From an uncultured Rhodospirillaceae bacterium (lineage in GTDB: Bacteria > Pseudomonadota > Alphaproteobacteria > GCA-2731375), in assembly GCA_964507245.1 (NCBI GenBank), contig CAZDQC010000006.1, positions 1 to 55,504 on the forward strand: a stretch of DNA of 55,504 nt, read 5' to 3'. The translations under genes were made by a program, and so were the position numbers. Positions 1 to 55,504 of the stretch are shown piece after piece. Every line of letters begins with the position of its first letter. Positions within the stretch are counted from its first letter, which is position 1. The notes under the pieces are model-generated. The model was not told where the DNA came from and searched no databases. It worked only from the letters and a program-made list of their open reading frames with translations.

Positions 1-536
1 CGCCCTATTTCGCACAAAAACTGCCCAATGCGACGTTTGTCGCGCCAAACGGACCTCAGCGTTGTGATATGTCGCCGATGGGTTATCAATGGTTTGCCAT
101 CAGTCAGTTTGACGATAGCAGCCGTCTCAAGGGTGTTCTAGACGCAGCGCCAATCTTAAACCAATTCATCGACCAGGAGCTCGAAAGCCACGGCCTGACA
201 GAAAAGAACCTACTGCTGGTTGGTTTCAGCCAGGGCACCATGATGAGTTTGCATGTCGGCCTGCGTCGCGACAGTCAAGTCGCGGGAATTTTGGGCTATT
301 CTGGCCTGCTGGCAGGCCCTGAATTACTGACGGACGAAATCAGGTCCAAGCCGCCCGTCCTGATGATCCATGGTGACAGGGATGAAATGTTGCCCGTCCA
401 GCACCTCCATGACGCGGTCCAGGCTCTGGGTGGCGCTGGCTTGAACGTGGAATGGCACGTCAGCCAGGGCGCCGGCCACACCATTGCCCAGGATGGCTTG
501 GAACTTGGCATGCAGTTCGTACAACGGGTATTTTGA
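1..536 (+). CDS. phospholipase/carboxylesterase-family alpha/beta hydrolase (5' end cut by window edge)
   Basis: Frame 3 is open from base 3 (PYFAQKLPNATFVAPNGPQRCDMSPMGYQWF...). It has a nucleophile elbow GFSQG in LLLVGFSQGTMMSLHVGL, then VLMIHGDRDEMLP and a C-terminal GAGHTI. Confidence 0.8.
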   Translation, partial: PYFAQKLPNATFVAPNGPQRCDMSPMGYQWFAISQFDDSSRLKGVLDAAPILNQFIDQELESHGLTEKNLLLVGFSQGTMMSLHVGLRRDSQVAGILGYSGLLAGPELLTDEIRSKPPVLMIHGDRDEMLPVQHLHDAVQALGGAGLNVEWHVSQGAGHTIAQDGLELGMQFVQRVF

Positions 537-798
537 GGCTCAATTGTCATCATAGGCCGATCGGCCCTCTAACCATTCAAAAAAATTTTGCACTAATACA
601 ATCAGATGATGTCGCCGGCACGCAGCCCGTAGTTCCCAAAAGATCTACTCCTATGAGCCCAACGGTTTAGCAACTATCTACGTCTAAGTCCCTAAATTCA
701 AAACGCCGAATTTAGCCTTTGGCGGACCAGCAACAGCGGCTTGACTGACAACTATCAGAAAAACGCACACTTGAACTGTTAAGACGGTATGCAATCCC

Positions 799-1554
799 TC
801 ATCGCTTATCCTTCATATCAGCATAGTCCTGCATGGCCTCTTCCATCCGACCGGAAGCTGCAATCAGAGCGTTTCCAAGTTTACCCATTTCCAAGGCGTC
901 AAGAAGGGGCATGTTACGGGCGGCGCGAAGGGCTTCCTTGGTCATACGCACGGCGTCCCGATCCAGAGCCACCAGATTACGAACGAACTGCTGCGCCAAT
1001 TGATTCAAAGCCTCGGCACCGTCAACTAGGCGGTTGATAAGCCCTACTTCGTAGAGGCGACGAGCCGAGATCAGATCGCCGAACATGAGGAACTCCAGCG
1101 CCAATCGCGGACCCATCAGATTGGTTAGTACCGGCGTGTTGATGGCAGCAGGAAAGCCCCGGCGCATCTCCAAGGCGCCAAATTTTGCCTCTTCCTCAGC
1201 CAGGACGAAATCGCAGATCATGGCAAGAGTGAAACCGCCCGCCACCGCGTAACCTTCGACCACAGCGACGGTCGGCTTGCTCATAGTATGCAAAAGGCGG
1301 TTCACCTTCGTCCAGGTCTCGTCCGCAGCCAAGGCCGAAGCTAAATCGCGGTCCGGCGGACGGGTCAAATCGCGGCCAGCGCAGAAGTTTCCGCCCGCAC
1401 CCCGGATCACAAGGCATCGGGTTTCCGCGTCGGCTTCGGCCTCTTCAATGGTTTGGGTCAGGCCATCGATAATGGCTGCATCAAGAGCGTTTCGCTGTTT
1501 CGGCCGATTGAGAGTAAGGGTTGTCGCTCCGTCGAGCTTTTCGATCTGCATCAT
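799..1554 (-). CDS. enoyl-CoA hydratase/isomerase (crotonase) family protein
   Basis: 251-aa ORF with crotonase motifs LVIRGAGGNFCAGRDL and VAVVEGYAVAGGFTLAMICDF. Confidence 0.85.
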   Translation of the reverse strand: MMQIEKLDGATTLTLNRPKQRNALDAAIIDGLTQTIEEAEADAETRCLVIRGAGGNFCAGRDLTRPPDRDLASALAADETWTKVNRLLHTMSKPTVAVVEGYAVAGGFTLAMICDFVLAEEEAKFGALEMRRGFPAAINTPVLTNLMGPRLALEFLMFGDLISARRLYEVGLINRLVDGAEALNQLAQQFVRNLVALDRDAVRMTKEALRAARNMPLLDALEMGKLGNALIAASGRMEEAMQDYADMKDKR

Positions 1555-1655
1555 AGGTCACCTCCTCTGTTCGTATATGGTGCACGGCAGAGGTTTCACT
1601 GTCCATAACCAGCCAAGCATGGAAAGATATTTGCTCTGCAACAGCGATTCTTGGT

Positions 1656-2270
1656 ATGTCAGAAAAACGGCTTTATCTTATTCGTCACGGCCATACAGCC
1701 TGGAACGGCCCGCCTTTGCGTTTTCAAGGACAGATGGACAGTTCCCTTTCGGACAATGGACGGGCAGAGGCCATTGCGCTGGGCGAACGTATGCCTTATC
1801 AGCCCGATCGGGTCATTTCATCGCCGGCGCTGCGCTGTCGGCAGACAGTGGATTGCCTTTTTAATCGTAAACCTGACGAGATCGACCCTCGTTGCATCGA
1901 GATCGGACTTGGGTGGTTTGAGGGTCATCTAGCCTCGGAAGTAGAAGCAAAGGACAGTGAGGCCCTGCGCGTCTGGCAAGAGAGGCCCTGGGACGGCGCG
2001 CCTTGGGGGGGAGAAAGCCTTTCGGAGCTACAAATTCGTGTCGTGGCGGGCATCACTGACATCGTTGCCGGTATCGCACCTGACGAGAGGGTCTTCCTAG
2101 CAGTTCACGGCGGCGTGTTACGCACCCTAATTTGTTTCTTGAATGATATGCCATTGACCGAATACTCCAGCATACCCATGGCCAATTTGACCCTGTTAGA
2201 GCTCACTGCCGAAGACGTAAGGCGCGGTGATCGCAACATTCGTAATGTTGAACCCGAAGACATGATCTAG
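1656..2270 (+). CDS. histidine phosphatase (phosphoglycerate mutase-like) family protein
   Basis: N-terminal LYLIRHGHTAWN (RHG catalytic motif), a later AVHGGVLR, and about 200 aa typical of the family. Confidence 0.85.
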   Translation: MSEKRLYLIRHGHTAWNGPPLRFQGQMDSSLSDNGRAEAIALGERMPYQPDRVISSPALRCRQTVDCLFNRKPDEIDPRCIEIGLGWFEGHLASEVEAKDSEALRVWQERPWDGAPWGGESLSELQIRVVAGITDIVAGIAPDERVFLAVHGGVLRTLICFLNDMPLTEYSSIPMANLTLLELTAEDVRRGDRNIRNVEPEDMI

Positions 2271-2271
2271 A

Positions 2272-4068
2272 ATGGCCCCACCCATTCTCATCTTGCGCGA
2301 TATCGATCTTACATTTGGCGGTACGCCCTTGCTACGCGGCGCGGAACTCTCGGTTTCTCAAGGTGATCGCATGTGTCTCGTGGGACGTAATGGCTCGGGC
2401 AAATCAACGTTGATGAAAATCGCCAACGGCCAGATAGAACCTGACAACGGAGAAATCTTTCTTCAACCTGGCGTCACCGTACGCTACCTGCCTCAGGAAC
2501 CGGATTTGTCTGCACATCGCGACGTGCTGTCCTATGTCCAGGATGGATTAGCGCCAGGGGATGATCCCAATCGTGCAACCTACCTTTTGGCAAAACTGGG
2601 ACTGTCAGGAGAGGCAAACCCAGCATATTTGTCCGGCGGAGAAAGCCGCCGCGCGGCGCTAGCCCGAGTGCTAGCACCTGAACCGAATATTCTGCTACTA
2701 GATGAACCCACCAACCATCTCGATTTAGTTGCCATTGAATGGCTTGAGGCGGAACTAGAAACTTTGCGCTCAGCCCTAATAATTGTCAGCCATGACCGGC
2801 GTTTTCTCTCTAAACTTTCGCGCACCACGGTTTGGCTCAGTCATGGTGAAACCCGTTTGCTAAACAAGGGCTTTTCCGAATTCGAAGCCTGGCGGGACGA
2901 CATACTGCAAAGAGAGGAAGAGGAACAACACAAACTAGATCGCAAGATCACCCGCGAAGAGCACTGGCTAACGTATGGCGTCACCGCGCGACGCAAACGC
3001 AACCAACGTCGGCTAGCTGCTCTCCAGGCTTTACGCACGCAAAAGCGCGAAAGCATTCGCCCCACCGGCAATGTGAGGCTAAAAGTCACCGATAGCAGTC
3101 TGTCCGGCAAATTAGTAATAGAGGCCAAGGGTATTTCCAAGGCGTACAACGGCACAGAGATTGTGGCAAATTTCTCCACACGAATCCAACGAGGCGACCG
3201 AGTTGGCATCATTGGACGAAATGGAGCGGGCAAGACCACACTATTAAATATGCTGACCGGCGCGTCGGACCCCGATGACGGTGCTATCCGCCTGGGCGCC
3301 AATTTGGCTGTGGCCAGTTTAGATCAACTCCGTGAAAACCTAGATCCCAACGCCACCCTATCGGAGGCGTTGACCAGCAGCAGTGGCGACCGGGTTAGCG
3401 TCGCCGGCAAGAATAAGCATGTCATCAGTTACATGAAGGATTTCCTATTTCAGCCGGATCAGATCGGTACCGCTGTTTCAGCTCTGTCGGGAGGCGAACG
3501 CGGCCGGGTCATGCTGGCCCGCGCCCTGGCAAAACCCTCCAACCTATTAGTGCTGGACGAGCCCACTAACGATCTCGATCTGGAAACCCTGGATTTATTG
3601 CAGGAGATGCTGACGGATTATCCAGGCACAGTGATTCTGGTCAGTCATGACCGTGAATTTCTTGATCGTGTCGTAACGTCAGTGATCGCGCCGGAAAGCC
3701 GTGGCCAATGGCTGGAATATGCGGGCGGCTACTCGGACATGCAGGCGCAAAGACAAGAAGTTCAGCCGACCACAGCCGCCGCCGTACCGGCAAAAACAAA
3801 ACGGGCCACGAAACAATCTAATTCCAACCGTAAGCTTTCCTTCAAGGACAAACACGCGCTTGAGACGTTGCCGGGACTAATTGAAACTCTGCAGAAAAAG
3901 ATCGCGAACCTTGAAAAGACCCTGTCCGACCCGACACTTTTCGGCAAGGACCCGACTGCCTTTGATATGGCATCAACTCGTTTGACCGAGGTCATGGATG
4001 AACTAGCCAAGGCGGAAGAAAACTGGTTAATTTTGGAGATGCGGCGCGAGCAAATTGAAGCCAATTAG
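2272..4068 (+). CDS. ABC-F family ATPase (Uup-like, no membrane domain)
   Basis: Two nucleotide-binding domains: Walker A GRNGSGKST and GRNGAGKTT, signatures LSGGESRRAALA and LSGGERGRVMLA. Also a charged inter-domain linker and a C-terminal coiled-coil-like tail. Confidence 0.9.
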   Translation: MAPPILILRDIDLTFGGTPLLRGAELSVSQGDRMCLVGRNGSGKSTLMKIANGQIEPDNGEIFLQPGVTVRYLPQEPDLSAHRDVLSYVQDGLAPGDDPNRATYLLAKLGLSGEANPAYLSGGESRRAALARVLAPEPNILLLDEPTNHLDLVAIEWLEAELETLRSALIIVSHDRRFLSKLSRTTVWLSHGETRLLNKGFSEFEAWRDDILQREEEEQHKLDRKITREEHWLTYGVTARRKRNQRRLAALQALRTQKRESIRPTGNVRLKVTDSSLSGKLVIEAKGISKAYNGTEIVANFSTRIQRGDRVGIIGRNGAGKTTLLNMLTGASDPDDGAIRLGANLAVASLDQLRENLDPNATLSEALTSSSGDRVSVAGKNKHVISYMKDFLFQPDQIGTAVSALSGGERGRVMLARALAKPSNLLVLDEPTNDLDLETLDLLQEMLTDYPGTVILVSHDREFLDRVVTSVIAPESRGQWLEYAGGYSDMQAQRQEVQPTTAAAVPAKTKRATKQSNSNRKLSFKDKHALETLPGLIETLQKKIANLEKTLSDPTLFGKDPTAFDMASTRLTEVMDELAKAEENWLILEMRREQIEAN

Positions 4069-4168
4069 CGCAAAGATAGAAAGCCTATGACACATATCCA
4101 AGAATTTTACAGTTGGATCGCCGGCATCCCAAAGTCTAAAATGCTTAAAATTTTGGCAGGGGACAGGA

Positions 4169-5101
4169 ATGAAGCTCGTCTATTTCAATGATTATCAAAT
4201 CGGCTTGATCAAGGATGACCGGGTGGTGGACGTCACCGAGATGTGCGCGGACATACCGCACATCGACCGCCGCGCCTTGATAAACGGATTGATCGCCCGG
4301 TTTGATGATTACCGCGAAAAGCTAGAAACCGCGGTAGCGTCCGAAGACGAGGGGCAGCCGCTATCGACTGTTACCTTGCGCCCGCCGATCCCCCTGCCCC
4401 GCAATATTGACTGCATGGCGGTGAACTACATGGAAGACGGAACCCGAGATGCGCCGGCACCTATCAACGGCTTCCACAAATCGGCTTCCGCTATTATCGG
4501 TCCTGGCGACACCATGGTTCTTGATGATATTGCCGCCACCATTTTCGAGGGCGAAGCGGAATTGGCCGTGATCATCGGCAAGCCGGCCAATCATGTGCCT
4601 GAGAAGGACGCCATGGGTTATGTCTTTGGCTACACGTGCTTTATTGATGGTTCTGCGCGCGGTGTGGGACCCTCCAACAACTTCTTTTTCCAGATGAAGA
4701 GCCGGGATACATTCGCACCCATCGGGCCCTGTATTGTCACGGCAGACGAGGTCGACAACCCCCAAAATCTCGCCGTGAAATTGAGTGTCAACGGTACCGT
4801 CATGCAGGACTTCAACACTGACGATATGGCACATAGCATTTCCCGCTGCATCGAGTGGACATCATCCATCCATGCCCTGGAGCCGGGCGATATTCTTGCC
4901 ACAGGCACCAATCACCGCGGGCTTAGCGCATTCCAGGACGGCGATAAGGTTGACCTGGAAATCGAGGGTATCGGCTGCTTATCCATAAACATCAGCGATG
5001 ATCAGAAGCGCACCTGGTCGCGCGATACCCGATTGGAACACGCAGAAAAGGGTCTTGAAGGACCGCATACGCCCCAATTAACTGGGAAGTATGCTCCGTA
5101 A
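4169..5101 (+). CDS. fumarylacetoacetate hydrolase (FAH) family protein
   Basis: FAH-fold motifs GPGDTMVLDD...EGEAELAVIIGK and EPGDILATGT. GGAG-type RBS (ggcaggggacaggaATG). Confidence 0.85.
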   Translation: MKLVYFNDYQIGLIKDDRVVDVTEMCADIPHIDRRALINGLIARFDDYREKLETAVASEDEGQPLSTVTLRPPIPLPRNIDCMAVNYMEDGTRDAPAPINGFHKSASAIIGPGDTMVLDDIAATIFEGEAELAVIIGKPANHVPEKDAMGYVFGYTCFIDGSARGVGPSNNFFFQMKSRDTFAPIGPCIVTADEVDNPQNLAVKLSVNGTVMQDFNTDDMAHSISRCIEWTSSIHALEPGDILATGTNHRGLSAFQDGDKVDLEIEGIGCLSINISDDQKRTWSRDTRLEHAEKGLEGPHTPQLTGKYAP

Positions 5102-5106
5102 AATTC

Positions 5107-6111
5107 ATGCAGCCGTACACAGACGCAACTGATTTAGTAATGGACGGCGCCGCTCTAGCTGAGCGCCTTGCGCAAGATGGTTATCTTTTCATCAGGGGCC
5201 TGGTGCCAGCAGATGCCGTGGAAAATGTTGGCCAGCAATTCCTGGATGTAGTTGCTCAGGGCGGCTGGCTCGACCCGGATCATCCAAAGGAAGCCCGCAT
5301 CGCCAACCGGAATATCGTTTGCGCTGATCCCGAACCAGAATTTCTAGAGGTCTTTCGACGTTTCCATGCGCGTGAAGACAGCCACGCCCTGAAACACCAC
5401 CCCAACATTGTCGACTTGTTTACGCGTATCTTCAGAGAAAAAGTTTTGGTGCACCCGCTGTTCGTCGCCCGCAATATATTTCCCCAAAGAGAAAAACTTA
5501 CCACCCGCCCACACCAGGATTTTGTCCATATTCAAGGCACGGCAGAGACAATGACGGTTTGGTTGCCCCTTCATGATTGCCCACGCGAGATGGGAGGATT
5601 GGCGGTTGCCGAAGGATCTCACAAGCAAGGCGTTCATGATTTCACGGTCGCGTCCGGCGCAGGAGGATTGGAGGTTACGGCGCCTTTTAACGGGCAGTGG
5701 CGGTTTGGTGATTTTGGCGTCGGCGATGCCCTGATATTTCATTCCATGATGGTTCACAAAGGAATGCACAATAAAACAAAAATGATCCGACACTCCATCG
5801 ATGCCCGTTATCAAAGGGCCAGCGAGCCCATTTCCGAAGTTTCAATGGCCAACTATTCAGGCTGTGGCAATTGGGAGGAGATCTACGGCAATTGGGAATT
5901 AGATGATTTGAAGTATTACTGGCGCAAACAAGAACCTGACGTCCAGCCTTATGATTTCCAATACTATGATCGCCGAGATGACATTGCCTTTAAGATGGCT
6001 GAAGACGGCAATAACACCGCCCGCGCAGCGCTGCTTCGCATTGTACAGCGCGATCCGAGAGCTGAGAAACGCGCACGTGCCTCCATTTTACTGGATCGTC
6101 TGGAAGCCTAA
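5107..6111 (+). CDS. phytanoyl-CoA dioxygenase (PhyH) family Fe(II)/2-oxoglutarate oxygenase
   Basis: HxD facial-triad motif in RPHQDFVHIQG and a distal His in IFHSMMVHKG. It starts 6 nt after the FAH gene, so probably the same operon. Confidence 0.75.
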   Translation: MQPYTDATDLVMDGAALAERLAQDGYLFIRGLVPADAVENVGQQFLDVVAQGGWLDPDHPKEARIANRNIVCADPEPEFLEVFRRFHAREDSHALKHHPNIVDLFTRIFREKVLVHPLFVARNIFPQREKLTTRPHQDFVHIQGTAETMTVWLPLHDCPREMGGLAVAEGSHKQGVHDFTVASGAGGLEVTAPFNGQWRFGDFGVGDALIFHSMMVHKGMHNKTKMIRHSIDARYQRASEPISEVSMANYSGCGNWEEIYGNWELDDLKYYWRKQEPDVQPYDFQYYDRRDDIAFKMAEDGNNTARAALLRIVQRDPRAEKRARASILLDRLEA

Positions 6112-6671
6112 TCCAGATTATCGGCGAGAACTTCAGTGCCGGCGTTTAATTAGCAGCAAATCTTCTTAGCCAGATTGAGTGCCTAGGAAATGCCGGTCAT
6201 GGCCGATTTGCATTGGGTGGCGGTAGTTAGCGGAATTTCCCATTAAAGAGTACCAGTTGATCTTCACCAATCCGAGCCTGTCGCTGACATTGCTCTAACC
6301 GTTCATAGAGCACAATGCCACTCTTCCCAATTCGCAACACAGTACCGCCATTGTATAAAGCTCTACGTTGTTGGAAGTATTGTTTCAGAACAACAACATT
6401 GATGCCGCATAACACGATGAACCTGACTTGCCCCAATTTCTATTGATGACTACTGGACGCAGCATAACCATAATTACTTGCTTCGGAACGCCGGGTTCCT
6501 CTTTGATAGCTATCGCTATAACTTGTTGGCATCCAACTTTGATGATCTCGGCTTGAAGCACGTCGCCGACGGGCAAATTTTGTCAACTCAGAATTTGTGG
6601 GGTGACTTGCGTTCCTTGCGACTTTCGCCATACTGACCACTTGGCAAAAACAATTGAAAGGAGGTGATCCA

Positions 6672-6749
6672 ATGTCTAATGAATTGTGCGCCGTAGCGAG
6701 CGGCCTGGGGATGCATGGTGGACAAAGGGAAAGCCTCTCTCTGTCGTAA
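6672..6749 (+). CDS. hypothetical 25-aa mini-ORF behind a 14-nt perfect Shine-Dalgarno
   Basis: AAAGGAGGTGATCC (6657-6670) is the exact complement of the 16S rRNA 3' tail GGATCACCTCCTTT. An ATG lies 7 nt after GGAGG and encodes MSNELCAVASGLGMHGGQRESLSLS. A rho-independent terminator lies 60 nt downstream. There is no homology evidence. Confidence 0.2.
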   Translation: MSNELCAVASGLGMHGGQRESLSLS

Positions 6750-6808
6750 CTAGTATCTTGGCCAGAGCAATCTGGCATCTGGGACCTCGTTATGGCCCAG
6801 TTCACGGA

Positions 6809-6839
6809 AAGGCGGTCTAAAGACCGCCTTTCTTTTTTT
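6809..6839 (+). terminator. rho-independent terminator (plus-strand polarity)
   Basis: Perfect 10-bp inverted repeat AAGGCGGTCT/AGACCGCCTT followed by TCTTTTTTT. It overlaps the last codons of xerC on the opposite strand. Confidence 0.6.
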
Positions 6840-7822
6840 CAGTTTTCCGTGATCGTTCCTGAGGGTGAGCCCCTTTGTAGACCGCCATTAGGCGTTCCTC
6901 GTCGACCTCAGTATATCTTTGCGTGGTGGATAGGCTGGCATGGCCCAACAGCTCCTGGATGGTCCGTAAATCGCCACCGCCCGCCAAAAGATGAGTGGCA
7001 AAGGAGTGACGCAGGGCATGGGGCGTCGCTGTGCTGGGCAAACCGATAGAAACCCGCAATTTCTGCATCTGGGCCCTCACGATTCGCTGATTGAGACGTT
7101 TTCCTTGCACTCCCACGAATAACGGCCCGTTTTGAGCAACCTTAAATGGGCTCAAATCTAAATAGGCGCGTACTGCATTACGGACTACGGGCAGCACCGG
7201 CACGACCCGATCCTTTCCTCCCTTGCCCCGGATCATCAGGGAATCGCCGAACGGAACCTGATTTCCGTTCAATTCCAGTGCCTCGGAAATTCGTAGGCCG
7301 CAACCGTACAACAACGTAAGCACCGCCAAATCCCGCGCCTGAACCCAAGGTTTCTCGGATACCAAGGCAATATCCAACAGGGTCGTCACCGCTTCGTTCA
7401 CGCTCAGAGGTTTGGGCACTCCGTGAGGGCGCTTTGGTGTACGCAATCGCGTGGATGGCCGAGTTCGCAAACAGTTTCTGTCGTTCACAAAAACGGAAAA
7501 AACTCCGAATTGCCGACAATGCCCGCGCCAACGTAACCGGCTTCAAGCCTTTGCTACGTTCGCCAACTTCGCCGCGATTACGATCCGCGAGGCACGCCCG
7601 AAAATCCGTGATTTTCAAATTGGTGAGGTCGTCTAGGTTTAATTCGACGATGCTGTCGTCATGTTGCAACTGAAATTTCAGAAAACTATTCAATTCACGA
7701 TCATACCCACTCAAGGTGTGTATTGAATAGCGCCTTTCGGAACGCAGCCATTCCTTCCAACGGCTGACCGCATCAACCAGCTTGGCACTCAGCGGGAGCT
7801 TCAGTCCGGCAGAACCAGCCAT
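6817..7822 (-). pseudogene. xerC: tyrosine recombinase XerC, reading frame broken by a 1-nt indel near 7444
   Basis: The N-terminal SAM-like domain (RYSIHTLSGYDRELNSFLKF...ALSAIRSFFRFC...FANSAIHAI) is in one frame. RTPKRPHGVPKPLSVNEA... through the catalytic HALRHSFATHLLAGGGDLRTIQELLGHASLSTTQRYTEV is in the +1 frame. It lies downstream of a DUF484 gene, as E. coli yigA-xerC does. Confidence 0.8.
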
Positions 7823-8529
7823 GTCCTGATCAGCCGCTCCAACAGGCGGCAAAGGTATTGCAGCAACTCCGTCCCCTGACCGGCGTGGAACTTGTCCGCA
7901 TCGCGACTACCTAGGGCCAGCAGTCCCGGTGGCGATCCTTTGGACGGTGCCAGTCGGATCAAGGCCTGGCTGCGCACCAAATTGGCGCCGGGACCAAAAA
8001 CCAGCGGATCACCTCCGGACACCGTCTCTAGCAATGCCGGTGCACCCAGTCCCAGCATGGCATCAACACGACCCGACGGCAGAACATATACCCCTCCCAT
8101 AGGCGCCTTGGTTGGTCCGTCGTCAGCGGCTTCCACGCACAGGGTTAACGTATCCACGTCCATAACCTGAGCCAAATCTCTGGTAATGATATGGATTAGA
8201 TGCTCAAAATTGCGTGCTGCCATTATGGCTAGGGAAGCATCATGGACCAGTTTCTGCGCAGCTTGATTTGCCCGACCCACAGTTAGCAATTCTTCGTGCT
8301 GCTGTTTCAGACGCTTGACCTCGTCCCCCAAATGGCGGGCCACGATCTGACCCATATCCAAGACATTTTTACCATTATGCCTCGAGACAGGCCGCAGCAG
8401 AGCCAGCAAATCAGAATTCTCTGTCAAAAAATTCGGATGTTCCAAAAGATAGTTGCGAACCTCCTCGGCCTCCAGCACATTGGAAGGTTCGCGCCGAGGC
8501 CATTTGGTCGAAGTCCGCTTAGAGGTCAT
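7801..8529 (-). CDS. DUF484 (YigA-like, GAF-fold) protein
   Basis: 242 aa. N-terminal EEVRNYLLEHPNFL and a coiled EVKRLKQQHEELL are typical of DUF484. It overlaps the xerC start by 22 nt. Confidence 0.8.
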   Translation of the reverse strand: MTSKRTSTKWPRREPSNVLEAEEVRNYLLEHPNFLTENSDLLALLRPVSRHNGKNVLDMGQIVARHLGDEVKRLKQQHEELLTVGRANQAAQKLVHDASLAIMAARNFEHLIHIITRDLAQVMDVDTLTLCVEAADDGPTKAPMGGVYVLPSGRVDAMLGLGAPALLETVSGGDPLVFGPGANLVRSQALIRLAPSKGSPPGLLALGSRDADKFHAGQGTELLQYLCRLLERLIRTWLVLPD

Positions 8530-8531
8530 CG

Positions 8532-9200
8532 CTATCCCTTGCGGTCAAGAATAGATTGTCCGGTCTTTTGCCAATCTGCCAAAAAGGCCTCTAGCCCCTT
8601 GTCGGTCAGGACATGTTTCGCCAGTTGCCGGATCACGTCGGGTGGCATGGTACAGACATCGGCACCCAGGCGAGCAGCCTCCAGCACATGACCTGGCGAA
8701 CGAACCGAAGCGACCAAAACTTCCGTCGTAATCGATTCGTAATTGCAGTAAATTTCCATGATCTGAGCTATCAGACCCATGCCGTCATGGCCTATATCGT
8801 CTAACCGCCCAACGAAAGGTGAAATAAATGCGGCCCCCGCTTTGGCAGCTAGCAACGCCTGATTGGCAGAGAAACAAAGAGTAACGTTCACTTGCGTGCC
8901 ATCGCTGCTAAGAGCGCGGCAAGCCTTCAAGCCGTCCCAGGTCAACGGTACCTTGACCGCCACGTTGTCTGCAATTTTGGCCAAGGCCCGCCCCTCGGCG
9001 ATCATGGGTTCCGCCTCCGTCGCAGCGACCTCCGCGCTAACCGGACCATCAACCAGGGCGCAAATCTCCGCCACCACGTCAAAAAAATCACGTCCGGACT
9101 TCGCGATTAGGGAAGGATTCGTGGTAACGCCATCCAGCAACCCAGTAGCAGCCAAATCGGCAATTTCGGCCACATCAGCGGTATCAACAAAAAATTTCAT
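8532..9200 (-). CDS. tal: transaldolase type 3B / fructose-6-phosphate aldolase
   Basis: 222 aa starting [13 protein letters not shown]. Schiff-base Lys context [14 protein letters not shown]. Short-form TalC/Fsa architecture. Confidence 0.9.
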
Positions 9201-9277
9201 GGCCTAATGATTTCAACTCCCTGCTAAGTCCATATCGCCGCTTGTCGGCGCTGCTTGGGACAGGCAGAGTCTAACCG

Positions 9278-11503
9278 ATGGCAACGCCGCATACCAGTGA
9301 CGCTAAACCTGAATTGGAGGACCTGACGCGCATCCAGCGCGTGCATGTCCTCCTGCCCCTGCCGTTGGGGACGCCGTATGATTATGCCGTCACGCGGGGC
9401 GACACCGTCGAAGTCGGGGATTTCGTCACCGTACCCTTGGGCAAGCGGATGGTGCAGGGTGTAGTTTGGGGGAAGGGCCCAGCCGATCCAAATAATGCCG
9501 TCGCCGATGGCCGCTTGCGCACCATCGCCGAACGCTTAGACGTCCCCGCGATGGCAGAGGTGACCCGCCGTTTTGTGACGTGGCTGGCAGATTACACCTG
9601 CGCCTCCCCCGGAGCAGCGTTGCGTATGACCATGTCGGTCCGGATGGCATTGGAAGTCCCGCGTCCCCGCCTGGCTTACGCCCTGGCCGGACCTCCGCCG
9701 AAACGCATGACCAGCGCGCGGGCCCGTGTCATCGACGTACTCTCCGACGGCCTATCCTTGCCAGCTGTAACAATTGCCGAACTGGCAGCCGTAAGCAGCG
9801 GCGTCGTACGCGGCCTGGTCCACGCCGGCACTCTACGCGAGGTACAATTACCAGCCGAATTGCCGGTACCGGAACCGGATTTGCACCGTCCTGGCACTCA
9901 CCTGAACGCCGATCAGGCTGCAGCTGCGGCCGCATTAAAGAAAAAAATTGAGGACGATTGTTATAGCGTAACCCTGCTGGATGGTGTCACCGGCGCAGGC
10001 AAGACGGAAGTCTATCTAGAAGCCATCGCCAAAACCCTATCCCAGGGACGTCAAGTGCTGGTATTGGTGCCTGAGATCGGCCTGACGGCACAGTGGCTAC
10101 AGCGCTTCGAAGACCGATTCGGTGCCGAACCCCTGTCCTGGCATTCTGATCTGGGCGCAGCTCGGCGGCGACTGACCTGGCGCGCCGTGGCCCAGGGCCG
10201 CGCTCGGGTGGTCGTAGGCGCGCGGTCGGCCCTATTCCTCCCTTACACCGACCTGGGGCTCATCATTGTAGACGAAGAGCATGACAGCGCTTTCAAGCAG
10301 GAGGACGGGCTGATCTACCACGCCCGGGATATGGCAGTTTTGCGGGCTTCACTAGGTAAAATTCCCATCATCCTTGTCTCCGCCACCCCCAGCCTGGAAA
10401 GCCTGGTAAATTTAGAGGCGGGACGCTACGCCGCCCTACATCTGCCCAAGCGCATCGGGACTGCGGAACTCCCTCAGATCGAAGCTATCGACATGAGGAG
10501 CGAAGCCCCAGATGGGGCACAATGGCTGTCACCAACATTAGTCACTGCCATGAAGGAGACATTGGAACGTGGCGAGCAAGTACTGCTATTCCTAAATCGC
10601 CGTGGTTACGCTCCTTTGACATTGTGCCGAGCTTGCGGACACAGGTTGGAATGCCCTCATTGCACTGCTTGGCTGGTGGAACATCGGTTTCATGGTCGGC
10701 TGCAGTGCCATCATTGCGGCTTTAATTTAGGCCGGCCCGAATCCTGCCCGAATTGCGAGGCAGAAGGCAGTCTGATCGCATGCGGCCCCGGGGTGGAACG
10801 ACTAAGCGAGGAAGTAGACAGTTTGCTGCCGGACGTAACCCGTATGCTGATAGCATCCGATACCCTGCGGGGACCAGAATCGGCAGCAGAGGCTATTCGG
10901 ATGATTGCCGAGGGTGAAGTCTCGCTAATCATAGGCACGCAAATCGTAGCCAAAGGGCACCATTTCCCTCTCCTGACTTTAGTCGGCGTTATCGACTCGG
11001 ATTTGGGTTTGCAGGGCGGCGATCTTCGAGCAGCAGAACGCACCTACCAGGTGCTGCACCAGGTGGCCGGCCGCTCCGGCCGCGCCCATCGGCCGGGCAG
11101 GGCCCTGTTGCAGACCTATATGCCGGAACACCCCGTCATGGAGGCGCTGATCTCTGGTGACCGGGACAGTTTTATGGCTAGGGAGCAGGGGGCGAGACGG
11201 GCCCAGGGCCTGCCTCCTTTCGGTCGGCTGATCGCCCTAATCGTCTCCGGCCAGGACGAGGCTCAGGTAACCGCCATAGCGCGGGACCTAGGACGCATGG
11301 CGCCCCGAGAACAAAATGTGGAAATTCTAGGTCCTGCGCCTGCTCCGTTAAGCCTGTTGCGCGGCCGTTTTCGCCATCGTTTCTTGTTGAAATGCCCGCG
11401 CAACACCAATGCCTCTGCCCTGGCAAGAGGCTGGATAGGTCGGGTGAAGGTCCCCAACCAGGTACGCGTAACTATCGACGTGGATCCCTACACCTTTTTG
11501 TAA
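9278..11503 (+). CDS. priA: primosomal replication-restart helicase PriA
   Basis: 741 aa. Walker A GVTGAGKTEVY, DEEH box IIVDEEHD, and a Cys-rich Zn insertion CRACGHRLECPHCTAWLVEHRFHGRLQCHHCG...CPNC. Confidence 0.95.
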   Translation: MATPHTSDAKPELEDLTRIQRVHVLLPLPLGTPYDYAVTRGDTVEVGDFVTVPLGKRMVQGVVWGKGPADPNNAVADGRLRTIAERLDVPAMAEVTRRFVTWLADYTCASPGAALRMTMSVRMALEVPRPRLAYALAGPPPKRMTSARARVIDVLSDGLSLPAVTIAELAAVSSGVVRGLVHAGTLREVQLPAELPVPEPDLHRPGTHLNADQAAAAAALKKKIEDDCYSVTLLDGVTGAGKTEVYLEAIAKTLSQGRQVLVLVPEIGLTAQWLQRFEDRFGAEPLSWHSDLGAARRRLTWRAVAQGRARVVVGARSALFLPYTDLGLIIVDEEHDSAFKQEDGLIYHARDMAVLRASLGKIPIILVSATPSLESLVNLEAGRYAALHLPKRIGTAELPQIEAIDMRSEAPDGAQWLSPTLVTAMKETLERGEQVLLFLNRRGYAPLTLCRACGHRLECPHCTAWLVEHRFHGRLQCHHCGFNLGRPESCPNCEAEGSLIACGPGVERLSEEVDSLLPDVTRMLIASDTLRGPESAAEAIRMIAEGEVSLIIGTQIVAKGHHFPLLTLVGVIDSDLGLQGGDLRAAERTYQVLHQVAGRSGRAHRPGRALLQTYMPEHPVMEALISGDRDSFMAREQGARRAQGLPPFGRLIALIVSGQDEAQVTAIARDLGRMAPREQNVEILGPAPAPLSLLRGRFRHRFLLKCPRNTNASALARGWIGRVKVPNQVRVTIDVDPYTFL

Positions 11504-11621
11504 AAAGTTTTGGGCGCTATTATGTGAAAATTTTCTTGACAGTCACGTGATAACCGCCACGGCCACCAAGAAAAGGTTGCCTGGCCCACGATGGATTAGG
11601 ATTAAGTCCTTGGAGAGCGTA

Positions 11622-12788
11622 ATGCATGAGTTGATTTCTGCAGATAGTCACGTAGTGGAAACTAGCGAGGTCTTCACAGGACTAGCAGAGAGATTTGGCG
11701 ATGACGCGCCACGGGTAATGAACACCGACGAAGAGATTGATGCCATTGTTATACCCAGCCAGGGCTTAAAGGGAACTGGAGCGGGCCGCCTTGGCCTTGC
11801 GGGGTTACGCCTCCGGGATGGCGGGAAGCTAGTACGTAGGGTGGGGCGTAAGCCGGAAGTTGACGATTTGACCGACCCCGCCATCGTAGAAATACTCAAA
11901 CAGGGTTATAGCGGTCTGAGGGAAGGCATCCGCTCAGGCGCGGCGCGGCATGTTGATCAGGACGCCGATGGTCTTGCCCTGGAACTGTTATACCCAGGTT
12001 ATTTTGGCATGTTCAGCATACCCAATACAGACCTGCTGGTGGCTTGCCAAAAGAACTACAACGACTGGGTATTCGACTACGCAGCCCAGGGAAACGGCCG
12101 TCTGCACGGGTTAGCAGCTATCCCACTACAGGATCCAGATGCCGGTCTAGCTGAGCTGAAACGAGTGATAGAAAAGGGCTTTAAGGGCGTTTGCATTCCC
12201 TGCACCTCACCAGAGGGAAAACCCTATTTCAACGGCTGCTACGACCGCATCTGGCACACCGCACAAGAGGCTGGGATACCCGTATCTATGCATGTAGGCT
12301 GCAACGCCTATGCGTCCCAGAATTTGCGCGGCCCCACGCCGGATCCCTTAGTGACTTATGCTGGCTCTGCCGCAAATATTCAGCGCACTTTGGTGGAGTT
12401 TATTTGTCGGGGCGTAGCTGAAAAATTTCCAAATCTTAAGATCGTCGTCGGTGAGTTCAACGCAGGCTGGCTAGCCCATTGGCTGGACCGGCTGGATCAA
12501 GGGGTTTCAAGAGAGAACCGCTTCGGACGTGGCCCCTTCATGGAAGCTAGGCCCCTGGAAATTTGGCACCGGCAATTTTCCGCGACGATAGAGGATGACC
12601 GAGCTGCTATCCTAACCCGCCACATCCTAGGTGTGGATAATCTGATGTGGGGGGCCGATTATCCTCATTCGGATTCCACCTGGCCTTGTTCCCGAGAGGT
12701 ACTGAGCGAGGTGATGGCAGATGTTCCCGATGACGAGATCGGCAAGATCACCCGAGACAACGTGGCACGCCTATACGGCTTGGATTAG
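11622..12788 (+). CDS. amidohydrolase-2 (ACMSD-like metal-dependent hydrolase/decarboxylase) family protein
   Basis: ISADSHVVE near the N-terminus and MWGADYPHSDSTWP near the C-terminus. I prefer ATG 11622 (GGAGAG RBS at 11612) over the GTG at 11547. Confidence 0.8.
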   Translation: MHELISADSHVVETSEVFTGLAERFGDDAPRVMNTDEEIDAIVIPSQGLKGTGAGRLGLAGLRLRDGGKLVRRVGRKPEVDDLTDPAIVEILKQGYSGLREGIRSGAARHVDQDADGLALELLYPGYFGMFSIPNTDLLVACQKNYNDWVFDYAAQGNGRLHGLAAIPLQDPDAGLAELKRVIEKGFKGVCIPCTSPEGKPYFNGCYDRIWHTAQEAGIPVSMHVGCNAYASQNLRGPTPDPLVTYAGSAANIQRTLVEFICRGVAEKFPNLKIVVGEFNAGWLAHWLDRLDQGVSRENRFGRGPFMEARPLEIWHRQFSATIEDDRAAILTRHILGVDNLMWGADYPHSDSTWPCSREVLSEVMADVPDDEIGKITRDNVARLYGLD

Positions 12789-15064
12789 GCGGTCTCGGTC
12801 AAAATCACGTTGTTATCATAAAGGGTACGAATTTCCAACTCGCTATAGCCGGCTTCCCTTAGCACCTGGCTTGTCTGTTCCCCCAACAACGGAGTTGGCA
12901 GTCGTTGCGCGATTTCCGTATTGCCAAACCGGATATATCCCTGTGCGACCAATAATTTACCAGCGGTAGGATGTTGCACGGTAGCTACCAAGTCGTTTTC
13001 TCGGGTATGCGGATCATCAAGGAACAGTTCGCTATTGCCCATCTGCGCCTCCGCCACCGGAACGCCGGCCTGTTTCAACGCTGCCATTGTCTCAGCAACA
13101 GCGCAACCGAAAAAGGCTGCTGCCAAATTACGGGCAAAAGGCGTTTCATTCGGATGTTCACCATCGGAATCCGCAACCCAGTCAACGCCCGCAACATTGC
13201 ATAGGGCCTGTCGTTGTGTTGCGTCCTGGGCAACCACGTAGATCCAGCCGTCACTCATTTGAAAAAGTCGATGATACGGCGTGAGACCAAACTGTTCCTT
13301 ATCAGCTAATGGGCGTTCCGGTCGACGGTCGTATTTTGTGAACCACGCGGAACTGAGCAGGGCAGCCCCGTTCAATAAGTTACTGTCGACCCGTTGCACA
13401 ATTCCGTTGCGGGCACGGGCGTATAGCGCCAAAACCGTGCCGAACGCGCCCATGGCGCCCGTCGTATAGTCTGTCGGCGCCAATTGCGCTGGAAACACCG
13501 GTTGGTTTTCGAGGCCGCCCTGGGCCTGTGACATGCCCATCAAGGCCTGTGCTAAGGGGTCGATGCCCGGCCGTTTTGCATAGGGGCCCGTAGCACCGTA
13601 ACCGGTCAAATGAGTTTCGATCAAATTCCGGTTAATGTCCGGCCCAATACCCATACGAGCCGTCGCACCTGGACGCAAATTAGCCAACAAGGCGTCCGAA
13701 CTGGCAGCGATGCGCTGTACCACCTTACGGCCTGCATCCGTACTGGCGTCGACCGATACGGAGCGCTTGTTGAAATTAAGATTGTAAAAATAGGTGCGGC
13801 CAATAGGCCGGGATAGATCACCGGTATGGGGTTCCAGCTTGATCACGTCAGCGCCTAAATCCGCCAGCAAGCGGCCACCAGTCGGGCCGGCGATTAGGTT
13901 AGTAATCTCGAGAATGCGATAACCTGCCAATGGGGCCGCATCGACGGCAACCTTTGTAGCGCCATCAATTGCTAACTGATTTAACGAAACGTCCAGATTT
14001 TTGCCCGATCGTGGGCCTCGCACGGCGCCAGGTGTTTTGCTAAATGTCAATGGCACACCCATTTGCGCCACTGAACCTTCCTCCGGGTCATCCAAAGTGA
14101 CCACCATGTCGTTGTGGATTACCTGGGGATCTTCCATACCGTCTCTAGTTTGCCGTACGGGCGCAAACGGTACGTCAGCCGCCTCGAACGCATCGGCCCA
14201 GGCGGCCAAAGGTTTGGTGGCAATGGCATGGGTTATGGTATCCCGCAGTTCTTCCTCATCCTGAGCCTTCAAATTCCCGCCGCCACCGTTGAAGCGTGGC
14301 TCAGCCACCAGGTCGCCAATACCCATCAGACCTGCCGCGACGGCAATGAAACGGACATGCACGCAACCTAATTGCAGCCAATTGCCGTCCGCACATTGGT
14401 AGAGGCTATAGAACGGTGCACTGCCGGACGGATGGGTCTGGAAGACATGAGCGTCCAGATTTTCACCTATGACCTTTGGGTGGAAGAGAAGCGCTCCAGC
14501 CATCATGCTGGTTTCCACTGTCCGACCCCGACCTGTGCTCTCTCGCGCCAGTAAGGCAGCAGCAATGCCGAGGCATGCCAAAAGGGCCGAACCCACGTTG
14601 GGCAAGGGATGCACAACATGCACCGGGGGCGGGCGAAATCCTGGCATACCCCCCAGCACACCCATCCGGGCGAGAACTAGATCCTCGATAGGCGGCTCGT
14701 CCTTCAAGGCACCGCGCTTGCCATACGCTGTCAGGGAGCAGCTAATCAAACGTGGATTGATAGACCCTAAGTTTTTGCCATTGACGAGGACCTGCCGCGT
14801 CGAACTAGGCGCGAAATCTTCCACCAATACATCCGCACCTTCCACTAGTTTCTTAAAGCCGTCACCATCCCTGTCGAAATCCAGGGCTATTCGTTCCTTA
14901 CCTCGATCCCAAACAATGAATCCGCCATCACGAAAAATCGGTACATTACGTTCAACAACCCTTATGACCCGAGCTCCCTGATCGCTCAACATCATTGTGG
15001 CAAGTGCAGCGGCCGGGCCGGTACTAAGGTCGAGAACTGTAATCCCATCCAGGATAGCGGGCAT
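12785..15064 (-). CDS. tandem-fused family III (CaiB/BaiF) CoA-transferase, two complete modules
   Basis: The N module starts GITVLDLSTGPAAALATMMLSDQGARVIRV. The C module starts GYRILEITNLIAGPTGGRLLADLGADVIKLEP and carries GIDPLAQALMGM. I prefer the start at MPAILDG (15064). Confidence 0.8.
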   Translation of the reverse strand: MPAILDGITVLDLSTGPAAALATMMLSDQGARVIRVVERNVPIFRDGGFIVWDRGKERIALDFDRDGDGFKKLVEGADVLVEDFAPSSTRQVLVNGKNLGSINPRLISCSLTAYGKRGALKDEPPIEDLVLARMGVLGGMPGFRPPPVHVVHPLPNVGSALLACLGIAAALLARESTGRGRTVETSMMAGALLFHPKVIGENLDAHVFQTHPSGSAPFYSLYQCADGNWLQLGCVHVRFIAVAAGLMGIGDLVAEPRFNGGGGNLKAQDEEELRDTITHAIATKPLAAWADAFEAADVPFAPVRQTRDGMEDPQVIHNDMVVTLDDPEEGSVAQMGVPLTFSKTPGAVRGPRSGKNLDVSLNQLAIDGATKVAVDAAPLAGYRILEITNLIAGPTGGRLLADLGADVIKLEPHTGDLSRPIGRTYFYNLNFNKRSVSVDASTDAGRKVVQRIAASSDALLANLRPGATARMGIGPDINRNLIETHLTGYGATGPYAKRPGIDPLAQALMGMSQAQGGLENQPVFPAQLAPTDYTTGAMGAFGTVLALYARARNGIVQRVDSNLLNGAALLSSAWFTKYDRRPERPLADKEQFGLTPYHRLFQMSDGWIYVVAQDATQRQALCNVAGVDWVADSDGEHPNETPFARNLAAAFFGCAVAETMAALKQAGVPVAEAQMGNSELFLDDPHTRENDLVATVQHPTAGKLLVAQGYIRFGNTEIAQRLPTPLLGEQTSQVLREAGYSELEIRTLYDNNVILTETA

Positions 15065-15276
15065 GAACAAACCTGTAGTGTTATGGTGGACGAGCCGCTG
15101 CGATGTCACCGCAACACGCTCCTGGCAGGAGTCAAATGGTAGCCAATTCTTTGCCGCAAGGGAATGCGAATATGGTTAAACAAGTGACCTGTTGAAGAAA
15201 ATGCAAGGCGATGTCCCGCCGGCCAGGACGAAGGGCGTATTCGAGCCTCCCTATGAGAACCCGATGGCCCTTTCCG

Positions 15277-15672
15277 CTATAGCGAATCCACACCGGAACG
15301 GGCGCAGTCCTCGTCCTCTTGCCCGGTGCCGCCACCAACACCGCAGGCTCCTATCACTTCGCCATCCCGAATTACGGGCACGGCACCCTGACCCATTATC
15401 ATGGCTCCACCCGAATGGGCAACGATGGCTCGGAAGGTGGGATGCTCCGCTCTTTCGGTCAAATCACCGCTTGGCCGACCGAAAGAAGCAGAGGCGATGG
15501 CCTTACCCTGACTGCCATAGATACCAGCCCACATAGCCCCATCCATCCGCTGAAAAGCCAATAATCGGCCCCCGGAATCGCAAACAGCAACATTTATTTT
15601 AATTCCCAAAGCCACCGCTTTTGCGATCGCACCTTGTGCGATGCAGTTAGCTTCTTCCAATGTCAATGCCAT
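15277..15672 (-). CDS. GlcG/HbpS-like (DUF336) heme-binding family protein
   Basis: 131 aa with VAVCDSGGRLLAFQRMDGA and GVGGGTGQEDEDCA, typical of DUF336. Confidence 0.8.
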   Translation of the reverse strand: MALTLEEANCIAQGAIAKAVALGIKINVAVCDSGGRLLAFQRMDGAMWAGIYGSQGKAIASASFGRPSGDLTERAEHPTFRAIVAHSGGAMIMGQGAVPVIRDGEVIGACGVGGGTGQEDEDCARSGVDSL

Positions 15673-15683
15673 GGTATGGCTCC

Positions 15684-16745
15684 TTATTTCATTCGGGATA
15701 TGACTTTATCTGCAAAATCTTCCGCCATGCGGTATTGCTGGTCGAGCGGTGCGATGAAATTAATGGCATTCAGGCCTTGGCGCTCTAAATCCTGAAGTTG
15801 TTCGACAATTTCTTCTGGATGGCCGGTGATACAGAAATTCCGGATCACTTCTGGCGTAATAAAGCGTGCCTCCTCAGGGTCCAAATAACTGTAATGACTT
15901 TCATGTAGTTTTTGATGCTGGGTATCAGCTTTACGCTGGTTATGAAATTCCATGTAGTCATTCCAGATAGGTTTGATGAAATCCGGCGGATCGCCCCCCG
16001 TTTCCTTTACCCAATCCACCAGGAAATGTACGTTGGCCATGATGGAAGATCCGCATTCTGCGATCACCCTTTCGGATGCCAGGGTCTCCCCTGGCAGTAA
16101 CATCAACATGTTAACTAACGCCGTGGTGAAAAATCCGTCCAAGTCGCGACCAGCTCGTTCTGCACCTGCTTTAACGTTATCCAGGGCCCAGGGAATGGTA
16201 CCTCCCCGAGGAATACCGGTGATCAGGCCATCTCCCATTTCCCCGGCCAGGGCTTGTGCCTTTGGACCAAAACCGGCCACGTGAATAGGAATATGATGAT
16301 CCAAGTCCAGATAGCGCAGTTCTGTGTTTTGAAACCGGATGGGCTGGGTCACGCCGTTAAGGGTGTAATCGACTTCCTCGCCATCCAGCAGGGCCCTTAC
16401 AACACGGATGTATTCAGCGAAGCCCTTGATGGTAGTGGGTCGCTGTCCCATAGTTCGCATAGCAGTGTTGCCAGTGCCAATGCCCATGAAGGTGCGTCCG
16501 GGTGCCAAGCGCGCGGTAGTGGCGATACCGTTGGCTGCCACGGGCGCGAGGCGTAGGCCAGGTACTGCTACGCCAGTACCAATCCGGATGGTTTGGGTCT
16601 GTTGTGCGATCAGCGCCAGTACAGCCCAAGGATTGGAGCGGATCATCTGGCTATCGGTAACCCAGCAAAAATCATAGCCCAGATTTTCTGCATGCCGGAC
16701 AAATCCAACTTCATCGATTTTGGCGCAACTAACTCCGAAATCCAT
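15684..16745 (-). CDS. luciferase-like (LLM class) flavin/F420-dependent oxidoreductase
   Basis: 353 aa. N-terminal MDFGVS...AENLGYDFCWVTDSQ and GIGTGN match the bacterial luciferase fold pattern. Confidence 0.8.
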   Translation of the reverse strand: MDFGVSCAKIDEVGFVRHAENLGYDFCWVTDSQMIRSNPWAVLALIAQQTQTIRIGTGVAVPGLRLAPVAANGIATTARLAPGRTFMGIGTGNTAMRTMGQRPTTIKGFAEYIRVVRALLDGEEVDYTLNGVTQPIRFQNTELRYLDLDHHIPIHVAGFGPKAQALAGEMGDGLITGIPRGGTIPWALDNVKAGAERAGRDLDGFFTTALVNMLMLLPGETLASERVIAECGSSIMANVHFLVDWVKETGGDPPDFIKPIWNDYMEFHNQRKADTQHQKLHESHYSYLDPEEARFITPEVIRNFCITGHPEEIVEQLQDLERQGLNAINFIAPLDQQYRMAEDFADKVISRMK

Positions 16746-16769
16746 GATCTGCTCTCTTCCGCTTCTCCT

Positions 16770-17915
16770 TCAGGTCTCGTGCGACAGCACGATAGTCCCA
16801 GCAGCTGACAGCATGCCCCCCATGCCGTTGACAAGGGAACATTTTACGCCCGGCACCTGTCGGTCACCGCATTCGCCGCGCTGCTGCCGTACCGCCTCGA
16901 TAATTGGGAAAATGCCGTACATACCGGAATGGGTATACGACAAACCACCGCCGTTAGTATTGATCGGCAAAGACCCACCAGGGTCAGAACGACCCTCGTC
17001 AAAGAAGCGCACACCCTCACCCGGTTCGCAGAAGCCTAGGGATTCTAACATGATCGGCGGGCCCGAGGTGAAGGCGTCATACAACATAATATGGTCGAAT
17101 TCGCTATGGCTAACGCCTGCCATTTCAAACGCCCTATTGCCGGAATTCTTAGTCGCCCAGCTCAAAGGTAGATCGGCCATATTAGTGACTAAAGTATGCT
17201 CTGCCCCCTCTCCTGCGCCGCGTACGTATACCGGCTTTTTGGCGCAGTCTTTGGCTCGGTCGGCACGGGTCATCACCACTGCGCCGCCTGCATCCGTCAC
17301 CAGGCAGATGTTTAGCAGGTTGAATGGGTAGAACAGCTTGGGAGAATTCAGCACATCCTGCACCGTGATCGGATCCCGGAACATGGCCTTGGGGTTCAGT
17401 CCCGCCCAGGCGCGGGTGGACACAGCGACTTGGGCCCAGTCCTCTAAGGTTGTGCCGTATTCATGCATATGCCGGGTGGTGATCATGCCAAAATACGTAG
17501 GCGCACCGCCAAATCCATAAGGTATTTCGAACTGCCCGCTGAGCGAAGTATCTCGCGCTCGCGTCACACCTATCCCAGACCGACCGCTCTCACCATGTGA
17601 GATCACAGCCACATCACACAGGCCATGATGCAGGGCTAGCATGGCGTGCCCCACCATGATGATAAATGAACAACCGCCCACGGTCGTGCCATCCATATAG
17701 CGCGGCATGACCCCTAGCGCCTCGCCTAATAGTGCAGGTGAATGCTGCCCTGCGGTAAAGATGCCATCGATGTCTGAAATCTTCAGACCTGCGTCCGCGA
17801 TGGCATTATGGATTGATTGCAGATGCAGACTGGTTAGGCTGACGTCAGGTACCTTGCCAATTTCATCGGCTTCATCCACGCCCACAATGGCAGCGGAGTT
17901 TGATAATTCTTTCAT
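16770..17915 (-). CDS. thiolase-fold protein (SCP-x / lipid-transfer-type, DUF35 partner)
   Basis: AIVGVDEADEIGK at the N-terminus and INTNGGGLSYTHSGMYG near the C-terminus. It lies directly downstream of a DUF35 gene. The upstream ORF extension (to 18044) has junk-like composition. Confidence 0.8.
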   Translation of the reverse strand: MKELSNSAAIVGVDEADEIGKVPDVSLTSLHLQSIHNAIADAGLKISDIDGIFTAGQHSPALLGEALGVMPRYMDGTTVGGCSFIIMVGHAMLALHHGLCDVAVISHGESGRSGIGVTRARDTSLSGQFEIPYGFGGAPTYFGMITTRHMHEYGTTLEDWAQVAVSTRAWAGLNPKAMFRDPITVQDVLNSPKLFYPFNLLNICLVTDAGGAVVMTRADRAKDCAKKPVYVRGAGEGAEHTLVTNMADLPLSWATKNSGNRAFEMAGVSHSEFDHIMLYDAFTSGPPIMLESLGFCEPGEGVRFFDEGRSDPGGSLPINTNGGGLSYTHSGMYGIFPIIEAVRQQRGECGDRQVPGVKCSLVNGMGGMLSAAGTIVLSHET

Positions 17916-17949
17916 TTTAGGCTTTCCCAAGAATGGTTGCCGCTGTGCC

Positions 17950-18366
17950 CTAGGACACGGGCTGAAACAGGGGAATTGTGATGTCGTCTGTTTGTTTTTC
18001 GTACACCACTTCCACGGGCATGTCGCATTTGATGACGTCGGCATCTGGCTGGATGTTGATTAGATTGGACATCAGCCTCGGGCCTTCTTCCAGCTCAATC
18101 ATAGCTAGGATAAAGGGTGGATCGATTTTGAATGCTGGGTTCAAGGCTCTGTACGCTATCTGAAAGGAATACAACTTGCCCTTTCCGCTAGCTTGAATCC
18201 AACTGACGTTGCGGGAATGACAATGGGGACAGGCGATGCGTGGGTAAAAAAATGCTCCGCGACAATCATCGCATCTGGGCAACATCAGTTTGCCTTGGTT
18301 CAGGCCGTCCCAATAGGGTTTGGCCTCGGGGGTTATGGGTTTAGGCAATGGCCGTAACGCTTCCAA
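17950..18366 (-). CDS. DUF35 Zn-ribbon/OB-fold protein (thiolase-associated)
   Basis: 138 aa. CDDCRGAFFYPRIACPHCHS rubredoxin-like Zn ribbon followed by an OB-fold segment. Confidence 0.85.
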   Translation of the reverse strand: MEALRPLPKPITPEAKPYWDGLNQGKLMLPRCDDCRGAFFYPRIACPHCHSRNVSWIQASGKGKLYSFQIAYRALNPAFKIDPPFILAMIELEEGPRLMSNLINIQPDADVIKCDMPVEVVYEKQTDDITIPLFQPVS

Positions 18367-18795
18367 TGGAAAATCCTCTCACGGTGCTTTTGGTATTTTT
18401 GTTGGCTGATGAACGCCACAAACACAGACAAACAAATCTAACACCTCTTTTGGGATAAGTCTCAATTTGGCGAGTGATGATGTCGCCTCTTTGATGAAGA
18501 TTTGGCCTATTTGTTCCTAGTGGCGGCAACCTAACGCCGCTATTTGAAGGCTTTGCCTCGATTATCCTCCAGGCCAAAAAATCATTGCAATCGTACATAG
18601 GCTGTTTTCTAGCGCTAGCTCACAGGCGCCCTGATAGCCTCGCGAATTGAAATTGCCCGCCATCACAGGCAGTCTCGTGAAAACTAGAAAAATGACAGCA
18701 TGGCGGTTTGGCTTTGTAACCCTATTATGGCGGAGGTTCGACTCGGGCCGTATCCCTTGCTAGAAATCAGGGCTGCAAGTTCAGGAGGAGCAGAA

Positions 18796-19878
18796 ATGAC
18801 CATGTTGCCAAAATCTGTGGTTATCACGGACGATACGATGCGCGAAGGTCTACAGATTGAAAGCGCCGATATATCGGTCGATGATAAATTGCGCCTTTTG
18901 GATGCACTGGGCGAAACAGGTGCCAAGGTAATTTCGATAGGATCCTTCGCTCATCCCAAATGGACGCCCTCAATGGCCTGCATTGACGAAATTGCAGAAA
19001 GATTTGTCCCCAAGCCCGGCATCAAATATACGGCAGCCATCTTCAACAAACGCGGATTTGAGAGAGCGGATGCCTACTATCCAAAGATTAATGTGCGCGG
19101 CAGGAAGTTCGGCACTAATGTGGAGTTGTGTGACACCTTCGCCCGACGCAACTACAACCGAACCCAGGCTGAACAGATCGCTGGGCTGGACGTCGCTGTG
19201 GCCGCAGCCAAAGAGGCTAATGCGGAATTCGGCGCGGTGGGTCTAGGCAACCCCTTCGGCTCCAACTTCGAAGGACCATTTACCCTGGCACAACGTATGG
19301 AACTTCTAGACCTAATGATGGACAAATGGCATGCCTCCGGAATTAAGGTAAACAAATGCTCTTTTCTGGACGCCATGGGTTGGAACATGCCGCACGAGGT
19401 ACGGGAAACCCTGATTGCTATCAAAGACAAATATCCCGAGATCAAGGATTTCCACATGCATCTCCACGACAGTCGGGGCGTCACCCTAACCAGCTATTAC
19501 GAGGCGTTGCAACTGGGCGTCCGAGAGTTTGATACGTCCATCGGTGGCATGGGCGGGTGCCCCTACTGCGGTAACGGCAGAGCAGCCGGCCACGTCCCCA
19601 CTGAGGACTTTGTCAACCTGTGCCACGAACTGGGAATAGAGACGGGTTATGACCTAGACAAATTGATCGAGGCCGCTGCCATTGCCGAAGAAATTGTTGG
19701 CCATTCACTGTGGGGCCATGTATCCAAGGCCGGCGCTAGACCCCGGAGAAGCCGGCTATACCCCGCCAATATGCCTTTTGTAGAAACCCTTGATGAGGCG
19801 GCCCATTTCCGCAAGGGGCCGGAGGTCTATGCTGGCCAGCTTTCGCCCTGGAAAGATGGTGACGCCCTTAGCCGCTAA
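18796..19878 (+). CDS. HMG-CoA-lyase-like (DRE-TIM metallolyase) protein
   Basis: ITDDTMREGLQIE and FHMHLHDSRG metal-binding motifs. AGGAGGAG RBS before ATG 18796. Confidence 0.8.
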   Translation: MTMLPKSVVITDDTMREGLQIESADISVDDKLRLLDALGETGAKVISIGSFAHPKWTPSMACIDEIAERFVPKPGIKYTAAIFNKRGFERADAYYPKINVRGRKFGTNVELCDTFARRNYNRTQAEQIAGLDVAVAAAKEANAEFGAVGLGNPFGSNFEGPFTLAQRMELLDLMMDKWHASGIKVNKCSFLDAMGWNMPHEVRETLIAIKDKYPEIKDFHMHLHDSRGVTLTSYYEALQLGVREFDTSIGGMGGCPYCGNGRAAGHVPTEDFVNLCHELGIETGYDLDKLIEAAAIAEEIVGHSLWGHVSKAGARPRRSRLYPANMPFVETLDEAAHFRKGPEVYAGQLSPWKDGDALSR

Positions 19879-19921
19879 TAGCAGCCTACTTTAGGTCTGG
19901 CCTAGTTCTGGAGCAATTAAT

Positions 19922-21553
19922 ATGCCGGCACTCGACTCGACTCTTGATGTACGATCGGATGAATTCCAAGAAAACCGCCGTAAAATTCTTGAAATGCTGG
20001 ATACCCTGGACGAGCTGCATGCAGAAGTAGCTCAGGGCGGCGGTGCGGAAGCCATGGCGCGTCTAGCTTCCCGGGGCAAAATGCCGATCCGGGAACGTAT
20101 CGCCCTGGTGTTGGATCGCGACAGCCCATTCATGGAAATCAGCCCTCTGGCTGCCTGGCGGTCGAATTTCAATGTGGGTTCGGGCTTCGTGGTGGGTCTG
20201 GGCGTCATCGAGAACACAGAATGTTTGATCCTCGGCCATGATCCCTCTGTCCGAGCAGGTGCCTTCAATCAGTTTAATGCCAAAAAATTAATGCGTGGAT
20301 TGGAAATAGCCCGTGAGAACCGCCTGCCCTACGTGCAATTTGTCGAATCTGCAGGCGCAGACCTACGTGGCGATGGCGACGGCGACCCGGAAGCCGCTAT
20401 CCGTCGCGAAGGTGGGCATTTTGCGGAATCTGGACGCTTGTTCTATGAAATTACTGAATTGTCAAAGTTACGAATTCCGACGATTTCCGTGGTCTTCGGA
20501 GCCTCCACTGCCGGTGGAGCCTATCAGCCAGGAATGAGTGACTACAACATTTTCGTAAAAAACCAGTCCAAGGTCTTTCTAGGCGGCCCGCCTCTGGTAA
20601 AAATGGCCACTGGCGAGGACGCAGACGAGGAAAGCCTAGGCGGGGCGGATATGCATACCCGTATCTCCGGACTGGGTGACTATCTGGCCGAGGATGAGGT
20701 CGACGGCATCCGAATTTGCCGCGAAGTAATCTCCCATTTGAACTGGCGGAAGAAAGGTCCAGGACCAACCCTTCCCGATGATCCGCCTTTATTTGACAAA
20801 GAAGATTTACTAGGCATCGTCAATGTAGACCTGCGGGTGCCCTTTGATATACGCGACATTATCGCCCGTATTGTAGACGGCTCTCGCTTCGAGGAATTTA
20901 AGCCACTTTACGGTCCTACCCTGGTAACCGGCTGGGCCTCTGTGCACGGCTACCCCGTCGGTATCGTGGCCAACAACGGCCCCTTGCTGTCGGAGTCATC
21001 TGAAAAGGCGGCGCAATTCATTCAGTTATGCAATCAGATCGACGTGCCGCTACTATTCCTTCACAACATCACCGGCTATATCGTTGGGACGGATTTTGAG
21101 CAGGGCGGTATCACCAAGAACGGCTCGAAAATGATCAATGCGGTGTCTAATTCATCGGTACCGCATATTTCCATTATCATCGGCGCCTCCTACGGGGCGG
21201 GCAATTACGGGATGAGCGGTCGTGCCTATGGAACCCGATTTACCTTCATCTGGCCCACCGCCAAAATCGCAGTCATGGGCCCAAAACAGATGGCCGGGGT
21301 CATGTCCATTGTACAGCGTGCAGCTTCTGAACGGCGGGGAATTGAATTCGACGAGGAAGCTGATGCTAAACGCGCAACCACAGTGGAGCATTGGGCGGAG
21401 GAACGTTCCAAAGGACTTTACGCAACATCTCGCGTTTCCGATGATGGCATGATCGATCCCCGGGATACCAGAACTTCAATCGCCATCGCACTATCAGTCT
21501 GTCACAACCAGGAAGTCAAAGGCACCAAGGAGTTCGGCACATGGCGGATGTAG
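19922..21553 (+). CDS. acyl-CoA carboxylase carboxyltransferase (beta) subunit, methylcrotonyl-/geranyl-CoA carboxylase-like
   Basis: 543 aa with the double crotonase-like carboxyltransferase architecture and N-terminal FQENRRKILEMLDTL...GGG. It pairs with the following biotin carboxylase. Confidence 0.9.
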   Translation: MPALDSTLDVRSDEFQENRRKILEMLDTLDELHAEVAQGGGAEAMARLASRGKMPIRERIALVLDRDSPFMEISPLAAWRSNFNVGSGFVVGLGVIENTECLILGHDPSVRAGAFNQFNAKKLMRGLEIARENRLPYVQFVESAGADLRGDGDGDPEAAIRREGGHFAESGRLFYEITELSKLRIPTISVVFGASTAGGAYQPGMSDYNIFVKNQSKVFLGGPPLVKMATGEDADEESLGGADMHTRISGLGDYLAEDEVDGIRICREVISHLNWRKKGPGPTLPDDPPLFDKEDLLGIVNVDLRVPFDIRDIIARIVDGSRFEEFKPLYGPTLVTGWASVHGYPVGIVANNGPLLSESSEKAAQFIQLCNQIDVPLLFLHNITGYIVGTDFEQGGITKNGSKMINAVSNSSVPHISIIIGASYGAGNYGMSGRAYGTRFTFIWPTAKIAVMGPKQMAGVMSIVQRAASERRGIEFDEEADAKRATTVEHWAEERSKGLYATSRVSDDGMIDPRDTRTSIAIALSVCHNQEVKGTKEFGTWRM

Positions 21554-23523
21554 CCACGAAACAAATTACCCGCCTGCTGATCGCCAATCGCGGCGAGATT
21601 GCCCATCGAATAATTCGTACAGCCCACGAAATGGGCATCAACACTGTCGCCATCTATGCAGATAGCGATGCTAGCGCAACGTTCGTACGAGAAGCTGACC
21701 AGGCCATTGCCCTGAAAGGTAAAACCTCAGCTGAAACCTACCTTAATGTGGCCAAAGTGCTAGATGCCTGCAAGCGCACAGACGCCGACGCGGTGCACCC
21801 TGGCTACGGTTTTCTCGCTGAGAATTCGGAATTTGCCAAGGCGGTCATAACTGCCGGCATGGTTTGGGTTGGACCGTCAGTCAAAGCCATTAGCGCCATG
21901 GCCGATAAAATCTCTGCCAAGCGCCTAATGAAAGAAGCAGACGTCCCGACACTCCCAGCGCATGAGTTGGGTACAGATGACGACATTTTCACTGCCGCCA
22001 AGGAAATCGGGTATCCGGTTTTAGTCAAGGCTTCCGCCGGCGGCGGGGGGCGCGGCATGCGGGTTGTCAAGACTAAAGGAGATCTTGCGGAAGCTGTTGA
22101 TAGTGCTCGGCGAGAGGCAAGTGCGGCCTTCGGCGACGATACACTATTTTTGGAACGCTGGTTGGCTACATCGCGTCATGTGGAGATCCAAATTTTGGGT
22201 GATCTGCATGGCAATTTAGTACATCTTTTTGAACGGGAATGTTCGATCCAGCGCCGCCATCAGAAGATAATAGAAGAAGCACCCTCCCCCGCCGTCAAAC
22301 CGGAGATCCGCGCCCGCATGGGTGAGGCGGCGCTATCGGTCGCGCGCAAGCTGGATTATGCTTCCGCTGGAACTGTCGAGTTTTTGCTCGACGGCGAGGA
22401 ATTCTGGTTTCTTGAAGTCAATACGCGGCTGCAGGTTGAACATCCCGTCACGGAGGAGATTACCGGCCTGGATCTGGTACGTGAACAACTACGCATTGCC
22501 GCAGGGGAAGAGCTTGGCTACAACCAGGATGATCTGACCATTGACGGCCATGCCATAGAGGCTCGAATTTACGCCGAAGATCCTGTCAACGATTTCCTAC
22601 CCTCGCCAGGCACGGTAGTCATCTGGGAGCCTGATCTGACAACAGGCGCCCGCTTTGAAGCTGGGATCGAGACTGGCAGTATAATTAGCCCAGAGTTCGA
22701 CCCAATGATTGCCAAGGTGATTGTTAAAGCCCGCGACCGCCAAGAAGCCGCTCGCCGCCTGGCGCGGGTTTTGGAAAAAACCCGGCTGCAGGGCATTACC
22801 AACAATCGGGACTTCCTCATATCCACTTTACAATCGCCGGAATTCATAGCGGGTGACACCACTACCGACTTCATCGAACGGGTCAACCCAAGCAGATCAC
22901 AGCAGATGGCTCCGATGGATATACATCACAGCGCAATCGCTGCCGTCATTGTTGCGCAGGCGCAACGGCGTGCGCAAGCACGTGTTCTAGAGACCCTCCC
23001 TAGCGGCTGGCGCAATTCAAAAATGCCTCCTGAACGGGTTACCTTCCGCCAAGGTGAAGACGAATTCATTGTCGCCTATCGGACACAACGGAACGGAAAT
23101 TTTAAGGTTTCCATTGGCAGCGTTGACTACGGGGTAGCTGTATTTTCAGTTGATGACCACAACGTAGATCTAGAAATTGACGGTCGAAGGGTTAGCGCGT
23201 CCATCACTCAGGCCGGCGATAATTGGCTTGTCCACGCTGCCCGTGGCGGGATTGAACTCCAAGAACTACCGAGATTCCCGGACAGCAAACAGGTGGATTT
23301 CACCGGCGGACTTGTTGCACCCATGCCCGGTAATGTAACTACCACTCACGTGGAGGAAGGTGCGGCCGTGGAGGAAGGCCAACTATTGCTAATTCTCGAG
23401 GCCATGAAGATGGAACACCGTATTACCGCCCCGGTTTCAGGCATAGTGAAACAAATGCGCGTCTCCGTCGGTGACCAGGTTGACAACGGTGAACTACTGG
23501 TGGTGCTGGAAGAGGTGGAGTAG
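21541..23523 (+). CDS. acyl-CoA carboxylase alpha subunit (biotin carboxylase + BCCP)
   Basis: LLIANRGEIAHRIIRT at the N-terminus, an ATP-grasp domain, and the C-terminal biotinylation motif LILEAMKMEH. 13-nt overlap with the beta subunit. Confidence 0.9.
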   Translation: MADVATKQITRLLIANRGEIAHRIIRTAHEMGINTVAIYADSDASATFVREADQAIALKGKTSAETYLNVAKVLDACKRTDADAVHPGYGFLAENSEFAKAVITAGMVWVGPSVKAISAMADKISAKRLMKEADVPTLPAHELGTDDDIFTAAKEIGYPVLVKASAGGGGRGMRVVKTKGDLAEAVDSARREASAAFGDDTLFLERWLATSRHVEIQILGDLHGNLVHLFERECSIQRRHQKIIEEAPSPAVKPEIRARMGEAALSVARKLDYASAGTVEFLLDGEEFWFLEVNTRLQVEHPVTEEITGLDLVREQLRIAAGEELGYNQDDLTIDGHAIEARIYAEDPVNDFLPSPGTVVIWEPDLTTGARFEAGIETGSIISPEFDPMIAKVIVKARDRQEAARRLARVLEKTRLQGITNNRDFLISTLQSPEFIAGDTTTDFIERVNPSRSQQMAPMDIHHSAIAAVIVAQAQRRAQARVLETLPSGWRNSKMPPERVTFRQGEDEFIVAYRTQRNGNFKVSIGSVDYGVAVFSVDDHNVDLEIDGRRVSASITQAGDNWLVHAARGGIELQELPRFPDSKQVDFTGGLVAPMPGNVTTTHVEEGAAVEEGQLLLILEAMKMEHRITAPVSGIVKQMRVSVGDQVDNGELLVVLEEVE

Positions 23524-23705
23524 GCCTCGCCACGTCACCTTCCCAAAAAGACTTTGCTAAGTAATTATGTCTTGCGGCCGGAAATGCTAACTCGCCAGGT
23601 ATCCATATATGGACAAACTGCCTGAGCTTAAGGCTGCTGGCATTATCGGCGATCAACCCATTGCGCCCGAGCGACCGGGCACATCCGTGTCATGAGGAGT
23701 ATACT

Positions 23706-25154
23706 ATGGCGGAGACGGAACTTTTTCAGCTGACAGCACGGGAAGCTGTGGCACGCCTGAAAGCAGGAGAGATTTCACCCTTAGATTTGATTGACGCAGC
23801 CGAGGCACGAATTTTGGCTATCGATCATGACATCAATGCGTTGCCAACCTTGTGTCTGGATCGGGCACGAGACCACGCCAGAGAACTCATAGCCGGCAAA
23901 AGATGCGATGCCCGGGACGAACCAGGCTGGCTGGCGGGCCTGCCGGTGGCTATTAAGGACCTGGCAGATGTCGCCGGGGTGCGCACAACGTACGGCTCTC
24001 CCATATTCGCTGATCACGTGCCGGAATCCTCTCATCCTCTAGTTGAACGTATCGAGCGCAAGGGCGGGGTCGTCATTGCCAAATCCAACACCCCAGAATT
24101 TGGCGCCGGTGGCTCCACCTTCAATAAAATCTTTGGGAAAACCAGAAACCCCTGGAACACTTCTCTGACACCAGCCGGCTCGACGGGCGGCGGTGCGGCA
24201 GCCCTGGCGGCAGGCGAAATTTGGCTTGCCCACGGTAGTGATCACGGGGGCAGCCTGCGCCGGCCGGCCACCTATACTTCCGTGGTTGGTCTGCGCCCAT
24301 CGCCAGGCCGGGTGACCAGAGGTACGGTCGACACACTATTCTCACCGCTGTCTGTACAAGGCCCCATGGCGCGTAACGTGCCTGACCTAGCACTATTTTT
24401 GGACACTATGGCCGGTTTTTGCCCTACCGATCCTTTAACCTTTGACGCCCCTCCCATACCCTTTTTCGAAGCAGTACGTACAGAGCGATCACCGCGCCGG
24501 GTGGCCTATGCGGAAACCATCGGTCAATCTCCCGTGGACAAAGAAACCAGGGAACTTTGTCGCGCCGCTATGAAAGCTTTCGAGGCGTTAGGCGCGGCGG
24601 TCGAGGAGATCAGAATTGATATCCCTGACGTGGAGAATACCTTCCTGGCGCTGCGGTCACAGCAATTCGTCATTGACCGGGAACTGCAATTGCAAAGCCA
24701 TCGAGACAAAATCAAGCCGGATATCATCTGGAATACAGAAATTGGCCTGAAACAATCAATTTCGGATCTGGCTGCGGCTGAACGGGGCCGCACAGCCCTC
24801 TACCGGCAATTCGCCGACCTGTTTAACCAATACGATCTGATCGTCACTCCAGGCGCTAATACGCCAGCCTTCGACGTGGATCTACGTCATCCAGAGGTTA
24901 TCGACGGCGTCAAATTGGAACATTACATGGCCGCATCCACTCTGACCGCCGCCGTCACATTGTCTGCCTCACCCGCCCTGGCCCTTCCCTGTGGATTTGA
25001 CCAATACGGGCGGCCCATCGGCCTGCAGGTCGTGGGCCGGCCGCGGGGAGAAGCGGAATTGCTAGCTGCCTGCGCCCTTTACGAGCGCGAAAGCAGTTTA
25101 GACGAGCAAATTCCCATCGACCCTCGCGCCGGGACAGTGCCGCCGGTGGATTAG
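23706..25154 (+). CDS. amidase-signature family amidase
   Basis: AIKDL Lys and the GSTGGGAAALAAG...GSDHGGSLRRPA signature. GAGGAG RBS before ATG 23706. Confidence 0.85.
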   Translation: MAETELFQLTAREAVARLKAGEISPLDLIDAAEARILAIDHDINALPTLCLDRARDHARELIAGKRCDARDEPGWLAGLPVAIKDLADVAGVRTTYGSPIFADHVPESSHPLVERIERKGGVVIAKSNTPEFGAGGSTFNKIFGKTRNPWNTSLTPAGSTGGGAAALAAGEIWLAHGSDHGGSLRRPATYTSVVGLRPSPGRVTRGTVDTLFSPLSVQGPMARNVPDLALFLDTMAGFCPTDPLTFDAPPIPFFEAVRTERSPRRVAYAETIGQSPVDKETRELCRAAMKAFEALGAAVEEIRIDIPDVENTFLALRSQQFVIDRELQLQSHRDKIKPDIIWNTEIGLKQSISDLAAAERGRTALYRQFADLFNQYDLIVTPGANTPAFDVDLRHPEVIDGVKLEHYMAASTLTAAVTLSASPALALPCGFDQYGRPIGLQVVGRPRGEAELLAACALYERESSLDEQIPIDPRAGTVPPVD

Positions 25155-25262
25155 TGAAACTCGGCAACAAAACTGTGAATCAGAAAATAGTCATCCTGAA
25201 AAATGGATAGCCGTATGTTTGAAGTTATTGGTTTAATAAGATAGTTCCTAGAAACCGTGCGA

Positions 25263-26786
25263 TCAGTAGGTAGAATCCGGAACGGCCGCCTTCTTATTAG
25301 TAATAAACTCGCTCAAGGATTCGTCAATGGCCGGGTCTAACTCTGGCGCCATATAATCAGTTAGCAATTGTTTCCAAAGGCCATTGGCCCGCGCGGTCGC
25401 ATCCAGACTACCGTCAATCTCCCATTGTTCCACCGAATTGTTATCGGCAATTCCCGAAATATAAAATGCCTGCTCAAAATTGCGTTGAGTATGATCGCAA
25501 CCCAGGAAGTGACCGCCCGGACCGACCTCGTGAATAGCGTCCATGGCCTGGCCGTTTTCAGATAAATCAACACCCTTGGCATAGACCGCCATCATACCCA
25601 ACTGGTCACAGTCCATGACGAATTTTTCATAGGAAGAACAAAGCCCCCCTTCCAGCCAACCTGCCCCATGGAGAACGAAATTAACGCCACCGTTCATGGT
25701 GGCTTGCAAAGTATTGGCGCTTTCATAGGCGGCCTGAGCATCGGTTATCTTAGATGCACATAGGGCGCCTCCGGACCGAAATGGCAAGTTTAGGCGTCGG
25801 GCCAGTTGCGCCGCACCCAGCAGCAACAGATTAGATTCTGGCGTTCCGAAGGTTGGTGCTCCGGACTGCATGGAGATAGAAGAAACGAAGGTCCCGAAGA
25901 TCACGGGCACGCCCGGCCGGATGATCTGGGTCAAAGCCACACCGGCCATGGCCTCAGCCAGCAATTGGCTCAGCGTGCCAGCAACCGTCACCGGGCTCAT
26001 GGCCCCGGACAATATAAAGGGTGATACCACACAAGCCTGATGATGGCGGGCGTAGACCTTCAAGGCGCCCAGCATGGTGCCGTCGAACAGCAAAGGCGAG
26101 TTGGCGTTAATCAGGTTCACCATGACCACGTTTTGCTCGACGAATTCATCACCGAATACCAGCTTAGCCATATCAACACTGTCTTGGGCCCGATCTGGTG
26201 CCGTCACCGATCCCATGAACGGCTTGTCGGACAATTTGATATGACTATAGACCATATCCAGGTGGCGTTTATTAACTGGCAGATCCACTGGCTCGCACAC
26301 CGTGCCGCCGGAATGGTGTATATGGGGTGATAGATAGGCCAGCTTCACAAAATTGCGGAAATCCTCAATCGTGCCATAGCGGCGGCCGCCATCCATATCC
26401 CGCACAAACGGTGGGCCATAAACCGGAGCGAACACCATATTGTCGCCGCCAATCTCTACGCTGCGGGCAGGATTACGTGCATGCTGAGTAAATTGCGCAG
26501 GCGCCGTGGCAATTAATTGCCGTAACAACCCTTTTGGAAATCGTACTCGCTGGCCCTGAACGTCAGCGCCAGCGCCGCGCCAAAGATTCAGAACTTCATC
26601 GTCATCTCTAAATTCAATGCCGATGTCCTGTAACAGTTGATCCGCATTCGCCTCAATTTGAGCCAGCCCTTCTTCGTTCAAGACTTCCTGACAGGGTACA
26701 CGGCGGATGAGATAGGGTGCTGAAACGGTCATTTTGGCGGCTCGGCTTTCCCGCCTTGCGGCACGTCCTCCGGATCGTCTGGCCAT
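25263..26786 (-). CDS. MttB-superfamily (trimethylamine methyltransferase family) substrate:corrinoid methyltransferase, non-pyrrolysine type
   Basis: 507-aa uninterrupted ORF with no in-frame TAG. It has the Arg-rich N-terminus (MARRSGGRAARRESRAAK) I recall from bacterial MttB homologues and a TIM-barrel-length body. It is clustered with a corrinoid protein, an activase and a pterin methyltransferase. Confidence 0.8.
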   Translation of the reverse strand: MARRSGGRAARRESRAAKMTVSAPYLIRRVPCQEVLNEEGLAQIEANADQLLQDIGIEFRDDDEVLNLWRGAGADVQGQRVRFPKGLLRQLIATAPAQFTQHARNPARSVEIGGDNMVFAPVYGPPFVRDMDGGRRYGTIEDFRNFVKLAYLSPHIHHSGGTVCEPVDLPVNKRHLDMVYSHIKLSDKPFMGSVTAPDRAQDSVDMAKLVFGDEFVEQNVVMVNLINANSPLLFDGTMLGALKVYARHHQACVVSPFILSGAMSPVTVAGTLSQLLAEAMAGVALTQIIRPGVPVIFGTFVSSISMQSGAPTFGTPESNLLLLGAAQLARRLNLPFRSGGALCASKITDAQAAYESANTLQATMNGGVNFVLHGAGWLEGGLCSSYEKFVMDCDQLGMMAVYAKGVDLSENGQAMDAIHEVGPGGHFLGCDHTQRNFEQAFYISGIADNNSVEQWEIDGSLDATARANGLWKQLLTDYMAPELDPAIDESLSEFITNKKAAVPDSTY

Positions 26787-27021
26787 AACTGAACCTACCC
26801 CTATTCAAATACCGGTTCAAACGCCACTGTTCTAACAAAAACTACCCGTCAAAGATCATAGAACTATTTCAGGGACGCCTGTAAGTATCCAAATCACGAC
26901 AGGAATTGGCGCAACTGTATCGGCGTAAATGGGATTGCTCTTGTCACATCGTGTTTAGCACGCCAAATTCATAAGAATTTGCTTGCCATCGTCGAATTGG
27001 GAAATTGACGAAAGGGTTACA

Positions 27022-27624
27022 ATGAACGGCAATGGACAAACCCTGCTGATTTGTTGCGGCGCCACAGCGCGGGAGATAACGGTACCCATAGACGGCAATG
27101 GCCTGGATTACATGAAAGTGGAGGGCTTGCCTGCCAGTCTGCATAATAGACCGAAATTCATCCCTGAACGGGTGCACAAAAAGATTAGGGCGAACCGGGA
27201 CGGGTTCGAACGCATCCCGGTTTTGTATAGTGACTGCGGCACTGGGGGACAATTGCAGAAGGTGCTGGATGAGGAAGGTGTTCACGGATTGGGCGGAACC
27301 CACTGTTACGAAATGTATGCTGGCGTAACTGCCTTTGCCGCAATTACTGAGGACGAAGTCTGTTGTTTTTTTCTCACCGATTATATGACCCAACACTTTG
27401 AACGGTTGGTCATCCAAGGTCTTAGTCTGGATAGACACCCGGAGTTGCGGGACAGTTACTTCGCCAACTACCAGAAAGTTGTCAGTCTCGCGCAGAGAGA
27501 TGAACCGGCGTTGCGTGATTTGGCCGCTTCCGCCGCCGGCCGATTGGGATTAGATCTAGAAATTCGACAAACCGGATACGGCAACTATCGCGACTTCATT
27601 TCGCACCATGCCAGAACATCCTGA
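27022..27624 (+). CDS. DUF1638 domain protein
   Basis: About 200 aa starting MNGNGQTLLICCGA...DYMKVEGLPASLHNRP. As far as I recall, DUF1638 is a family usually found beside corrinoid methyltransferase genes. 17-nt overlap with the activase gene. I prefer ATG 27022 to TTG 26983. Confidence 0.65.
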   Translation: MNGNGQTLLICCGATAREITVPIDGNGLDYMKVEGLPASLHNRPKFIPERVHKKIRANRDGFERIPVLYSDCGTGGQLQKVLDEEGVHGLGGTHCYEMYAGVTAFAAITEDEVCCFFLTDYMTQHFERLVIQGLSLDRHPELRDSYFANYQKVVSLAQRDEPALRDLAASAAGRLGLDLEIRQTGYGNYRDFISHHARTS

Positions 27625-29614
27625 TCCGAAACAGCACATCTGTGAAACTACGGTGGTCTTCATGCCATCGGGTCTACGCGGGCACTTTTCCAAAGGCACA
27701 ACCTTACTGGCGGCTGCGCGATCGCTAGGCGTTGATATAGATTCGGTTTGCGGCGGGCGGGGCATCTGCGGACGCTGTCAGGTGACCGTGGCGGAAGGCG
27801 AATTTGCCAAGCTGGGTATACAATCGCGGAACGAGCATCTGGCCGCCTTCGCGGATAATGAAATTCGCTTTAACGGACGAAAAGGACTCCTACCTGGCGG
27901 CCGGTTAAGTTGTTCGGCAAGACTGACCGGCGACATCGTGATCGATGTACCCGCGGAAAGCCAGATTTACCGGCAAATCGTTCGAAAACGCACAAACGCC
28001 CGGACCGTGCGGATCGACCCCATCATCCGGCCCCTCTATGTGGATTTTTATGAAAATTCGTCCGATGCACCCGTCACCCGACTGCGCGCCGCCCTGCGAA
28101 AACAATGGCAAATCGACGCCACGGTGCAGGAGACCGTGACAACTCAACTGAAGGGTGACGAAAAAAATCTTACGGTTGCTCTGCGGGAGGAAAAGCATGT
28201 TGTCGCAGCCTGGTCGGGTTTTCGCGAAAACCTAGCGGGCCTGTCGGTGGACATCGGCTCAACCACTGTTGCTGCGCAACTCTCGAACTTGGGAAGCGGC
28301 GAGATCATGTCGGAAGCAGGCATCATGAACCCGCAAATACGATACGGCGAGGATGTAATGAGCCGTGTCTCTTACGTCATGCTGAACCCCGGCGGCCAAG
28401 ATTTACTTACAAATGCCATTCGAACCGCAATCCAAGATTTGGCTACAGACTGCGCCCAGACCGCCAGGATCACTCGCCAGGATATCGTGGAGTTGACCAT
28501 CGTAGGAAATCCCATAATGCACCATCTTTTCCTCGGATTGGATGTGGTTCCCTTAGGCCAAGCACCCTTTCCCTTAGCTGAGGACGGTCCGATTACATGC
28601 CTGGCGAGCGCACTTAACCTCGATCTTAATCCAGGTGCCCATGTCCACATCCTACCCTGCATCGCCGGACACGTGGGCGCCGATACCGCGGCCGTAATCC
28701 TGTCTGAGGCGCCTCAGGAGAGCGAGGACACCACCTTACTCGTGGATATAGGAACCAACGCGGAAATTGTCCTAGGTAACCGGATGCGGCTGTTAGCTTG
28801 CTCAAGCCCCACGGGTCCGGCATTTGAAGGGGCTCAGATTTCATGTGGGCAACGGGCAGCAGCCGGAGCCATCGAACGTGTACGGGTCGATCCCGTGACT
28901 TTAGAACCCCGTTTCAAGGTCATAGGCTCAGACTTGTGGTCAGACGATCTGGAGTTTCTTTCCTCAGTCGGGGATATAGGTGTGACCGGCATCTGCGGCT
29001 CCGGCATTATCGAGGCGCTAGCGGAACTATTCTTATGCAGCGCCGTCAGATCCGATGGCCTATTCGATCCCGATAAGGCCGTAATGAATTCGCGCCTTGA
29101 AAAGGACGGACAGACCTATCGGTATCTTCTGCATGCGGGACCACCTGCCATTCACATAACCCAGCTAGACATCCGTAACATACAATTGGCAAAGGGCGCG
29201 GTATATGCCGGCGCCCGGTTGTTGATGGACAAATTAGCCGTGGATCACGTGGATCGGATCGTGCTGACTGGTGCCTTTGGCAGCTACATTGATCCCAAAT
29301 TCGCCATGGTTCTGGGGCTGATCCCTGATTGTCCACTGTCAAAGGTCTCTGCCGCCGGAAATGCCGCAGGTACAGGTGCTCGCATTGCCCTCTTGGATAA
29401 GGCAGCGCGAACGGAAATTGAAAGGGTCGTCCAGGATGTGGAGAAGATAGAGACAGCACTGGACCCCAATTTCCAGGATCAGTTTGTAGGTGCCATGGCG
29501 TTTCCTCACGAAATTCACACCTTTCCCCATTTATCGAAGGAAGTCGCCATACCCCGTCAGGAAACTGCGGTTTCCTTGAAACGGCAACGACGCGGCCGGC
29601 GGCGGCAAAGATAA
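27608..29614 (+). CDS. corrinoid reductive activase (RACo/RamA-like: N-terminal 2Fe-2S ferredoxin + ASKHA ATPase domain)
   Basis: Plant-type ferredoxin motif SVCGGRGICGRCQV...LSCSA, then an actin-like ATPase body (VDIGSTTVAAQL, LVDIGTNAEIVLG, TGAFGSYIDP). C-terminal KRQRRGRRRQR tail. Confidence 0.8.
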   Translation: MPEHPDPKQHICETTVVFMPSGLRGHFSKGTTLLAAARSLGVDIDSVCGGRGICGRCQVTVAEGEFAKLGIQSRNEHLAAFADNEIRFNGRKGLLPGGRLSCSARLTGDIVIDVPAESQIYRQIVRKRTNARTVRIDPIIRPLYVDFYENSSDAPVTRLRAALRKQWQIDATVQETVTTQLKGDEKNLTVALREEKHVVAAWSGFRENLAGLSVDIGSTTVAAQLSNLGSGEIMSEAGIMNPQIRYGEDVMSRVSYVMLNPGGQDLLTNAIRTAIQDLATDCAQTARITRQDIVELTIVGNPIMHHLFLGLDVVPLGQAPFPLAEDGPITCLASALNLDLNPGAHVHILPCIAGHVGADTAAVILSEAPQESEDTTLLVDIGTNAEIVLGNRMRLLACSSPTGPAFEGAQISCGQRAAAGAIERVRVDPVTLEPRFKVIGSDLWSDDLEFLSSVGDIGVTGICGSGIIEALAELFLCSAVRSDGLFDPDKAVMNSRLEKDGQTYRYLLHAGPPAIHITQLDIRNIQLAKGAVYAGARLLMDKLAVDHVDRIVLTGAFGSYIDPKFAMVLGLIPDCPLSKVSAAGNAAGTGARIALLDKAARTEIERVVQDVEKIETALDPNFQDQFVGAMAFPHEIHTFPHLSKEVAIPRQETAVSLKRQRRGRRRQR

Positions 29615-29700
29615 GGCGTGTTAACCACTTGTCGCTGACACCTGGACCCCACTATCATCGCAGCGCATAACTCTCGCCAGCGTGGATGGGATAGCTGCTC

Positions 29701-30669
29701 ATGGTCACCTCGGATAAGCCTGTCGCGCCGCATCATGTTGCTTTCGTGTTGGTTCCGGACTATTCCCTGATCGCCTTTGCATCCGCGATCGAACCATTGC
29801 GACTGGCCAATCAAATCGGCGAACAAACCGCTTATCAATGGAGCTGCCATACCCTGAATGGTGAGCCGGTAAAGGCTAGCAATGGCCTAACAACCCAGCC
29901 TGATGGCGGCCTGGACGCCATCGGCGGTGCCGATCTCGTGGTGGTCTGCGCCGGTTTGAACGTTGAACGGCAGCGACATTCTACAGCCCTTCTCTCGCGC
30001 CTACGTTATCTGGCCAGCCACGGCGCCACCATTGGCGCTATTTGTACGGGCACCTACCTTTTGGCCAAAGCAGGCTTGCTGGATAACCACCGCTGTACCA
30101 TTCACTGGGAAAATCTACGGGGTTTCCAGGAGGAATTTCCTCAAATCGAGGTGACGTCGGAGTTATTCGAATTCGACAATCGCCGGGTGACGTCCGCCGG
30201 CGGTACCGCGTCTTTAGATATGATGCTGCATTACGTAGCGACACAATATGGTGCGGATCTAGCCACCAGCATTGCGGATATGATGATGCATCACCATATT
30301 CGGCCCGGCGACGACCCCCAACGCCCGGATCTGCGAGTCCGGCTGGGCGTGTCGCACCCAAAGTTGGTAGCTACTATCGCCTTGATGGAATCTGGCCTCG
30401 AGGCGCCGCTAAGCTGCCGCCGTCTATCGCAAGCGGTAGGCCTCTCATCACGCCAGTTAGAACGGCTATTCGCGCAACATTTGGGCACGACGCCTATGCG
30501 CTACTATTTGCGCCTTAGATTGTTTCAGGCCCGTCGACTGCTAAAACAGACCTCTATGTCCGTATTACGTATCGGGCTAAGCTGTGGTTTTGTCTCGGCC
30601 TCGCATTTTTCGAAATGCTATCGGGAGACTTTCAACAAAACCCCCAGTCAAGAACGAGCGAGGTCATAA
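29701..30669 (+). CDS. GlxA-type (DJ-1/PfpI GATase1-like + AraC HTH) transcriptional regulator
   Basis: N-terminal VAFVLVPDYSLIAFASAIEPLRLAN and ICTGTYLLAKAGLLD (DJ-1 fold). C-terminal AraC HTH GLSCGFVSASHFSKCYRETFNKTPSQER. Confidence 0.85.
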   Translation: MVTSDKPVAPHHVAFVLVPDYSLIAFASAIEPLRLANQIGEQTAYQWSCHTLNGEPVKASNGLTTQPDGGLDAIGGADLVVVCAGLNVERQRHSTALLSRLRYLASHGATIGAICTGTYLLAKAGLLDNHRCTIHWENLRGFQEEFPQIEVTSELFEFDNRRVTSAGGTASLDMMLHYVATQYGADLATSIADMMMHHHIRPGDDPQRPDLRVRLGVSHPKLVATIALMESGLEAPLSCRRLSQAVGLSSRQLERLFAQHLGTTPMRYYLRLRLFQARRLLKQTSMSVLRIGLSCGFVSASHFSKCYRETFNKTPSQERARS

Positions 30670-30696
30670 GGCAAACCCCGTTTGACTTAGCCGTAT

Positions 30697-31611
30697 TCAG
30701 CTACGCCTACCCCGGCGGCCGCTACGCCGGCGCGGGGCGGCCCCACTACCATCAGCACTATCGCCGCCAACCGCACGAAATTTTGCAATCCAACTAGCGC
30801 AATTTTGGTCATGCCCCATGACGACATTGGCCCCCATCACGGCCGACATTTCTTCGTTATGCAGCGGGTTAGTGATAGCCGATGTCAGGCCAGCGCCAAT
30901 CGCCATGGCAAGAAACGACCAGTTCAAGCCATGCCGGTTCGGCAGGCCAAAGGAGAAGTTAGAGGCGCCGCAAGTAGTATTGACCCGCAACTCCTCTCTT
31001 AGACGGTGGATAATGGATAAGGCCTGCCGGCCCGCCTGACCGATTGCGCCGACGGGCATAACTAGGGGATCCACCACCACGTCACCGCGGGGGATGCCGT
31101 GATCTTCGGCCCGCTCGACGATCTTTTTGGCGATGGAAAAACGTATGTCCGGATCTTCCGATATACCGGTTTCGTCGTTTGAAATAGCGACCACGGCCGC
31201 GCCGTACTTTTTTACCAGTGGTAGAACTGATTCAAGTCGTTCCTCTTCACCGGTCACGGAATTGACCAGGGCCTTGCCTTGATAGACTTCCAATCCGGCC
31301 TGCAAAGCGGCAACGATGGAAGAATCGATAGACAGAGGCACGTCAGTCAAACTTTGCACCAGTTGGATTATCTCGGCCAGGATACGTGGTTCATCTGCCA
31401 GTGGTATACCCGCGTTAACATCCAACATATGCGCACCGGCGGCGACTTGGGCCAAGGCGTCCGATGCGGCCCGGGAATAGTCTCCCTCTTTCATCTCGTC
31501 CGCCAGCAGCTTGCGACCGCTGGGATTGATACGCTCGCCAATGATAGTAAAGGGACGTTCGGTCCCAATCACCACTTCCTTGCTAGCAGAACTGACGACG
31601 GTTTCGGTCAT
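30697..31611 (-). CDS. pterin-binding methyltransferase (methyl-corrinoid:tetrahydrofolate methyltransferase, MtgA/AcsE/MetH-pterin-domain-like)
   Basis: IIGERINPSGRK, LDVNAG and CGASNFSFGLPNR, typical of the pterin-binding (DHPS-like) domain. It starts 7 nt after the corrinoid protein gene. Confidence 0.8.
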   Translation of the reverse strand: MTETVVSSASKEVVIGTERPFTIIGERINPSGRKLLADEMKEGDYSRAASDALAQVAAGAHMLDVNAGIPLADEPRILAEIIQLVQSLTDVPLSIDSSIVAALQAGLEVYQGKALVNSVTGEEERLESVLPLVKKYGAAVVAISNDETGISEDPDIRFSIAKKIVERAEDHGIPRGDVVVDPLVMPVGAIGQAGRQALSIIHRLREELRVNTTCGASNFSFGLPNRHGLNWSFLAMAIGAGLTSAITNPLHNEEMSAVMGANVVMGHDQNCASWIAKFRAVGGDSADGSGAAPRRRSGRRGRRS

Positions 31612-31618
31612 AGCCCGG

Positions 31619-32341
31619 CTATCCGCCGCGCGCAGCGAGAGAACCCTGACGACGGCTCATTTGTTCAACGGCGATTTCCACGGCCGATGCGGCATCCCGG
31701 CAATAGGCATCCGCGCCGATCGCCTGAGAAAATTCCTCATTCAATGGCGCGCCACCGACCAACACGATGTAGTCGCTGCGCAGGCCTTTTTCTGCCAAGG
31801 TGTCAATCACCACCTTCATGTATGGCATTGTCGTGGTCAAGAGCGCCGACATACCGAGGATATCCGCCTGATTTTCCTCCAACGCGGTCAGGAAATCTTC
31901 CACTGACTGATTAATGCCAAGATCTACCACCTCGAACCCGGCGCCTTCCATCATCATAGCCACCAGGTTCTTACCGATATCGTGTATATCACCCTTGACT
32001 GTGCCAATGACGATCCTACCCATACGGGGTGCGTTGGAGGCGATGAGTAAGGGTTGTAATATGGCCATGCCCGCCTTCATGGCGTTGGCGGACATCAATA
32101 CCTCTGGTACGAACAAGATGCCGTCGCGAAAATCAATGCCAACGATGCGCATGCCTTCGACCAGGGCCTCGTTTAGGGTCCTTTGTGCGTCCCACCCCCG
32201 ATCCAGCAGGATTGTAGTGCCTTCTGCAATTTCATCCGCCAGTCCATCGTAAAGGTCATCATGCATCTGAGCTACAAGGTCTTCATCGCTCAACGTCGCC
32301 AAGTCTATGTCGTCTTCGCTTGCCGCTATCTCATCCGCCAT
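31619..32341 (-). CDS. cobalamin-binding corrinoid protein (B12-binding cap + Rossmann domain)
   Basis: His-on motif GTVKGDIHDIGKNLV (DxHxxG), GMSALLTTTM (SxL) and LVGGAPL (GG). I prefer ATG 32341 (GGAG RBS); the longer ORF to 32500 has W/C/R-rich junk. Confidence 0.85.
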   Translation of the reverse strand: MADEIAASEDDIDLATLSDEDLVAQMHDDLYDGLADEIAEGTTILLDRGWDAQRTLNEALVEGMRIVGIDFRDGILFVPEVLMSANAMKAGMAILQPLLIASNAPRMGRIVIGTVKGDIHDIGKNLVAMMMEGAGFEVVDLGINQSVEDFLTALEENQADILGMSALLTTTMPYMKVVIDTLAEKGLRSDYIVLVGGAPLNEEFSQAIGADAYCRDAASAVEIAVEQMSRRQGSLAARGG

Positions 32342-32740
32342 ATCGCCAACTCCAATTGGTGCCAACAATGACTTAGCGCAGGAAAAATTCCAGCCACGCC
32401 CGCCTGTATATTGTAAACTTCGCCACCAGATTCTGTCGCCCAGGAGACTGAAACTATACCATTTACGACATTTTCTGCTGAAGGCCGGACGAGACGCCAT
32501 GGCGCAAAATCCACTTTCAACTCAATGCCAAAATTCGGAATTACAGTCAGTTTGATCGCTGGTTCGGGGTCCACCCAAATTCGCTTGGGCACGCCCGTGT
32601 TTGATCACCACCTGTTGAAGGTAGGTAGAAGAGTAGGCGTCAAGGGTGCCACGAAATTGCTGCGGCCATCCGTCTTGACCGAGTTGTGACATGGGCGATA
32701 CGTTGGCCAACAATAAAAAGTACAATCGTGGAGGAGAGTT

Positions 32741-33907
32741 ATGGTTTCAGTCGCCGTTCACCCTAAGCAGTTTCCCTGGTTCGACTATTCTACTTACTCT
32801 TTTTCTCTCGGCATCGATGCGGGCGAAGGCATCTATCTGTCCGGTCATACGGCGTCGGCGTACGACGAAGAGGCCGGTCGGATCACTATCAAGGGCGGCA
32901 TGGCTGAACAGGCGCGCACTGCCTATGAAAAAATTGCTGCCATCCTGGAGGGTGCAGGCAAGTCCTTTGGGGATGTTGTGCGAGTGGTCGAGTATGTCAA
33001 GCCTGAAGGAATTGAGCGCTATGGCGAGGCTGCGGCTGTACGCGAGGAAGTATTTGGTAGCCACCGCCCCGCTGTTAATACCGTGCCAGTCAAGGCACTG
33101 TTACGCCCCGCCGCATTTATTGAGATTGAAATCACCGCCGGTCCAGTGGCCGCGGAAACCGGTTTCGGCACCGGTCTTCCTGTTGCGCGGGAGTCGTCCG
33201 GAGTTGTTTTTCTACCCACGGTGCAGGCAGTAAACGAGAATGGCGAGATTATCGGACCCGGTGACGTAGTTGCCCAGACGGCAGCGATATTCAAGAAAGC
33301 CAAGAAGATGCTGGAAACACTGGGTCTCGGCTTTGATTCCGTAGTAAAGACCCTCGACTACATCACTCCAGCAGCATTGGCCGACTATCGCGGCACTGGT
33401 AGGGTACGCAAGGAATTCCTGGGGCCTGTCTATCCTGGCGCTGCAGGGATCCTAATGCCGCGCCTGCTCCACTCGGAAGCGTTGATCCAGTATGATTTTA
33501 TCGCCTCCCGCGATAAAACAGTTGCCGTGAACCCCGGCTGGGACCGTTATGAAAAACTGACCTATAGCCCGGGCGTCCGAGCTGGCAAACTGCTGTTTCT
33601 TTCCGGTCAGGGTTCGCTTGACCCAAGCACTGAACGGGTCGTACATGACGGTGATGTCGTAGCACAAGCGGAATATACCTACAATAATATCTTCAAGGTC
33701 ATCGAGGCCGCTGGCGGAACACCAGGAAATTTGGTGAAAACGATCGAATATGTCACACCAGCGGCACTCGCACGCTATCGACAGGTCGGCGCCCTACGTG
33801 CCAAGCAGTTAAGCCAGCCCTACCCCGCGGCTACAGGCTTGATCTGTGAGGCCCTGTTGCGCCCAGAAATGCAGATCGAGGTTGATCCCTTCGCTGTGCT
33901 GGATTGA
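32741..33907 (+). CDS. triple-tandem RidA/YjgF/L-PSP-family protein
   Basis: 388 aa, resolvable by eye into three modules of about 125 aa. They end ...PAVNTVPVKALLRPAAFIEIEITA, ...PGAAGILMPRLLHSEALIQYDFIA and ...PAATGLICEALLRPEMQIEVDPFAV, each preceded by a GDVVAQ/GMAEQA...helix-type segment. Confidence 0.75.
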   Translation: MVSVAVHPKQFPWFDYSTYSFSLGIDAGEGIYLSGHTASAYDEEAGRITIKGGMAEQARTAYEKIAAILEGAGKSFGDVVRVVEYVKPEGIERYGEAAAVREEVFGSHRPAVNTVPVKALLRPAAFIEIEITAGPVAAETGFGTGLPVARESSGVVFLPTVQAVNENGEIIGPGDVVAQTAAIFKKAKKMLETLGLGFDSVVKTLDYITPAALADYRGTGRVRKEFLGPVYPGAAGILMPRLLHSEALIQYDFIASRDKTVAVNPGWDRYEKLTYSPGVRAGKLLFLSGQGSLDPSTERVVHDGDVVAQAEYTYNNIFKVIEAAGGTPGNLVKTIEYVTPAALARYRQVGALRAKQLSQPYPAATGLICEALLRPEMQIEVDPFAVLD

Positions 33908-33909
33908 AC

Positions 33910-34410
33910 ATGTCCGAGCCTCTCCTCAATGATGAATTAAGAGCCTGGATTGGTCGAGAAGTGCGTTATGAGGCCAAGGAAGAATTGGGCCGAGCCTCGA
34001 TCCGCTATTTCGCGCTTGCAATCGATGACGATAATCAACTCTATCAGGACGATGCCTACGCCCGTCAGGCCGGTTATGACAGCTTGATTGCGCCGCCGAC
34101 ATTTGTAGTCGAGACTTGCCAGTATGCCCATCGGCGGCCAGACGAGCACGGTTACATGGGACACACCTGGCATCTACCGGTGCATGGCTGCCGGATGATC
34201 CGGGCCGGCAACGACTACGAGTTCGTCCGGCCCGTGCTACCGAACGACAAAGTATCCGTAACCTGGACCTTGGAAGATATCGTGGAGCGGAACTCCTCCC
34301 GTGGCGGCTCCCAGCTCTTCGTCACCTCAGTAGCGCGTTATTACGACATCGGCGATGAGTTGCTTGCGGTAAATCGTGAGACCCTTGTCTATCAGCCTCT
34401 GAAGGAATGA
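33910..34410 (+). CDS. MaoC-N / FAS1-like hot-dog dehydratase subunit
   Basis: About 166 aa with SIRYFALAIDDDNQLYQDDAYARQAGYDSLIAPPTF, typical of the N-terminal half of split (R)-hydratases. It abuts the RidA stop and overlaps the next gene by ATGA. Confidence 0.7.
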   Translation: MSEPLLNDELRAWIGREVRYEAKEELGRASIRYFALAIDDDNQLYQDDAYARQAGYDSLIAPPTFVVETCQYAHRRPDEHGYMGHTWHLPVHGCRMIRAGNDYEFVRPVLPNDKVSVTWTLEDIVERNSSRGGSQLFVTSVARYYDIGDELLAVNRETLVYQPLKE

Positions 34411-34838
34411 GAATGAACGACGCGACAGGGCAAGCGGCCGAAATCAAGCCCGGGACAACCCTTCCGGTGGAAGAGAAATTCTTCACCGCAGCCGACCTGG
34501 TGATGTACGGCGCCGCGACCTGGGACTGGCACCGGCTGCACTACGACACGACGTTCACCAATGCAATGAACCTACCTGCCCCCGTAATCGACGGTCAAAT
34601 TTACGGCGCCCTATTCGCCAAACAAGCGGTCGGCTGGCTTGGCCCTCGCGCGTTCGTGCAACGCATGGGATTTCGCATGCGTTCTATGGCCTTTGCAGAC
34701 GATACACTGCGTACAGAAGGCGAAGTGTCGGAAGTACGGTCAGAGGAGAGCGCCGATGTCATTGTGTTGCAACAGCGCCTAACTTGCGGCGAACGGTTAA
34801 TTGCAGAGGCCACCACAGAGATCCGGCTGTCTCGGTAG
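34407..34838 (+). CDS. MaoC-like hot-dog (R)-specific enoyl-CoA hydratase subunit
   Basis: 143 aa with VMYGAATWDWHRLHYDTTFTNAMNLPAPVIDGQ (hydratase-2 D/H motif region). Confidence 0.75.
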   Translation: MRMNDATGQAAEIKPGTTLPVEEKFFTAADLVMYGAATWDWHRLHYDTTFTNAMNLPAPVIDGQIYGALFAKQAVGWLGPRAFVQRMGFRMRSMAFADDTLRTEGEVSEVRSEESADVIVLQQRLTCGERLIAEATTEIRLSR

Positions 34839-34844
34839 GCTTTC

Positions 34845-35834
34845 CTAGGCGATGGCCTCTATAGTTGTGACAAATAGCTCCGGGCTAACATTATGCGGTG
34901 GAAATACCACCAAATGTGAAATTCCAGCATCTCTCCTGGCATCTATTGCCGCCAGGCATTCTGCAGGGTTGCCGGCCACCACTAGATCATCAAGCACATC
35001 GCGCGGAATAACATCTGCGGCCCCGGCCCTATTGCCGTTTCGCCACGCACTTTGGATACGATCCGCTACCTCTCCGTAGCCGTAGCCATGCATGAGCTCG
35101 TGATAAAATGAGCCCATACCGCCGATATAGTAAGCTAGGTGTTCGCGGCACAGCGCCCGCGCCGTCTCTCCGTCATCACTACAAGCAACCAAAGTTAGGG
35201 CTGCCATATCAATCTCCAACGGATCTCGACCTGCCTCGTTCGCGCCCGCGACCAAGGGTGCGCGCGAGGCCTCGATGTTCCGGACAGAGACATGTGTTGG
35301 CAGCCATCCGTCCGCTATCTCACCTGTCTGTCGCACCGCCCGCGATTTCAGGGTTGCCAGATAGATCGGTATGCGATCCTGTATTGGGCGGATTAGCATG
35401 CGAAAGCCTTCGAGACGAAAACAGGCTCCCTCATAGTCGACACGCTCTCCGCTCAGCGCTAATCGAATTATTTCTACGGCCTCGCGGGTCCGCGTCATCG
35501 GCTTGTCAAAAGCTTGACTGTGCCAGTTCTTCACCACAATTGGACCGCTTGTGCCTAGTCCGATTATAGCCCGACCGCCTGAAATTTCGTCCAAGGTAGC
35601 AAAGCTTTGCGCCAAGAGGGCGGGCGAGCGGGAATAAACATTGACGATACCGGTTGCCAATTTCATCCGGTTCGTCTTACCCGCCAAAAGACCTAGTAGC
35701 GTGAAGGCATCGGAGCCGAACGCCTCCGGCACCCAGACACTCTCATATCCAGACGCCTCAGCCAGTTCGGCGTAAAGCACCGCATTGCTGCGATGTACCG
35801 CGCGGCTGAACGGCGATACGTACGACAAGCGCAT
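34845..35834 (-). CDS. luciferase-like (LLM class) flavin/F420-dependent oxidoreductase
   Basis: 329 aa with AEASGYESVWVPEAFGSDAFT and IGLGTSGPIVV, typical of the LLM fold. Confidence 0.8.
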   Translation of the reverse strand: MRLSYVSPFSRAVHRSNAVLYAELAEASGYESVWVPEAFGSDAFTLLGLLAGKTNRMKLATGIVNVYSRSPALLAQSFATLDEISGGRAIIGLGTSGPIVVKNWHSQAFDKPMTRTREAVEIIRLALSGERVDYEGACFRLEGFRMLIRPIQDRIPIYLATLKSRAVRQTGEIADGWLPTHVSVRNIEASRAPLVAGANEAGRDPLEIDMAALTLVACSDDGETARALCREHLAYYIGGMGSFYHELMHGYGYGEVADRIQSAWRNGNRAGAADVIPRDVLDDLVVAGNPAECLAAIDARRDAGISHLVVFPPHNVSPELFVTTIEAIA

Positions 35835-35858
35835 CTACGTCTCTCCCTTCAGCTGAAT

Positions 35859-37412
35859 TCAGTCGAGCGGACGTTCAAGAAGGCCCAGGAGTTTTTCCTT
35901 CAACCGCCCACGCTCCACCTTGCCAGTCGAATTCGATGGAATTTCGTCAAGGAAGAAATAGTGCCTCGGCCGTTTGAAATCTGCAAGATCAGGACTTTCC
36001 CGACAGTATTGGTCCAAGGCGTCAGCCGTAAGCTCCGGGTCTTTAGGCGTGATCGCCGCGCAAACCGCCTGACCCCATTTACTGCTAGGCAACCCTACCA
36101 CAGCTGCATCGGCGATCGCTTGATGATCGAATAGAACGTTCTCGACCTCTGATGGATGCACGTTTTCACCACCGGTCTTAATAGTGTGGTCTTGGCGTCC
36201 CATGACAGTAACAAAACCAGCCTCGTCACTGTAGGCGGCATCACCTGAGAAGTACCAACCCTTTCGCAAAGCCGCAGCCGTACGCTCCGGTTGGCGGAAA
36301 TACTCCTTCATAATGCTAGGTCCGCGGGCAATCAGTTCGCCGATCTCGCCAGGGGCCACGACGTCGTCAGGTTCGGTGGCGCCAGTACGTACAATCCGCA
36401 CCTCCATGTTGATAGCCGCCTGTCCGACGCTCCCTAACTTATCCGGATGCCGGCGATAATCACAGGCATTGACGGTGAGACCCTCTGTGAAACCATAGAC
36501 GTTGAGGAAGAGATCTGGGAACAGCGTCATGCACTTACGTGTGACGTCATCAGCCAGGGTCTGACCACCATAGAAACCGCAGCGTAAGCTGGAGAGATCG
36601 TATTTTGATAGATCGGCTTGCACCATCATAACCATCTGTGTCGGCACCCCGTGCAGGCACGTCAGCTTTTCGCTTTCAACTAGGGAGAGCGTCTCTTCAA
36701 CATCAAAACCTCGGGTTAAAACGTTTGTGGCCCCCAGATGCACGAACGGCAGGAACTGCAACTGCAGTTGAGCGATATGAAATAACGGCTTGTTATTGAG
36801 GATACTATCATCCTGTCGGAAGCCGCATTCCTGCGCCATGGTCATAGAGCCGAACAATTCAGCCAAATGTGTACGGACCACTCCTTTCGGCAGGCCGGTG
36901 GTCCCCGAGGTATACATGATGAAAGCAGCGTCATTAAAACCCGCGCCGATTGGCGGTTCACGGTCCGAAGCGGGCTTGATAAAATCCTGGAATGGCACCT
37001 CATCCTTTTGGGGGCTGTCGCCGATATAAATGCAGCGCTCCACGCTCGGCAATTCATCTAGGATGGGCATCACAAGGTCCCGCAGCGCCTCCTCAAATAC
37101 AAAGAGACGGGCACCACAGTCGTTGACGATAAATTTCACCTCATTAGGCGCCAGTCGGTAGTTAATCGGTACCGGCACACCGCCTATCTTAAGCAGACCA
37201 TAAAAAGCAGTCACCTGTTCGGGTAGGTTCCAGGTTAAGAATGCAACCCGATCTCCACAGCCAATTCCATGCCCGGCAAAGGCATTCGCGGCTCTGTTGA
37301 CCTCACGGTTCCACTCTCTGTACGTCCAGGTACGACCTTCGAATACTAGCGCAGTCTTTTCAGGCCATTTCAAGGCCGATTGCGTTAATGTCAGTCCTAA
37401 GTTCATCCTCAA
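35859..37412 (-). CDS. AMP-dependent acyl-CoA synthetase/ligase
   Basis: AMP-binding motif IMYTSGTTGLPKGV, YGFTEG, SGDAAY, and a C-terminal TGKVER. Confidence 0.9.
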   Translation of the reverse strand: MRMNLGLTLTQSALKWPEKTALVFEGRTWTYREWNREVNRAANAFAGHGIGCGDRVAFLTWNLPEQVTAFYGLLKIGGVPVPINYRLAPNEVKFIVNDCGARLFVFEEALRDLVMPILDELPSVERCIYIGDSPQKDEVPFQDFIKPASDREPPIGAGFNDAAFIMYTSGTTGLPKGVVRTHLAELFGSMTMAQECGFRQDDSILNNKPLFHIAQLQLQFLPFVHLGATNVLTRGFDVEETLSLVESEKLTCLHGVPTQMVMMVQADLSKYDLSSLRCGFYGGQTLADDVTRKCMTLFPDLFLNVYGFTEGLTVNACDYRRHPDKLGSVGQAAINMEVRIVRTGATEPDDVVAPGEIGELIARGPSIMKEYFRQPERTAAALRKGWYFSGDAAYSDEAGFVTVMGRQDHTIKTGGENVHPSEVENVLFDHQAIADAAVVGLPSSKWGQAVCAAITPKDPELTADALDQYCRESPDLADFKRPRHYFFLDEIPSNSTGKVERGRLKEKLLGLLERPLD

Positions 37413-37527
37413 AAGCTAAGGCTGCCTCTGACAGGTGTCAAACGCAGTATTTGCTAGGTCAGCATGATTGTTCTTTGGAATATGCTGTGGTCTATATTGC
37501 ACACTTGATTAAACTGTGGAGGCTGGC

Positions 37528-38697
37528 GTGGATTTCGATGCTCCCGAAGAACATGCATTTTTGCGAGATAGCATCCGACAATATTTCGCCCGCGAACTTT
37601 CTGAAAACAAGATTCGGGAAATGGACCGCGCCCGTCGAATCCCACGTGAAATCTGGAAAACCATTGGTGAACTCGGCTGGCTTGGTTTGTCGGTGCCTGA
37701 GGAATACGGTGGGACCGCATGTGATGGCCGAAGCGATATCGTCACCGGGGCGGTGATCTGCGAAGAACTCTCGCGGCAGTTTCCTTCGCTTGCAATGGGC
37801 TGGTTGCTGCTGTCAATGACCGGCCGGGTTTTTCGTGAATTTGGCTCGCCAGAACAAAAAGCCGAATATTTACCGCGGCTGGCTCGAGGCGAATTTATAA
37901 TGGCCTTCGGCATGACCGAACCCAGCGGCGGTACCGATATTCTGGGCCTAACCACTCGCGCTTCACTGGACGGCAACGAATGGATGCTGCGGGGACAGAA
38001 ACTCTATACTACCTTGGCGGACGATGCGGATGCCATCCTAGTTCTTTGCCGCACGGACCCTAGTGATCAAGACAAACGTGCGCATGGCTTGTCGTTGATC
38101 TTGACACCGCGACAACAAAAGGGGGTTGAGGTCAGGCGGCTTGAATTAATGGGCATGCGGGCAGGCTGTACCTGTGAAGTTTTCCTAGATGATGCCCGGG
38201 CACCCGCGGACGCTTTGGTTGGCGAACGTGGGCGCGGTTGGTACACGCTGCTATCTTCACTTGACGAAGAAAGAATTCTTGCAGCAGCGATTTATGTCGG
38301 CATTACCGCCGCAGCCCTCGAGCTAACCGTCCAATACGCCAAGGATCGTGGTGCCTTTGGTCGTCCAATTGGAACCTATCAGGCGATCCAACATCCGTTG
38401 GCCGAAGTGGCGACGGAACTTGAGCAAATTCGCCTACTGACGCAAAAGGCAGCCTGGCTGCAATCCAACGGCAGAGAATGTTCGAGTGAGGCGGCGATGG
38501 CAAAACTAGCAGCTACTGAGTCCGCCATTCGAGCTACTGACCGTTGCATGCGTGTTCTCGGCGGTTATGGCCTTGTCGAGGAGTCACCTTTAGAACGGCT
38601 GTTCCGCGATACCCGCCTCGGTCCATTCAGTCCTATTTCCAACGAAATGGTAAAGAATTTTCTGGGCGAGCGCCTCGGCTTGCCGCGAAGCTATTGA
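37528..38697 (+). CDS. acyl-CoA dehydrogenase
   Basis: MDFDAPEEH start (GTG 37528 behind GGAGG; the alternative GTG is at 37516), FGMTEPSGGTD, and a C-terminal RVLGGYG...RDTRL. Confidence 0.9.
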   Translation: MDFDAPEEHAFLRDSIRQYFARELSENKIREMDRARRIPREIWKTIGELGWLGLSVPEEYGGTACDGRSDIVTGAVICEELSRQFPSLAMGWLLLSMTGRVFREFGSPEQKAEYLPRLARGEFIMAFGMTEPSGGTDILGLTTRASLDGNEWMLRGQKLYTTLADDADAILVLCRTDPSDQDKRAHGLSLILTPRQQKGVEVRRLELMGMRAGCTCEVFLDDARAPADALVGERGRGWYTLLSSLDEERILAAAIYVGITAAALELTVQYAKDRGAFGRPIGTYQAIQHPLAEVATELEQIRLLTQKAAWLQSNGRECSSEAAMAKLAATESAIRATDRCMRVLGGYGLVEESPLERLFRDTRLGPFSPISNEMVKNFLGERLGLPRSY

Positions 38698-38975
38698 GAG
38701 CTGAAGGGATAACTATAATCGCTTTAGACAAATTTAGATGTGAAATCTGAATATCTGCGTATGTTCTACAGTTAGTGTAGCGCGTCATAGTCAATGTCAT
38801 AGCGCATTATGTTCAGCGAGGATTCTTGCCTTTCGGACCTGCATTAGCAACTTGTCGATGACTTGCCAGATTAACCAGCTGCTGAATGCGTCTAGGGCAC
38901 TGCTAATCTATTAAGCGGGTGTATACGGCAACCAATTGAAATGAACGTACTTCGTGCGGAAAATACCAATTTCGG

Positions 38976-40184
38976 CTATGAACTGGCGACCACAGGTGAA
39001 TTGCTGCGGCCATATAGAAATGCCCGTGCAATCCAACTGTGAAAAGCATGCGTGGGTTGATCCATCACGGGGGAAAATATACCACCATCAAAACCGATAG
39101 AGTGACGGCCCCGCTGCATACTTTCTACTGCAGTTCTATCCTCGACAAAAATTGATTGCCACAGCTCCCTATTTGCGATCCGTTGGGTATGGTAACCATG
39201 ATCGCGCACCCTTCTATCAAAATAGTAAATTTGCATCCTTTCTCTAGTGCGGTAGGGGCCGTCCGGTTGGATTAGGACGGCATAAAAATGATCGCGATGA
39301 AGGCCTAAAAGAACGTTGGGGAAAAGGGCAACATATTCAGCACCACTATGCCAAAACGGCGGAAGATTAGCGGCATTCGGTATCGCAGGAGCATCCTCAG
39401 AAAACTTAGGTTCATAACATCTGCTGCCCTGCCCAGAATAGGATTGATGAACGATGCCGTAATGCTGCTCCAGTGGAGAATACCGGTTCAATTCTGGATG
39501 CACCCAAGGCAGATGGTAGGCCTCGCAATAATTCTCGACCGCCAGCTTCCAGTTGCATTCAAGCTCAATTTCGATACGACAATCGGCGCCGGTATCGACG
39601 AGATCTATTTCTGCAAAAACCTTCCAGCGTTCAGCAAGGGGCTTAATGTAATCAGCAAACGGTTGAGCGGTACCGGACAGATCAACGAATATCAGGCCAA
39701 ACCATTCGGCACTGCGCACCTTGCATAGTCCGATGTCATTTTTGTTGAAACCGGGACAAGTGTGTTTACCTGCGCCACCTATATGCGGTGTGCCGATCAA
39801 TTGACCTTCTAAGTCATAGGTCCAACTGTGATAAGGGCAGATAATGACTTTGCCGGAGTTGATCGACGCCTCGACTAATATTCTGCCTCGATGCCGACAC
39901 ACATTATGAAATACTTGAACTACATCATCTGTATTACGGATCAGAAGCAGCTGCGATCCAGAGAATTCAATCGGAAATAAATCGCCTCTATTTGGCACAT
40001 CCAATGCAAATCCCACACATGCCCATCCGTCTTTGAAGACCCGTTGCTGTTCAATTTCCATCGTTGCGGCGTCGGTATAACAGGCATTGGGTAAGCCGCG
40101 TGCCGTTTCTATGGGTTCAAGTACCTTCTCCATAGCAACGGCCAATGTGCCGGAAATTTCACTTGAACGGGGACAAACATCCAT
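38976..40184 (-). CDS. Rieske [2Fe-2S] non-heme-iron oxygenase alpha subunit (GbcA/Stc2/CntA-like class)
   Basis: Rieske motif CRHRGRIL...CPYHSWTY and a catalytic-domain EAYHLPWVHP. The start is uncertain (ATG 40184, TTG 40196 or ATG 40133). Confidence 0.8.
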   Translation of the reverse strand: MDVCPRSSEISGTLAVAMEKVLEPIETARGLPNACYTDAATMEIEQQRVFKDGWACVGFALDVPNRGDLFPIEFSGSQLLLIRNTDDVVQVFHNVCRHRGRILVEASINSGKVIICPYHSWTYDLEGQLIGTPHIGGAGKHTCPGFNKNDIGLCKVRSAEWFGLIFVDLSGTAQPFADYIKPLAERWKVFAEIDLVDTGADCRIEIELECNWKLAVENYCEAYHLPWVHPELNRYSPLEQHYGIVHQSYSGQGSRCYEPKFSEDAPAIPNAANLPPFWHSGAEYVALFPNVLLGLHRDHFYAVLIQPDGPYRTRERMQIYYFDRRVRDHGYHTQRIANRELWQSIFVEDRTAVESMQRGRHSIGFDGGIFSPVMDQPTHAFHSWIARAFLYGRSNSPVVASS

Positions 40185-40449
40185 AGCGGCTTCCAAGCAG
40201 AGATATCATAGCGATTGATACTAGGCTTGTTATGACCCAGCCACAATCACCACTCTCAGAATTGCAAAAGGAATTATTTGTATATTGGTGATTAAAATCG
40301 CCATCTTAATGTCATATCTAAAATTCTATCTGCACAGCAAGGGTCCAGATTTTTCGGGCCAGCAAGGATCCATAGCGTTACTCCGGAACGTACGGGAACT
40401 TCCCGGTCCTGAATTGCACCAGCTCAATGTTCGCCGTCCAAATTCAGAA

Positions 40450-41400
40450 TTAGACTGACGTCTGATTCTTTAGCGGGCTCAAAGCAGCTATATGGTCTGT
40501 TGTGAGACCGCAGCACCCACCAACAATTTGCAAACCGTTTTCAATCCATTCAGACGCAAACTGTTTCAGCTCATCGGGCGGAATAATATCTTCAAACTGC
40601 CAGTGCGGTGATTTGAAATAACCAGAATCGGGGTAGGCCAGCAGCGGCCCTTCATAGGCCTGACCCAAAATATTGAGTGCATCTCCAATGACGTTCGCTT
40701 GCGTATGCATTACGCCAGCAGCCGATACTTTAAAATCCTGAAGCGCCTGGATTATGTCCGAGAAAGGAATATCTCTATCCTGGGCAAAACTGAGGACCCG
40801 TCCATCGTCGTGCCGCCGGGCTGAAAAGCCGGCCCATATAGGAAGACCAGTCTCTTTTGCTGCCGTAAATGCAGCTCCCATCCTTTCAGGATAATACATC
40901 ATCTCCAAAAGGATCAGATCACACCCCTGCCCTCGCAGAAGCATAGCTAATTCACCAAAGGCATCATCCATTTCGCCTTGAGAATGTAATCTCGTCAAAT
41001 CTGGAATTGCTGTACCTTTTGCAACGGCTCCCCGATGGGATAAAGATCCTGCGATCAAGACATCATCTCGTCCACTTGCGTCCCGGCCTCGATGTGCTGC
41101 ATCTACCGCCGCGTTATTGATATCTATGAAATGTTTGGCCAACCCCGCCGGTTCAAGCAGTAAGCGTGACGAGGAAAAAGTATTTGTCGTAATGATATCA
41201 GCACCCGCGGCGATGTAATCTCTATGAATTGACTCAAGAATGCTCTTGTATTCAAGCGATGCCGCACCACACCAGGCTTCAGTGTCCATAGGCACGCCAC
41301 GCCGTTCGAGCTCTGTACCTGTCCCTCCGTCAAGAATGAGAATGCCGCCATTTTGTAATTGGCGCTTGGCGTTTTCGTAGCTCGTCAACGAAGTCTCCAA
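40450..41400 (-). CDS. homocysteine S-methyltransferase family protein (BHMT/MmuM-like)
   Basis: ILDGGTGTELERRG at the N-terminus, TNTF, and a C-terminal VGGCCGLTTDHI Zn motif. Confidence 0.8.
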   Translation of the reverse strand: METSLTSYENAKRQLQNGGILILDGGTGTELERRGVPMDTEAWCGAASLEYKSILESIHRDYIAAGADIITTNTFSSSRLLLEPAGLAKHFIDINNAAVDAAHRGRDASGRDDVLIAGSLSHRGAVAKGTAIPDLTRLHSQGEMDDAFGELAMLLRGQGCDLILLEMMYYPERMGAAFTAAKETGLPIWAGFSARRHDDGRVLSFAQDRDIPFSDIIQALQDFKVSAAGVMHTQANVIGDALNILGQAYEGPLLAYPDSGYFKSPHWQFEDIIPPDELKQFASEWIENGLQIVGGCCGLTTDHIAALSPLKNQTSV

Positions 41401-41505
41401 AGTGGTTCAGTCGTCATCAATGAAACTCCGCAACACATTGTCAGGCTGGACAAATCACCTAGTTATCTAGATCCATTACAATAGTCGTAATTCGTGAATC
41501 CTAAT

Positions 41506-41895
41506 TTATTTCCGTTTCTTCTCCTCTGTCGGCCCGCCGGCATCCCGCCATGCCGGAAGTCCGCCAAATAATTGTGCCACATTTTTGATACCCATATCCT
41601 GAAGTGATTTGGCGCAGAGGGCCGAGCGCCATTCTGCGTTACAGAACAAAACATACGTCTTGTCAGCATCACTGTAGACATCTCGATGGTACGGACTTTC
41701 GGGGTCGAACCAGAATTCGATCATGCCGCGTGGCGCGTGCCGAGCGCCCTTGATAGTACCACTTTTCTCGACTTCGCGAATATCTCGCACGTCGACAAAT
41801 ACCAATTCGCCGTCACCATACCGTGGTAATGCCTCATCCACTGTCAAAGACATGATTTCGGTCTGCGCCTGTTCAGCAAGATCCTTAATACCCAT
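41506..41895 (-). CDS. single-domain rhodanese-like sulfurtransferase
   Basis: 129 aa. Active-site loop FCNAEWRSA (CxxxxR[ST]). VFVDVRDIREVE is typical of the rhodanese fold. Confidence 0.8.
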   Translation of the reverse strand: MGIKDLAEQAQTEIMSLTVDEALPRYGDGELVFVDVRDIREVEKSGTIKGARHAPRGMIEFWFDPESPYHRDVYSDADKTYVLFCNAEWRSALCAKSLQDMGIKNVAQLFGGLPAWRDAGGPTEEKKRK

Positions 41896-42418
41896 GTGCC
41901 TATTTCACCCCAATATATAGCTTGTCAATCATGACTATCTGGGAATGTCCCGAAGGTAAACAAAGATGTGTTGTCATAAACCTTGAATTCAAATTCCTAG
42001 ATACCCCCTATTTGACCGACCCAGTTAGAATTTAGGTGATTGACTGGCCTGATTGACGCCAGCAGAACGCTTACACCCAGGCCACGAGTTAGCGTCGCGA
42101 AGTAAAAATATTTGTCGTAAGCTATAATCAAAAAGAGACTGCTCGCAGAAGTATGTCCTCGCGGGTTGTATGTGAGTTACGATTATTGGTGTTGAGTTAA
42201 TGCTGAACGGCACAGTTGATGCGTATAGCTATTTTTGTGCTGGCGAACAGGCAGGATTTTTAGATCACCATAGACCTGGTTGTTGGCTGGCAAGGGGGAG
42301 CCACCGAATTTCGGGCGCCTGGCTAAAGTCTTCAAAAATAGTAGTCCTGAGTCAACCATTTGTTGTCTAACCTCAAAATCGGCAATGAATTAAACCACCT
42401 AAAATAGAAAGAGAGAAA

Positions 42419-43726
42419 ATGGCAACCGATCTGGCTAAATATGCTGAGGATAATGGTATTAGATTTTTCCTCATGAATTTCACTGACCTATTTGGTTTGC
42501 AGCGGTCGAAACTGGTGCCCGCAGCCGCTATTAGTGATATGCAGAAATCTGGCGCTGGATTTGCTGGTTTTGCTGCCTGGTTGGACATGACGCCGGCACA
42601 TCCCGATATGTTTGCCGTACCGGATGGGGATGCAGTCATCCAGTTGCCGTGGAAACCGGAAATAGCCTGGGTTCCAGGTGATCTTTACATGAACAATGAG
42701 AAAGTCTCCCAAGCTCCACGCAATGTCCTGCAAACTGTAATGGAGAAGGCGGCGGGAAAAGGATTGTTATTGAAAACCGGTGTCGAGCCGGAGTTCCATC
42801 TCATCAATGAAGATGGTTCCGCCATTTCCGATGAACGTGATATTCAAGAAAAGCCATGTTACGACCAATCTGCGCTGATGCGTCGATACGATGTCATCTC
42901 TGAAATTTGTTCGTCGTTGGAACAAATGGGATGGGGTCCATACCAAAATGATCACGAAGATGCCAACGGCCAGTTCGAAATTAATTGGCATTACAATAAC
43001 TGCCTTAATACCGCCGACCAACTTTGCTTTTTTCGCTTTCTCGTAAAATCAATCTCGGAAAAACATGGCCTACGAGCAACCTTCATGCCTAAACCCTTCA
43101 GTCATCTTACCGGGAACGGCTGCCACGTACATGCGTCATTGTGGAGCCTAGATGAAAAAACCTGCCTAACTCACGACCCTAAAAATGAACTAGGTATCTC
43201 TGAATTGGGTTATCACTTTCTTGGGGGGGTACTTGCCCACGCCAAAGGGCTCGCGGCCATAACAAATCCAACTGTTAATTCCTATAAACGCATCAATGCT
43301 CCAACAACCGCCTCCGGTTCTACTTGGGCACCGAACACCATTACATTTGGTGGCAATAACCGCACCCATATGGTGCGGGTACCAGATGAAGGTAGGTTCG
43401 AATTCCGTTTAGCTGACGGCGCAGCAAACCCATATTTGTTAATGGCGGGTTATCTTTCAGCCGGATTAGATGGTATCGACAATAAAACAAATCCGGGAAA
43501 ACGGCTTGACATCGACATGTATGCTGAAGGCCACAAAATTAGGGGTGCAAAAAAGCTACCGCTTTATTTGATCGATGCCATTCGCGAATTCACTAAGGAT
43601 CGCGTACTGCGAGCGGCCCTGGGCGAAGAATTTTGTGATGCCTACATAAAGTTAAAGACGGACAATTGGGATCAGTATTCCCGCCACCTTACACAGTGGG
43701 AGCGCGACAACACACTTGATTGCTAA
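42419..43726 (+). CDS. glutamine synthetase family protein (type III GlnT / gamma-glutamylalkylamide synthetase-like)
   Basis: 435 aa with FLMNFTDLFGLQRSKLVPA, GVEPEFHLI, NGCHVHASLW and SYKRI. Length and N-terminus match the GlnT/GmaS-size class rather than GlnA. Confidence 0.8.
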   Translation: MATDLAKYAEDNGIRFFLMNFTDLFGLQRSKLVPAAAISDMQKSGAGFAGFAAWLDMTPAHPDMFAVPDGDAVIQLPWKPEIAWVPGDLYMNNEKVSQAPRNVLQTVMEKAAGKGLLLKTGVEPEFHLINEDGSAISDERDIQEKPCYDQSALMRRYDVISEICSSLEQMGWGPYQNDHEDANGQFEINWHYNNCLNTADQLCFFRFLVKSISEKHGLRATFMPKPFSHLTGNGCHVHASLWSLDEKTCLTHDPKNELGISELGYHFLGGVLAHAKGLAAITNPTVNSYKRINAPTTASGSTWAPNTITFGGNNRTHMVRVPDEGRFEFRLADGAANPYLLMAGYLSAGLDGIDNKTNPGKRLDIDMYAEGHKIRGAKKLPLYLIDAIREFTKDRVLRAALGEEFCDAYIKLKTDNWDQYSRHLTQWERDNTLDC

Positions 43727-43794
43727 ATAACTAACCATATTTGAAATATTTTGCCTTAGGCTAGTCCCGGCTGACTTTGTGATACGGCCTGCCG

Positions 43795-44100
43795 CTACCG
43801 TACTGGTTTTGGCGTACTATTTGAAGATCGATGCCAGTTTGGTAGCCGCCTCTTATCAGGCATGTGTATGATTTCGTTTTTTTTTCGTGCGGCGCTAAGC
43901 GCGGAATCTGTACAAGCACCTATTCCCCTGTTCAATAATTCATCCAAAATTTTCGGATTCTTATAATCTCGAGTAAGCAGCGAATAATATTGCTGGCACA
44001 GATAGGCTGAAGATTTCCAGGATATATCTTCTGGGCTCGTGGCACACCCCATCAACGCATTCAACGCGGCAAATAGAAGTGCGGGCGGTAGAGATCGCAT
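43795..44100 (-). CDS. hypothetical small lipoprotein
   Basis: Signal peptide plus lipobox MRSLPPALLFAALNALMGC. I recognise no family. Confidence 0.4.
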   Translation of the reverse strand: MRSLPPALLFAALNALMGCATSPEDISWKSSAYLCQQYYSLLTRDYKNPKILDELLNRGIGACTDSALSAARKKNEIIHMPDKRRLPNWHRSSNSTPKPVR

Positions 44101-44375
44101 TCAAATACTATACCCGAGGTGAGCGCCAAGCGACCACTAACAGTGCAAATACCAGTGCCTACTGATTACATTTCTTAAACTTCATCAGACAAAATTTGGA
44201 CTTCACCTTCTTGGCATCCGCAGAAAGCAAATAGAAATCCTGAGTTCCGTAATCGGGAACGCGTCCCTATCGTTTATGTATACAAAGGCATGAGAGGCAC
44301 TCCAACAGGTACTGGAGTTTATTCTATTTTGTGAGATCACTTAATTAGACCATCTAACAAATTTGGGACTATCGT

Positions 44376-45215
44376 TCAGATTTGCGCCTCCAAGAAATCC
44401 ATAACGCGCACAAATACGGCACTATCTGAATTAGCCAATGCCTGGCAAATGCTAAAGTGGTCGAGGCCCGCAGCAATTAGCACCTGGGACATGTGCCCGG
44501 CTGCTCGAAGAGCTATGTTGAATTGCTGTGTCTGGTCAAGAAAACCCTTGGTCTCCCGTCCTCCTACCACGCAAAGCATCGGTGGAAGTGGGCGGCTCAA
44601 GTGGTAGAATGGACTTAATCTGTGCGCGGTGTTCGCATCCATCGCCAAATCGTCGTTGATACTAGTTTGCCGCAGTGGTCCAAGGTCAAATATCCCGCTG
44701 ACCGGTATAACTGCTTTAATTTCAATTTCCTCCACACCGTGTGCTCGCCAAACTTCCGATGCAGCCCAAGCAGCCATGTGCCCGCCCGCAGAATGTCCAC
44801 AAAGGACTATCCGGTCTGCACGCCCACCATAGCTGGCGGCATTGTCAGCAATGAAGATTATGGCCCGCAGCACCTGTGCGACGATTTCCGGTACAGTGAA
44901 TTCGGGACGCAACCCATAGTCAACATTGGCAGCGACAAAACCTCGGTCGGCAAAGGGTTCGCAGACTGCAAGAAATGTATCTTTTTCTAGGGCTCGCCAG
45001 TAGCCACCATGGATGAATATAAACACCGGTGCTCCGCCTTCCTGGGTGAAAACGTCAATACGCTCTCGCGACGTTGCTCCATATGTAAGGTCATGAAGAA
45101 GATCAGGCCGTGATCGCAATGCCTCGCTACGCCTGTGTAGTTCAGTATAAACTTCTTCGCGTGTCCCTGAACGACCTCTGAGGGAATATAACTCCTCCAG
45201 CTCAGCGTCGCTCAC
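44376..45215 (-). CDS. alpha/beta hydrolase (arylformamidase/esterase-lipase type)
   Basis: Oxyanion motif FIFIHGGYW and nucleophile elbow LCGHSAGGHMA. Confidence 0.75.
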   Translation of the reverse strand: MSDAELEELYSLRGRSGTREEVYTELHRRSEALRSRPDLLHDLTYGATSRERIDVFTQEGGAPVFIFIHGGYWRALEKDTFLAVCEPFADRGFVAANVDYGLRPEFTVPEIVAQVLRAIIFIADNAASYGGRADRIVLCGHSAGGHMAAWAASEVWRAHGVEEIEIKAVIPVSGIFDLGPLRQTSINDDLAMDANTAHRLSPFYHLSRPLPPMLCVVGGRETKGFLDQTQQFNIALRAAGHMSQVLIAAGLDHFSICQALANSDSAVFVRVMDFLEAQI

Positions 45216-45224
45216 TTGGCACGC

Positions 45225-46121
45225 TCATACGATGCTGTAATTGGGTATATCAATTGATAGGTCTTGCAGTTTTTTTTGTGTCGCGGTCAAAAAGCTGGCT
45301 AGAGCTTGTGTTTGCTGCACTCCGTCAGCGCAGCCCAAGCCAGCAAATGCCGCGTGCTCTTCGGCAATCCTTTCTTCGTCGGCGACGCCGGACGGTGCTA
45401 AGAACGGCGTCAGATAACCGCTAAGAATGACTGCATCAACAGCTCGTACGATCTCGTCTTTCGCTGCCTCTCGGTCGACATCATCCCAGGAATTGACGCG
45501 GTCAGTCACGAAATCCCAACCAAACGCTGCATGCCGCCGCTTGTCTTTGGCGATAAGACCCAAGGTAGTGGCGATAGCTTCATTCTTAACTGAGTTTTGA
45601 TGCAGCTCGTAAAACATCGCTTCGACACCGATCTTGATAGCACAATGGGCCAGGACGTAAGCATCGATCGACGTATCCGCGTGCAGAATCCGCTGAGATA
45701 GGTCCAAATTCAAAGTTGCGGCATAAGCAGCCGAAGCGGGTTTCGAAATATAACCGCCATATGCCTCGGCCATCCTCTGCATCACAGCTATATGGCACGC
45801 CTCTTGTGTATTACGCACGGTAAGGAAAAATTTTGGTGAAATTGGTCGATCCAACTCCAGGCAAAGCCGGATCAGCGTTGCTGGCGTTTCCGACAGATAG
45901 CCGTAGGCAGCCCAAAGGCGACGGCTCCACATCAGGCGGGCGGCATCCTTATCCCGTTGCGTAAGGCTGTCGACTCTAAGCCGGTCCCAGGGGATGTCCG
46001 AAACTGGGTTCCAATTTGCACTCTTCTCTCTGCGATAGGCGTCTTCCAGAGACCCCACCTGTTGACCTAATCGAACAGGAAAGCGCCGTTCTACCAGCAT
46101 TTTTGAGTGCGGTTGCGGCAT
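45225..46121 (-). CDS. ferritin-like di-iron-fold protein, paralogue B (second ExxH degenerate)
   Basis: Colinear with the upstream paralogue (DIPWDRL..., WSRRLWAAYGYLSETPA, TQEACH), but the second motif reads KDKRRH instead of RDEVRH. The start is uncertain (ATG 46121 preferred; the ORF is open to 46181). Confidence 0.6.
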   Translation of the reverse strand: MPQPHSKMLVERRFPVRLGQQVGSLEDAYRREKSANWNPVSDIPWDRLRVDSLTQRDKDAARLMWSRRLWAAYGYLSETPATLIRLCLELDRPISPKFFLTVRNTQEACHIAVMQRMAEAYGGYISKPASAAYAATLNLDLSQRILHADTSIDAYVLAHCAIKIGVEAMFYELHQNSVKNEAIATTLGLIAKDKRRHAAFGWDFVTDRVNSWDDVDREAAKDEIVRAVDAVILSGYLTPFLAPSGVADEERIAEEHAAFAGLGCADGVQQTQALASFLTATQKKLQDLSIDIPNYSIV

Positions 46122-46137
46122 TGTTATGAACAACCGT

Positions 46138-47067
46138 TCAAATGGTCCCCGTGCGTGGATGATGGAAGGGCGGCAGTTCACAGCCCCAGGCCCTCATCTG
46201 CTTACGGATGCGCTGCACCGATGCGATGAAAATTGGTTTCTCTACTTTCTCTACCGTCGACCCCAGTCCAGCCTCGTATGTGATGCGATCGCATTCGACG
46301 TCTGCACGGGTTGCCTCTGAATCGTCCTGAGCCAGCCAGGAACTATGGTAGCCGTTCATTTCTACGTTTTGGATCATCACCGTGACGGCATCCTCGACCT
46401 GCTTTAGTTCCGCTGGGTCTAAATGCGGTACACGCTTCGCCATGTAGTGCCATCCAAAAGCACAATGGCGCACCTCATCGCGCGTGATGCCACGGCTACA
46501 TGCCCGAGCGATGGGATCAATGGTAACATCACTCAAATGCTTGAAAACATCGAAAGCGACTTCCTCGGCGGCACAGACGAGAGCGGCAATCAGAGCTTCT
46601 AGCAAACACTCCGGGTCCAGCGCCATTGCGCGCACCCCATGCGTCACCACATTGCCTTCATATTCGCGCAACGGCGGTGCTTCAATATAACCGCCACAGG
46701 TCTCTGCCATCAGGTAGCAAACCTCAGCATGGCGAGCTTCCTCCTGCGAGCGAATAGTGAAAAACAGACCTAGGTCCGTTTCCCGACTTTCCCGGGCAAA
46801 TCGAATTTGAATTGCTGGGCTTTCTGAAATAGCGCCATATTCCAGCCATGCCCGGCGGCTCCAAGCATTACGCGCGGCCCATAGTTGCTCTTCTGTATAT
46901 TTTGATTTTTCAAATTTATCCCACGGAATGTCCTTGCGAGGGTCCCACTGGTTCTTGGCAGCCGCATGGAAAAGATCTCGAACACTGTTAATCGAGTGTG
47001 AAAGATCAATGGGAAACCGGTTTTCCGGCACATCGAGTATGGTATCAGCTGTCGAAATTTGAGGCAT
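46138..47067 (-). CDS. ferritin-like di-iron carboxylate oxygenase-type protein, paralogue A
   Basis: Canonical E...ExxH...E...ExxH pattern: WLEYGAISES, SQEEARH, CAAEEVAFDV, RDEVRHCAFGWHY. Confidence 0.65.
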   Translation of the reverse strand: MPQISTADTILDVPENRFPIDLSHSINSVRDLFHAAAKNQWDPRKDIPWDKFEKSKYTEEQLWAARNAWSRRAWLEYGAISESPAIQIRFARESRETDLGLFFTIRSQEEARHAEVCYLMAETCGGYIEAPPLREYEGNVVTHGVRAMALDPECLLEALIAALVCAAEEVAFDVFKHLSDVTIDPIARACSRGITRDEVRHCAFGWHYMAKRVPHLDPAELKQVEDAVTVMIQNVEMNGYHSSWLAQDDSEATRADVECDRITYEAGLGSTVEKVEKPIFIASVQRIRKQMRAWGCELPPFHHPRTGTI

Positions 47068-47200
47068 AACAACATCTAAGGTTAGTTAAAGGCCCGGCAG
47101 TTGACGTCGTAGTCCTAGTTACCAAACCAATTTCAGAGATCCTGACAACCCGCGAATGCAAAAGAAATGTGAAGTCTCCCATTCTTCGTAACCATCTCGC

Positions 47201-47629
47201 CTATGCATATATCCTATCTGCAACCCCATAAATGAGAACGGTCCATACAATTGCAAAGCAAAGGGGTGCGAGGTAACCCTCTTTAGACATTTTCTCACCA
47301 TTTGTTGTTCTGAAGTCCGACATTTCGACGGTCCAATACCCAATAATTAACGCGGTTATCGATTGCAGAAACCCATAAGCAAAGATCATCCAATGTCCCG
47401 AAATTCCGTCGAACAACATGTAAATCATGACAATAACAAATGGCAACATGAACGTTCCTGAAAAGCGTGTCATGAAAGCACCAGACTGGTCGATACCATA
47501 TTTTTGAAGAAAATTTCTTGTCATAAATATTGTTTGAAAACAATAAAAAGCAATTCCTACCAAAATAATTACGTAAATCGCCAAAAATATTACACCATTG
47601 AATTCTTCAACCATAATAGATATCCCCAA
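47201..47629 (-). CDS. hypothetical small integral membrane protein (about 4 TM segments)
   Basis: 142 aa with four hydrophobic stretches (VIFLAIYVIILVGIAFYCF, FMLPFVIVMIYMLF, WMIFAYGFLQSITALIIGYW, LAPLCFAIVWTVLIYGV). Very A+T-rich coding sequence. Confidence 0.5.
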   Translation of the reverse strand: MGISIMVEEFNGVIFLAIYVIILVGIAFYCFQTIFMTRNFLQKYGIDQSGAFMTRFSGTFMLPFVIVMIYMLFDGISGHWMIFAYGFLQSITALIIGYWTVEMSDFRTTNGEKMSKEGYLAPLCFAIVWTVLIYGVADRIYA

Positions 47630-47862
47630 TATTCACACTAGGTTTTTAACAAATATTGTATATTAAAACTAGAGCTAGCAAGCTAACAGATACTATCCTA
47701 ATGCCATTATTTTGAAAAGGCGATAGGTTTATAGCCGTTATTGAAAATTCTTTTCGTGTATTGGATATTTGGTCGCTAACCAGAGCTGGCTGCAAGGAGC
47801 GAAAACGAAAAATTACTTGTGCAATTATCCCGATGTTTCCCAAACTCGCCGGCATCAAGCAA

Positions 47863-48624
47863 CTAGGTAATCTCCGCCGGGGCCTGCGGTACTAAACCCC
47901 AAAATTCCGGATCGTGTCCAAAATAAATCCGCACACCCGCCTGTTGCAGAATTCGAATGCGTTTCAAGCTTTCTAGCATTTCTTCGCGGTCGTGAACTAC
48001 CTTAGGCAGGTGTAAATGTTCTAGCGTCTGACGCAAATAACAGGCATCGCCAGCCAACAGTACATCGCCGGTACTCAGCCGCACCTTCAGGGATTGATGC
48101 CCTGGCGTGTGGCCGTAAGTGGGAATGCAGATAACGCTGCCGTCGCCGAAAAGGTCATGTTCGCCGTCAATCAGTTTCATATCATGGCCATGGTCGTAGT
48201 CGGCTAGCGAAAATCCGTTTGTTTTCATTAGGTCCGGATCATGGCCCGCCTGCCATTCCCGCGCCTGCACTATCAGTTGGGCATTTGTCACCTGGTAGTT
48301 GCCACCAGCGTGATCGAAGTGCAGATGAGAATTTATCAAATAACGCACTTTAGCAACGTCTACGCCACAGCATTCCAACCGAGCTCCAAGTTCTTCTCCA
48401 GCCCTGAACTCGGGCCTAAAATGCTTGGTGATAATCTGTGCCCGCCTATCTACCGGGTCCTGCAAGTCCGCATGCAATCCACTATCGAATAGCGCCTGGC
48501 CTTTGGGGTGGTCAATTAGATAGCACGGTACCGGCAGTCGAATTTCGCCCTCTTCGCCATCCAGGAACATCTCCATCGGCATAGTCAACCAGCCACAGGT
48601 CATGGCGTAAAGGCGAACGGTCAT
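47863..48624 (-). CDS. MBL-fold metallo-hydrolase, N-acyl-homoserine-lactonase-like family
   Basis: HxHxDH motif NSHLHFDHAGGN. The N-terminal YAMTCGWLTMPMEMFL...PVPCYLIDHPKG pattern is typical of AiiB/AttM-like lactonases. Confidence 0.85.
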   Translation of the reverse strand: MTVRLYAMTCGWLTMPMEMFLDGEEGEIRLPVPCYLIDHPKGQALFDSGLHADLQDPVDRRAQIITKHFRPEFRAGEELGARLECCGVDVAKVRYLINSHLHFDHAGGNYQVTNAQLIVQAREWQAGHDPDLMKTNGFSLADYDHGHDMKLIDGEHDLFGDGSVICIPTYGHTPGHQSLKVRLSTGDVLLAGDACYLRQTLEHLHLPKVVHDREEMLESLKRIRILQQAGVRIYFGHDPEFWGLVPQAPAEIT

Positions 48625-48867
48625 CTCGATTGATCCTTATTATGTTGTCAGACCCAAAGCATAATTCGGCTGGTTATAACAGAGCCAATAGCTTCAAGAC
48701 TTGAACGATGCTTGCATTTGAGTTCTGGCCAAAGCTAGCGACGCCGACGGTAGTCTCTATTTTCTGGTAACAAGATATTTGAGATCACTTAACAGTTTAT
48801 CTGATTGTGATTGTGAAGATTCTTGATTTGGCTTGGTCCAAATGCAACGGCTATGGCCCTGCGCCAA

Positions 48868-49917
48868 TTATTTGTAACGTGAACCTTCTTGCAGTTCTTT
48901 GCCTGGCCGGGCAATTGCAGACACTGCCCGACCTAAGTCAACCTTACCGACGATCGCGTCATTATCGTCAATAACAACACCTGTACTTTCTTTGGCACTA
49001 ATTAAGATCTGCAATGCATCTTCTATTGGCATGGTTAATGTAAGTTTAGGGCCCGATGCGTTGACCGTTTTTTCCATAATCGACCGCACCTCAATGACCC
49101 TACTTCGGTTAATATCCTTAATAAAATCGGCAATATAATCATCCGCCGGATTCATAATTATTTCTTGCGGATCACCTAGTTGGATTACGACGCCATCCCG
49201 TAGGATTGCGATCTGATCACCAATCCTCAAAGCTTCATCCAGATCATGGGTTATGAAAATAATGGTTTTGTGTAATTCTTCCTGTAAACCCAGCAAGACA
49301 TCTTGCATATCTGTTCGGATAAGCGGATCCAGTGCTGAAAAAGCTTCATCCATGAGAAGAATTTCTGCATCTGTCGCCATCGCACGGGCTAAACCTACCC
49401 GTTGCCGCATACCTCCAGACAGTTGAGCCGGATAATGACTTTCAAACCCAGCAAGGCCCACTCGTTCAATCCAGTGCTGGCTTCGCTCGTATGCAGCAGT
49501 CCCTTTGACACCCTGAATAGTCAAACCATAGGCAACATTTTGAGTTACCGTACGGTGTGGTAGTAAGCCGAAATTCTGGAAAACCATAGATGTCGTGTGT
49601 CGCCGAAATTCACGCAACCGCAACTGCGACATTGCCAAGACATCTTCACCATCAATTACTACTTCCCCTGAGGTTGGTTCAATCAAGCGATTAATGTGCC
49701 GAATTAGTGTAGACTTACCTGATCCAGAAAGCCCCATAATCACCTGTATACGATGCGCCGGCACATCAATATTGATATCTCTCAGGCCTAGTACGTGTCC
49801 ATGTTGATCCAACAAATCATGCTTAGAAATTCCATCTTGAACCAATCCCATCACGCCATTCGGATTAGGCCCAAAAATCTTAAATAGGTTAGAAATCGTG
49901 ACTTTTACATCAGTCAT
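48868..49917 (-). CDS. proV: glycine-betaine/proline-betaine-type ABC transporter ATPase with C-terminal CBS domains
   Basis: Walker A GLSGSGKST, signature LSGGMRQRVGLARA, and a CBS-like tail. ATG 49917 overlaps the proW stop (ATGACTGA). Confidence 0.9.
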   Translation of the reverse strand: MTDVKVTISNLFKIFGPNPNGVMGLVQDGISKHDLLDQHGHVLGLRDINIDVPAHRIQVIMGLSGSGKSTLIRHINRLIEPTSGEVVIDGEDVLAMSQLRLREFRRHTTSMVFQNFGLLPHRTVTQNVAYGLTIQGVKGTAAYERSQHWIERVGLAGFESHYPAQLSGGMRQRVGLARAMATDAEILLMDEAFSALDPLIRTDMQDVLLGLQEELHKTIIFITHDLDEALRIGDQIAILRDGVVIQLGDPQEIIMNPADDYIADFIKDINRSRVIEVRSIMEKTVNASGPKLTLTMPIEDALQILISAKESTGVVIDDNDAIVGKVDLGRAVSAIARPGKELQEGSRYK

Positions 49918-50800
49918 GAAGGATTCCCTGACGATGCTGTTGCAATCGCTGGCCATATCTCTGGGATACGCGGTCGAAGATGACGGCAAGCGCCACAATC
50001 GCAAGCCCATTCAATAATCCAAGTGCTAGATATTGGTTACTGATTGCGCGCAGAACTGGCAAACCAAGACCCTTCACCCCAATCATTGACGCAATGACCA
50101 CCATGGCCAGGGCCATCATGATGGTTTGGTTAACACCGGCAAAAATATTTGGTAAAGCGAGCGGCATTTGCACGCCAAACAGGCGCTGCCAGTAACTTGC
50201 ACCGAACGCATCAGCTGCCTCTAGGATTTCTTTGTCAACTAAACGTATGCCAAGATTAGTCAGGCGCACGATGGGTGGCATCGCATAAATGCATACCGCT
50301 ATCAACCCAGGCACCTTCCCTATACCCAGAAGCATTACCACCGGAATTAGATATACGAAACTTGGAATTGTCTGCATAACGTCAAGAACTGGCGTAATAA
50401 CCATTTGCACGCGATCCGAACGCGCCATCCAAATACCGAGAGGAATTCCGAAGCTGATACAAAGCAATGTCGCTACTGAAATGATGGCCAGGGTTGCCAT
50501 CGTGTCTTCCCACATGCCCAAATAGCCAATAACAATAAAGCATAATGCGGTGCCAACGACAATGAGCCAGCTGCGGGCGCCAATCCATGTTAGACCAACA
50601 ATTACCAGAATGACGATGGGCCAAGGGGTATTGATTAAGAGTCTTTCTAACCAAACAAGAAAAAACAATAGAGGCTCAAAAAAATTTTCGAGCCCTTCAC
50701 CATAAGCGCGTGAAAAATCACGAAAGCCAAGATCAATGGCCTTTTTCATGTCGCGCAATTCCTGGCGCTCCATTGTCGGAAATTCGTCGAGCCAGTCCAT
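49910..50800 (-). CDS. proW: glycine-betaine/proline-betaine-type ABC transporter permease
   Basis: 296 aa, multi-TM, with the BPD-transport EAA-loop region EAADAFGASYWQRLFGVQMPLALP. Confidence 0.9.
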   Translation of the reverse strand: MDWLDEFPTMERQELRDMKKAIDLGFRDFSRAYGEGLENFFEPLLFFLVWLERLLINTPWPIVILVIVGLTWIGARSWLIVVGTALCFIVIGYLGMWEDTMATLAIISVATLLCISFGIPLGIWMARSDRVQMVITPVLDVMQTIPSFVYLIPVVMLLGIGKVPGLIAVCIYAMPPIVRLTNLGIRLVDKEILEAADAFGASYWQRLFGVQMPLALPNIFAGVNQTIMMALAMVVIASMIGVKGLGLPVLRAISNQYLALGLLNGLAIVALAVIFDRVSQRYGQRLQQHRQGILHD

Positions 50801-50880
50801 TAATTAAGTCTCGTCACAAACGAGCACAGTCGGGCCTGCTGAACCAATTCGGCTAGCAGGCCCGAAACTTATGCTAATTT

Positions 50881-51888
50881 TTATAAACCAGCCTTAACTT
50901 TTGCAGCGACGTCTGCCGGAACCCATTTAGTCCACACGGCTTCGTGCTTCTTCAAAAATTCCACAGCCGCGTCTGCGCCACCAGCTTGGTTGTCACCCAT
51001 GTAAACTAGCATGCCGTTCATGACATCACCGGGGTAAACACGATTCTTTAGAAATTCTGCGCCGGCCCCACTACGTTTCATAAATTTATCTGTAACGACG
51101 GTGTTCACGACAGACTTAGTCCAGGCGGATGGTTTCGGATCAGCACATTCCTGTTCTGGCTTAACGATGCAGCCATCCCAGTTTTCCTTGCCGGCGAAGG
51201 GCACTCCGAAATCAAGCTTAACCATTTTATATTTACCGATCATAGCGGTCGGTGACCAGTAATACCCGAACCAGTTCTCGCCGCGCTCAACGGCCTTAGC
51301 CATAGAACCGTCTAAACCTGCCGCTGAGCCTGGATCAACTAGAATCCAGCCCTTCTTTTTCATCTCGAAAGCTCTAAACAGGTTATTATTGGCCAGTTGG
51401 CATCCCCAACCTGCAGGGCAACCTATAAACGCGCCCTTTGAAGAATCTTCTGGATGCGGGAACAACTGAGGATTATTCAAGACATCAAGTGCAGTCTTCA
51501 GTTCAGGGTGCTTTTTCACGGTGTGAGGAGGAAGCCACCAGCCTTCTCCAAGCCCAGTAATTGGACCGGTATTAACGGCATGCAGACGACCCTCAGCAAC
51601 TGCCTTTTTCAGAGGATTGGCAACGGCATTTGCCCAAAGTTCACCAGCGATGTCCGGTTGTCCTTTTTCATTCATCGAGGTGAATGTCGGCATTGTCGCG
51701 CCAGCCACCATCTCAACACTGCAGCCATAGCCCTTTTCCAAGATAATTTTATCAACATTGGCCATAAATTCTGCTGATGCCCAGTTCATTTCGGCAATAG
51801 TGATATTGCCGCAGCCTGCGTTTGCCTGGGTAGAAATTCCCAGCATCAACGCTAAACTGCAAATCGTTGAAATCAAAACCCTACTCAT
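50881..51888 (-). CDS. proX: glycine-betaine-type ABC transporter substrate-binding protein
   Basis: Signal peptide MSRVLISTICSLALMLGISTQANA. ProX/OpuAC-like body rich in Trp (NWASAEF, GEGWWLP, FGYYWSP), consistent with an aromatic cage for quaternary amines. Confidence 0.85.
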   Translation of the reverse strand: MSRVLISTICSLALMLGISTQANAGCGNITIAEMNWASAEFMANVDKIILEKGYGCSVEMVAGATMPTFTSMNEKGQPDIAGELWANAVANPLKKAVAEGRLHAVNTGPITGLGEGWWLPPHTVKKHPELKTALDVLNNPQLFPHPEDSSKGAFIGCPAGWGCQLANNNLFRAFEMKKKGWILVDPGSAAGLDGSMAKAVERGENWFGYYWSPTAMIGKYKMVKLDFGVPFAGKENWDGCIVKPEQECADPKPSAWTKSVVNTVVTDKFMKRSGAGAEFLKNRVYPGDVMNGMLVYMGDNQAGGADAAVEFLKKHEAVWTKWVPADVAAKVKAGL

Positions 51889-52380
51889 AGTTTATGCCTC
51901 CTCGTTGAATTTCTTATTTTCTTTCAATGCAATTTGTACCCAAATTTCTCCAAGCTTGGAAGAACTAAGATTAGACCTACTTATTTGTACAATATAGCAA
52001 TCTGCTCCTTTTGTATTCCAGTCTCTAACCACACCGCCAAATGTATTTTGAATTTGATAGATTTTGCCAACGGTTATTGGGCTATCGAAATACACCACCA
52101 GTATTGGCTCAGTGCATAATTGGATGCTGCCTGATCAACAAAATCTGTCACTACCAGTTCAAACCCAAATACGAAAAGTCGAACGTAGTCATTTCCATGC
52201 CCTTCTCCCGGCACATACACAAACCATGGCTATGAACACCATCCCATTCGGCCAGCATTTTTTGATCGGGCTAAGGGTGCTGCGTTCACCACACTTTCAA
52301 ATGCCCCTTCCAGCACAGATTGAGCAAGCGTTCTTAATTCTCTGAATCTAAATTACGTTTCTAGCAAAGGAGCTAATTCT

Positions 52381-53013
52381 CTAGCAATTGTCAATTAGTC
52401 CCGCACCAGCACCTTTTGCGCGAGATATTTCGCTTGACGTCACATATGTCTTAGCAGCTAACGCTTCTATAGCCCGCCAGGCTTCCATGCCGATCTCAAT
52501 ATCGTTGGTCCGTGTGTTTGCAATGCCGGTTGTTTGATTAGATTGACGACAGGTCATAAACACATCAGTCCCTTCCTTGGGAGGTGAACCCCGTAGACTT
52601 AAACCTTGTTTCGATATAGATGCCGTGGCCCCACCCGAAAATCTAAGAATTAGTTCAATACCAAAATCTTGGCACCCAATACCCGCCTGTCCCATTAAGA
52701 GGAATGGTGAGTCTACATTGCAAAGGTGTATTTCATCTACCGATGCATCGCTGGCCAGGAGATCGACACTCGAAGGTCCGCAAAAGGCAACACGCGCCTC
52801 TAAAAATATCTGAGTATGACCCTCCCTTATTTTAGCCCCTGGTCTATTAAATCCTTCCTTAATTGCCATCAATACTGCGCCAACACCGTCCTGGTCCTGA
52901 CCGATAAGCCATGCGCCAGCCTGTGAGGCATCTTCCGCCAAACCAACTGGCAAGCCTGTTCCTATTGCTGCCTTCTTGAGCATGTCCTTGATCTCGTTCA
53001 GCGAGAAAATCAA
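52381..53013 (-). CDS. hypothetical protein, possibly DUF3726-like
   Basis: 210 aa. The N-terminal SLNEIKDMLKKAAIGTGLPVGLAEDASQAGAWL and C-terminal SRAKGAGAGLIDN resemble what I recall of DUF3726, but this is unverified. The TTG start overlaps the upstream stop (TTGA); the first ATG is 30 nt in. Confidence 0.45.
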   Translation of the reverse strand: MIFSLNEIKDMLKKAAIGTGLPVGLAEDASQAGAWLIGQDQDGVGAVLMAIKEGFNRPGAKIREGHTQIFLEARVAFCGPSSVDLLASDASVDEIHLCNVDSPFLLMGQAGIGCQDFGIELILRFSGGATASISKQGLSLRGSPPKEGTDVFMTCRQSNQTTGIANTRTNDIEIGMEAWRAIEALAAKTYVTSSEISRAKGAGAGLIDNC

Positions 53014-54710
53014 AGATCATTTCCAATTACTGGAAGCCACCAATCATCGGCGCGATTGCTCGAAATTTCGCCAATTAGTGGCGCCCCTTGAAATAATGCG
53101 ATACGGGTCCATCGATCTGATTTTGGGTCAAATTTCGAAGCACCAAAGAATGAAAGTTTGCAACGAAGCATATCAATCGGCATGCAGTCTTCACCAATCA
53201 AGTTGTCGCGGATTTCAGAATATAGGTGAATTTCAGTCGCTTGTACGCGCCTCGTAATGTAGCGATGGCATGGATGTTGAATGAGAAATTCTGCAACCGT
53301 ATTTGCGTTTGGTGTTAGTTTTAGATCACTGGCCAATGACTGAACACGTCTTGCCAAATCAAGTGGAAGTTCCAGATCGGCTCCTGGCTCTTCCAAACGG
53401 ACGCCTAGCCGCGGCTCTAACTTCTCTTCGGATACATACCAAAAATAATGTTCTGCTGCCGCCTTCTCAAAATCTATGTCTAGAGCCCACTGATAATTTT
53501 TTTCAATCAATTCACTCAACTCAGCAACAGATTTTGCAGGCCCAAGAAGAAGCGTAGAGTTGCTTGACATTTCGTCAGCAAGATCATCGATTAACTGACC
53601 ATGGGGTTCCATAATTAGTGCAACGATGAGTTCTTGGCATTCTTGAGACCAACAAGCAGAATGCCGTACCAAACGGTCCCAGGGATAGGGCGCTTCTAGA
53701 CCTCCGAGAGTTGTCCAAGTTTCAACCTCTTTAAATTCACGCCTCAAAGTTTTAATGCGACCCATCTGGCGCACATCTTCCACATTCCATTGGTCAAGAT
53801 GTCGCCGCGCACGGATGATGAGTTTTCTAATATTTTTTTCACATTCCGTGTCTGAAATTTCAATGGCCCTCAATCGGGCAAGCGCAGTTTCCCGCGCCAT
53901 CATCCAGTTGTTAATTAGGATGGGATGATTGACAAGAAAAGGGGCCATGCCAAGGCCGGTTGCATTGCCTATACCCAAATGCCGCATTAGTCGCCGGTCA
54001 AGTGGTTTAAATGTCTCGGGGGCCCGACATTTGGCAATATATTCCACAAGATCGTGTGTAAACCCCCGTATCAACCATACCGTTAGCATTTCTGCCTGAA
54101 ATGGAGCAAGAAATCCTGGTCGGTCGACGATACGTTGCCGATCAGCAGTTCCAAATTTACCATTTCCATAGACTGCCGTTGTGCGCATTAAGTAACCAAC
54201 TGATGAGATCAAATCTTCGTCGGGTTGTTTACCGTTTGCTAAATTATCAACAACATGTTCAAAAATGCGCACCGATTTGTTGGCTCGGCTCAATATGAGG
54301 TCGCTTGCCATAAAGCGACCAGCCTCCTGCATTGGTGCATTATTCTCGAGGCGTTCTAACTCAGCCTTGTTAGGAATTCCGTCATAAAGAACGTAGCTGG
54401 TATCCCATGCCTCTGCGATAACTCGATCAGTACGACGCTCCGGCGCAAGTATTATCGAAAAGGCGACAAGACTGTAATAATGTCCGCCAAGACAAACAGA
54501 ATAGATCGCGCGCCCGAAACCTTCTTTATCAATTTCCCACAATGGCCGTATTATTTTAGCCTTTTGATCTGCTAAAAAGCGGATCATAGTGCGCGAGAAA
54601 CTCAGTCTTGTTGGAAAGAAGGCTCCCATGCGGCTAAGGCGCATTACTTCTTCTGCTGGACGTAATGCGACTTGGGGACAGGGTTTGTTAGATTTTGCGC
54701 TTGTTGTCAA
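53010..54710 (-). CDS. conserved-looking hypothetical protein, 566 aa, no family recognised
   Basis: Long uninterrupted ORF with normal protein-like composition and no TM or signal sequence. It is translationally coupled to the 210-aa gene. I found no motif I can assign. Confidence 0.6.
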   Translation of the reverse strand: MTTSAKSNKPCPQVALRPAEEVMRLSRMGAFFPTRLSFSRTMIRFLADQKAKIIRPLWEIDKEGFGRAIYSVCLGGHYYSLVAFSIILAPERRTDRVIAEAWDTSYVLYDGIPNKAELERLENNAPMQEAGRFMASDLILSRANKSVRIFEHVVDNLANGKQPDEDLISSVGYLMRTTAVYGNGKFGTADRQRIVDRPGFLAPFQAEMLTVWLIRGFTHDLVEYIAKCRAPETFKPLDRRLMRHLGIGNATGLGMAPFLVNHPILINNWMMARETALARLRAIEISDTECEKNIRKLIIRARRHLDQWNVEDVRQMGRIKTLRREFKEVETWTTLGGLEAPYPWDRLVRHSACWSQECQELIVALIMEPHGQLIDDLADEMSSNSTLLLGPAKSVAELSELIEKNYQWALDIDFEKAAAEHYFWYVSEEKLEPRLGVRLEEPGADLELPLDLARRVQSLASDLKLTPNANTVAEFLIQHPCHRYITRRVQATEIHLYSEIRDNLIGEDCMPIDMLRCKLSFFGASKFDPKSDRWTRIALFQGAPLIGEISSNRADDWWLPVIGNDL

Positions 54711-55208
54711 TTGGCCGCCTGTCCGAAAGATAGTGTCATAGATGCTAAACCAGCATAATTCTACAATTATCGCAATTTTGTCACGGGAGAAGCTGGCAAT
54801 AAGCAGCCCTAGGCAAGGTTTGCAACGTCTGTATTCTCCCTAATTACATAGGTTACTCAAGCAAACCGAACCCGAATTCTGCACTATTGATATCATTGAA
54901 CCATACGAAACACCGACATTATACGAACCTTTTGCGAAAAACAGTTGCCAGTTAAGCTGGGATTGATTCAACTGGAGGAAAATAGTTTTTTCTTGTTCTT
55001 TTTCACGCTAGAAAAGCCTGTTGAGTGCGGTTTAATTAAATCTTGCTCAGATTTTGGTTTTAAAAAATAATTTTATTGGGTTGTTGATCCCTTAATCTGA
55101 AAAGGCCTTGGTTATACAAGAATAATATGCTAATCGAAGCCAATTATAATGAATTATTAAATTTGCAAGGTTTGAACTCGAACTTGTTTACTGGAGAAAA
55201 TTAAGTCC

Positions 55209-55490
55209 ATGAATAAAAAATCCCTAACCAAAGGCCAGCTACGAAAGCTGAATGCTCTTCGCAAATCTCTTGGCAACCAGATAGCCGACAAAGCCTTCAA
55301 GGAATGGCAAAAGCAGCAAGCAAAGCAGGTTCCTGCCGAAAGAGCCGATCCAGTTGTAAATAAGCTGCTGGCTGCTCTAAAGGGACTAGAAAAAGATAAG
55401 TCGATCAATCTGGGTCGTAAGGGCTATGTGATTAAGCGGGCAAAAGGGCGTGGCGTGAAATCAGGCTTTGTCGTGGAGAAGATAAGTTAA
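55209..55490 (+). CDS. hypothetical small basic (Lys-rich) protein
   Basis: 93 aa starting MNKKSLTKGQLRKLNALRKSLG... with a GGAG about 13 nt upstream. It is preceded by a 500-nt very A+T-rich spacer. Confidence 0.4.
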   Translation: MNKKSLTKGQLRKLNALRKSLGNQIADKAFKEWQKQQAKQVPAERADPVVNKLLAALKGLEKDKSINLGRKGYVIKRAKGRGVKSGFVVEKIS

Positions 55491-55504
55491 ATTGACCTGA
55501 GGTA

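Follow-up and report, generated by a model that had tools for sequence, protein, structure and literature searches.

The question raised by this locus is what a run of six adjacent genes (positions 25263-32341) does in an uncultured marine Rhodospirillaceae bacterium, and on which substrate its products would act. The stretch analysed, hereafter the window, comprises 55,504 nt of contig CAZDQC010000006.1 (assembly GCA_964507245.1). A sequence-only reading of the same DNA had assigned a domain to each of the six genes, and profile searches against Pfam and NCBIfam bear out both the domains and their positions (Table 1). Judged by this domain content, the six genes are predicted to form a complete B12-dependent corrinoid methyl-transfer relay, as had been proposed, with a non-pyrrolysine MttB homologue, a corrinoid protein, a methyl-corrinoid:tetrahydrofolate (THF) methyltransferase, a reductive activase and a regulator. 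Our preferred explanation, which we hold at a probability of roughly 70%, is a cobalamin-dependent methyltransferase system of the aerobic MtgBCD type that carries a dedicated repair module and regulator and most likely acts on glycine betaine.

Table 1. Features of the six-gene cassette (window coordinates).
Feature	Position	Strand	Basis
mtgB-like, non-pyrrolysine MttB-superfamily substrate:corrinoid methyltransferase, 507 aa	25263..26786	-	PF06253
Divergent intergenic (promoter) region, mtgB vs DUF1638-RACo-regulator operon	26787..27021	.	read from sequence
DUF1638 protein, 200 aa	27022..27624	+	PF07796; start corrected
RACo-type reductive activator of corrinoid proteins, 668 aa	27608..29614	+	Pfam Fer2, RACo_linker, Raco_middle, RACo_C_ter
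GbdR-like DJ-1/PfpI-AraC transcriptional regulator, 322 aa	29701..30669	+	Pfam DJ-1_PfpI + HTH_18
mtgD-like, pterin-binding methyl-corrinoid:tetrahydrofolate methyltransferase, 304 aa	30697..31611	-	PF00809
mtgC-like corrinoid (cobalamin-binding) protein, 240 aa	31619..32341	-	PF02607 + PF02310

Database names ('trimethylamine methyltransferase family') and Pfam family membership would make the mtgB-like product a trimethylamine:corrinoid methyltransferase, a reading that we find scarcely credible. The ORF does match the MTTB model along its entire length (779 bits, model positions 1-499 of 500), but it contains no in-frame UAG, confirming the uninterrupted, non-pyrrolysine gene already recognized from its letters, and in the alignment Leu342 takes the place of the 7XCL pyrrolysine, a position that is also Leu in D. 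hafniense MtgB (DhMtgB) and in 4YYC. The equivalog model for pyrrolysine-type MttB (TIGR02369) reaches no more than 263 bits (cut-off 525), and among solved structures the window protein scores 108 bits to pyrrolysine-type MttB as opposed to 439 to DhMtgB and 789 to 4YYC, the last of these being the MttB of the S. meliloti cluster (1190 bits). Identity is 71% to 4YYC and 45% to DhMtgB, and some paralogues of uncharacterised specificity are at least as close as DhMtgB. A neighbour-joining tree places the window MttB in a tight clade (66-87% identity) with 4YYC and sequences from Paracoccus and Azoarcus, with the proteobacterial paralogues (41-58% identity) outside it. On these grounds the protein is a probable glycine betaine:corrinoid methyltransferase.

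The corrinoid and pterin-binding proteins are similarly recognizable. The mtgC-like protein combines a four-helix B12-binding cap with a Rossmann B12-binding domain whose DxHxxG motif reads D-I-H-D-I-G. Its mechanical ORF extends to 32500; an upstream GGAG and an independent 240-aa gene call on a near-identical contig support the start at 32341 that had been chosen from sequence. It shares 73% identity with its S. meliloti cluster counterpart and finds its best PDB match in 1Y80 (188 bits), while models of anaerobe-type MtgC reach 178-211 bits, under their cut-offs of 310 and 370. The mtgD-like protein exceeds the cut-off of NCBIfam PRK07535 (353 bits, cut-off 259), has the MetH pterin module 1Q7M and MeTr 2YCK as its best PDB matches (both ~141 bits), and is 59-80% identical to cluster-linked orthologues.

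Between these genes and mtgB lies the putative repair module. DUF1638 is matched (78 bits) in an ORF at 26983-27624 on the forward strand; its homologues are ~200 aa long and an RBS precedes the ATG at 27022, which places the start there. Residues Cys12, His41, Asp71, Cys72, His94 and Cys95 (200-aa numbering) are invariant, and an AF2 model of the protein (pLDDT 90.5) found no convincing match in a PDB fold search; we regard it as a putative accessory factor in corrinoid reactivation. The first 17 nt of the RACo gene overlap the end of the DUF1638 gene, which suggests that the two are translationally coupled. The RACo-type protein has an N-terminal 2Fe-2S ferredoxin domain, linker and middle domains and a C-terminal ASKHA ATPase, contains Cys-X5-Cys-X2-Cys and a distal Cys, and aligns over its full length with the solved RACo 3ZYY (288 bits), scoring 120 bits on the RamA model TIGR04270 against a cut-off of 500. 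The regulator matches NCBIfam GbdR over its full length at 372 bits, under the equivalog cut-off of 480. Its family also adjoins the MttB orthologue of Paracoccus methylovorus (362 bits), and occurs at the cassette of an 87%-identical relative (L081), on contig P0069 and at 5 of 80 surveyed loci. The mtgB-DUF1638 intergenic region and the region upstream of mtgC have no common motif longer than a 9-mer, and so no operator is identified.

Gene neighbourhood was surveyed in 80 species-representative genomes with an MttB orthologue, scoring four partner genes within 10 kb. MtgC is present at 43 loci, MtgD at 40, RACo at 40 and DUF1638 at 37, and all four occur together at 34. The L081 relative repeats the same six-gene cassette within entirely different flanks; taken with the 34 complete loci, this argues that the grouping is not due to chance. 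In 15 of the 80 loci an orthologue of dimethylglycine dehydrogenase (DMGDH) lies within ~1.5 kb of the MttB orthologue, mostly within 500 bp, and this neighbour is a true DMGDH (688 bits to the rat and human enzymes). An 85%-identical relative carries on its contig, 41 nt downstream, an 811-aa DAO-GCV_T protein likened to DMGDH by domain architecture. It is important to note that DAO-GCV_T adjacency alone is not specific to betaine, since some MttB paralogues have such neighbours. In Azoarcus KH32C, folD and a choline-binding protein gene flank the MttB orthologue, with betA, betB and ETF-QO within ~6 kb; in P. methylovorus the cluster is near carnitine 3-dehydrogenase and the GbdR-like regulator. 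The S. meliloti locus runs RACo, MtgD, MTHFR, DUF1638, MtgC and then divergent MttB, with bmt and a GB/proline ABC transporter further on, and matches the MtgBCDE cluster of Mausz et al. (PMC12478193). Orthology, and the conserved proximity of DMGDH, betA/betB, bmt and GbdR-like regulators, make glycine betaine the likely substrate; the view that the substrate could not be read from sequence was thus too pessimistic.

Among the O2-linked genes of the wider window are those for a Rieske oxygenase and PhyH, as well as for an AurF-like di-iron protein and for luciferase-like monooxygenases. Together with the lineages in which relatives of the MttB are found (Rhizobiales, Stappiaceae, Paracoccus and marine MAGs), they make an aerobic alphaproteobacterial host plausible, as first suggested. 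As functional context for the cassette they fail: none of the flanking oxygenase and CoA-metabolism genes is kept with it in any of the 80 orthologue loci, and we take the flanking O2-dependent enzymes to be unrelated neighbours. Nor do betaine-type transport genes adjoin the cassette, as had been stated; ~16.5 kb separate the cassette from the nearest gene of the OpuAC-type betaine ABC transporter (48868-51888), and ~18.5 kb from its OpuAC binding protein. The 55-kb window contains no DMGDH, MetF-type reductase or MtgE/Bmt orthologue, its sole PF02574 protein being 26% identical to Bmt and scoring 87 bits on the Bmt model (cut-off 338).

Could the same machinery serve another quaternary or tertiary amine, such as proline betaine, carnitine, gamma-butyrobetaine, choline/phosphocholine, homarine or trigonelline? 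Members of the MttB superfamily have diverged in substrate, with up to seven paralogues in a single aerobic alphaproteobacterium (PMC12478193), and the modest identity to DhMtgB, the missing DMGDH and the presence in the window of a GbcA-like Rieske oxygenase, a GmaS-type type III glutamine synthetase and the OpuAC transporter would all accommodate a different substrate. However, it is the clade of the window MttB that is physically linked to the MtgC/MtgD/RACo/DUF1638 core and, in many lineages, to the betaine-related genes described above. The paralogues with differing contexts (hydroxyproline-type catabolic genes; a GcvT-like gene; paired 'FAD-dependent oxidoreductase' genes of 815 and 821 aa, DAO-GCV_T-sized by length only) sit outside that clade, and another substrate is therefore unlikely, if still worth serious consideration.

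Alternatively, MtgC, MtgD, RACo and DUF1638 may mainly constitute the core of a split cobalamin-dependent methionine synthase, with MttB as a secondary methyl-donor module. Orthologous parts are needed for methionine prototrophy both in Phaeobacter inhibens, where split MetH, RamA-like and DUF1638 genes are genetically required (Price et al. 2018, PMC5764234), and in Ruegeria pomeroyi (PMC12478193), and ~70% of marine genomes with MtgBCD are without MetH (PMC12478193). The sequence-only reading of a methyl-transfer relay stands, but it missed methionine synthesis, which is documented as a further role for the corrinoid and pterin modules. That methionine synthesis is the main role in the window seems to us quite improbable given the lack of an MtgE/Bmt orthologue in the 55-kb window, the catabolic GbdR-type regulator and MttB gene within the cassette itself, and the joining of the cassette to a DMGDH-like gene in close relatives. 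The demethylation and methionine-synthesis roles are compatible and not mutually exclusive.

The glycine betaine system that we favour has close published counterparts. Knockouts in aerobic R. pomeroyi showed that mtgC and mtgD are needed for both glycine betaine demethylation and methionine synthesis, with MtgB, RamA and DUF1638 co-induced (Mausz et al. 2025, PMC12478193); the MtgB candidates MtgB1 and MtgB2 (SPO2108, SPO2134) were named by proteomic induction only. Co-located MtgBCDE, RamA and DUF1638 were reported from S. meliloti and marine Alpha-, Gamma- and Deltaproteobacteria (PMC12478193). The belief that all characterised systems are those of strict anaerobes is thereby superseded, and the premise of an undercharacterised aerobic route is out of date. 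PMC5764234 had earlier linked these components to a split methionine synthase; the window MttB moreover shares with its clade member 4YYC the same partner genes. The window has the component set of aerobic R. pomeroyi and S. meliloti, and its own host is plausibly aerobic too, but the R. pomeroyi genes are scattered whereas those of the window form one compact cassette, and S. meliloti has MTHFR (MetF2), bmt and cob genes (the last per PMC12478193), none of which is near the window cassette. P. inhibens likewise has stand-alone corrinoid and pterin proteins, a ferredoxin-DUF4445 (RACo-type) activase and DUF1638, but with a PF02574 homocysteine module and a definition by methionine auxotrophy, where the window has MttB and a catabolic regulator.

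D. hafniense MtgB/MtgC/MtgA (PDB 2QNE, 9YCE) has the same three-component logic and Leu in place of pyrrolysine, and of the biochemically proven enzymes with solved structures DhMtgB lies nearest to the window MttB; however, its host is a strict anaerobe, its corrinoid protein belongs to a different clade, and 45% identity does not establish the same specificity. Methanogen MttB/MttC/RamA (PDB 7XCL, 7XCN) shares the superfamily and the corrinoid shuttle principle, but is pyrrolysine-dependent, uses coenzyme M as acceptor and has a 4Fe-4S RamA in place of a RACo-type activase. RACo of Carboxydothermus hydrogenoformans (PDB 3ZYY, 4C1N) has the four-domain architecture of the window activase, but serves the Wood-Ljungdahl CoFeSP of an anaerobe, while the window gene is coupled to DUF1638 and a MetH-like corrinoid protein.

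The analysis itself establishes domain content, orthology and conserved synteny; we infer the substrate, each catalytic step in this host and the effector of the regulator to be as follows. MtgB would bind a quaternary amine, most likely glycine betaine, and pass one N-methyl group to Co(I) MtgC, yielding methyl-Co(III)-MtgC and dimethylglycine; MtgD would then move the methyl group to THF, giving 5-methyl-THF and regenerating Co(I). Adventitious oxidation to inactive Co(II), which an oxic cell should experience often, would be reversed by the RACo-type protein, its 2Fe-2S cluster and ASKHA ATP hydrolysis driving the uphill reduction to Co(I), and DUF1638 may help in this repair. Betaine or dimethylglycine would be the signal at which the GbdR-like AraC regulator activates the genes. 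Methyl-THF would be oxidised through a MetF-type reductase, encoded outside the window, for energy and C1 units; with MtgD operating in the opposite direction, MtgC could produce methionine together with MtgE, a homocysteine methyltransferase module also encoded outside the window. A system of this kind has already been described in O2-respiring bacteria, and to this the window cassette adds a compact form that includes a GbdR-like regulator.

All six genes that the sequence-only reading had placed in a corrinoid-dependent methyl-transfer relay at 25263-32341 are present with the domains listed for them, as judged by Pfam and NCBIfam profile matches (table below); for the corrinoid protein the start at 32341 is right and 32500 wrong. 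The MttB homologue is pyrrolysine-free, as had been claimed: its 507-codon ORF is uninterrupted, and Leu342 aligns with the pyrrolysine of 7XCL, the solved pyrrolysine MttB, a position that is likewise Leu in Desulfitobacterium hafniense MtgB (DhMtgB) and in the Sinorhizobium meliloti MttB-family structure 4YYC. Together with a score of 263 bits against the Pyl-type MttB equivalog TIGR02369 (cut-off 525), this residue rules out a pyrrolysine-dependent trimethylamine MttB.

Features of the window discussed in the text
Feature	Coordinates	Strand	Remarks
Double CoA-transferase gene	12785-15109		774 aa, two tandem family III CoA-transferase domains
Co-directional block abutting mtgB-like gene	18700-25154		HMG-CoA-lyase-like, acyl-CoA carboxyltransferase, biotin carboxylase/BCCP, amidase
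MttB homologue (mtgB-like)	25263-26786	-	PF06253, 779 bits, model positions 1-499 of 500
DUF1638 gene	27022-27624		from RBS-preceded ATG at 27022; mechanical ORF 26983-27624; homologues ~200 aa
RACo-type activase	27608-29614	+	Fer2, linker, middle and ASKHA domains (Pfam)
Regulator	29701-30669	+	DJ-1/PfpI and AraC domains
Pterin methyltransferase (mtgD-like)	30697-31611	-	PF00809; PRK07535, 353 bits, above cut-off 259
Corrinoid protein (mtgC-like)	start 32341		PF02607 and PF02310; DIHDIG motif
Triple-RidA protein	32741-33907		388 aa, three tandem RidA (Ribonuc_L-PSP) domains
MaoC-type hydratase pair	33904-34838		follows triple-RidA gene
Rieske oxygenase	38976-40196		GbcA-like N-terminal similarity, 149 bits vs cut-off 670
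PF02574 homocysteine-methyltransferase-family protein	40450-41400		directly upstream of Rieske oxygenase gene
Type III glutamine synthetase	42419-43726		divergent from PF02574/Rieske pair; TIGR03105, 634 bits

The closest solved structure to the window MttB is 4YYC (789 bits, vs 439 for DhMtgB and 108 for the pyrrolysine MttB), whose origin in S. meliloti was confirmed by a 1190-bit match to a gene in the S. meliloti locus of our comparison set (L083). Identity to the proteins of that cluster is 71% for MttB and 73% for the corrinoid protein MtgC. In a neighbour-joining tree the window MttB falls in a tight clade (66-87% identity) with S. meliloti, Paracoccus methylovorus and Azoarcus KH32C, which also takes in orthologues from Stappiaceae, Sneathiella, Rhizobiales and others, while proteobacterial paralogues (41-58%) and DhMtgB (45%) fall outside it. 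A place within a known clade and the same gene context, which would count against novelty, are largely what we find: the protein lies within the S. meliloti 4YYC clade, and its partner genes are the same.

The remaining genes are consistent with this placement. The activase matches RACo (3ZYY) from end to end, with the 2Fe-2S cysteine pattern visible in its translation, and has the RACo order of an N-terminal 2Fe-2S domain with four Cys, a linker, a middle domain and an ASKHA ATPase; by its domains and the 3ZYY match it is RACo-type, a predicted ATPase and reductase. The first 17 nt of its gene overlap the end of DUF1638, which we read as putative translational coupling of the two genes. The pterin methyltransferase resembles the MetH pterin module and MeTr, and is 59-80% identical to cluster-linked orthologues; the MtgC-like protein reaches the cut-off of neither anaerobe-type MtgC model in NCBIfam. 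GbdR is the choline/betaine-responsive AraC regulator of Pseudomonas, and the window regulator aligns to the GbdR model NF052371 over its full length at 372 bits, below the equivalog cut-off of 480; we class it from this profile match as GbdR-like, and not as a GbdR equivalog. A search of the 55-kb window for Rfam elements, including a cobalamin riboswitch, returned none, and the two promoter regions have no operator motif in common longer than a 9-mer.

To see which of these genes travel together we surveyed, within a radius of 10 kb, 80 loci from species-representative genomes that carry an MttB orthologue at 66-97% identity. MtgC was present near the orthologue in 43 of the 80, MtgD and RACo in 40 each, DUF1638 in 37, and all four partners together in 34, and many of the loci without the full set are short contigs. 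The window's own flanking genes were found near an orthologue in none of the 80. In an 87%-identical relative (L081) the six-gene cassette recurs, with identical order and orientations, between unrelated genes. The cassette is therefore a unit, and the surrounding oxygenases and genes of CoA metabolism are mere neighbours. On the same grounds we rejected substrate clues from the flanks, among which we had weighed the HMG-CoA-lyase-like gene, acyl-CoA carboxylase subunits, the amidase, triple RidA, the MaoC pair, a luciferase-like monooxygenase, a CoA ligase, an ACAD and the Rieske oxygenase. Two contextual arguments of the sequence-only reading fall here as well: none of the O2-dependent neighbours that it took for a meaningful setting is kept with the MttB orthologue in the 80 loci, and the betaine transport genes that it had adjoining the cassette belong to an OpuAC-type transporter whose nearest gene, at 48868, is some 16.5 kb from it and whose binding-protein gene, at 50881, is some 18.5 kb from it.

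Several of these neighbours may be described in their own right. The co-directional block abutting the mtgB-like gene, whose biotin carboxylase/BCCP carries a methylcrotonyl-CoA-carboxylase BT domain, looks like a Liu/Atu-type acyl-CoA carboxylase pathway, and is not kept with the cassette in other genomes. The triple-RidA protein may fold as a fused pseudo-trimer; the arrangement of its gene with the MaoC pair occurs also on a near-identical metagenomic contig (L089). The double CoA-transferase gene adjoins genes for an amidohydrolase, a luciferase-like monooxygenase and a thiolase-like protein. The PF02574, Rieske and glutamine synthetase genes form a group some 7 kb from the cassette (38976-43726); the type III glutamine synthetase family (TIGR03105) includes gamma-glutamylmethylamide synthetases (GmaS), and the three genes may represent a second methylated-amine pathway. 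The window is chromosomal, as it carries the housekeeping genes priA, transaldolase and recombinase. Marine metagenomes (ENA, JGI) contain near-identical copies of MttB, a 97% copy comes from a MAG labelled 'uncultured Alphaproteobacteria' that was binned out of ENA run ERR598985, and relatives at 84-90% are in MAGs annotated as Rhodospirillaceae or Alphaproteobacteria. The O2-dependent enzymes of the window comprise a Rieske oxygenase, PhyH, an AurF-like di-iron protein and luciferase-like monooxygenases; the host can reasonably be taken for an aerobic alphaproteobacterium.

It had been supposed that pyrrolysine-free MttB systems were characterised only in strict anaerobes, a view now outdated. 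In aerobic Phaeobacter inhibens, a split methionine synthase consists of a stand-alone corrinoid protein, a pterin-binding protein and a homocysteine methyltransferase, and depends on ferredoxin-DUF4445 (RACo/RamA-like) and DUF1638 proteins (Price et al. 2018, PMC5764234). Ruegeria pomeroyi, also an aerobe, cannot do without mtgC and mtgD, either to make methionine or to demethylate glycine betaine, and growth on betaine, choline or carnitine induces two PF06253 proteins (MtgB1 and MtgB2), RamA and DUF1638; S. meliloti and numerous marine Alpha-, Gamma- and Deltaproteobacteria have these genes in one place, and a genome may hold as many as seven MttB paralogues, which probably serve other methylated compounds (Mausz et al. 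2025, PMC12478193). Only in 2025 did the B12-dependent MtgBCD route come to be seen as a major aerobic pathway of betaine demethylation. The window likewise has a non-pyrrolysine PF06253 methyltransferase, orthologous to that of the S. meliloti cluster, a stand-alone MtgC of the proteobacterial clade and not of the anaerobe type, a stand-alone MtgD, a RamA/RACo-like activase and DUF1638. It differs in having no orthologue of MtgE, the homocysteine methyltransferase module used for methionine, within 55 kb. The functional reading made from the sequence was thus essentially right, while its claim of an uncharacterised route does not stand, given the aerobic system already described (PMC12478193).

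The S. meliloti locus (L083) fits the cluster reported there. It runs from an ASKHA protein through a methyl-THF:cobalamin methyltransferase, MTHFR and an MTHFR C-terminal domain protein to DUF1638 and a cobalamin-binding protein, then to a divergent MttB-family protein and a 'ferredoxin', and finally to bmt and a betaine/proline ABC transporter. The 'ferredoxin' of the S. meliloti annotation is a Cys-rich protein of ~230 aa with a CxxCxxxPCxxxCP-like C-terminus and no Pfam or NCBIfam match, encoded directly downstream of the MttB orthologue in L083 (15569-16273) and in 28 other Rhizobiales-type loci, for example at 12433-13125 of comparison locus L053; the 55-kb window has none. It may supply electrons to the system or be one more of its accessory factors. 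As a caution for surveys of this kind, several 3.5-4.6 Mb records in PLSDB (CP090106.1, NZ_CP104131.1 and others; for example the 3.72 Mb 'S. meliloti strain Ak57 plasmid pSymB') appear to be chromosomes entered as plasmids, so that counts of plasmid-borne mttB from this database are inflated.

Glycine betaine is among the most abundant marine osmolytes, a currency of nitrogen and carbon. Several independent gene associations point to it as the putative methyl donor of the window MttB clade, with dimethylglycine as the product. In 15 loci a gene of the dimethylglycine dehydrogenase (DMGDH) type, with the DAO-FAO_M-GCV_T architecture (established by Pfam on the copy in locus L080), is no more than ~1.5 kb from the MttB orthologue, mostly at less than 500 bp and divergently oriented. 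The copy in locus L012 matches rat and human dimethylglycine dehydrogenase in the PDB over its full length at 688 bits, and the other copies are 57-94% identical to it. In an 85%-identical relative an 811-aa protein of the same architecture, a likeness in domains alone, is encoded 41 nt downstream on the same strand, with the DUF1638-RACo-AraC unit divergent. Elsewhere the orthologue has folD and a gene for a choline-binding protein as its neighbours, with betA, betB and ETF-QO within ~6 kb (Azoarcus KH32C), or the full cluster lies ~4.5 kb from carnitine 3-dehydrogenase and adjoins a GbdR-like regulator (Paracoccus methylovorus), or bmt and a betaine transporter are close by (S. meliloti); the GbdR-like regulator inside the window cassette is counted among these associations.

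The 45% identity to DhMtgB limits the transfer of specificity to the window MttB, and nine positions are shared specifically with DhMtgB, a number not above that for individual paralogues. The MtgC-linked clade could have some other quaternary amine than glycine betaine as its substrate, which we regard as the lesser alternative. What bears on the choice is the company kept by the MttB paralogues. Those of 43-58% identity on plasmids of Mesorhizobium (L086), Leisingera (L087) and P. inhibens (L088) have no corrinoid genes of their own. The first lies among two 'FAD-dependent oxidoreductase' genes of 815 and 821 aa (DAO-GCV_T-sized, by length alone) and a betaine-type ABC transporter; the second by a GcvT-like aminomethyltransferase; and the third beside ProX and a set similar to that of hydroxyproline catabolism (a DapA-family protein, an aldehyde dehydrogenase, an FAD oxidoreductase). 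Because the DAO-GCV_T protein beside a paralogue is just 39% identical to the DMGDH orthologue, the DMGDH association is specific to the subfamily, though it is an indirect pointer to the substrate of the MtgC-linked clade. The paralogue contexts fit one core corrinoid module serving several substrate-specific MttB modules, and the plasmid-borne copies are candidates for new substrate specificities on a shared MtgC/MtgD core.

With betaine as substrate, MtgB would transfer a methyl group to Co(I)-MtgC, leaving dimethylglycine, and MtgD would pass it from MtgC to THF. Adventitious Co(II) would be reduced again by RACo with ATP and its 2Fe-2S cluster, DUF1638 may help in this step, and the GbdR-like regulator would induce the cassette genes. 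To oxidise methyl-THF (MetF2) or to make methionine (MtgE), the cell would draw on genes beyond the window. The sole PF02574 protein of the 55-kb window was considered as the MtgE/Bmt-type module for a dual use in methionine synthesis and rejected as no orthologue: it is 26% identical to S. meliloti Bmt and scores 87 bits against the Bmt model PRK07534 (cut-off 338), vs 589 for Bmt itself.

DUF1638 co-occurs with the RACo activase across Alphaproteobacteria. In an alignment of 58 homologues (200-aa numbering) Cys12, His41, Asp71, Cys72, His94 and Cys95 are invariant, as are several Gly and Pro, and it is reasonable to see in these residues a putative metal or cofactor site. The AlphaFold (AF2) model (pLDDT 90.5) alternates strand and helix elements; we read it as a predicted two-lobed alpha/beta fold with the invariant residues following successive strands. 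Foldseek gave no convincing fold relative in the PDB (TM-score <=0.31), and the longer homologues had no informative fused domains. It is tempting to speculate, though we would sooner bet against it, that the machinery of corrinoid reactivation has in DUF1638 a subunit not recognised before, with a metal-binding or redox role, which could sustain Co(I) chemistry in oxygen-respiring cells. On L089 (9164-9765) the gene is called as two pieces of 86 and 121 aa, a split that is probably an assembly frameshift and not real.

The window holds no new kind of biology, and the most useful questions that it raises are what the 4YYC-type MttB demethylates and how DUF1638 works. What it adds is a compact, self-regulated six-gene version of the system, whose host, an uncultured marine alphaproteobacterium, is found repeatedly in ocean metagenomes. 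The putative assignment of this MttB clade to glycine betaine is strengthened by the comparative data, in which DMGDH, betA/betB, bmt and GbdR-like regulators are linked to it in many lineages.

Follow-up and report, generated by a model that had tools for sequence, protein, structure and literature searches.

The window analysed here, a stretch of 55,504 nucleotides from an uncultured Rhodospirillaceae bacterium, contains a cobalamin methyl-transfer system of the MtgB/MtgC/MtgD/RamA/DUF1638 type of aerobic marine and soil bacteria (Table 1). This identity follows from Pfam and PDB matches, together with genetic work on MtgBCD/E, RamA and DUF1638 that was published for Ruegeria pomeroyi (PMC12478193). 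The system comprises a glycine-betaine demethylase and a split methionine synthase (Mausz et al. 2025, PMC12478193), is known from R. pomeroyi and Phaeobacter inhibens (PMC12478193; Price et al. 2018, PMC5764234), and counts DUF1638 among its members (PMC12478193). The gene names of a first-pass annotation of this DNA agree with the domain calls (PF06253 MTTB; Fer2 and RACo domains; PF00809 Pterin_bind; B12-binding_2 and B12-binding), and translation exactly reproduced the four charged terminal strings that it quoted.

Table 1. Genes and charged terminal peptides of the locus, with positions in the window
Feature	Positions	Strand	Basis
mtgB-like, non-pyrrolysine MttB-superfamily methyltransferase (MT1), 507 aa	25263..26786	-	PF06253, PDB 4yyc
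Basic N-terminal peptide of MtgB, MARRSGGRAARRESRAAK	26733..26786	-	translation; conserved motif
DUF1638 gene, reactivation-associated, without charged tail	26983..27624	+	PF07796
ramA/RACo-type reductive activase of corrinoid proteins, 668 aa	27608..29614	+	Fer2 + RACo_linker + Raco_middle + RACo_C_ter
Arg-rich C-terminal tail of activase, SLKRQRRGRRRQR	29573..29611 (stop to 29614)	+	translation; orthologue conservation
GlxA-type regulator (DJ-1/PfpI + AraC HTH)	29701..30669	+	domain calls
mtgD, methyl-tetrahydrofolate:corrinoid methyltransferase (MT2, pterin-binding), 304 aa	30697..31611	-	PF00809
C-terminal extension of MtgD, Gly/Ala/Asp linker + Arg cluster PRRRSGRRGRRS	30700..30774 (30697 with stop)	-	
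mtgC, corrinoid (cobalamin) carrier protein, 240 aa	31619..32341	-	B12-binding_2 + B12-binding
Acidic N-terminal extension of MtgC, residues 1-27	32261..32341	-	translation; homologue alignment

The same five protein families as in the published MtgBCD(E) system are present at one locus here, in a gene order that is rearranged compared with the usual operon; the metF2, MTHFR_C and 'virulence factor' genes of that operon are absent from the window. Many Alpha- and Gammaproteobacteria encode MtgC and MtgD proteins that share 70-80% identity with the ones found here; SUP05 and SAR116 genomes, of the kind named in PMC12478193, are among them. As in the MtgBCD(E) system, a GlxA regulator and betaine-related genes are found close by in related loci, in 66 of which DUF1638 and mtgC are co-located.

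The carrier and its partner enzymes have strongly charged ends. MtgB opens with MARRSGGRAARRESRAAK (net charge +6), in front of a core of net charge -20. The motif RRxGGRxA(R/K)RxxR is found at this position in 32/32 orthologues and is also kept in MttB paralogues of 27-46% identity, which presumably serve the same MtgC as alternative methyl donors. The uninterrupted reading frame matches PF06253 over residues 4-502 (E=1e-234, residue 4 being profile position 1) and PDB 4yyc over residues 6-505 (E=1e-236). Thus, the basic start that the first-pass annotation had described as a tail is indeed conserved, but it falls inside the Pfam MTTB model and is typical of the family rather than specific to this locus. 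Met19, considered earlier as the possible true start, is itself not conserved and was rejected: the basic segment upstream of it is conserved in frame in all 32 orthologues, and a close environmental variant, on a contig that reaches beyond the upstream ATG, has a GTG at the Met19 codon.

The other two enzymes carry their basic peptide at the C-terminus. In MtgD, PDB homologues (MeTr, the MetH folate domain and Desulfitobacterium hafniense 4o0q) cover the protein only to about residue 279. The extension that follows, with PRRRSGRRGRRS, has a net charge of +7 against -13 for the core, and an Arg-rich tip behind a variable linker was found in 120/120 of the closest database homologues and in 77/78 loci. 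Arg outnumbers Lys in these tails by 532:4, even in genomes of 43-49% GC. Similarly, PDB 3zyy covers RamA from residue 13 to 641, where the alignment stops; the tail SLKRQRRGRRRQR has a net charge of +8 and the core one of -18. At least five Arg occur in the last 20 residues of 63 of the 66 complete RamA orthologues (Arg:Lys 409:52).

The carrier MtgC is the opposite in charge (net -25, pI 4.1). Its N-terminus, MADEIAASEDDIDLATLSDEDLVAQMHDDLYDGLADEIAEG (32219-32341, minus strand, from translation), had been described as a 41-residue acidic start; the sequence is exact, but only about residues 1-27 constitute an extension, as residue 28 onwards aligns with PDB 1y80. In the extension (net -9), a variable acidic stretch leads into a conserved motif, D-I/L-D-L-x-x-L-x-D-x-D/E-L-V-x-Q-M-H, in which L14, L17, L22, Q25, M26 and H27 do not vary among 40 homologues. 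In 63/63 MtgC loci the 20 residues preceding Q25 contain at least six D/E and a median of zero K/R. The cobalamin signature DxHxxG (D118-I-H120-D-I-G123) is likewise invariant in the homologue alignment. An mtgC start at 32500 was rejected in favour of the ATG at 32341, which is preceded at about 10 nt by GGAG; orthologues begin at the equivalent Met and have stop codons just upstream. Residues 1-17 of MtgC are predicted as coil and 19-30 as helix, at low confidence, and the MtgD tail is predicted as coil. The single-chain AlphaFold models are poor, that of MtgD included (pLDDT 49 and 62 for the two models), so that disorder of the termini is weakly indicated.

All four ends are outliers among the 40 genes of the window. 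MttB has the most Arg in the first 20 residues (six, the next highest being three), the activase and MT2 have eight and seven in the last 20 (next, five), and the first 41 residues of MtgC are the most acidic, with 15 D/E and no K/R (next, 10 D/E). We further compared the locus with 80 related loci from Alpha-, Beta- and Gammaproteobacteria, Actinomycetota and Chloroflexota, and screened without bias every stop-to-stop ORF of 150 aa or more in these and the window (~1.5 Mb). The only real families with at least six Arg in the last 20 residues were MT2 (74 loci) and the activase (47 loci); the remaining Arg-ended ORFs were singletons or small clusters resembling out-of-frame ORFs of GC-rich DNA. 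The tails are kept in orthologues across several phyla, and their conservation despite sequence turnover points to selection on composition. Of the shared RRxGRR-like tail proposed initially, the compositional resemblance holds, yet there is no common sequence motif. Judged from the alignment, the acidic segment of MtgC is, unlike the Arg tails, a true motif with invariant leucines.

The two features also go together. Each member of the MtgC clade (at least 66% identity) pairs the acidic extension with tailed partners, and replicons of Azoarcus, Paracoccus aminovorans, Sinorhizobium, Shinella and Aminobacter have the same pattern. The loci of Gemmatirosa (MtgC-like protein, 53% identity) and Acetoanaerobium have neither extension nor tails. 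The same holds for the solved proteins of anaerobes: D. hafniense MtgB, its corrinoid protein and its MT2, the corrinoid proteins of Moorella and Methanosarcina barkeri, and Carboxydothermus hydrogenoformans RACo. More specifically, the PDB comparison showed the basic motif to be missing from D. hafniense MtgB (2qne/9yce) and M. barkeri MttB, and the extension from 1y80, 4jgi, 7xcn_M and MetH. The more acidic the MtgC extension, the more Arg the tails tend to have, a weak correlation (rho 0.33, p 0.014) without correction for phylogeny. The tailed systems all fall within one MtgC clade, and a single ancestral event may therefore account for the co-occurrence.

MtgE, which binds homocysteine, is a fourth partner of MtgC in addition to the three considered at first. 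MtgE of Steroidobacteraceae, Sinorhizobium and Shinella has an Arg-rich C-terminal tail, as do at least 13 other MtgE clusters formed at 50% identity, and its gene often lies far from the operon. Such tails are an independent prediction of a recruitment to MtgC, which, as far as sequences can tell, came true in many lineages. The MtgE-like proteins of Paracoccus denitrificans and P. pantotrophus end without a tail, as does the PF02574 protein in the window (40450-41400).

Taken together, the Arg-rich tails and the acidic MtgC peptide suggest an electrostatic recruitment that would hold the separate proteins of the system together, the best of the explanations considered and one to which we give about an even chance. 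MtgC is visited in turn by MtgB (the MttB-type substrate methyltransferase), MtgD (tetrahydrofolate), the reductive activase RamA and, encoded elsewhere, MtgE (homocysteine). Since the enzyme cores are acidic (net -13 to -20), as is MtgC, unaided encounters would be repelled. Every partner has gained a short, probably disordered Arg-rich peptide, at the N-terminus of MtgB and behind a flexible C-terminal linker in MtgD, RamA and MtgE, and the carrier its acidic one. We propose contacts between the Arg tips and the acidic MtgC surface, with the N-terminal extension as the likeliest site; these would result in a weak, fast-exchanging tether and a higher local concentration of the carrier. Several lines of evidence argue for this: four different enzyme families (MttB, pterin-binding methyltransferase, RACo/RamA activase and homocysteine S-methyltransferase) that share only the partner MtgC all carry such a peptide; the tailed families are confined to the system within the ~1.5 Mb scanned and are outliers among the 40 genes; outgroups and anaerobe homologues lack both features; the distant MttB paralogues retain the basic N-terminus; and the charges of cores and carrier are in line with it. 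The tethering proposed in the first-pass annotation is supported in part: it gains from the conservation of the tails, their co-occurrence with the extension and the MtgE tails, and is weakened by the tailless Paracoccus MtgE, by the possible single origin and by the purely compositional likeness of the tails. DUF1638, a system member as well, is also tailless. Moreover, the extension with its invariant leucines may be a structured element with another role, for instance packing on the cap domain of MtgC itself.

A comparison with methionine synthase is instructive. MetH performs the same chemistry with homologous modules (homocysteine, folate, cap and cobalamin, reactivation), which are covalently joined in one chain, whereas the modules of the present system are separate proteins; reactivation is achieved by an AdoMet domain in MetH and by the RamA/RACo ATPase here. 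By analogy, the charged termini may take the place of the MetH linkers, the tether being their putative non-covalent counterpart. The three-component systems of anaerobes (D. hafniense MtgB/MtgC/MtgA, M. barkeri MttB-MttC, the Moorella corrinoid protein and C. hydrogenoformans RACo-CoFeSP) consist of homologous proteins and divide the labour likewise among MT1, carrier, MT2 and activase, but in alignments to them the first matched residue is 30 in MtgB and about 20-28 in MtgC, and the last is about 279 in MtgD and 641 in RamA. A precedent for a carrier with an N-terminal addition that holds its partner is the methanol:corrinoid methyltransferase MtaC/MtaB (PDB 2i2x), where an extra domain of MtaC docks into a groove of MtaB (PMC9842639). 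The MtaC addition is a folded domain with one partner, whereas that of MtgC is a peptide of ~27 residues, presumably common to four basic-ended partners. Acidic shuttles such as acyl carrier protein and ferredoxin or flavodoxin are met by basic surfaces or peptides, and the basic Rubisco-binding peptides of CsoS2 and CcmM illustrate how short cationic peptides act as multivalent tethers. The common principle is an acidic hub that is recognised electrostatically by many partners, although these usually employ folded basic patches. Terminal poly-Arg tips on all partners combined with a dedicated acidic carrier peptide have, to our knowledge, not been described for corrinoid systems. The first-pass annotation knew of no such tails either, and none were found in the literature searched; PMC12478193 and PMC5764234 cover the genes, genetics and distribution but not the charged termini, and a term search of the main text returned no mention of such features.

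Any polyanion, RNA included, binds Arg-rich peptides. The tails could bind RNA or ribosomes, polyphosphate, nucleoid DNA or an anionic membrane and gather the pathway enzymes there or in a condensate, with the MtgC peptide co-acervating with them or competing, instead of acting as a specific dock. The composition of the tails, with Arg far in excess of Lys as in arginine-rich RNA-binding motifs, is in line with this, as are their variable sequence and length and their presence on otherwise acidic proteins; comparative data would fit any of these polyanions. We consider it rather unlikely, as it leaves unexplained both the acidic extension of the carrier in the same clade and the limitation of the tails, among neighbouring genes, to MtgC partners; the window yielded no RNA element, and no scaffold or shell gene is conserved across the loci.

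It is unlikely, too, that the termini serve each protein alone, in charge compensation or solubility, oligomer assembly, stability or protection of the active-site entrance, and co-occur owing to an ancestral operon. The strongly acidic cores and the single clade of tailed systems fit such roles, and the MtgB segment, a defined motif inside the Pfam model, could serve oligomerisation like the N-terminal strands of M. barkeri MttB, the hexamer of which is stabilised by N-terminal residues. However, the same unusual solution would have been needed four times in different enzyme families, while the anaerobe homologues manage without it; MtgE is tailed even though it is often encoded far from the operon, and the tails survive although their sequences have changed extensively between phyla.

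A sorting signal for export or encapsulation is very improbable, and the targeting alternative, already ranked as less likely in the first-pass annotation, found no support. Encapsulin and microcompartment cargo is marked by a common short terminal peptide on functionally linked enzymes, and an encapsulin/DyP pair lies near the P. aminovorans locus. Nevertheless, that encapsulin adjoins its own cargo, shell and translocase genes are not conserved in the 80 loci, and the peptides, found at either protein end, show none of the hydrophobic or amphipathic character of Tat, encapsulin or BMC signals; the enzymes are cytoplasmic, cofactor-dependent and tetrahydrofolate-using. Finally, spurious ORFs of GC-rich DNA commonly end in Arg and the mtgD stop abuts the ramA start in many loci, but an artefact of wrong starts, read-through or an embedded ribosome-binding site is hardly credible and effectively refuted by orthologue conservation (which also backs the start sites), the window control and GC statistics: the tails lie in frame ahead of conserved stops in genomes of 43-70% GC, their codons are mostly CGN rather than AGGAGG, their Arg count falls slightly with GC (rho -0.25), so that the preference is not a composition effect, and the window mtgD keeps its tail while preceding a convergent regulator gene instead of ramA, so that the tail is no by-product of a ribosome-binding site.

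In the window, the genes of DUF1638 and the GlxA/AraC regulator sit among those of the tailed enzymes. The regulator, the family of which adjoins the system in 21 related loci and also in those of Azoarcus and Paracoccus, probably controls the locus and is not part of the tail feature.

The translations of the window reproduce, letter for letter, the four charged peptides that the first-pass annotation had quoted: Arg-rich tails on the substrate methyltransferase MtgB, the reductive activase RamA and the pterin methyltransferase MtgD, and an acidic N-terminal extension on the corrinoid carrier MtgC. Among the 40 genes of the window these termini hold the highest counts, with 6 Arg in the first 20 residues of MtgB (next 3), 8 and 7 Arg in the last 20 residues of RamA and MtgD, respectively (next 5), and 15 D/E without any K/R in the first 41 residues of MtgC (next 10). 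The start of MtgC at the ATG at 32341, as read earlier, is well supported: it is preceded at about 10 nt by GGAG, and the orthologues start at the equivalent Met, in many cases closely preceded by a stop codon, which rules out the upstream ATG of the longer ORF. The case that had been raised against the MtgB tail, that the protein in fact starts at Met19, has to be abandoned, as the basic segment is kept in frame upstream of that residue in all orthologues. Moreover, Met19 is not conserved (Gly or Pro is found there in 4yyc and others) and the Pfam MTTB model starts at residue 4. In a closely related environmental variant (run X26), whose contig runs 23 nt past the upstream ATG of mtgB, position 26732 has C for T on the plus strand, which changes codon 19 from ATG to GTG. 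Metatranscriptome contigs showed that mtgB is transcribed at a low level; no transcription start could be mapped from them.

Five of the six genes of the region 25263-32341 (see the Table; the sixth is the GlxA/AraC regulator gene) constitute the MtgB/MtgC/MtgD/RamA/DUF1638 system of aerobic bacteria. MtgB is encoded by an intact ORF of 507 aa that matches PF06253 with E=1e-234, and its closest solved relative is PDB 4yyc (E=1e-236 across almost the whole length), annotated as 'putative trimethylamine methyltransferase'. MtgC is a stand-alone protein with a cap and a Rossmann B12 domain (PF02607 + PF02310), the DxHxxG motif of which, D118-x-H120-x-x-G123, is invariant in the MtgC alignment (A2); its identity to the corrinoid proteins of the matching replicon loci of Sinorhizobium, Paracoccus aminovorans and Azoarcus is 72-76%. 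MtgD (PF00809) also stands alone, and its nearest homologues carry the name 'methyltetrahydrofolate cobalamin methyltransferase'. RamA combines Fer2 and RACo domains (PDB 3zyy match, E=2e-84), and a DUF1638 gene (PF07796) is present as well. The system was first noticed in Phaeobacter inhibens, as a 'split methionine synthase', and the genetics of Ruegeria pomeroyi then showed that it serves both glycine-betaine demethylation and methionine synthesis (PMC12478193). The source of the window is a marine bacterium: its DNA is present in many marine metagenomes, and its proteins have their closest homologues in MAGs labelled Rhodospirillaceae.

Table. Genes of the mtg region of the window and their domains
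Gene	Position	Strand	Domains
MttB-superfamily methyltransferase gene (mtgB-like)	25263-26786	-	PF06253
DUF1638 protein gene	26983-27624	+	PF07796
RACo/RamA-type reductive activase gene	27608-29614	+	Fer2 + three RACo domains
GlxA/AraC regulator gene	29701-30669	+	
Pterin-binding methyltransferase gene (mtgD)	30697-31611	-	PF00809
Corrinoid protein gene (mtgC)	31619-32341	-	B12-binding_2 + B12-binding

The first-pass annotation had proposed to look for the tails in orthologues, and those of MtgD, RamA and MtgB are indeed kept across phyla. We have collected 80 related loci from reference genomes of the Alpha-, Beta- and Gammaproteobacteria (including SUP05 and SAR116), Acidimicrobiia, Thermoleophilia/Gaiellales and Chloroflexota, and have aligned the MtgD homologues separately (A1). 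An Arg-rich tip, with a median of 7 Arg in the last 20 residues, was found in 77 of the 78 complete mtgD genes, preceded by a Gly/Ala/Pro/Glu linker that is variable (median length, 24 residues); the 120 nearest database homologues of MtgD all have an Arg-rich ending (120/120). Of the 66 RamA genes, 63 encode a protein with 5 or more Arg among the final 20 residues. The MtgB orthologues share RRxGGRxA(R/K)RxxR (32/32), and even in paralogues at only 27-46% identity the N-terminus is still basic. The acidic extension of MtgC is equally constant (63/63), with at least 6 D/E and a median of 0 K/R in the 20 residues before Gln25. It consists of a variable acidic stretch and a subsequent motif in which L14, L17, L22, Q25, M26 and H27 are invariant; the extension is more than a plain polyanion.

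Within the tails Arg is strongly preferred over Lys (532:4 in MtgD and 409:52 in RamA), and this preference holds in loci of 43-49% GC. In fact, the number of Arg in the tails declines slightly with rising GC, and base composition therefore does not explain them. A wrong start codon, an embedded Shine-Dalgarno sequence and an effect of GC composition were all rejected as the origin of the termini. In a scan that covered all stop-to-stop ORFs of 150 aa or more, from the window as well as the 80 related loci, an ending with 6 or more Arg among the final 20 residues was seen in just two real families, MtgD (in 74 loci) and RamA (in 47); the remaining matches look like spurious frames of GC-rich DNA, and Arg-rich frames of this kind contaminated the single-linkage clustering of the ORFs. 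The acidity of the MtgC extension and the Arg count of the tails were weakly correlated, with the loci treated without phylogenetic correction.

The co-occurrence of the extension with tailed partners, which the annotation had put forward as a further check, was observed in all MtgC-clade loci examined, including the replicons of Azoarcus, Paracoccus aminovorans, Aminobacter, Sinorhizobium and Shinella. In the locus of Gemmatirosa, where the corrinoid protein is 53% identical, the extension is absent, and so are tails on the RACo-like and MtgE-like proteins encoded nearby; the Acetoanaerobium locus has neither extension nor tails. The solved proteins of anaerobes differ in the same manner, as they align to the cores alone. 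This applies to the MtgB of D. hafniense, its corrinoid protein and its MT2, and likewise to the corrinoid proteins of Moorella and M. barkeri and the RACo of C. hydrogenoformans. A haloarchaeal locus encodes a corrinoid protein with an acidic N-terminus and an activase without a tail, but this case is of little weight because the proteomes of halophiles are acidic throughout. As the positives form one clade, their co-occurrence could formally represent a single event; the persistence of the termini through heavy sequence turnover, together with the sharing of the tail by the often separately encoded MtgE, argues for a function.

MtgE, of family PF02574, is the homocysteine-binding fourth partner of MtgC, absent from the first-pass annotation, and should carry a tail as well if the tails are a device for docking to MtgC. 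This independent prediction held in many lineages and failed in Paracoccus. The MtgE-like gene of L018, one of the related loci, ends with ...ARARRTTSRRGAQAENN, and an ending of the RR(T/S)TxRR type is found in 120/120 of its close homologues. This first search returned near-identical sequences of Steroidobacteraceae only, and the breadth comes from a library clustered at 50% identity and from plasmid and chromid records. The MtgE of Sinorhizobium ends with ...ARERRRRA and that of Shinella with ...RERSRRRG. The library contains at least 13 distinct MtgE clusters of 330-450 aa with at least 5 Arg in the last 20 residues (tails include RNRRRRQ, RPRRRSRRR, RTRRRRRRAG and RRARRSRRRG), next to a shorter class of about 295-306 aa that ends directly after the catalytic domain. 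In Paracoccus denitrificans and P. pantotrophus the MtgE-like protein stops at ...MGPGE and bears no tail. The mtgE gene is frequently unlinked to the rest of the system (PMC12478193).

The enzymes themselves are acidic. Without the tails the charge is -20 for MtgB, -18 for RamA and -13 for MtgD, and MtgC has a charge of -25 and a pI of 4.1; each tail adds +6 to +8, and about -9 is contributed by the MtgC extension. The simplest reading, to which we give about an even chance, is electrostatic recruitment, in which flexible, linker-borne Arg tips would capture the acidic carrier. The tether would be weak and fast-exchanging and would raise the local concentration of the carrier, and several enzymes could then take turns on MtgC, much as in MetH, where covalent linkers tether the modules. 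The basic N-terminus of the divergent MttB paralogues would fit a situation in which many methyl donors plug into one carrier. A precedent is provided by the MtaC-MtaB complex, in which an N-terminal addition of the corrinoid protein holds its methyltransferase (PMC9842639). Single-chain AlphaFold2 models were poor (mean pLDDT 49 for MtgD in A1 and 62 for MtgC in A2) and suggest at most that the MtgD tail and residues 1-17 of MtgC are coil. The invariant leucines point to a structured part in the extension. A more elaborate version, which we consider rather doubtful, is a 'hub-and-tails' code, whereby disordered poly-Arg tips, acquired separately by four enzyme families, would read a single invariant acidic peptide, D-L-x-x-L-x-D-x-x-L-V-x-Q-M-H, at the N-terminus of MtgC. 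Such a code would replace the linkers of MetH and admit any MttB paralogue, and a permanent escort of the carrier might permit the oxygen-sensitive Co(I) chemistry in aerobes.

Two other explanations are conceivable. The tails could bind another polyanion, such as RNA, instead of docking to MtgC, or the termini could have an independent role in each of the proteins. A role in targeting was rejected: there is no hydrophobic stretch after the Arg cluster, as in a Tat signal, three of the four tails are C-terminal, and no conserved shell or translocase genes were found in the related loci, so that an encapsulin signal was discarded as well. Plasmid IV of Paracoccus aminovorans carries genes for a family 1 encapsulin shell and a DyP peroxidase (L090, 6505-8330), about 7 kb away from its mtg genes; this proximity is probably coincidental, since the pair is not conserved in the other loci.

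The system is known, and the charged termini appear to be new: no description was found in searches of openly accessible full-text literature and of the wording of the most relevant papers on these systems. The recently recognised MtgBCD(E) pathway is reportedly abundant worldwide. According to PMC12478193, it is a principal route by which glycine betaine is demethylated and, for a large number of abundant marine bacteria, the sole methionine synthase. The carrier has to be handed over among up to four enzymes and the activase without tethering of the MetH type, and the conserved, charge-complementary peptide pair supplies a definite hypothesis for this, one that is open to truncation experiments. 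The termini form a sequence signature that distinguishes the aerobic clade from the anaerobic systems, and they may serve to predict the MttB paralogues and homocysteine methyltransferases that supply one common carrier. They are also a possible portable tag for engineered B12-dependent methyl-transfer cascades. If the tails bind something else, this would hint that the pathway has a localisation hitherto overlooked.

The substrate of MtgB may differ from that of its characterized relative. In D. hafniense MtgB, glycine betaine is bound by the four residues Y97, R312, H348 and F356 (PMC13080624). An alignment with this protein indicated that the positions of Tyr97, Arg312 and His348 appear conserved in the window, with Gly at the position of Phe356 and a Trp four residues earlier. 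In view of this Gly, the substrate may be another quaternary amine instead of glycine betaine.

The common operon order is mtgC, DUF1638, ('virulence factor'), a gene for an MTHFR_C-domain protein, metF2, mtgD and ramA, with mtgB on either side (L003, L014, L034, L049, L089, L090 and most other loci). Unlike this usual operon, the mtg genes of the window are divided into divergent units, with no metF2, MTHFR_C or 'virulence factor' gene anywhere in the window. The 'virulence factor' family protein is encoded in the proteobacterial operons by a separate small gene between DUF1638 and MTHFR_C. On plasmid 1 of Gemmatirosa kalamazoonensis (L085, 14967-15957) the corrinoid protein is C-terminally fused to a 'virulence factor'-like domain (pairwise BLASTP E=9e-4), which suggests a direct cooperation of the small protein with the corrinoid carrier. 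When the whole window was scanned with Rfam, nothing matched, and a promoter and terminator scan of 25-33 kb yielded scores no better than those of shuffled sequence. Divergently from mtgC, 32741-33907 encodes a RidA/L-PSP protein (three PF01042 repeats), and two MaoC-like hotdog proteins come next.

The PF02574 protein of the window itself (40450-41400), a homocysteine S-methyltransferase and at most a candidate MtgE, has no basic tail and lies 8 kb from the mtg genes in the part of lower GC. It belongs to a cluster (38976-43726) with the alpha subunit of a Rieske/ring-hydroxylating oxygenase (38976-40196) and a glutamine-synthetase-like protein (42419-43726), which may represent a second route for the metabolism of quaternary amines or methylamines. 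Near 38-40 kb the GC content falls from about 0.55 to about 0.47, a change that spans 38000-55504 and could come from a genomic island, a segment of another replicon or a join in the assembly.

Follow-up and report, generated by a model that had tools for sequence, protein, structure and literature searches.

Two adjacent genes in the 55,504-nt window, meaning the whole stretch of DNA that was analysed, encode ferritin-like proteins that resemble one another, and the question raised by the locus is what such a pair does and in which pathway. Ferritin-fold dimetal oxidases carry out difficult oxidations, and several of their branches, R2lox included, have no known physiological role. The family described here, termed A/B, adds what these branches miss, an operon that frames the chemistry with an importer, a regulator, a hydrolase and RidA.

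Gene Pair and Paralogy

The features of the locus are as follows:
46138..47067, minus strand: subunit A, 309-aa ORF, predicted ferritin-fold protein of the R2/AurF-like kind, dimetal site complete, presumed catalytic subunit
46122..46137, minus strand: A-B spacer, 16 nt, read from the sequence
45225..46121, minus strand: subunit B, 298 aa from ATG 46121, degenerate paralogue, presumed non-catalytic partner
44376..45215, minus strand: alpha/beta serine hydrolase (BD-FAE/Abhydrolase_3), third gene of the module, predicted to be kynurenine-formamidase-like

The interval 45225-47067 is made up of exactly two ORFs, colinear and both on the minus strand. The ORF list starts B at GTG 46181; its real start is placed at ATG 46121, 16 nt past the stop of A, because the N-terminus MPQPHSKMLVERRFP is conserved and the orthologues are 298 aa long. 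A and B share 31% identity over 294 aa (BLASTP, E 5e-37), and by this comparison their paralogy is well beyond chance. The sequence-only reading of this DNA had described two adjacent, colinear paralogues of about 300 aa, which agrees with the lengths of 309 and 298 aa, and the motifs that it listed are all present in the translations (DIPWD and WSRR.W..YG..SE(S/T)PA shared; QEEARH and RDEVRH in A; TQEACH and KDKRRH in B). A, B and the hydrolase are all covered by marine metatranscriptome contigs, and metatranscriptome contigs at 46129-46302, 46135-46308 and 45942-46131 reach or cross the A-B junction. The 16-nt spacer is consistent with co-transcription and coupled translation of the two genes. 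A promoter and terminator scan of 43700-52300 returned no more sites than shuffled sequence, and operon boundaries are not defined by it.

The A and B families are reciprocally monophyletic in the tree, and a single old duplication gave rise to both. Median identity to homologues in the same genomes is 37% for B vs 61% for A, with A the higher in 90/90 loci; judged from these alignments, B is the faster-evolving subunit. One apparent A-B fusion of 636 aa (P0278) was rejected as a frameshifted, garbled gene call. Of 185,579 species genomes, only 213 contain the pair family, whose carriers are Proteobacteria from soil and the rhizosphere (Achromobacter, Variovorax, Bradyrhizobium, Azospirillum and Xanthobacter) and also deep-sea Alphaproteobacteria. 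Homologues are labelled 'rubrerythrin' or 'ferritin-like protein' by some sources. A plasmid collection gave a single match, in Paraburkholderia, which is unannotated and uninformative.

Metal-Site Ligands

The dimetal ligands of A are E76, E110, H113, E168, E198 and H201, and all six are invariant in the alignment of A homologues (121/121), as is Cys117, four residues after H113 (121/121). Because the Glu of the second ExxH motif is retained in 121/121 A homologues and is Lys in 120/120 B homologues, the replacement is, on the aligned sequences, a family hallmark and not an alignment artefact. In the B protein of the window this residue is Lys194, Ala72 occupies the helix-1 ligand position (E76 of A), and Lys163-Ile164 takes the place of Ala167-Glu168 of A, the helix-3 ligand. 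Three of the six ligands are retained (E107, H110 and H197), the last of which is kept in 120/120 B homologues. The marine clade of this protein has lost two further carboxylates besides the Lys replacement, that is, three of four. A had been described as having both ExxH motifs and B as carrying Lys for Glu in the second, which holds throughout both families; once aligned, B proves more degenerate than had been noted.

Outside the marine clade, most B proteins retain E76, E110, H113 and H201 (A numbering), and these may form a mononuclear metal site. Together with the many conserved non-ligand motifs of B (RFPL, WSRR.W, SETPA and GLG), this retention would suit a separate functional protein, such as a mononuclear metalloenzyme, a carrier of substrate or product, or a metallochaperone or assembly factor acting transiently on A; a chaperone role has been proposed for Rnr4 too (PMC3824934). 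Such an independent role is unlikely, as the window clade has lost three of its four carboxylates yet the B gene stays under selection, and more remote degenerate relatives from which the histidines are gone too still keep the Lys. The 1:1 adjacency of the genes and their short spacer suit a stoichiometric partner better.

Fold and Family Assignment

The AF2 model of A (pLDDT 91) finds its best PDB folds in R2, R2lox and VlmB at TM 0.5-0.63, and that of B (pLDDT 92.6) matches R2lox best, at TM 0.66 (Foldseek). R2lox structures 5omj, 6f6f and 3ee4 give TM 0.62-0.68 against the two models (Foldseek), and R2lox also provides the best PDB profile matches (7qbk, 1.8e-4; 7qbp, 2.2e-4), with an identity to the pair of 14-20%. 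A single-sequence PDB search returned only aldehyde decarbonylase matches at E~0.5. The sole Pfam family touched is AurF (PF11583), whose match to A is marginal (29.8 bits, cut-off 29.6, residues 109-233 only); B has no match in Pfam or NCBIfam, and A has none in NCBIfam. Pfam PaaA_PaaC matches neither protein at E<=0.01, and PaaA/PaaC chains are absent at E<=1 from the PDB profile search and from the top 50 fold matches. AurF chains are likewise absent at E<=1 from the profile search, while Phenol_Hydrox-type hydroxylase subunits give no Pfam match and do not appear among the top fold matches of A and B.

Judged from the models, A/B is related in fold to RNR R2, R2lox and AurF-like proteins and not to PaaA/PaaC or to hydroxylase alpha/beta subunits. 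The earlier likening of the pair to the latter two systems keeps its value for the logic of a catalytic and a degenerate paralogue, but not for the fold. A/B has no close counterpart among curated families or solved structures, and no named, characterised family contains the pair; the profile searches leave both proteins, as the sequence-only reading had left them, outside any such family. A literature search on combinations of ferritin-like, diiron, heterodimer, formamidase and RidA found no paper on the A/B family. The rubrerythrin and ferritin-like labels of some homologues would fit ordinary iron-storage or oxidative-stress proteins of the rubrerythrin, Dps or bacterioferritin types; this is extremely unlikely for proteins of ~300 aa with an R2-type fold, unlike 24-mer ferritins or rubrerythrins, whose genes sit in a transporter/regulator/hydrolase operon and occur in so few species genomes.

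Conserved Gene Neighborhood

Gene neighbors were called in 86 non-redundant loci by tblastn of reference proteins. A and B adjoin each other in 86/86, a hydrolase gene lies downstream of the pair or of the Liv genes in 70/74 (absent from 4/74), and a gene for a HutC/GntR-type regulator lies upstream in 67/75. Liv-type ABC importer genes are found within the operon in 68/86 loci and RidA downstream in 33/70, about half. The usual order is GntR, Liv-type ABC importer (SBP, LivHMGF), A, B and hydrolase, with or without RidA; matches of the SBP are generic, to Liv-type, urea and aromatic-acid binding proteins. In loci of the Achromobacter type, SDR, ACAD and APH genes extend the operon and an acyl-CoA ligase gene lies upstream, a set that matches the 4-oxo/4-hydroxyacyl-CoA route (PMC12440821, PMC11342911). 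Pigmentiphaga has a remote single-copy A-like relative, ~40% identical to the first sequence of the alignment (P0265), whose gene also adjoins a BD-FAE hydrolase and RidA, here with TctC and TRAP carboxylate transporters.

Genes for a reductase, ferredoxin or effector are neither beside the pair in the window nor conserved across the 86 loci, which extends what had been noted for the window alone. The same holds for paaB, paaD, paaE and other paa genes, and no NrdA/R1-type gene is among the conserved neighbors in the 86 loci. Rfam riboswitches are absent from the window and from four loci, and no named regulator pointing to a substrate was found. A marginal Pfam AurF match of A and the presence of the AurF-like azoxy synthase VlmB among its fold matches could suggest an AurF/CmlI-like N-oxygenase that makes a nitro, azoxy or hydroxylamine natural product. 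This is very unlikely, as biosynthetic genes are not conserved around the pair, the constant neighbors (importer, HutC/GntR-type regulator, hydrolase and RidA) are those of a typical catabolic operon, and A has Ile194 in place of the extra AurF His ligand.

The hydrolase gene begins 9 nt past the end of B. This conserved partner, formamidase-like and directly downstream, was overlooked in the sequence-only reading. The protein matches Pfam BD-FAE at 2e-23, and its PDB matches include 2pbl (1.9e-28) and Drosophila kynurenine formamidase 4e11 (2.3e-21). Its FIHGGYW and GHSAGGH align to the same motifs in 4e11 (HGGYW oxyanion hole, GHSAG nucleophile elbow), and all of the hydrolase orthologues (75/75) carry HGG[YF]W and GHSAG[GA]. 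Formyl is only one option among the leaving groups predicted from this sequence, because the BD-FAE-type family also includes ordinary esterases and lipases; the closest solved relatives, 2pbl and 9n8r, carry the labels esterase and lipase.

Near the pair, the window holds the hydrolase, an MBL protein, a membrane protein, ProVWX and GS-III. ProX, ProW and ProV are encoded on the strand of the pair, 1.8 kb upstream of it. ProX clearly belongs to the OpuAC proteins, with DMSP-binding DmpX as a relative (7yle, 9e-55), and the 20 kb around the pair is rich in methylated-amine genes. On these grounds A/B could be a two-subunit oxygenase for a quaternary-amine or sulfonium osmolyte imported by ProVWX, and ProW/ProV-like genes occur within 6 kb of the pair at one further locus (L090). 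The earlier proposal that the pair acts on what ProVWX imports is not, however, supported by the comparison of loci: ProVWX is missing from 84/86, most (68) have the Liv-type importer, and the nearest relatives (L011 and L007, A 94% and 84% identical) adjoin MFS transporters. Two unrelated genes lie between proV and A, with three intergenic gaps of 134-244 nt, and proX is expressed at 10-100 times the level of A and B in metatranscriptomes. An osmolyte oxygenase fed by ProVWX is thus quite unlikely; A, B and the hydrolase make up a conserved breakdown module of bacteria, as yet uncharacterised, with no tie to the nearby importer. Homarine or trigonelline, prompted as a substrate by the marine betaine context, was rejected, as the published homABCDER pathway uses flavin-type enzymes and shows no link.

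Proposed Function

On balance, the evidence slightly favors A/B as a heterodimeric R2-like dimetal-carboxylate oxidase or oxygenase that would act first in a cytoplasmic catabolic module shared with the hydrolase and, where present, RidA. A would provide the sole functional O2-activating site, either Fe/Fe or Mn/Fe. B would be a permanently disabled paralogue in which the invariant Lys fills the vestigial site, and would probably be an obligatory dimer partner needed for folding, stability or the shape of the substrate channel, as Rnr4 is for Rnr2. In the order of steps that we infer, a small nitrogen-containing organic acid would be imported by the genome's own transporter, usually the Liv-type ABC system, and most plausibly oxidised by A/B to an N-formyl, N-acyl or ester-type enamine intermediate. 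Cleavage of the N-formyl, N-acyl or ester group by the formamidase-like serine hydrolase would then follow. In about half of the genomes RidA would turn the enamine or imine into an oxo-acid and ammonia, and the oxo-acid could enter acyl-CoA metabolism. An electron donor for A/B is not encoded nearby, and the redox stoichiometry is not fixed by the genes.

In a bolder and rather doubtful form of this proposal, A/B would be a self-sufficient, reductase-independent R2-like oxidase for which the substrate gives all four electrons, and which opens an N-heterocycle or makes an N-formyl enamine from an N-alkyl group. If so, it would found a new aerobic route for a nitrogenous metabolite, running from oxidase through formamidase and RidA to a 4-oxoacid, and the Lys-substituted B would represent a new class of R2-fold proteins that are obligate partners and carry no metal. 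The dedicated binding protein of the operon can be screened for the substrate, whose identity would add a catabolic pathway and give a function to many 'ferritin-like domain-containing protein' annotations.

Comparison with Known Systems

In the kynurenine pathway (dioxygenase and formamidase) and the Rut pyrimidine pathway (RutA-D), as would be the case in the A/B module, O2-dependent oxidation or cleavage is followed by an alpha/beta hydrolase or formamidase and then by RidA-family handling of an enamine or imine. The third gene, predicted to be formamidase-like, has the HGGYW and GHSAG motifs of kynurenine formamidase (AFMID-type) enzymes. The oxidases are unrelated, however, being haem TDO/IDO and flavin RutA, and the resemblance is an analogy for proposing a mechanism, not evidence of homology. 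Soluble di-iron monooxygenases differ in that A/B conserves none of the reductase, effector and ferredoxin genes that go with their hydroxylase alpha/beta subunits. PaaA/PaaC is similar in pairing a catalytic ferritin-like subunit with a homologous subunit lacking metal ligands (the B of the window keeps 3/6), but there is no sequence or profile match, paaB, paaD, paaE and a reductase are lacking, and the top folds are R2 and R2lox.

AurF, CmlI and VlmB are, like A, ferritin-like oxidases without a dedicated partner reductase gene, and PF11583 is marginal for A. They act on arylamines or hydrazines as biosynthetic homodimers; A/B lies in a catabolic operon, and B has no match. In AurF the third His ligand precedes the last Glu by four residues (HxxxExxH); in A the stretch reads G-I194-T-R-D-E198-V-R-H201, with Ile at this position. 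R2lox, the best structural and PDB profile match of both A and B, shares with A the R2-type fold, four carboxylates and two His, and the lack of an encoded dedicated reductase. R2lox has an Mn/Fe cofactor and a bound fatty-acid ligand. It also has a Val-Tyr ether cross-link (V72/Y162), and A has Ala79 (E76 + 3) and Leu163 (E168 - 5) instead, taking V72 as E69 + 3 and Y162 as E167 - 5 with numbering from PDB entry titles and an alignment register good to about +-1. R2 and R2lox are dimeric proteins; R2lox proteins are single-gene homodimers, unlike A/B.

Because the fold relatives are R2, R2lox and AurF-like proteins and not PaaA/PaaC, the closest precedent for the A/B architecture is, by analogy, the Rnr2/Rnr4 heterodimer of yeast. 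In this RNR small subunit (beta-beta'), one paralogue assembles the dimetal cofactor and the other, without key ligands, is still required (PMC3824934). The two systems share the R2 fold class and a paralogue pair with one ligand-deficient member. The pair is not an RNR: it lies in a catabolic operon without a conserved NrdA-type partner, the radical Tyr of R2 (Phe in class Ic) at His+4 is Cys117 in A, and B, unlike Rnr4, bears a specific, invariant Glu-to-Lys change. A/B would be a naturally occurring bacterial counterpart to yeast Rnr2/Rnr4, with one active and one inactive subunit.

The A/B Pair and Its Metal Ligands

Positions 45225-47067 of the window hold two colinear ORFs for ferritin-like proteins, A and B, both on the minus strand and followed by a hydrolase gene that begins 9 nt past the end of B.

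46138-47067 (-), A, ORF of 309 aa
start GTG 46181 in the ORF list, corrected from orthologue N-termini to ATG 46121 (-), B
44376-45215 (-), hydrolase ORF, kynurenine-formamidase-like

B orthologues are mostly 298 aa and share the N-terminus M..SKMLVERRFP, therefore the true start of B is ATG 46121, 16 nt from the stop of A. By alignment A and B are clear paralogues (31% identity, 294 residues, E 5e-37), as the sequence-only reading had observed, and all motifs it cited for them are found in the window ORFs. The ligands were surveyed in 121 A-type and 120 B-type sequences, with the helix-1 ligand placed at E76 of A by alignment to R2lox, the R2-like ligand-binding oxidases.

Residues at the ligand positions of A in the two families
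Position; A family; B family
E76; E 121/121; E 91, A 28, Q 1
E110; E 121/121; E 120/120
H113; H 121/121; H 114/120
E168; E 121/121; D 88, I 28, other 4
E198; E 121/121; K 120/120
H201; H 121/121; H 120/120

The Lys reported in place of Glu in the second ExxH motif of B is thus present in all 120 B sequences. It had been allowed that proper alignment could restore a full ligand set to B; alignment shows further loss instead. The window's B belongs to a marine subclade with Ala72, Lys163-Ile164 and Lys194, and as three of its four carboxylates are lost, a dimetal site is ruled out there and, judged from these residues, is impossible.

Three cysteines of A lie immediately beside ligand residues: C117 (46717-46719; H113+4), invariant in 121/121 and at the radical-tyrosine position of ribonucleotide reductase (RNR) R2, and C165 (E168-3) and C202 (H201+1), each in 120/121 A sequences; the corresponding B residues are F/M/C/Y, A and A. 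Three histidines are conserved in the A family but not in B: H143 and H241 without exception, and H177 in 119/121.

Family and Fold

Pfam gives a marginal AurF match for A (29.8 bits, cut-off 29.6) and none for B, NCBIfam matches neither, and public names of homologues are confined to "ferritin-like domain-containing protein" or "hypothetical"; the earlier statement that the pair fits no named family is therefore upheld. A PDB sequence search with A alone was empty. A profile built from both families reached R2lox (7qbk, 1.8e-4; 7qbp, 2.2e-4) and aldehyde-deformylating oxygenase (ADO; 1.5e-3); at E<=1 it found neither PaaA/PaaC nor AurF chains. The AlphaFold models are confident (A, pLDDT 91, pTM 0.89; B, pLDDT 92.6, pTM 0.91), and their nearest Foldseek matches are RNR R2 and R2-like ligand-binding oxidases rather than PaaA/PaaC; AurF-like VlmB and an ADO-like protein are also matched (TM 0.5-0.68, identity 14-20%). 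Together, profile and Foldseek matches place the pair in the R2/R2lox/AurF branch of the ferritin superfamily, where it is without a close characterised or solved relative.

Distribution and Evolution

The superfamily is small, as an exhaustive profile search of 1.84 billion proteins yielded 86 representatives at E<=1e-30. Of the 54 that are full-length, 14 are A-like and 23 carry the Lys; the other 17 show degeneration of a different kind, and several of these have lost the histidines too. The disabled partner is thus, on sequence grounds, an old and persistent feature with the Lys as its hallmark. Reciprocal monophyly of the A and B families points to one duplication. Median identities are 0.66 (A-A), 0.49 (B-B) and 0.33 (A-B); identity to the window's proteins at the same loci is 61% for A and 37% for B, and A is the better conserved of the two in 90/90 loci, the pattern expected where one subunit is catalytic and its partner a scaffold.

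With one genome scanned per species, relatives occur in 213 of 185,579 species, mainly Alpha- and Betaproteobacteria with some Gammaproteobacteria (Achromobacter, Variovorax, Ottowia, Bradyrhizobium, Xanthobacter, Azospirillum); the closest to the window are deep-sea Alphaproteobacteria MAGs (A identity 94% and 90%). Two tandem A-type genes precede B and the hydrolase in locus L044 (2581-5602) and in L051, L056 and L089; in L044 the ligand set is complete in each copy (QEEARH and QEESRH, AEE, RDEVRH).

Conserved Neighbours and Transporters

Reference proteins were mapped by tblastn onto 86 non-redundant loci, supplying the neighbour survey that the sequence-only reading had proposed.

A and B adjacent, 86/86 loci
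hydrolase next, directly or past Liv genes, 70/74 loci
HutC/GntR regulator upstream, 67/75 loci
Liv-type (HAAT) binding protein upstream, 64/75 loci
LivHMGF between B and hydrolase, 68/86 loci
RidA past hydrolase, 33/70 loci
ProW/ProV-like genes within 6 kb, 2/86 loci (the window and L090)

No reductase is conserved among these neighbours, in keeping with the earlier remark that none is adjacent. The proposal that the pair acts on what ProVWX imports gains no support from this comparison: beyond the rarity of ProW/ProV-like genes, the marine clade keeps a compact A-B-hydrolase order while the adjoining transporter differs by locus, being MFS in L011 (A 94% identical) and L007 (a marine relative, 84% identical) and Opp-type in L008. 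In the window, ProXWV is not contiguous with A: two unrelated genes lie between them, with gaps of 134-244 nt. In metatranscriptome contigs, the whole A-B-hydrolase stretch has low-level transcripts, some of them at the A/B junction, and proX stands far above A and B. By conserved gene order, the functional partner of A/B is the hydrolase, not ProVWX.

Several surrounding genes are of interest in their own right.

48868-51888 (-), ProX region; ProX is related to DMSP-binding DmpX (7yle, 9e-55; PMC10030565), and proX is by far the region's top-represented gene in marine/hydrothermal metatranscriptomes (depth <=228 vs 1-5 for A, B)
47201-47629 and 47863-48624 (-), the two genes separating proV from A: a membrane protein of 142 aa that matches no family, and an AttM/AiiA-like lactonase of the MBL fold (NCBIfam AttM 2e-47, below cut-off), neither adjoining the pair in any other locus examined
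52381-54710 (-), a 210-aa DUF3726 protein and a protein of 566 aa unmatched in Pfam and NCBIfam, both encoded upstream of proX and on its strand; they may belong with the importer
32741-33907 (+), 388-aa protein of three tandem RidA/L-PSP domains (3 Pfam stretches), an unusual architecture

Beside the pair, 29701-43726 has the appearance of a methylated-amine/osmolyte catabolic island, which also includes a rhodanese.

29701-30669, GbdR-like AraC/DJ-1 regulator
30697-32500, pterin-binding methyltransferase and B12-binding protein
34845-35834, luciferase-like oxidoreductase
35859-38697, acyl-CoA ligase and ACAD
38976-40196, Rieske GbcA-like oxygenase
40450-41400, homocysteine S-methyltransferase
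42419-43726, type III glutamine synthetase, gmaS-like

Elsewhere, L007 (64-3790) carries four group II intron D1-D4 copies, an RT/maturase gene and transposases just upstream of A-B-hydrolase. In L001 (6438-7727, -), a conserved protein of ~429 aa, unmatched in Pfam and NCBIfam, is encoded divergently, upstream of the GntR gene and beside an acyl-CoA ligase, and has orthologues in about 15 Burkholderiales loci of Achromobacter type.

The Hydrolase and a Proposed Pathway

The hydrolase belongs to BD-FAE/Abhydrolase_3 (Pfam). Its best matches among solved structures are 2pbl, 9n8r and the kynurenine formamidase 4e11 of Drosophila (2.3e-21); the HGGYW and GHSAG of the hydrolase align with the motifs of 4e11, and HGG[YF]W and GHSAG[GA] are kept in 75/75 orthologues. 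A remote single-copy A-like protein of Pigmentiphaga, about 40% identical to the opening sequence of the query alignment, P0265, has RidA and a BD-FAE hydrolase as neighbours, and the locus also encodes TctC and TRAP carboxylate transporters; this independently supports a putative triad of oxidase, hydrolase and RidA that would act on a carboxylate. A second remote singleton neighbours aldehyde dehydrogenase, gamma-glutamyltranspeptidase, amidohydrolase and a Liv-type ABC system.

R2-fold proteins are dimers. Yeast Rnr2/Rnr4 is a case of an active R2 that relies on a paralogue deficient in ligands (PMC3824934); from these two points it is proposed that A and B would form an αβ heterodimer with one O2-activating site, located in A. 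The enzyme would oxidise an imported nitrogen-containing acid, the hydrolase would take off a formyl, acyl or ester group made or exposed by that oxidation, RidA, where encoded, would convert the enamine/imine to an oxo-acid and ammonia, and the oxo-acid would finally be activated to a CoA ester. The data establish paralogy, ligand states, fold class, gene linkage and operon make-up, whereas the complex, its chemistry, the step order and the class of substrate are inferred. Achromobacter-type operons extend into genes for SDR, ACAD and APH, and an acyl-CoA ligase gene lies upstream of them, a set known from 4-oxo/4-hydroxyacyl-CoA catabolism (PMC12440821, PMC11342911). ACAD, ligase and CoA-transferase genes lie a few kilobases off in the window and its relatives. 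The lack of a conserved reductase is compatible with general cellular reductants, as used by AurF and ADO, or with the substrate itself donating the electrons in a four-electron oxidation. A/B would gain in significance if it proved to oxidise rings or N-alkyl groups independently of a reductase.

Comparison with Known Systems

The sequence-only interpretation survives in part: the PaaA/PaaC-type logic holds and the ProVWX link is not supported. Membership of PaaA/PaaC fails, as the pair has no PaaA/PaaC profile match, no such fold match and no paa genes. AurF differs in that its third His ligand is absent in A, in addition to the marginal Pfam match for A and none for B. A is ruled out as an RNR subunit because invariant Cys117 occupies the radical-Tyr position and there is no R1 partner. 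R2lox is matched in fold, but its cross-link residues are not conserved in the pair. The most fitting description of A/B is a new branch of the R2-like oxidases, uncharacterised and putatively heterodimeric.
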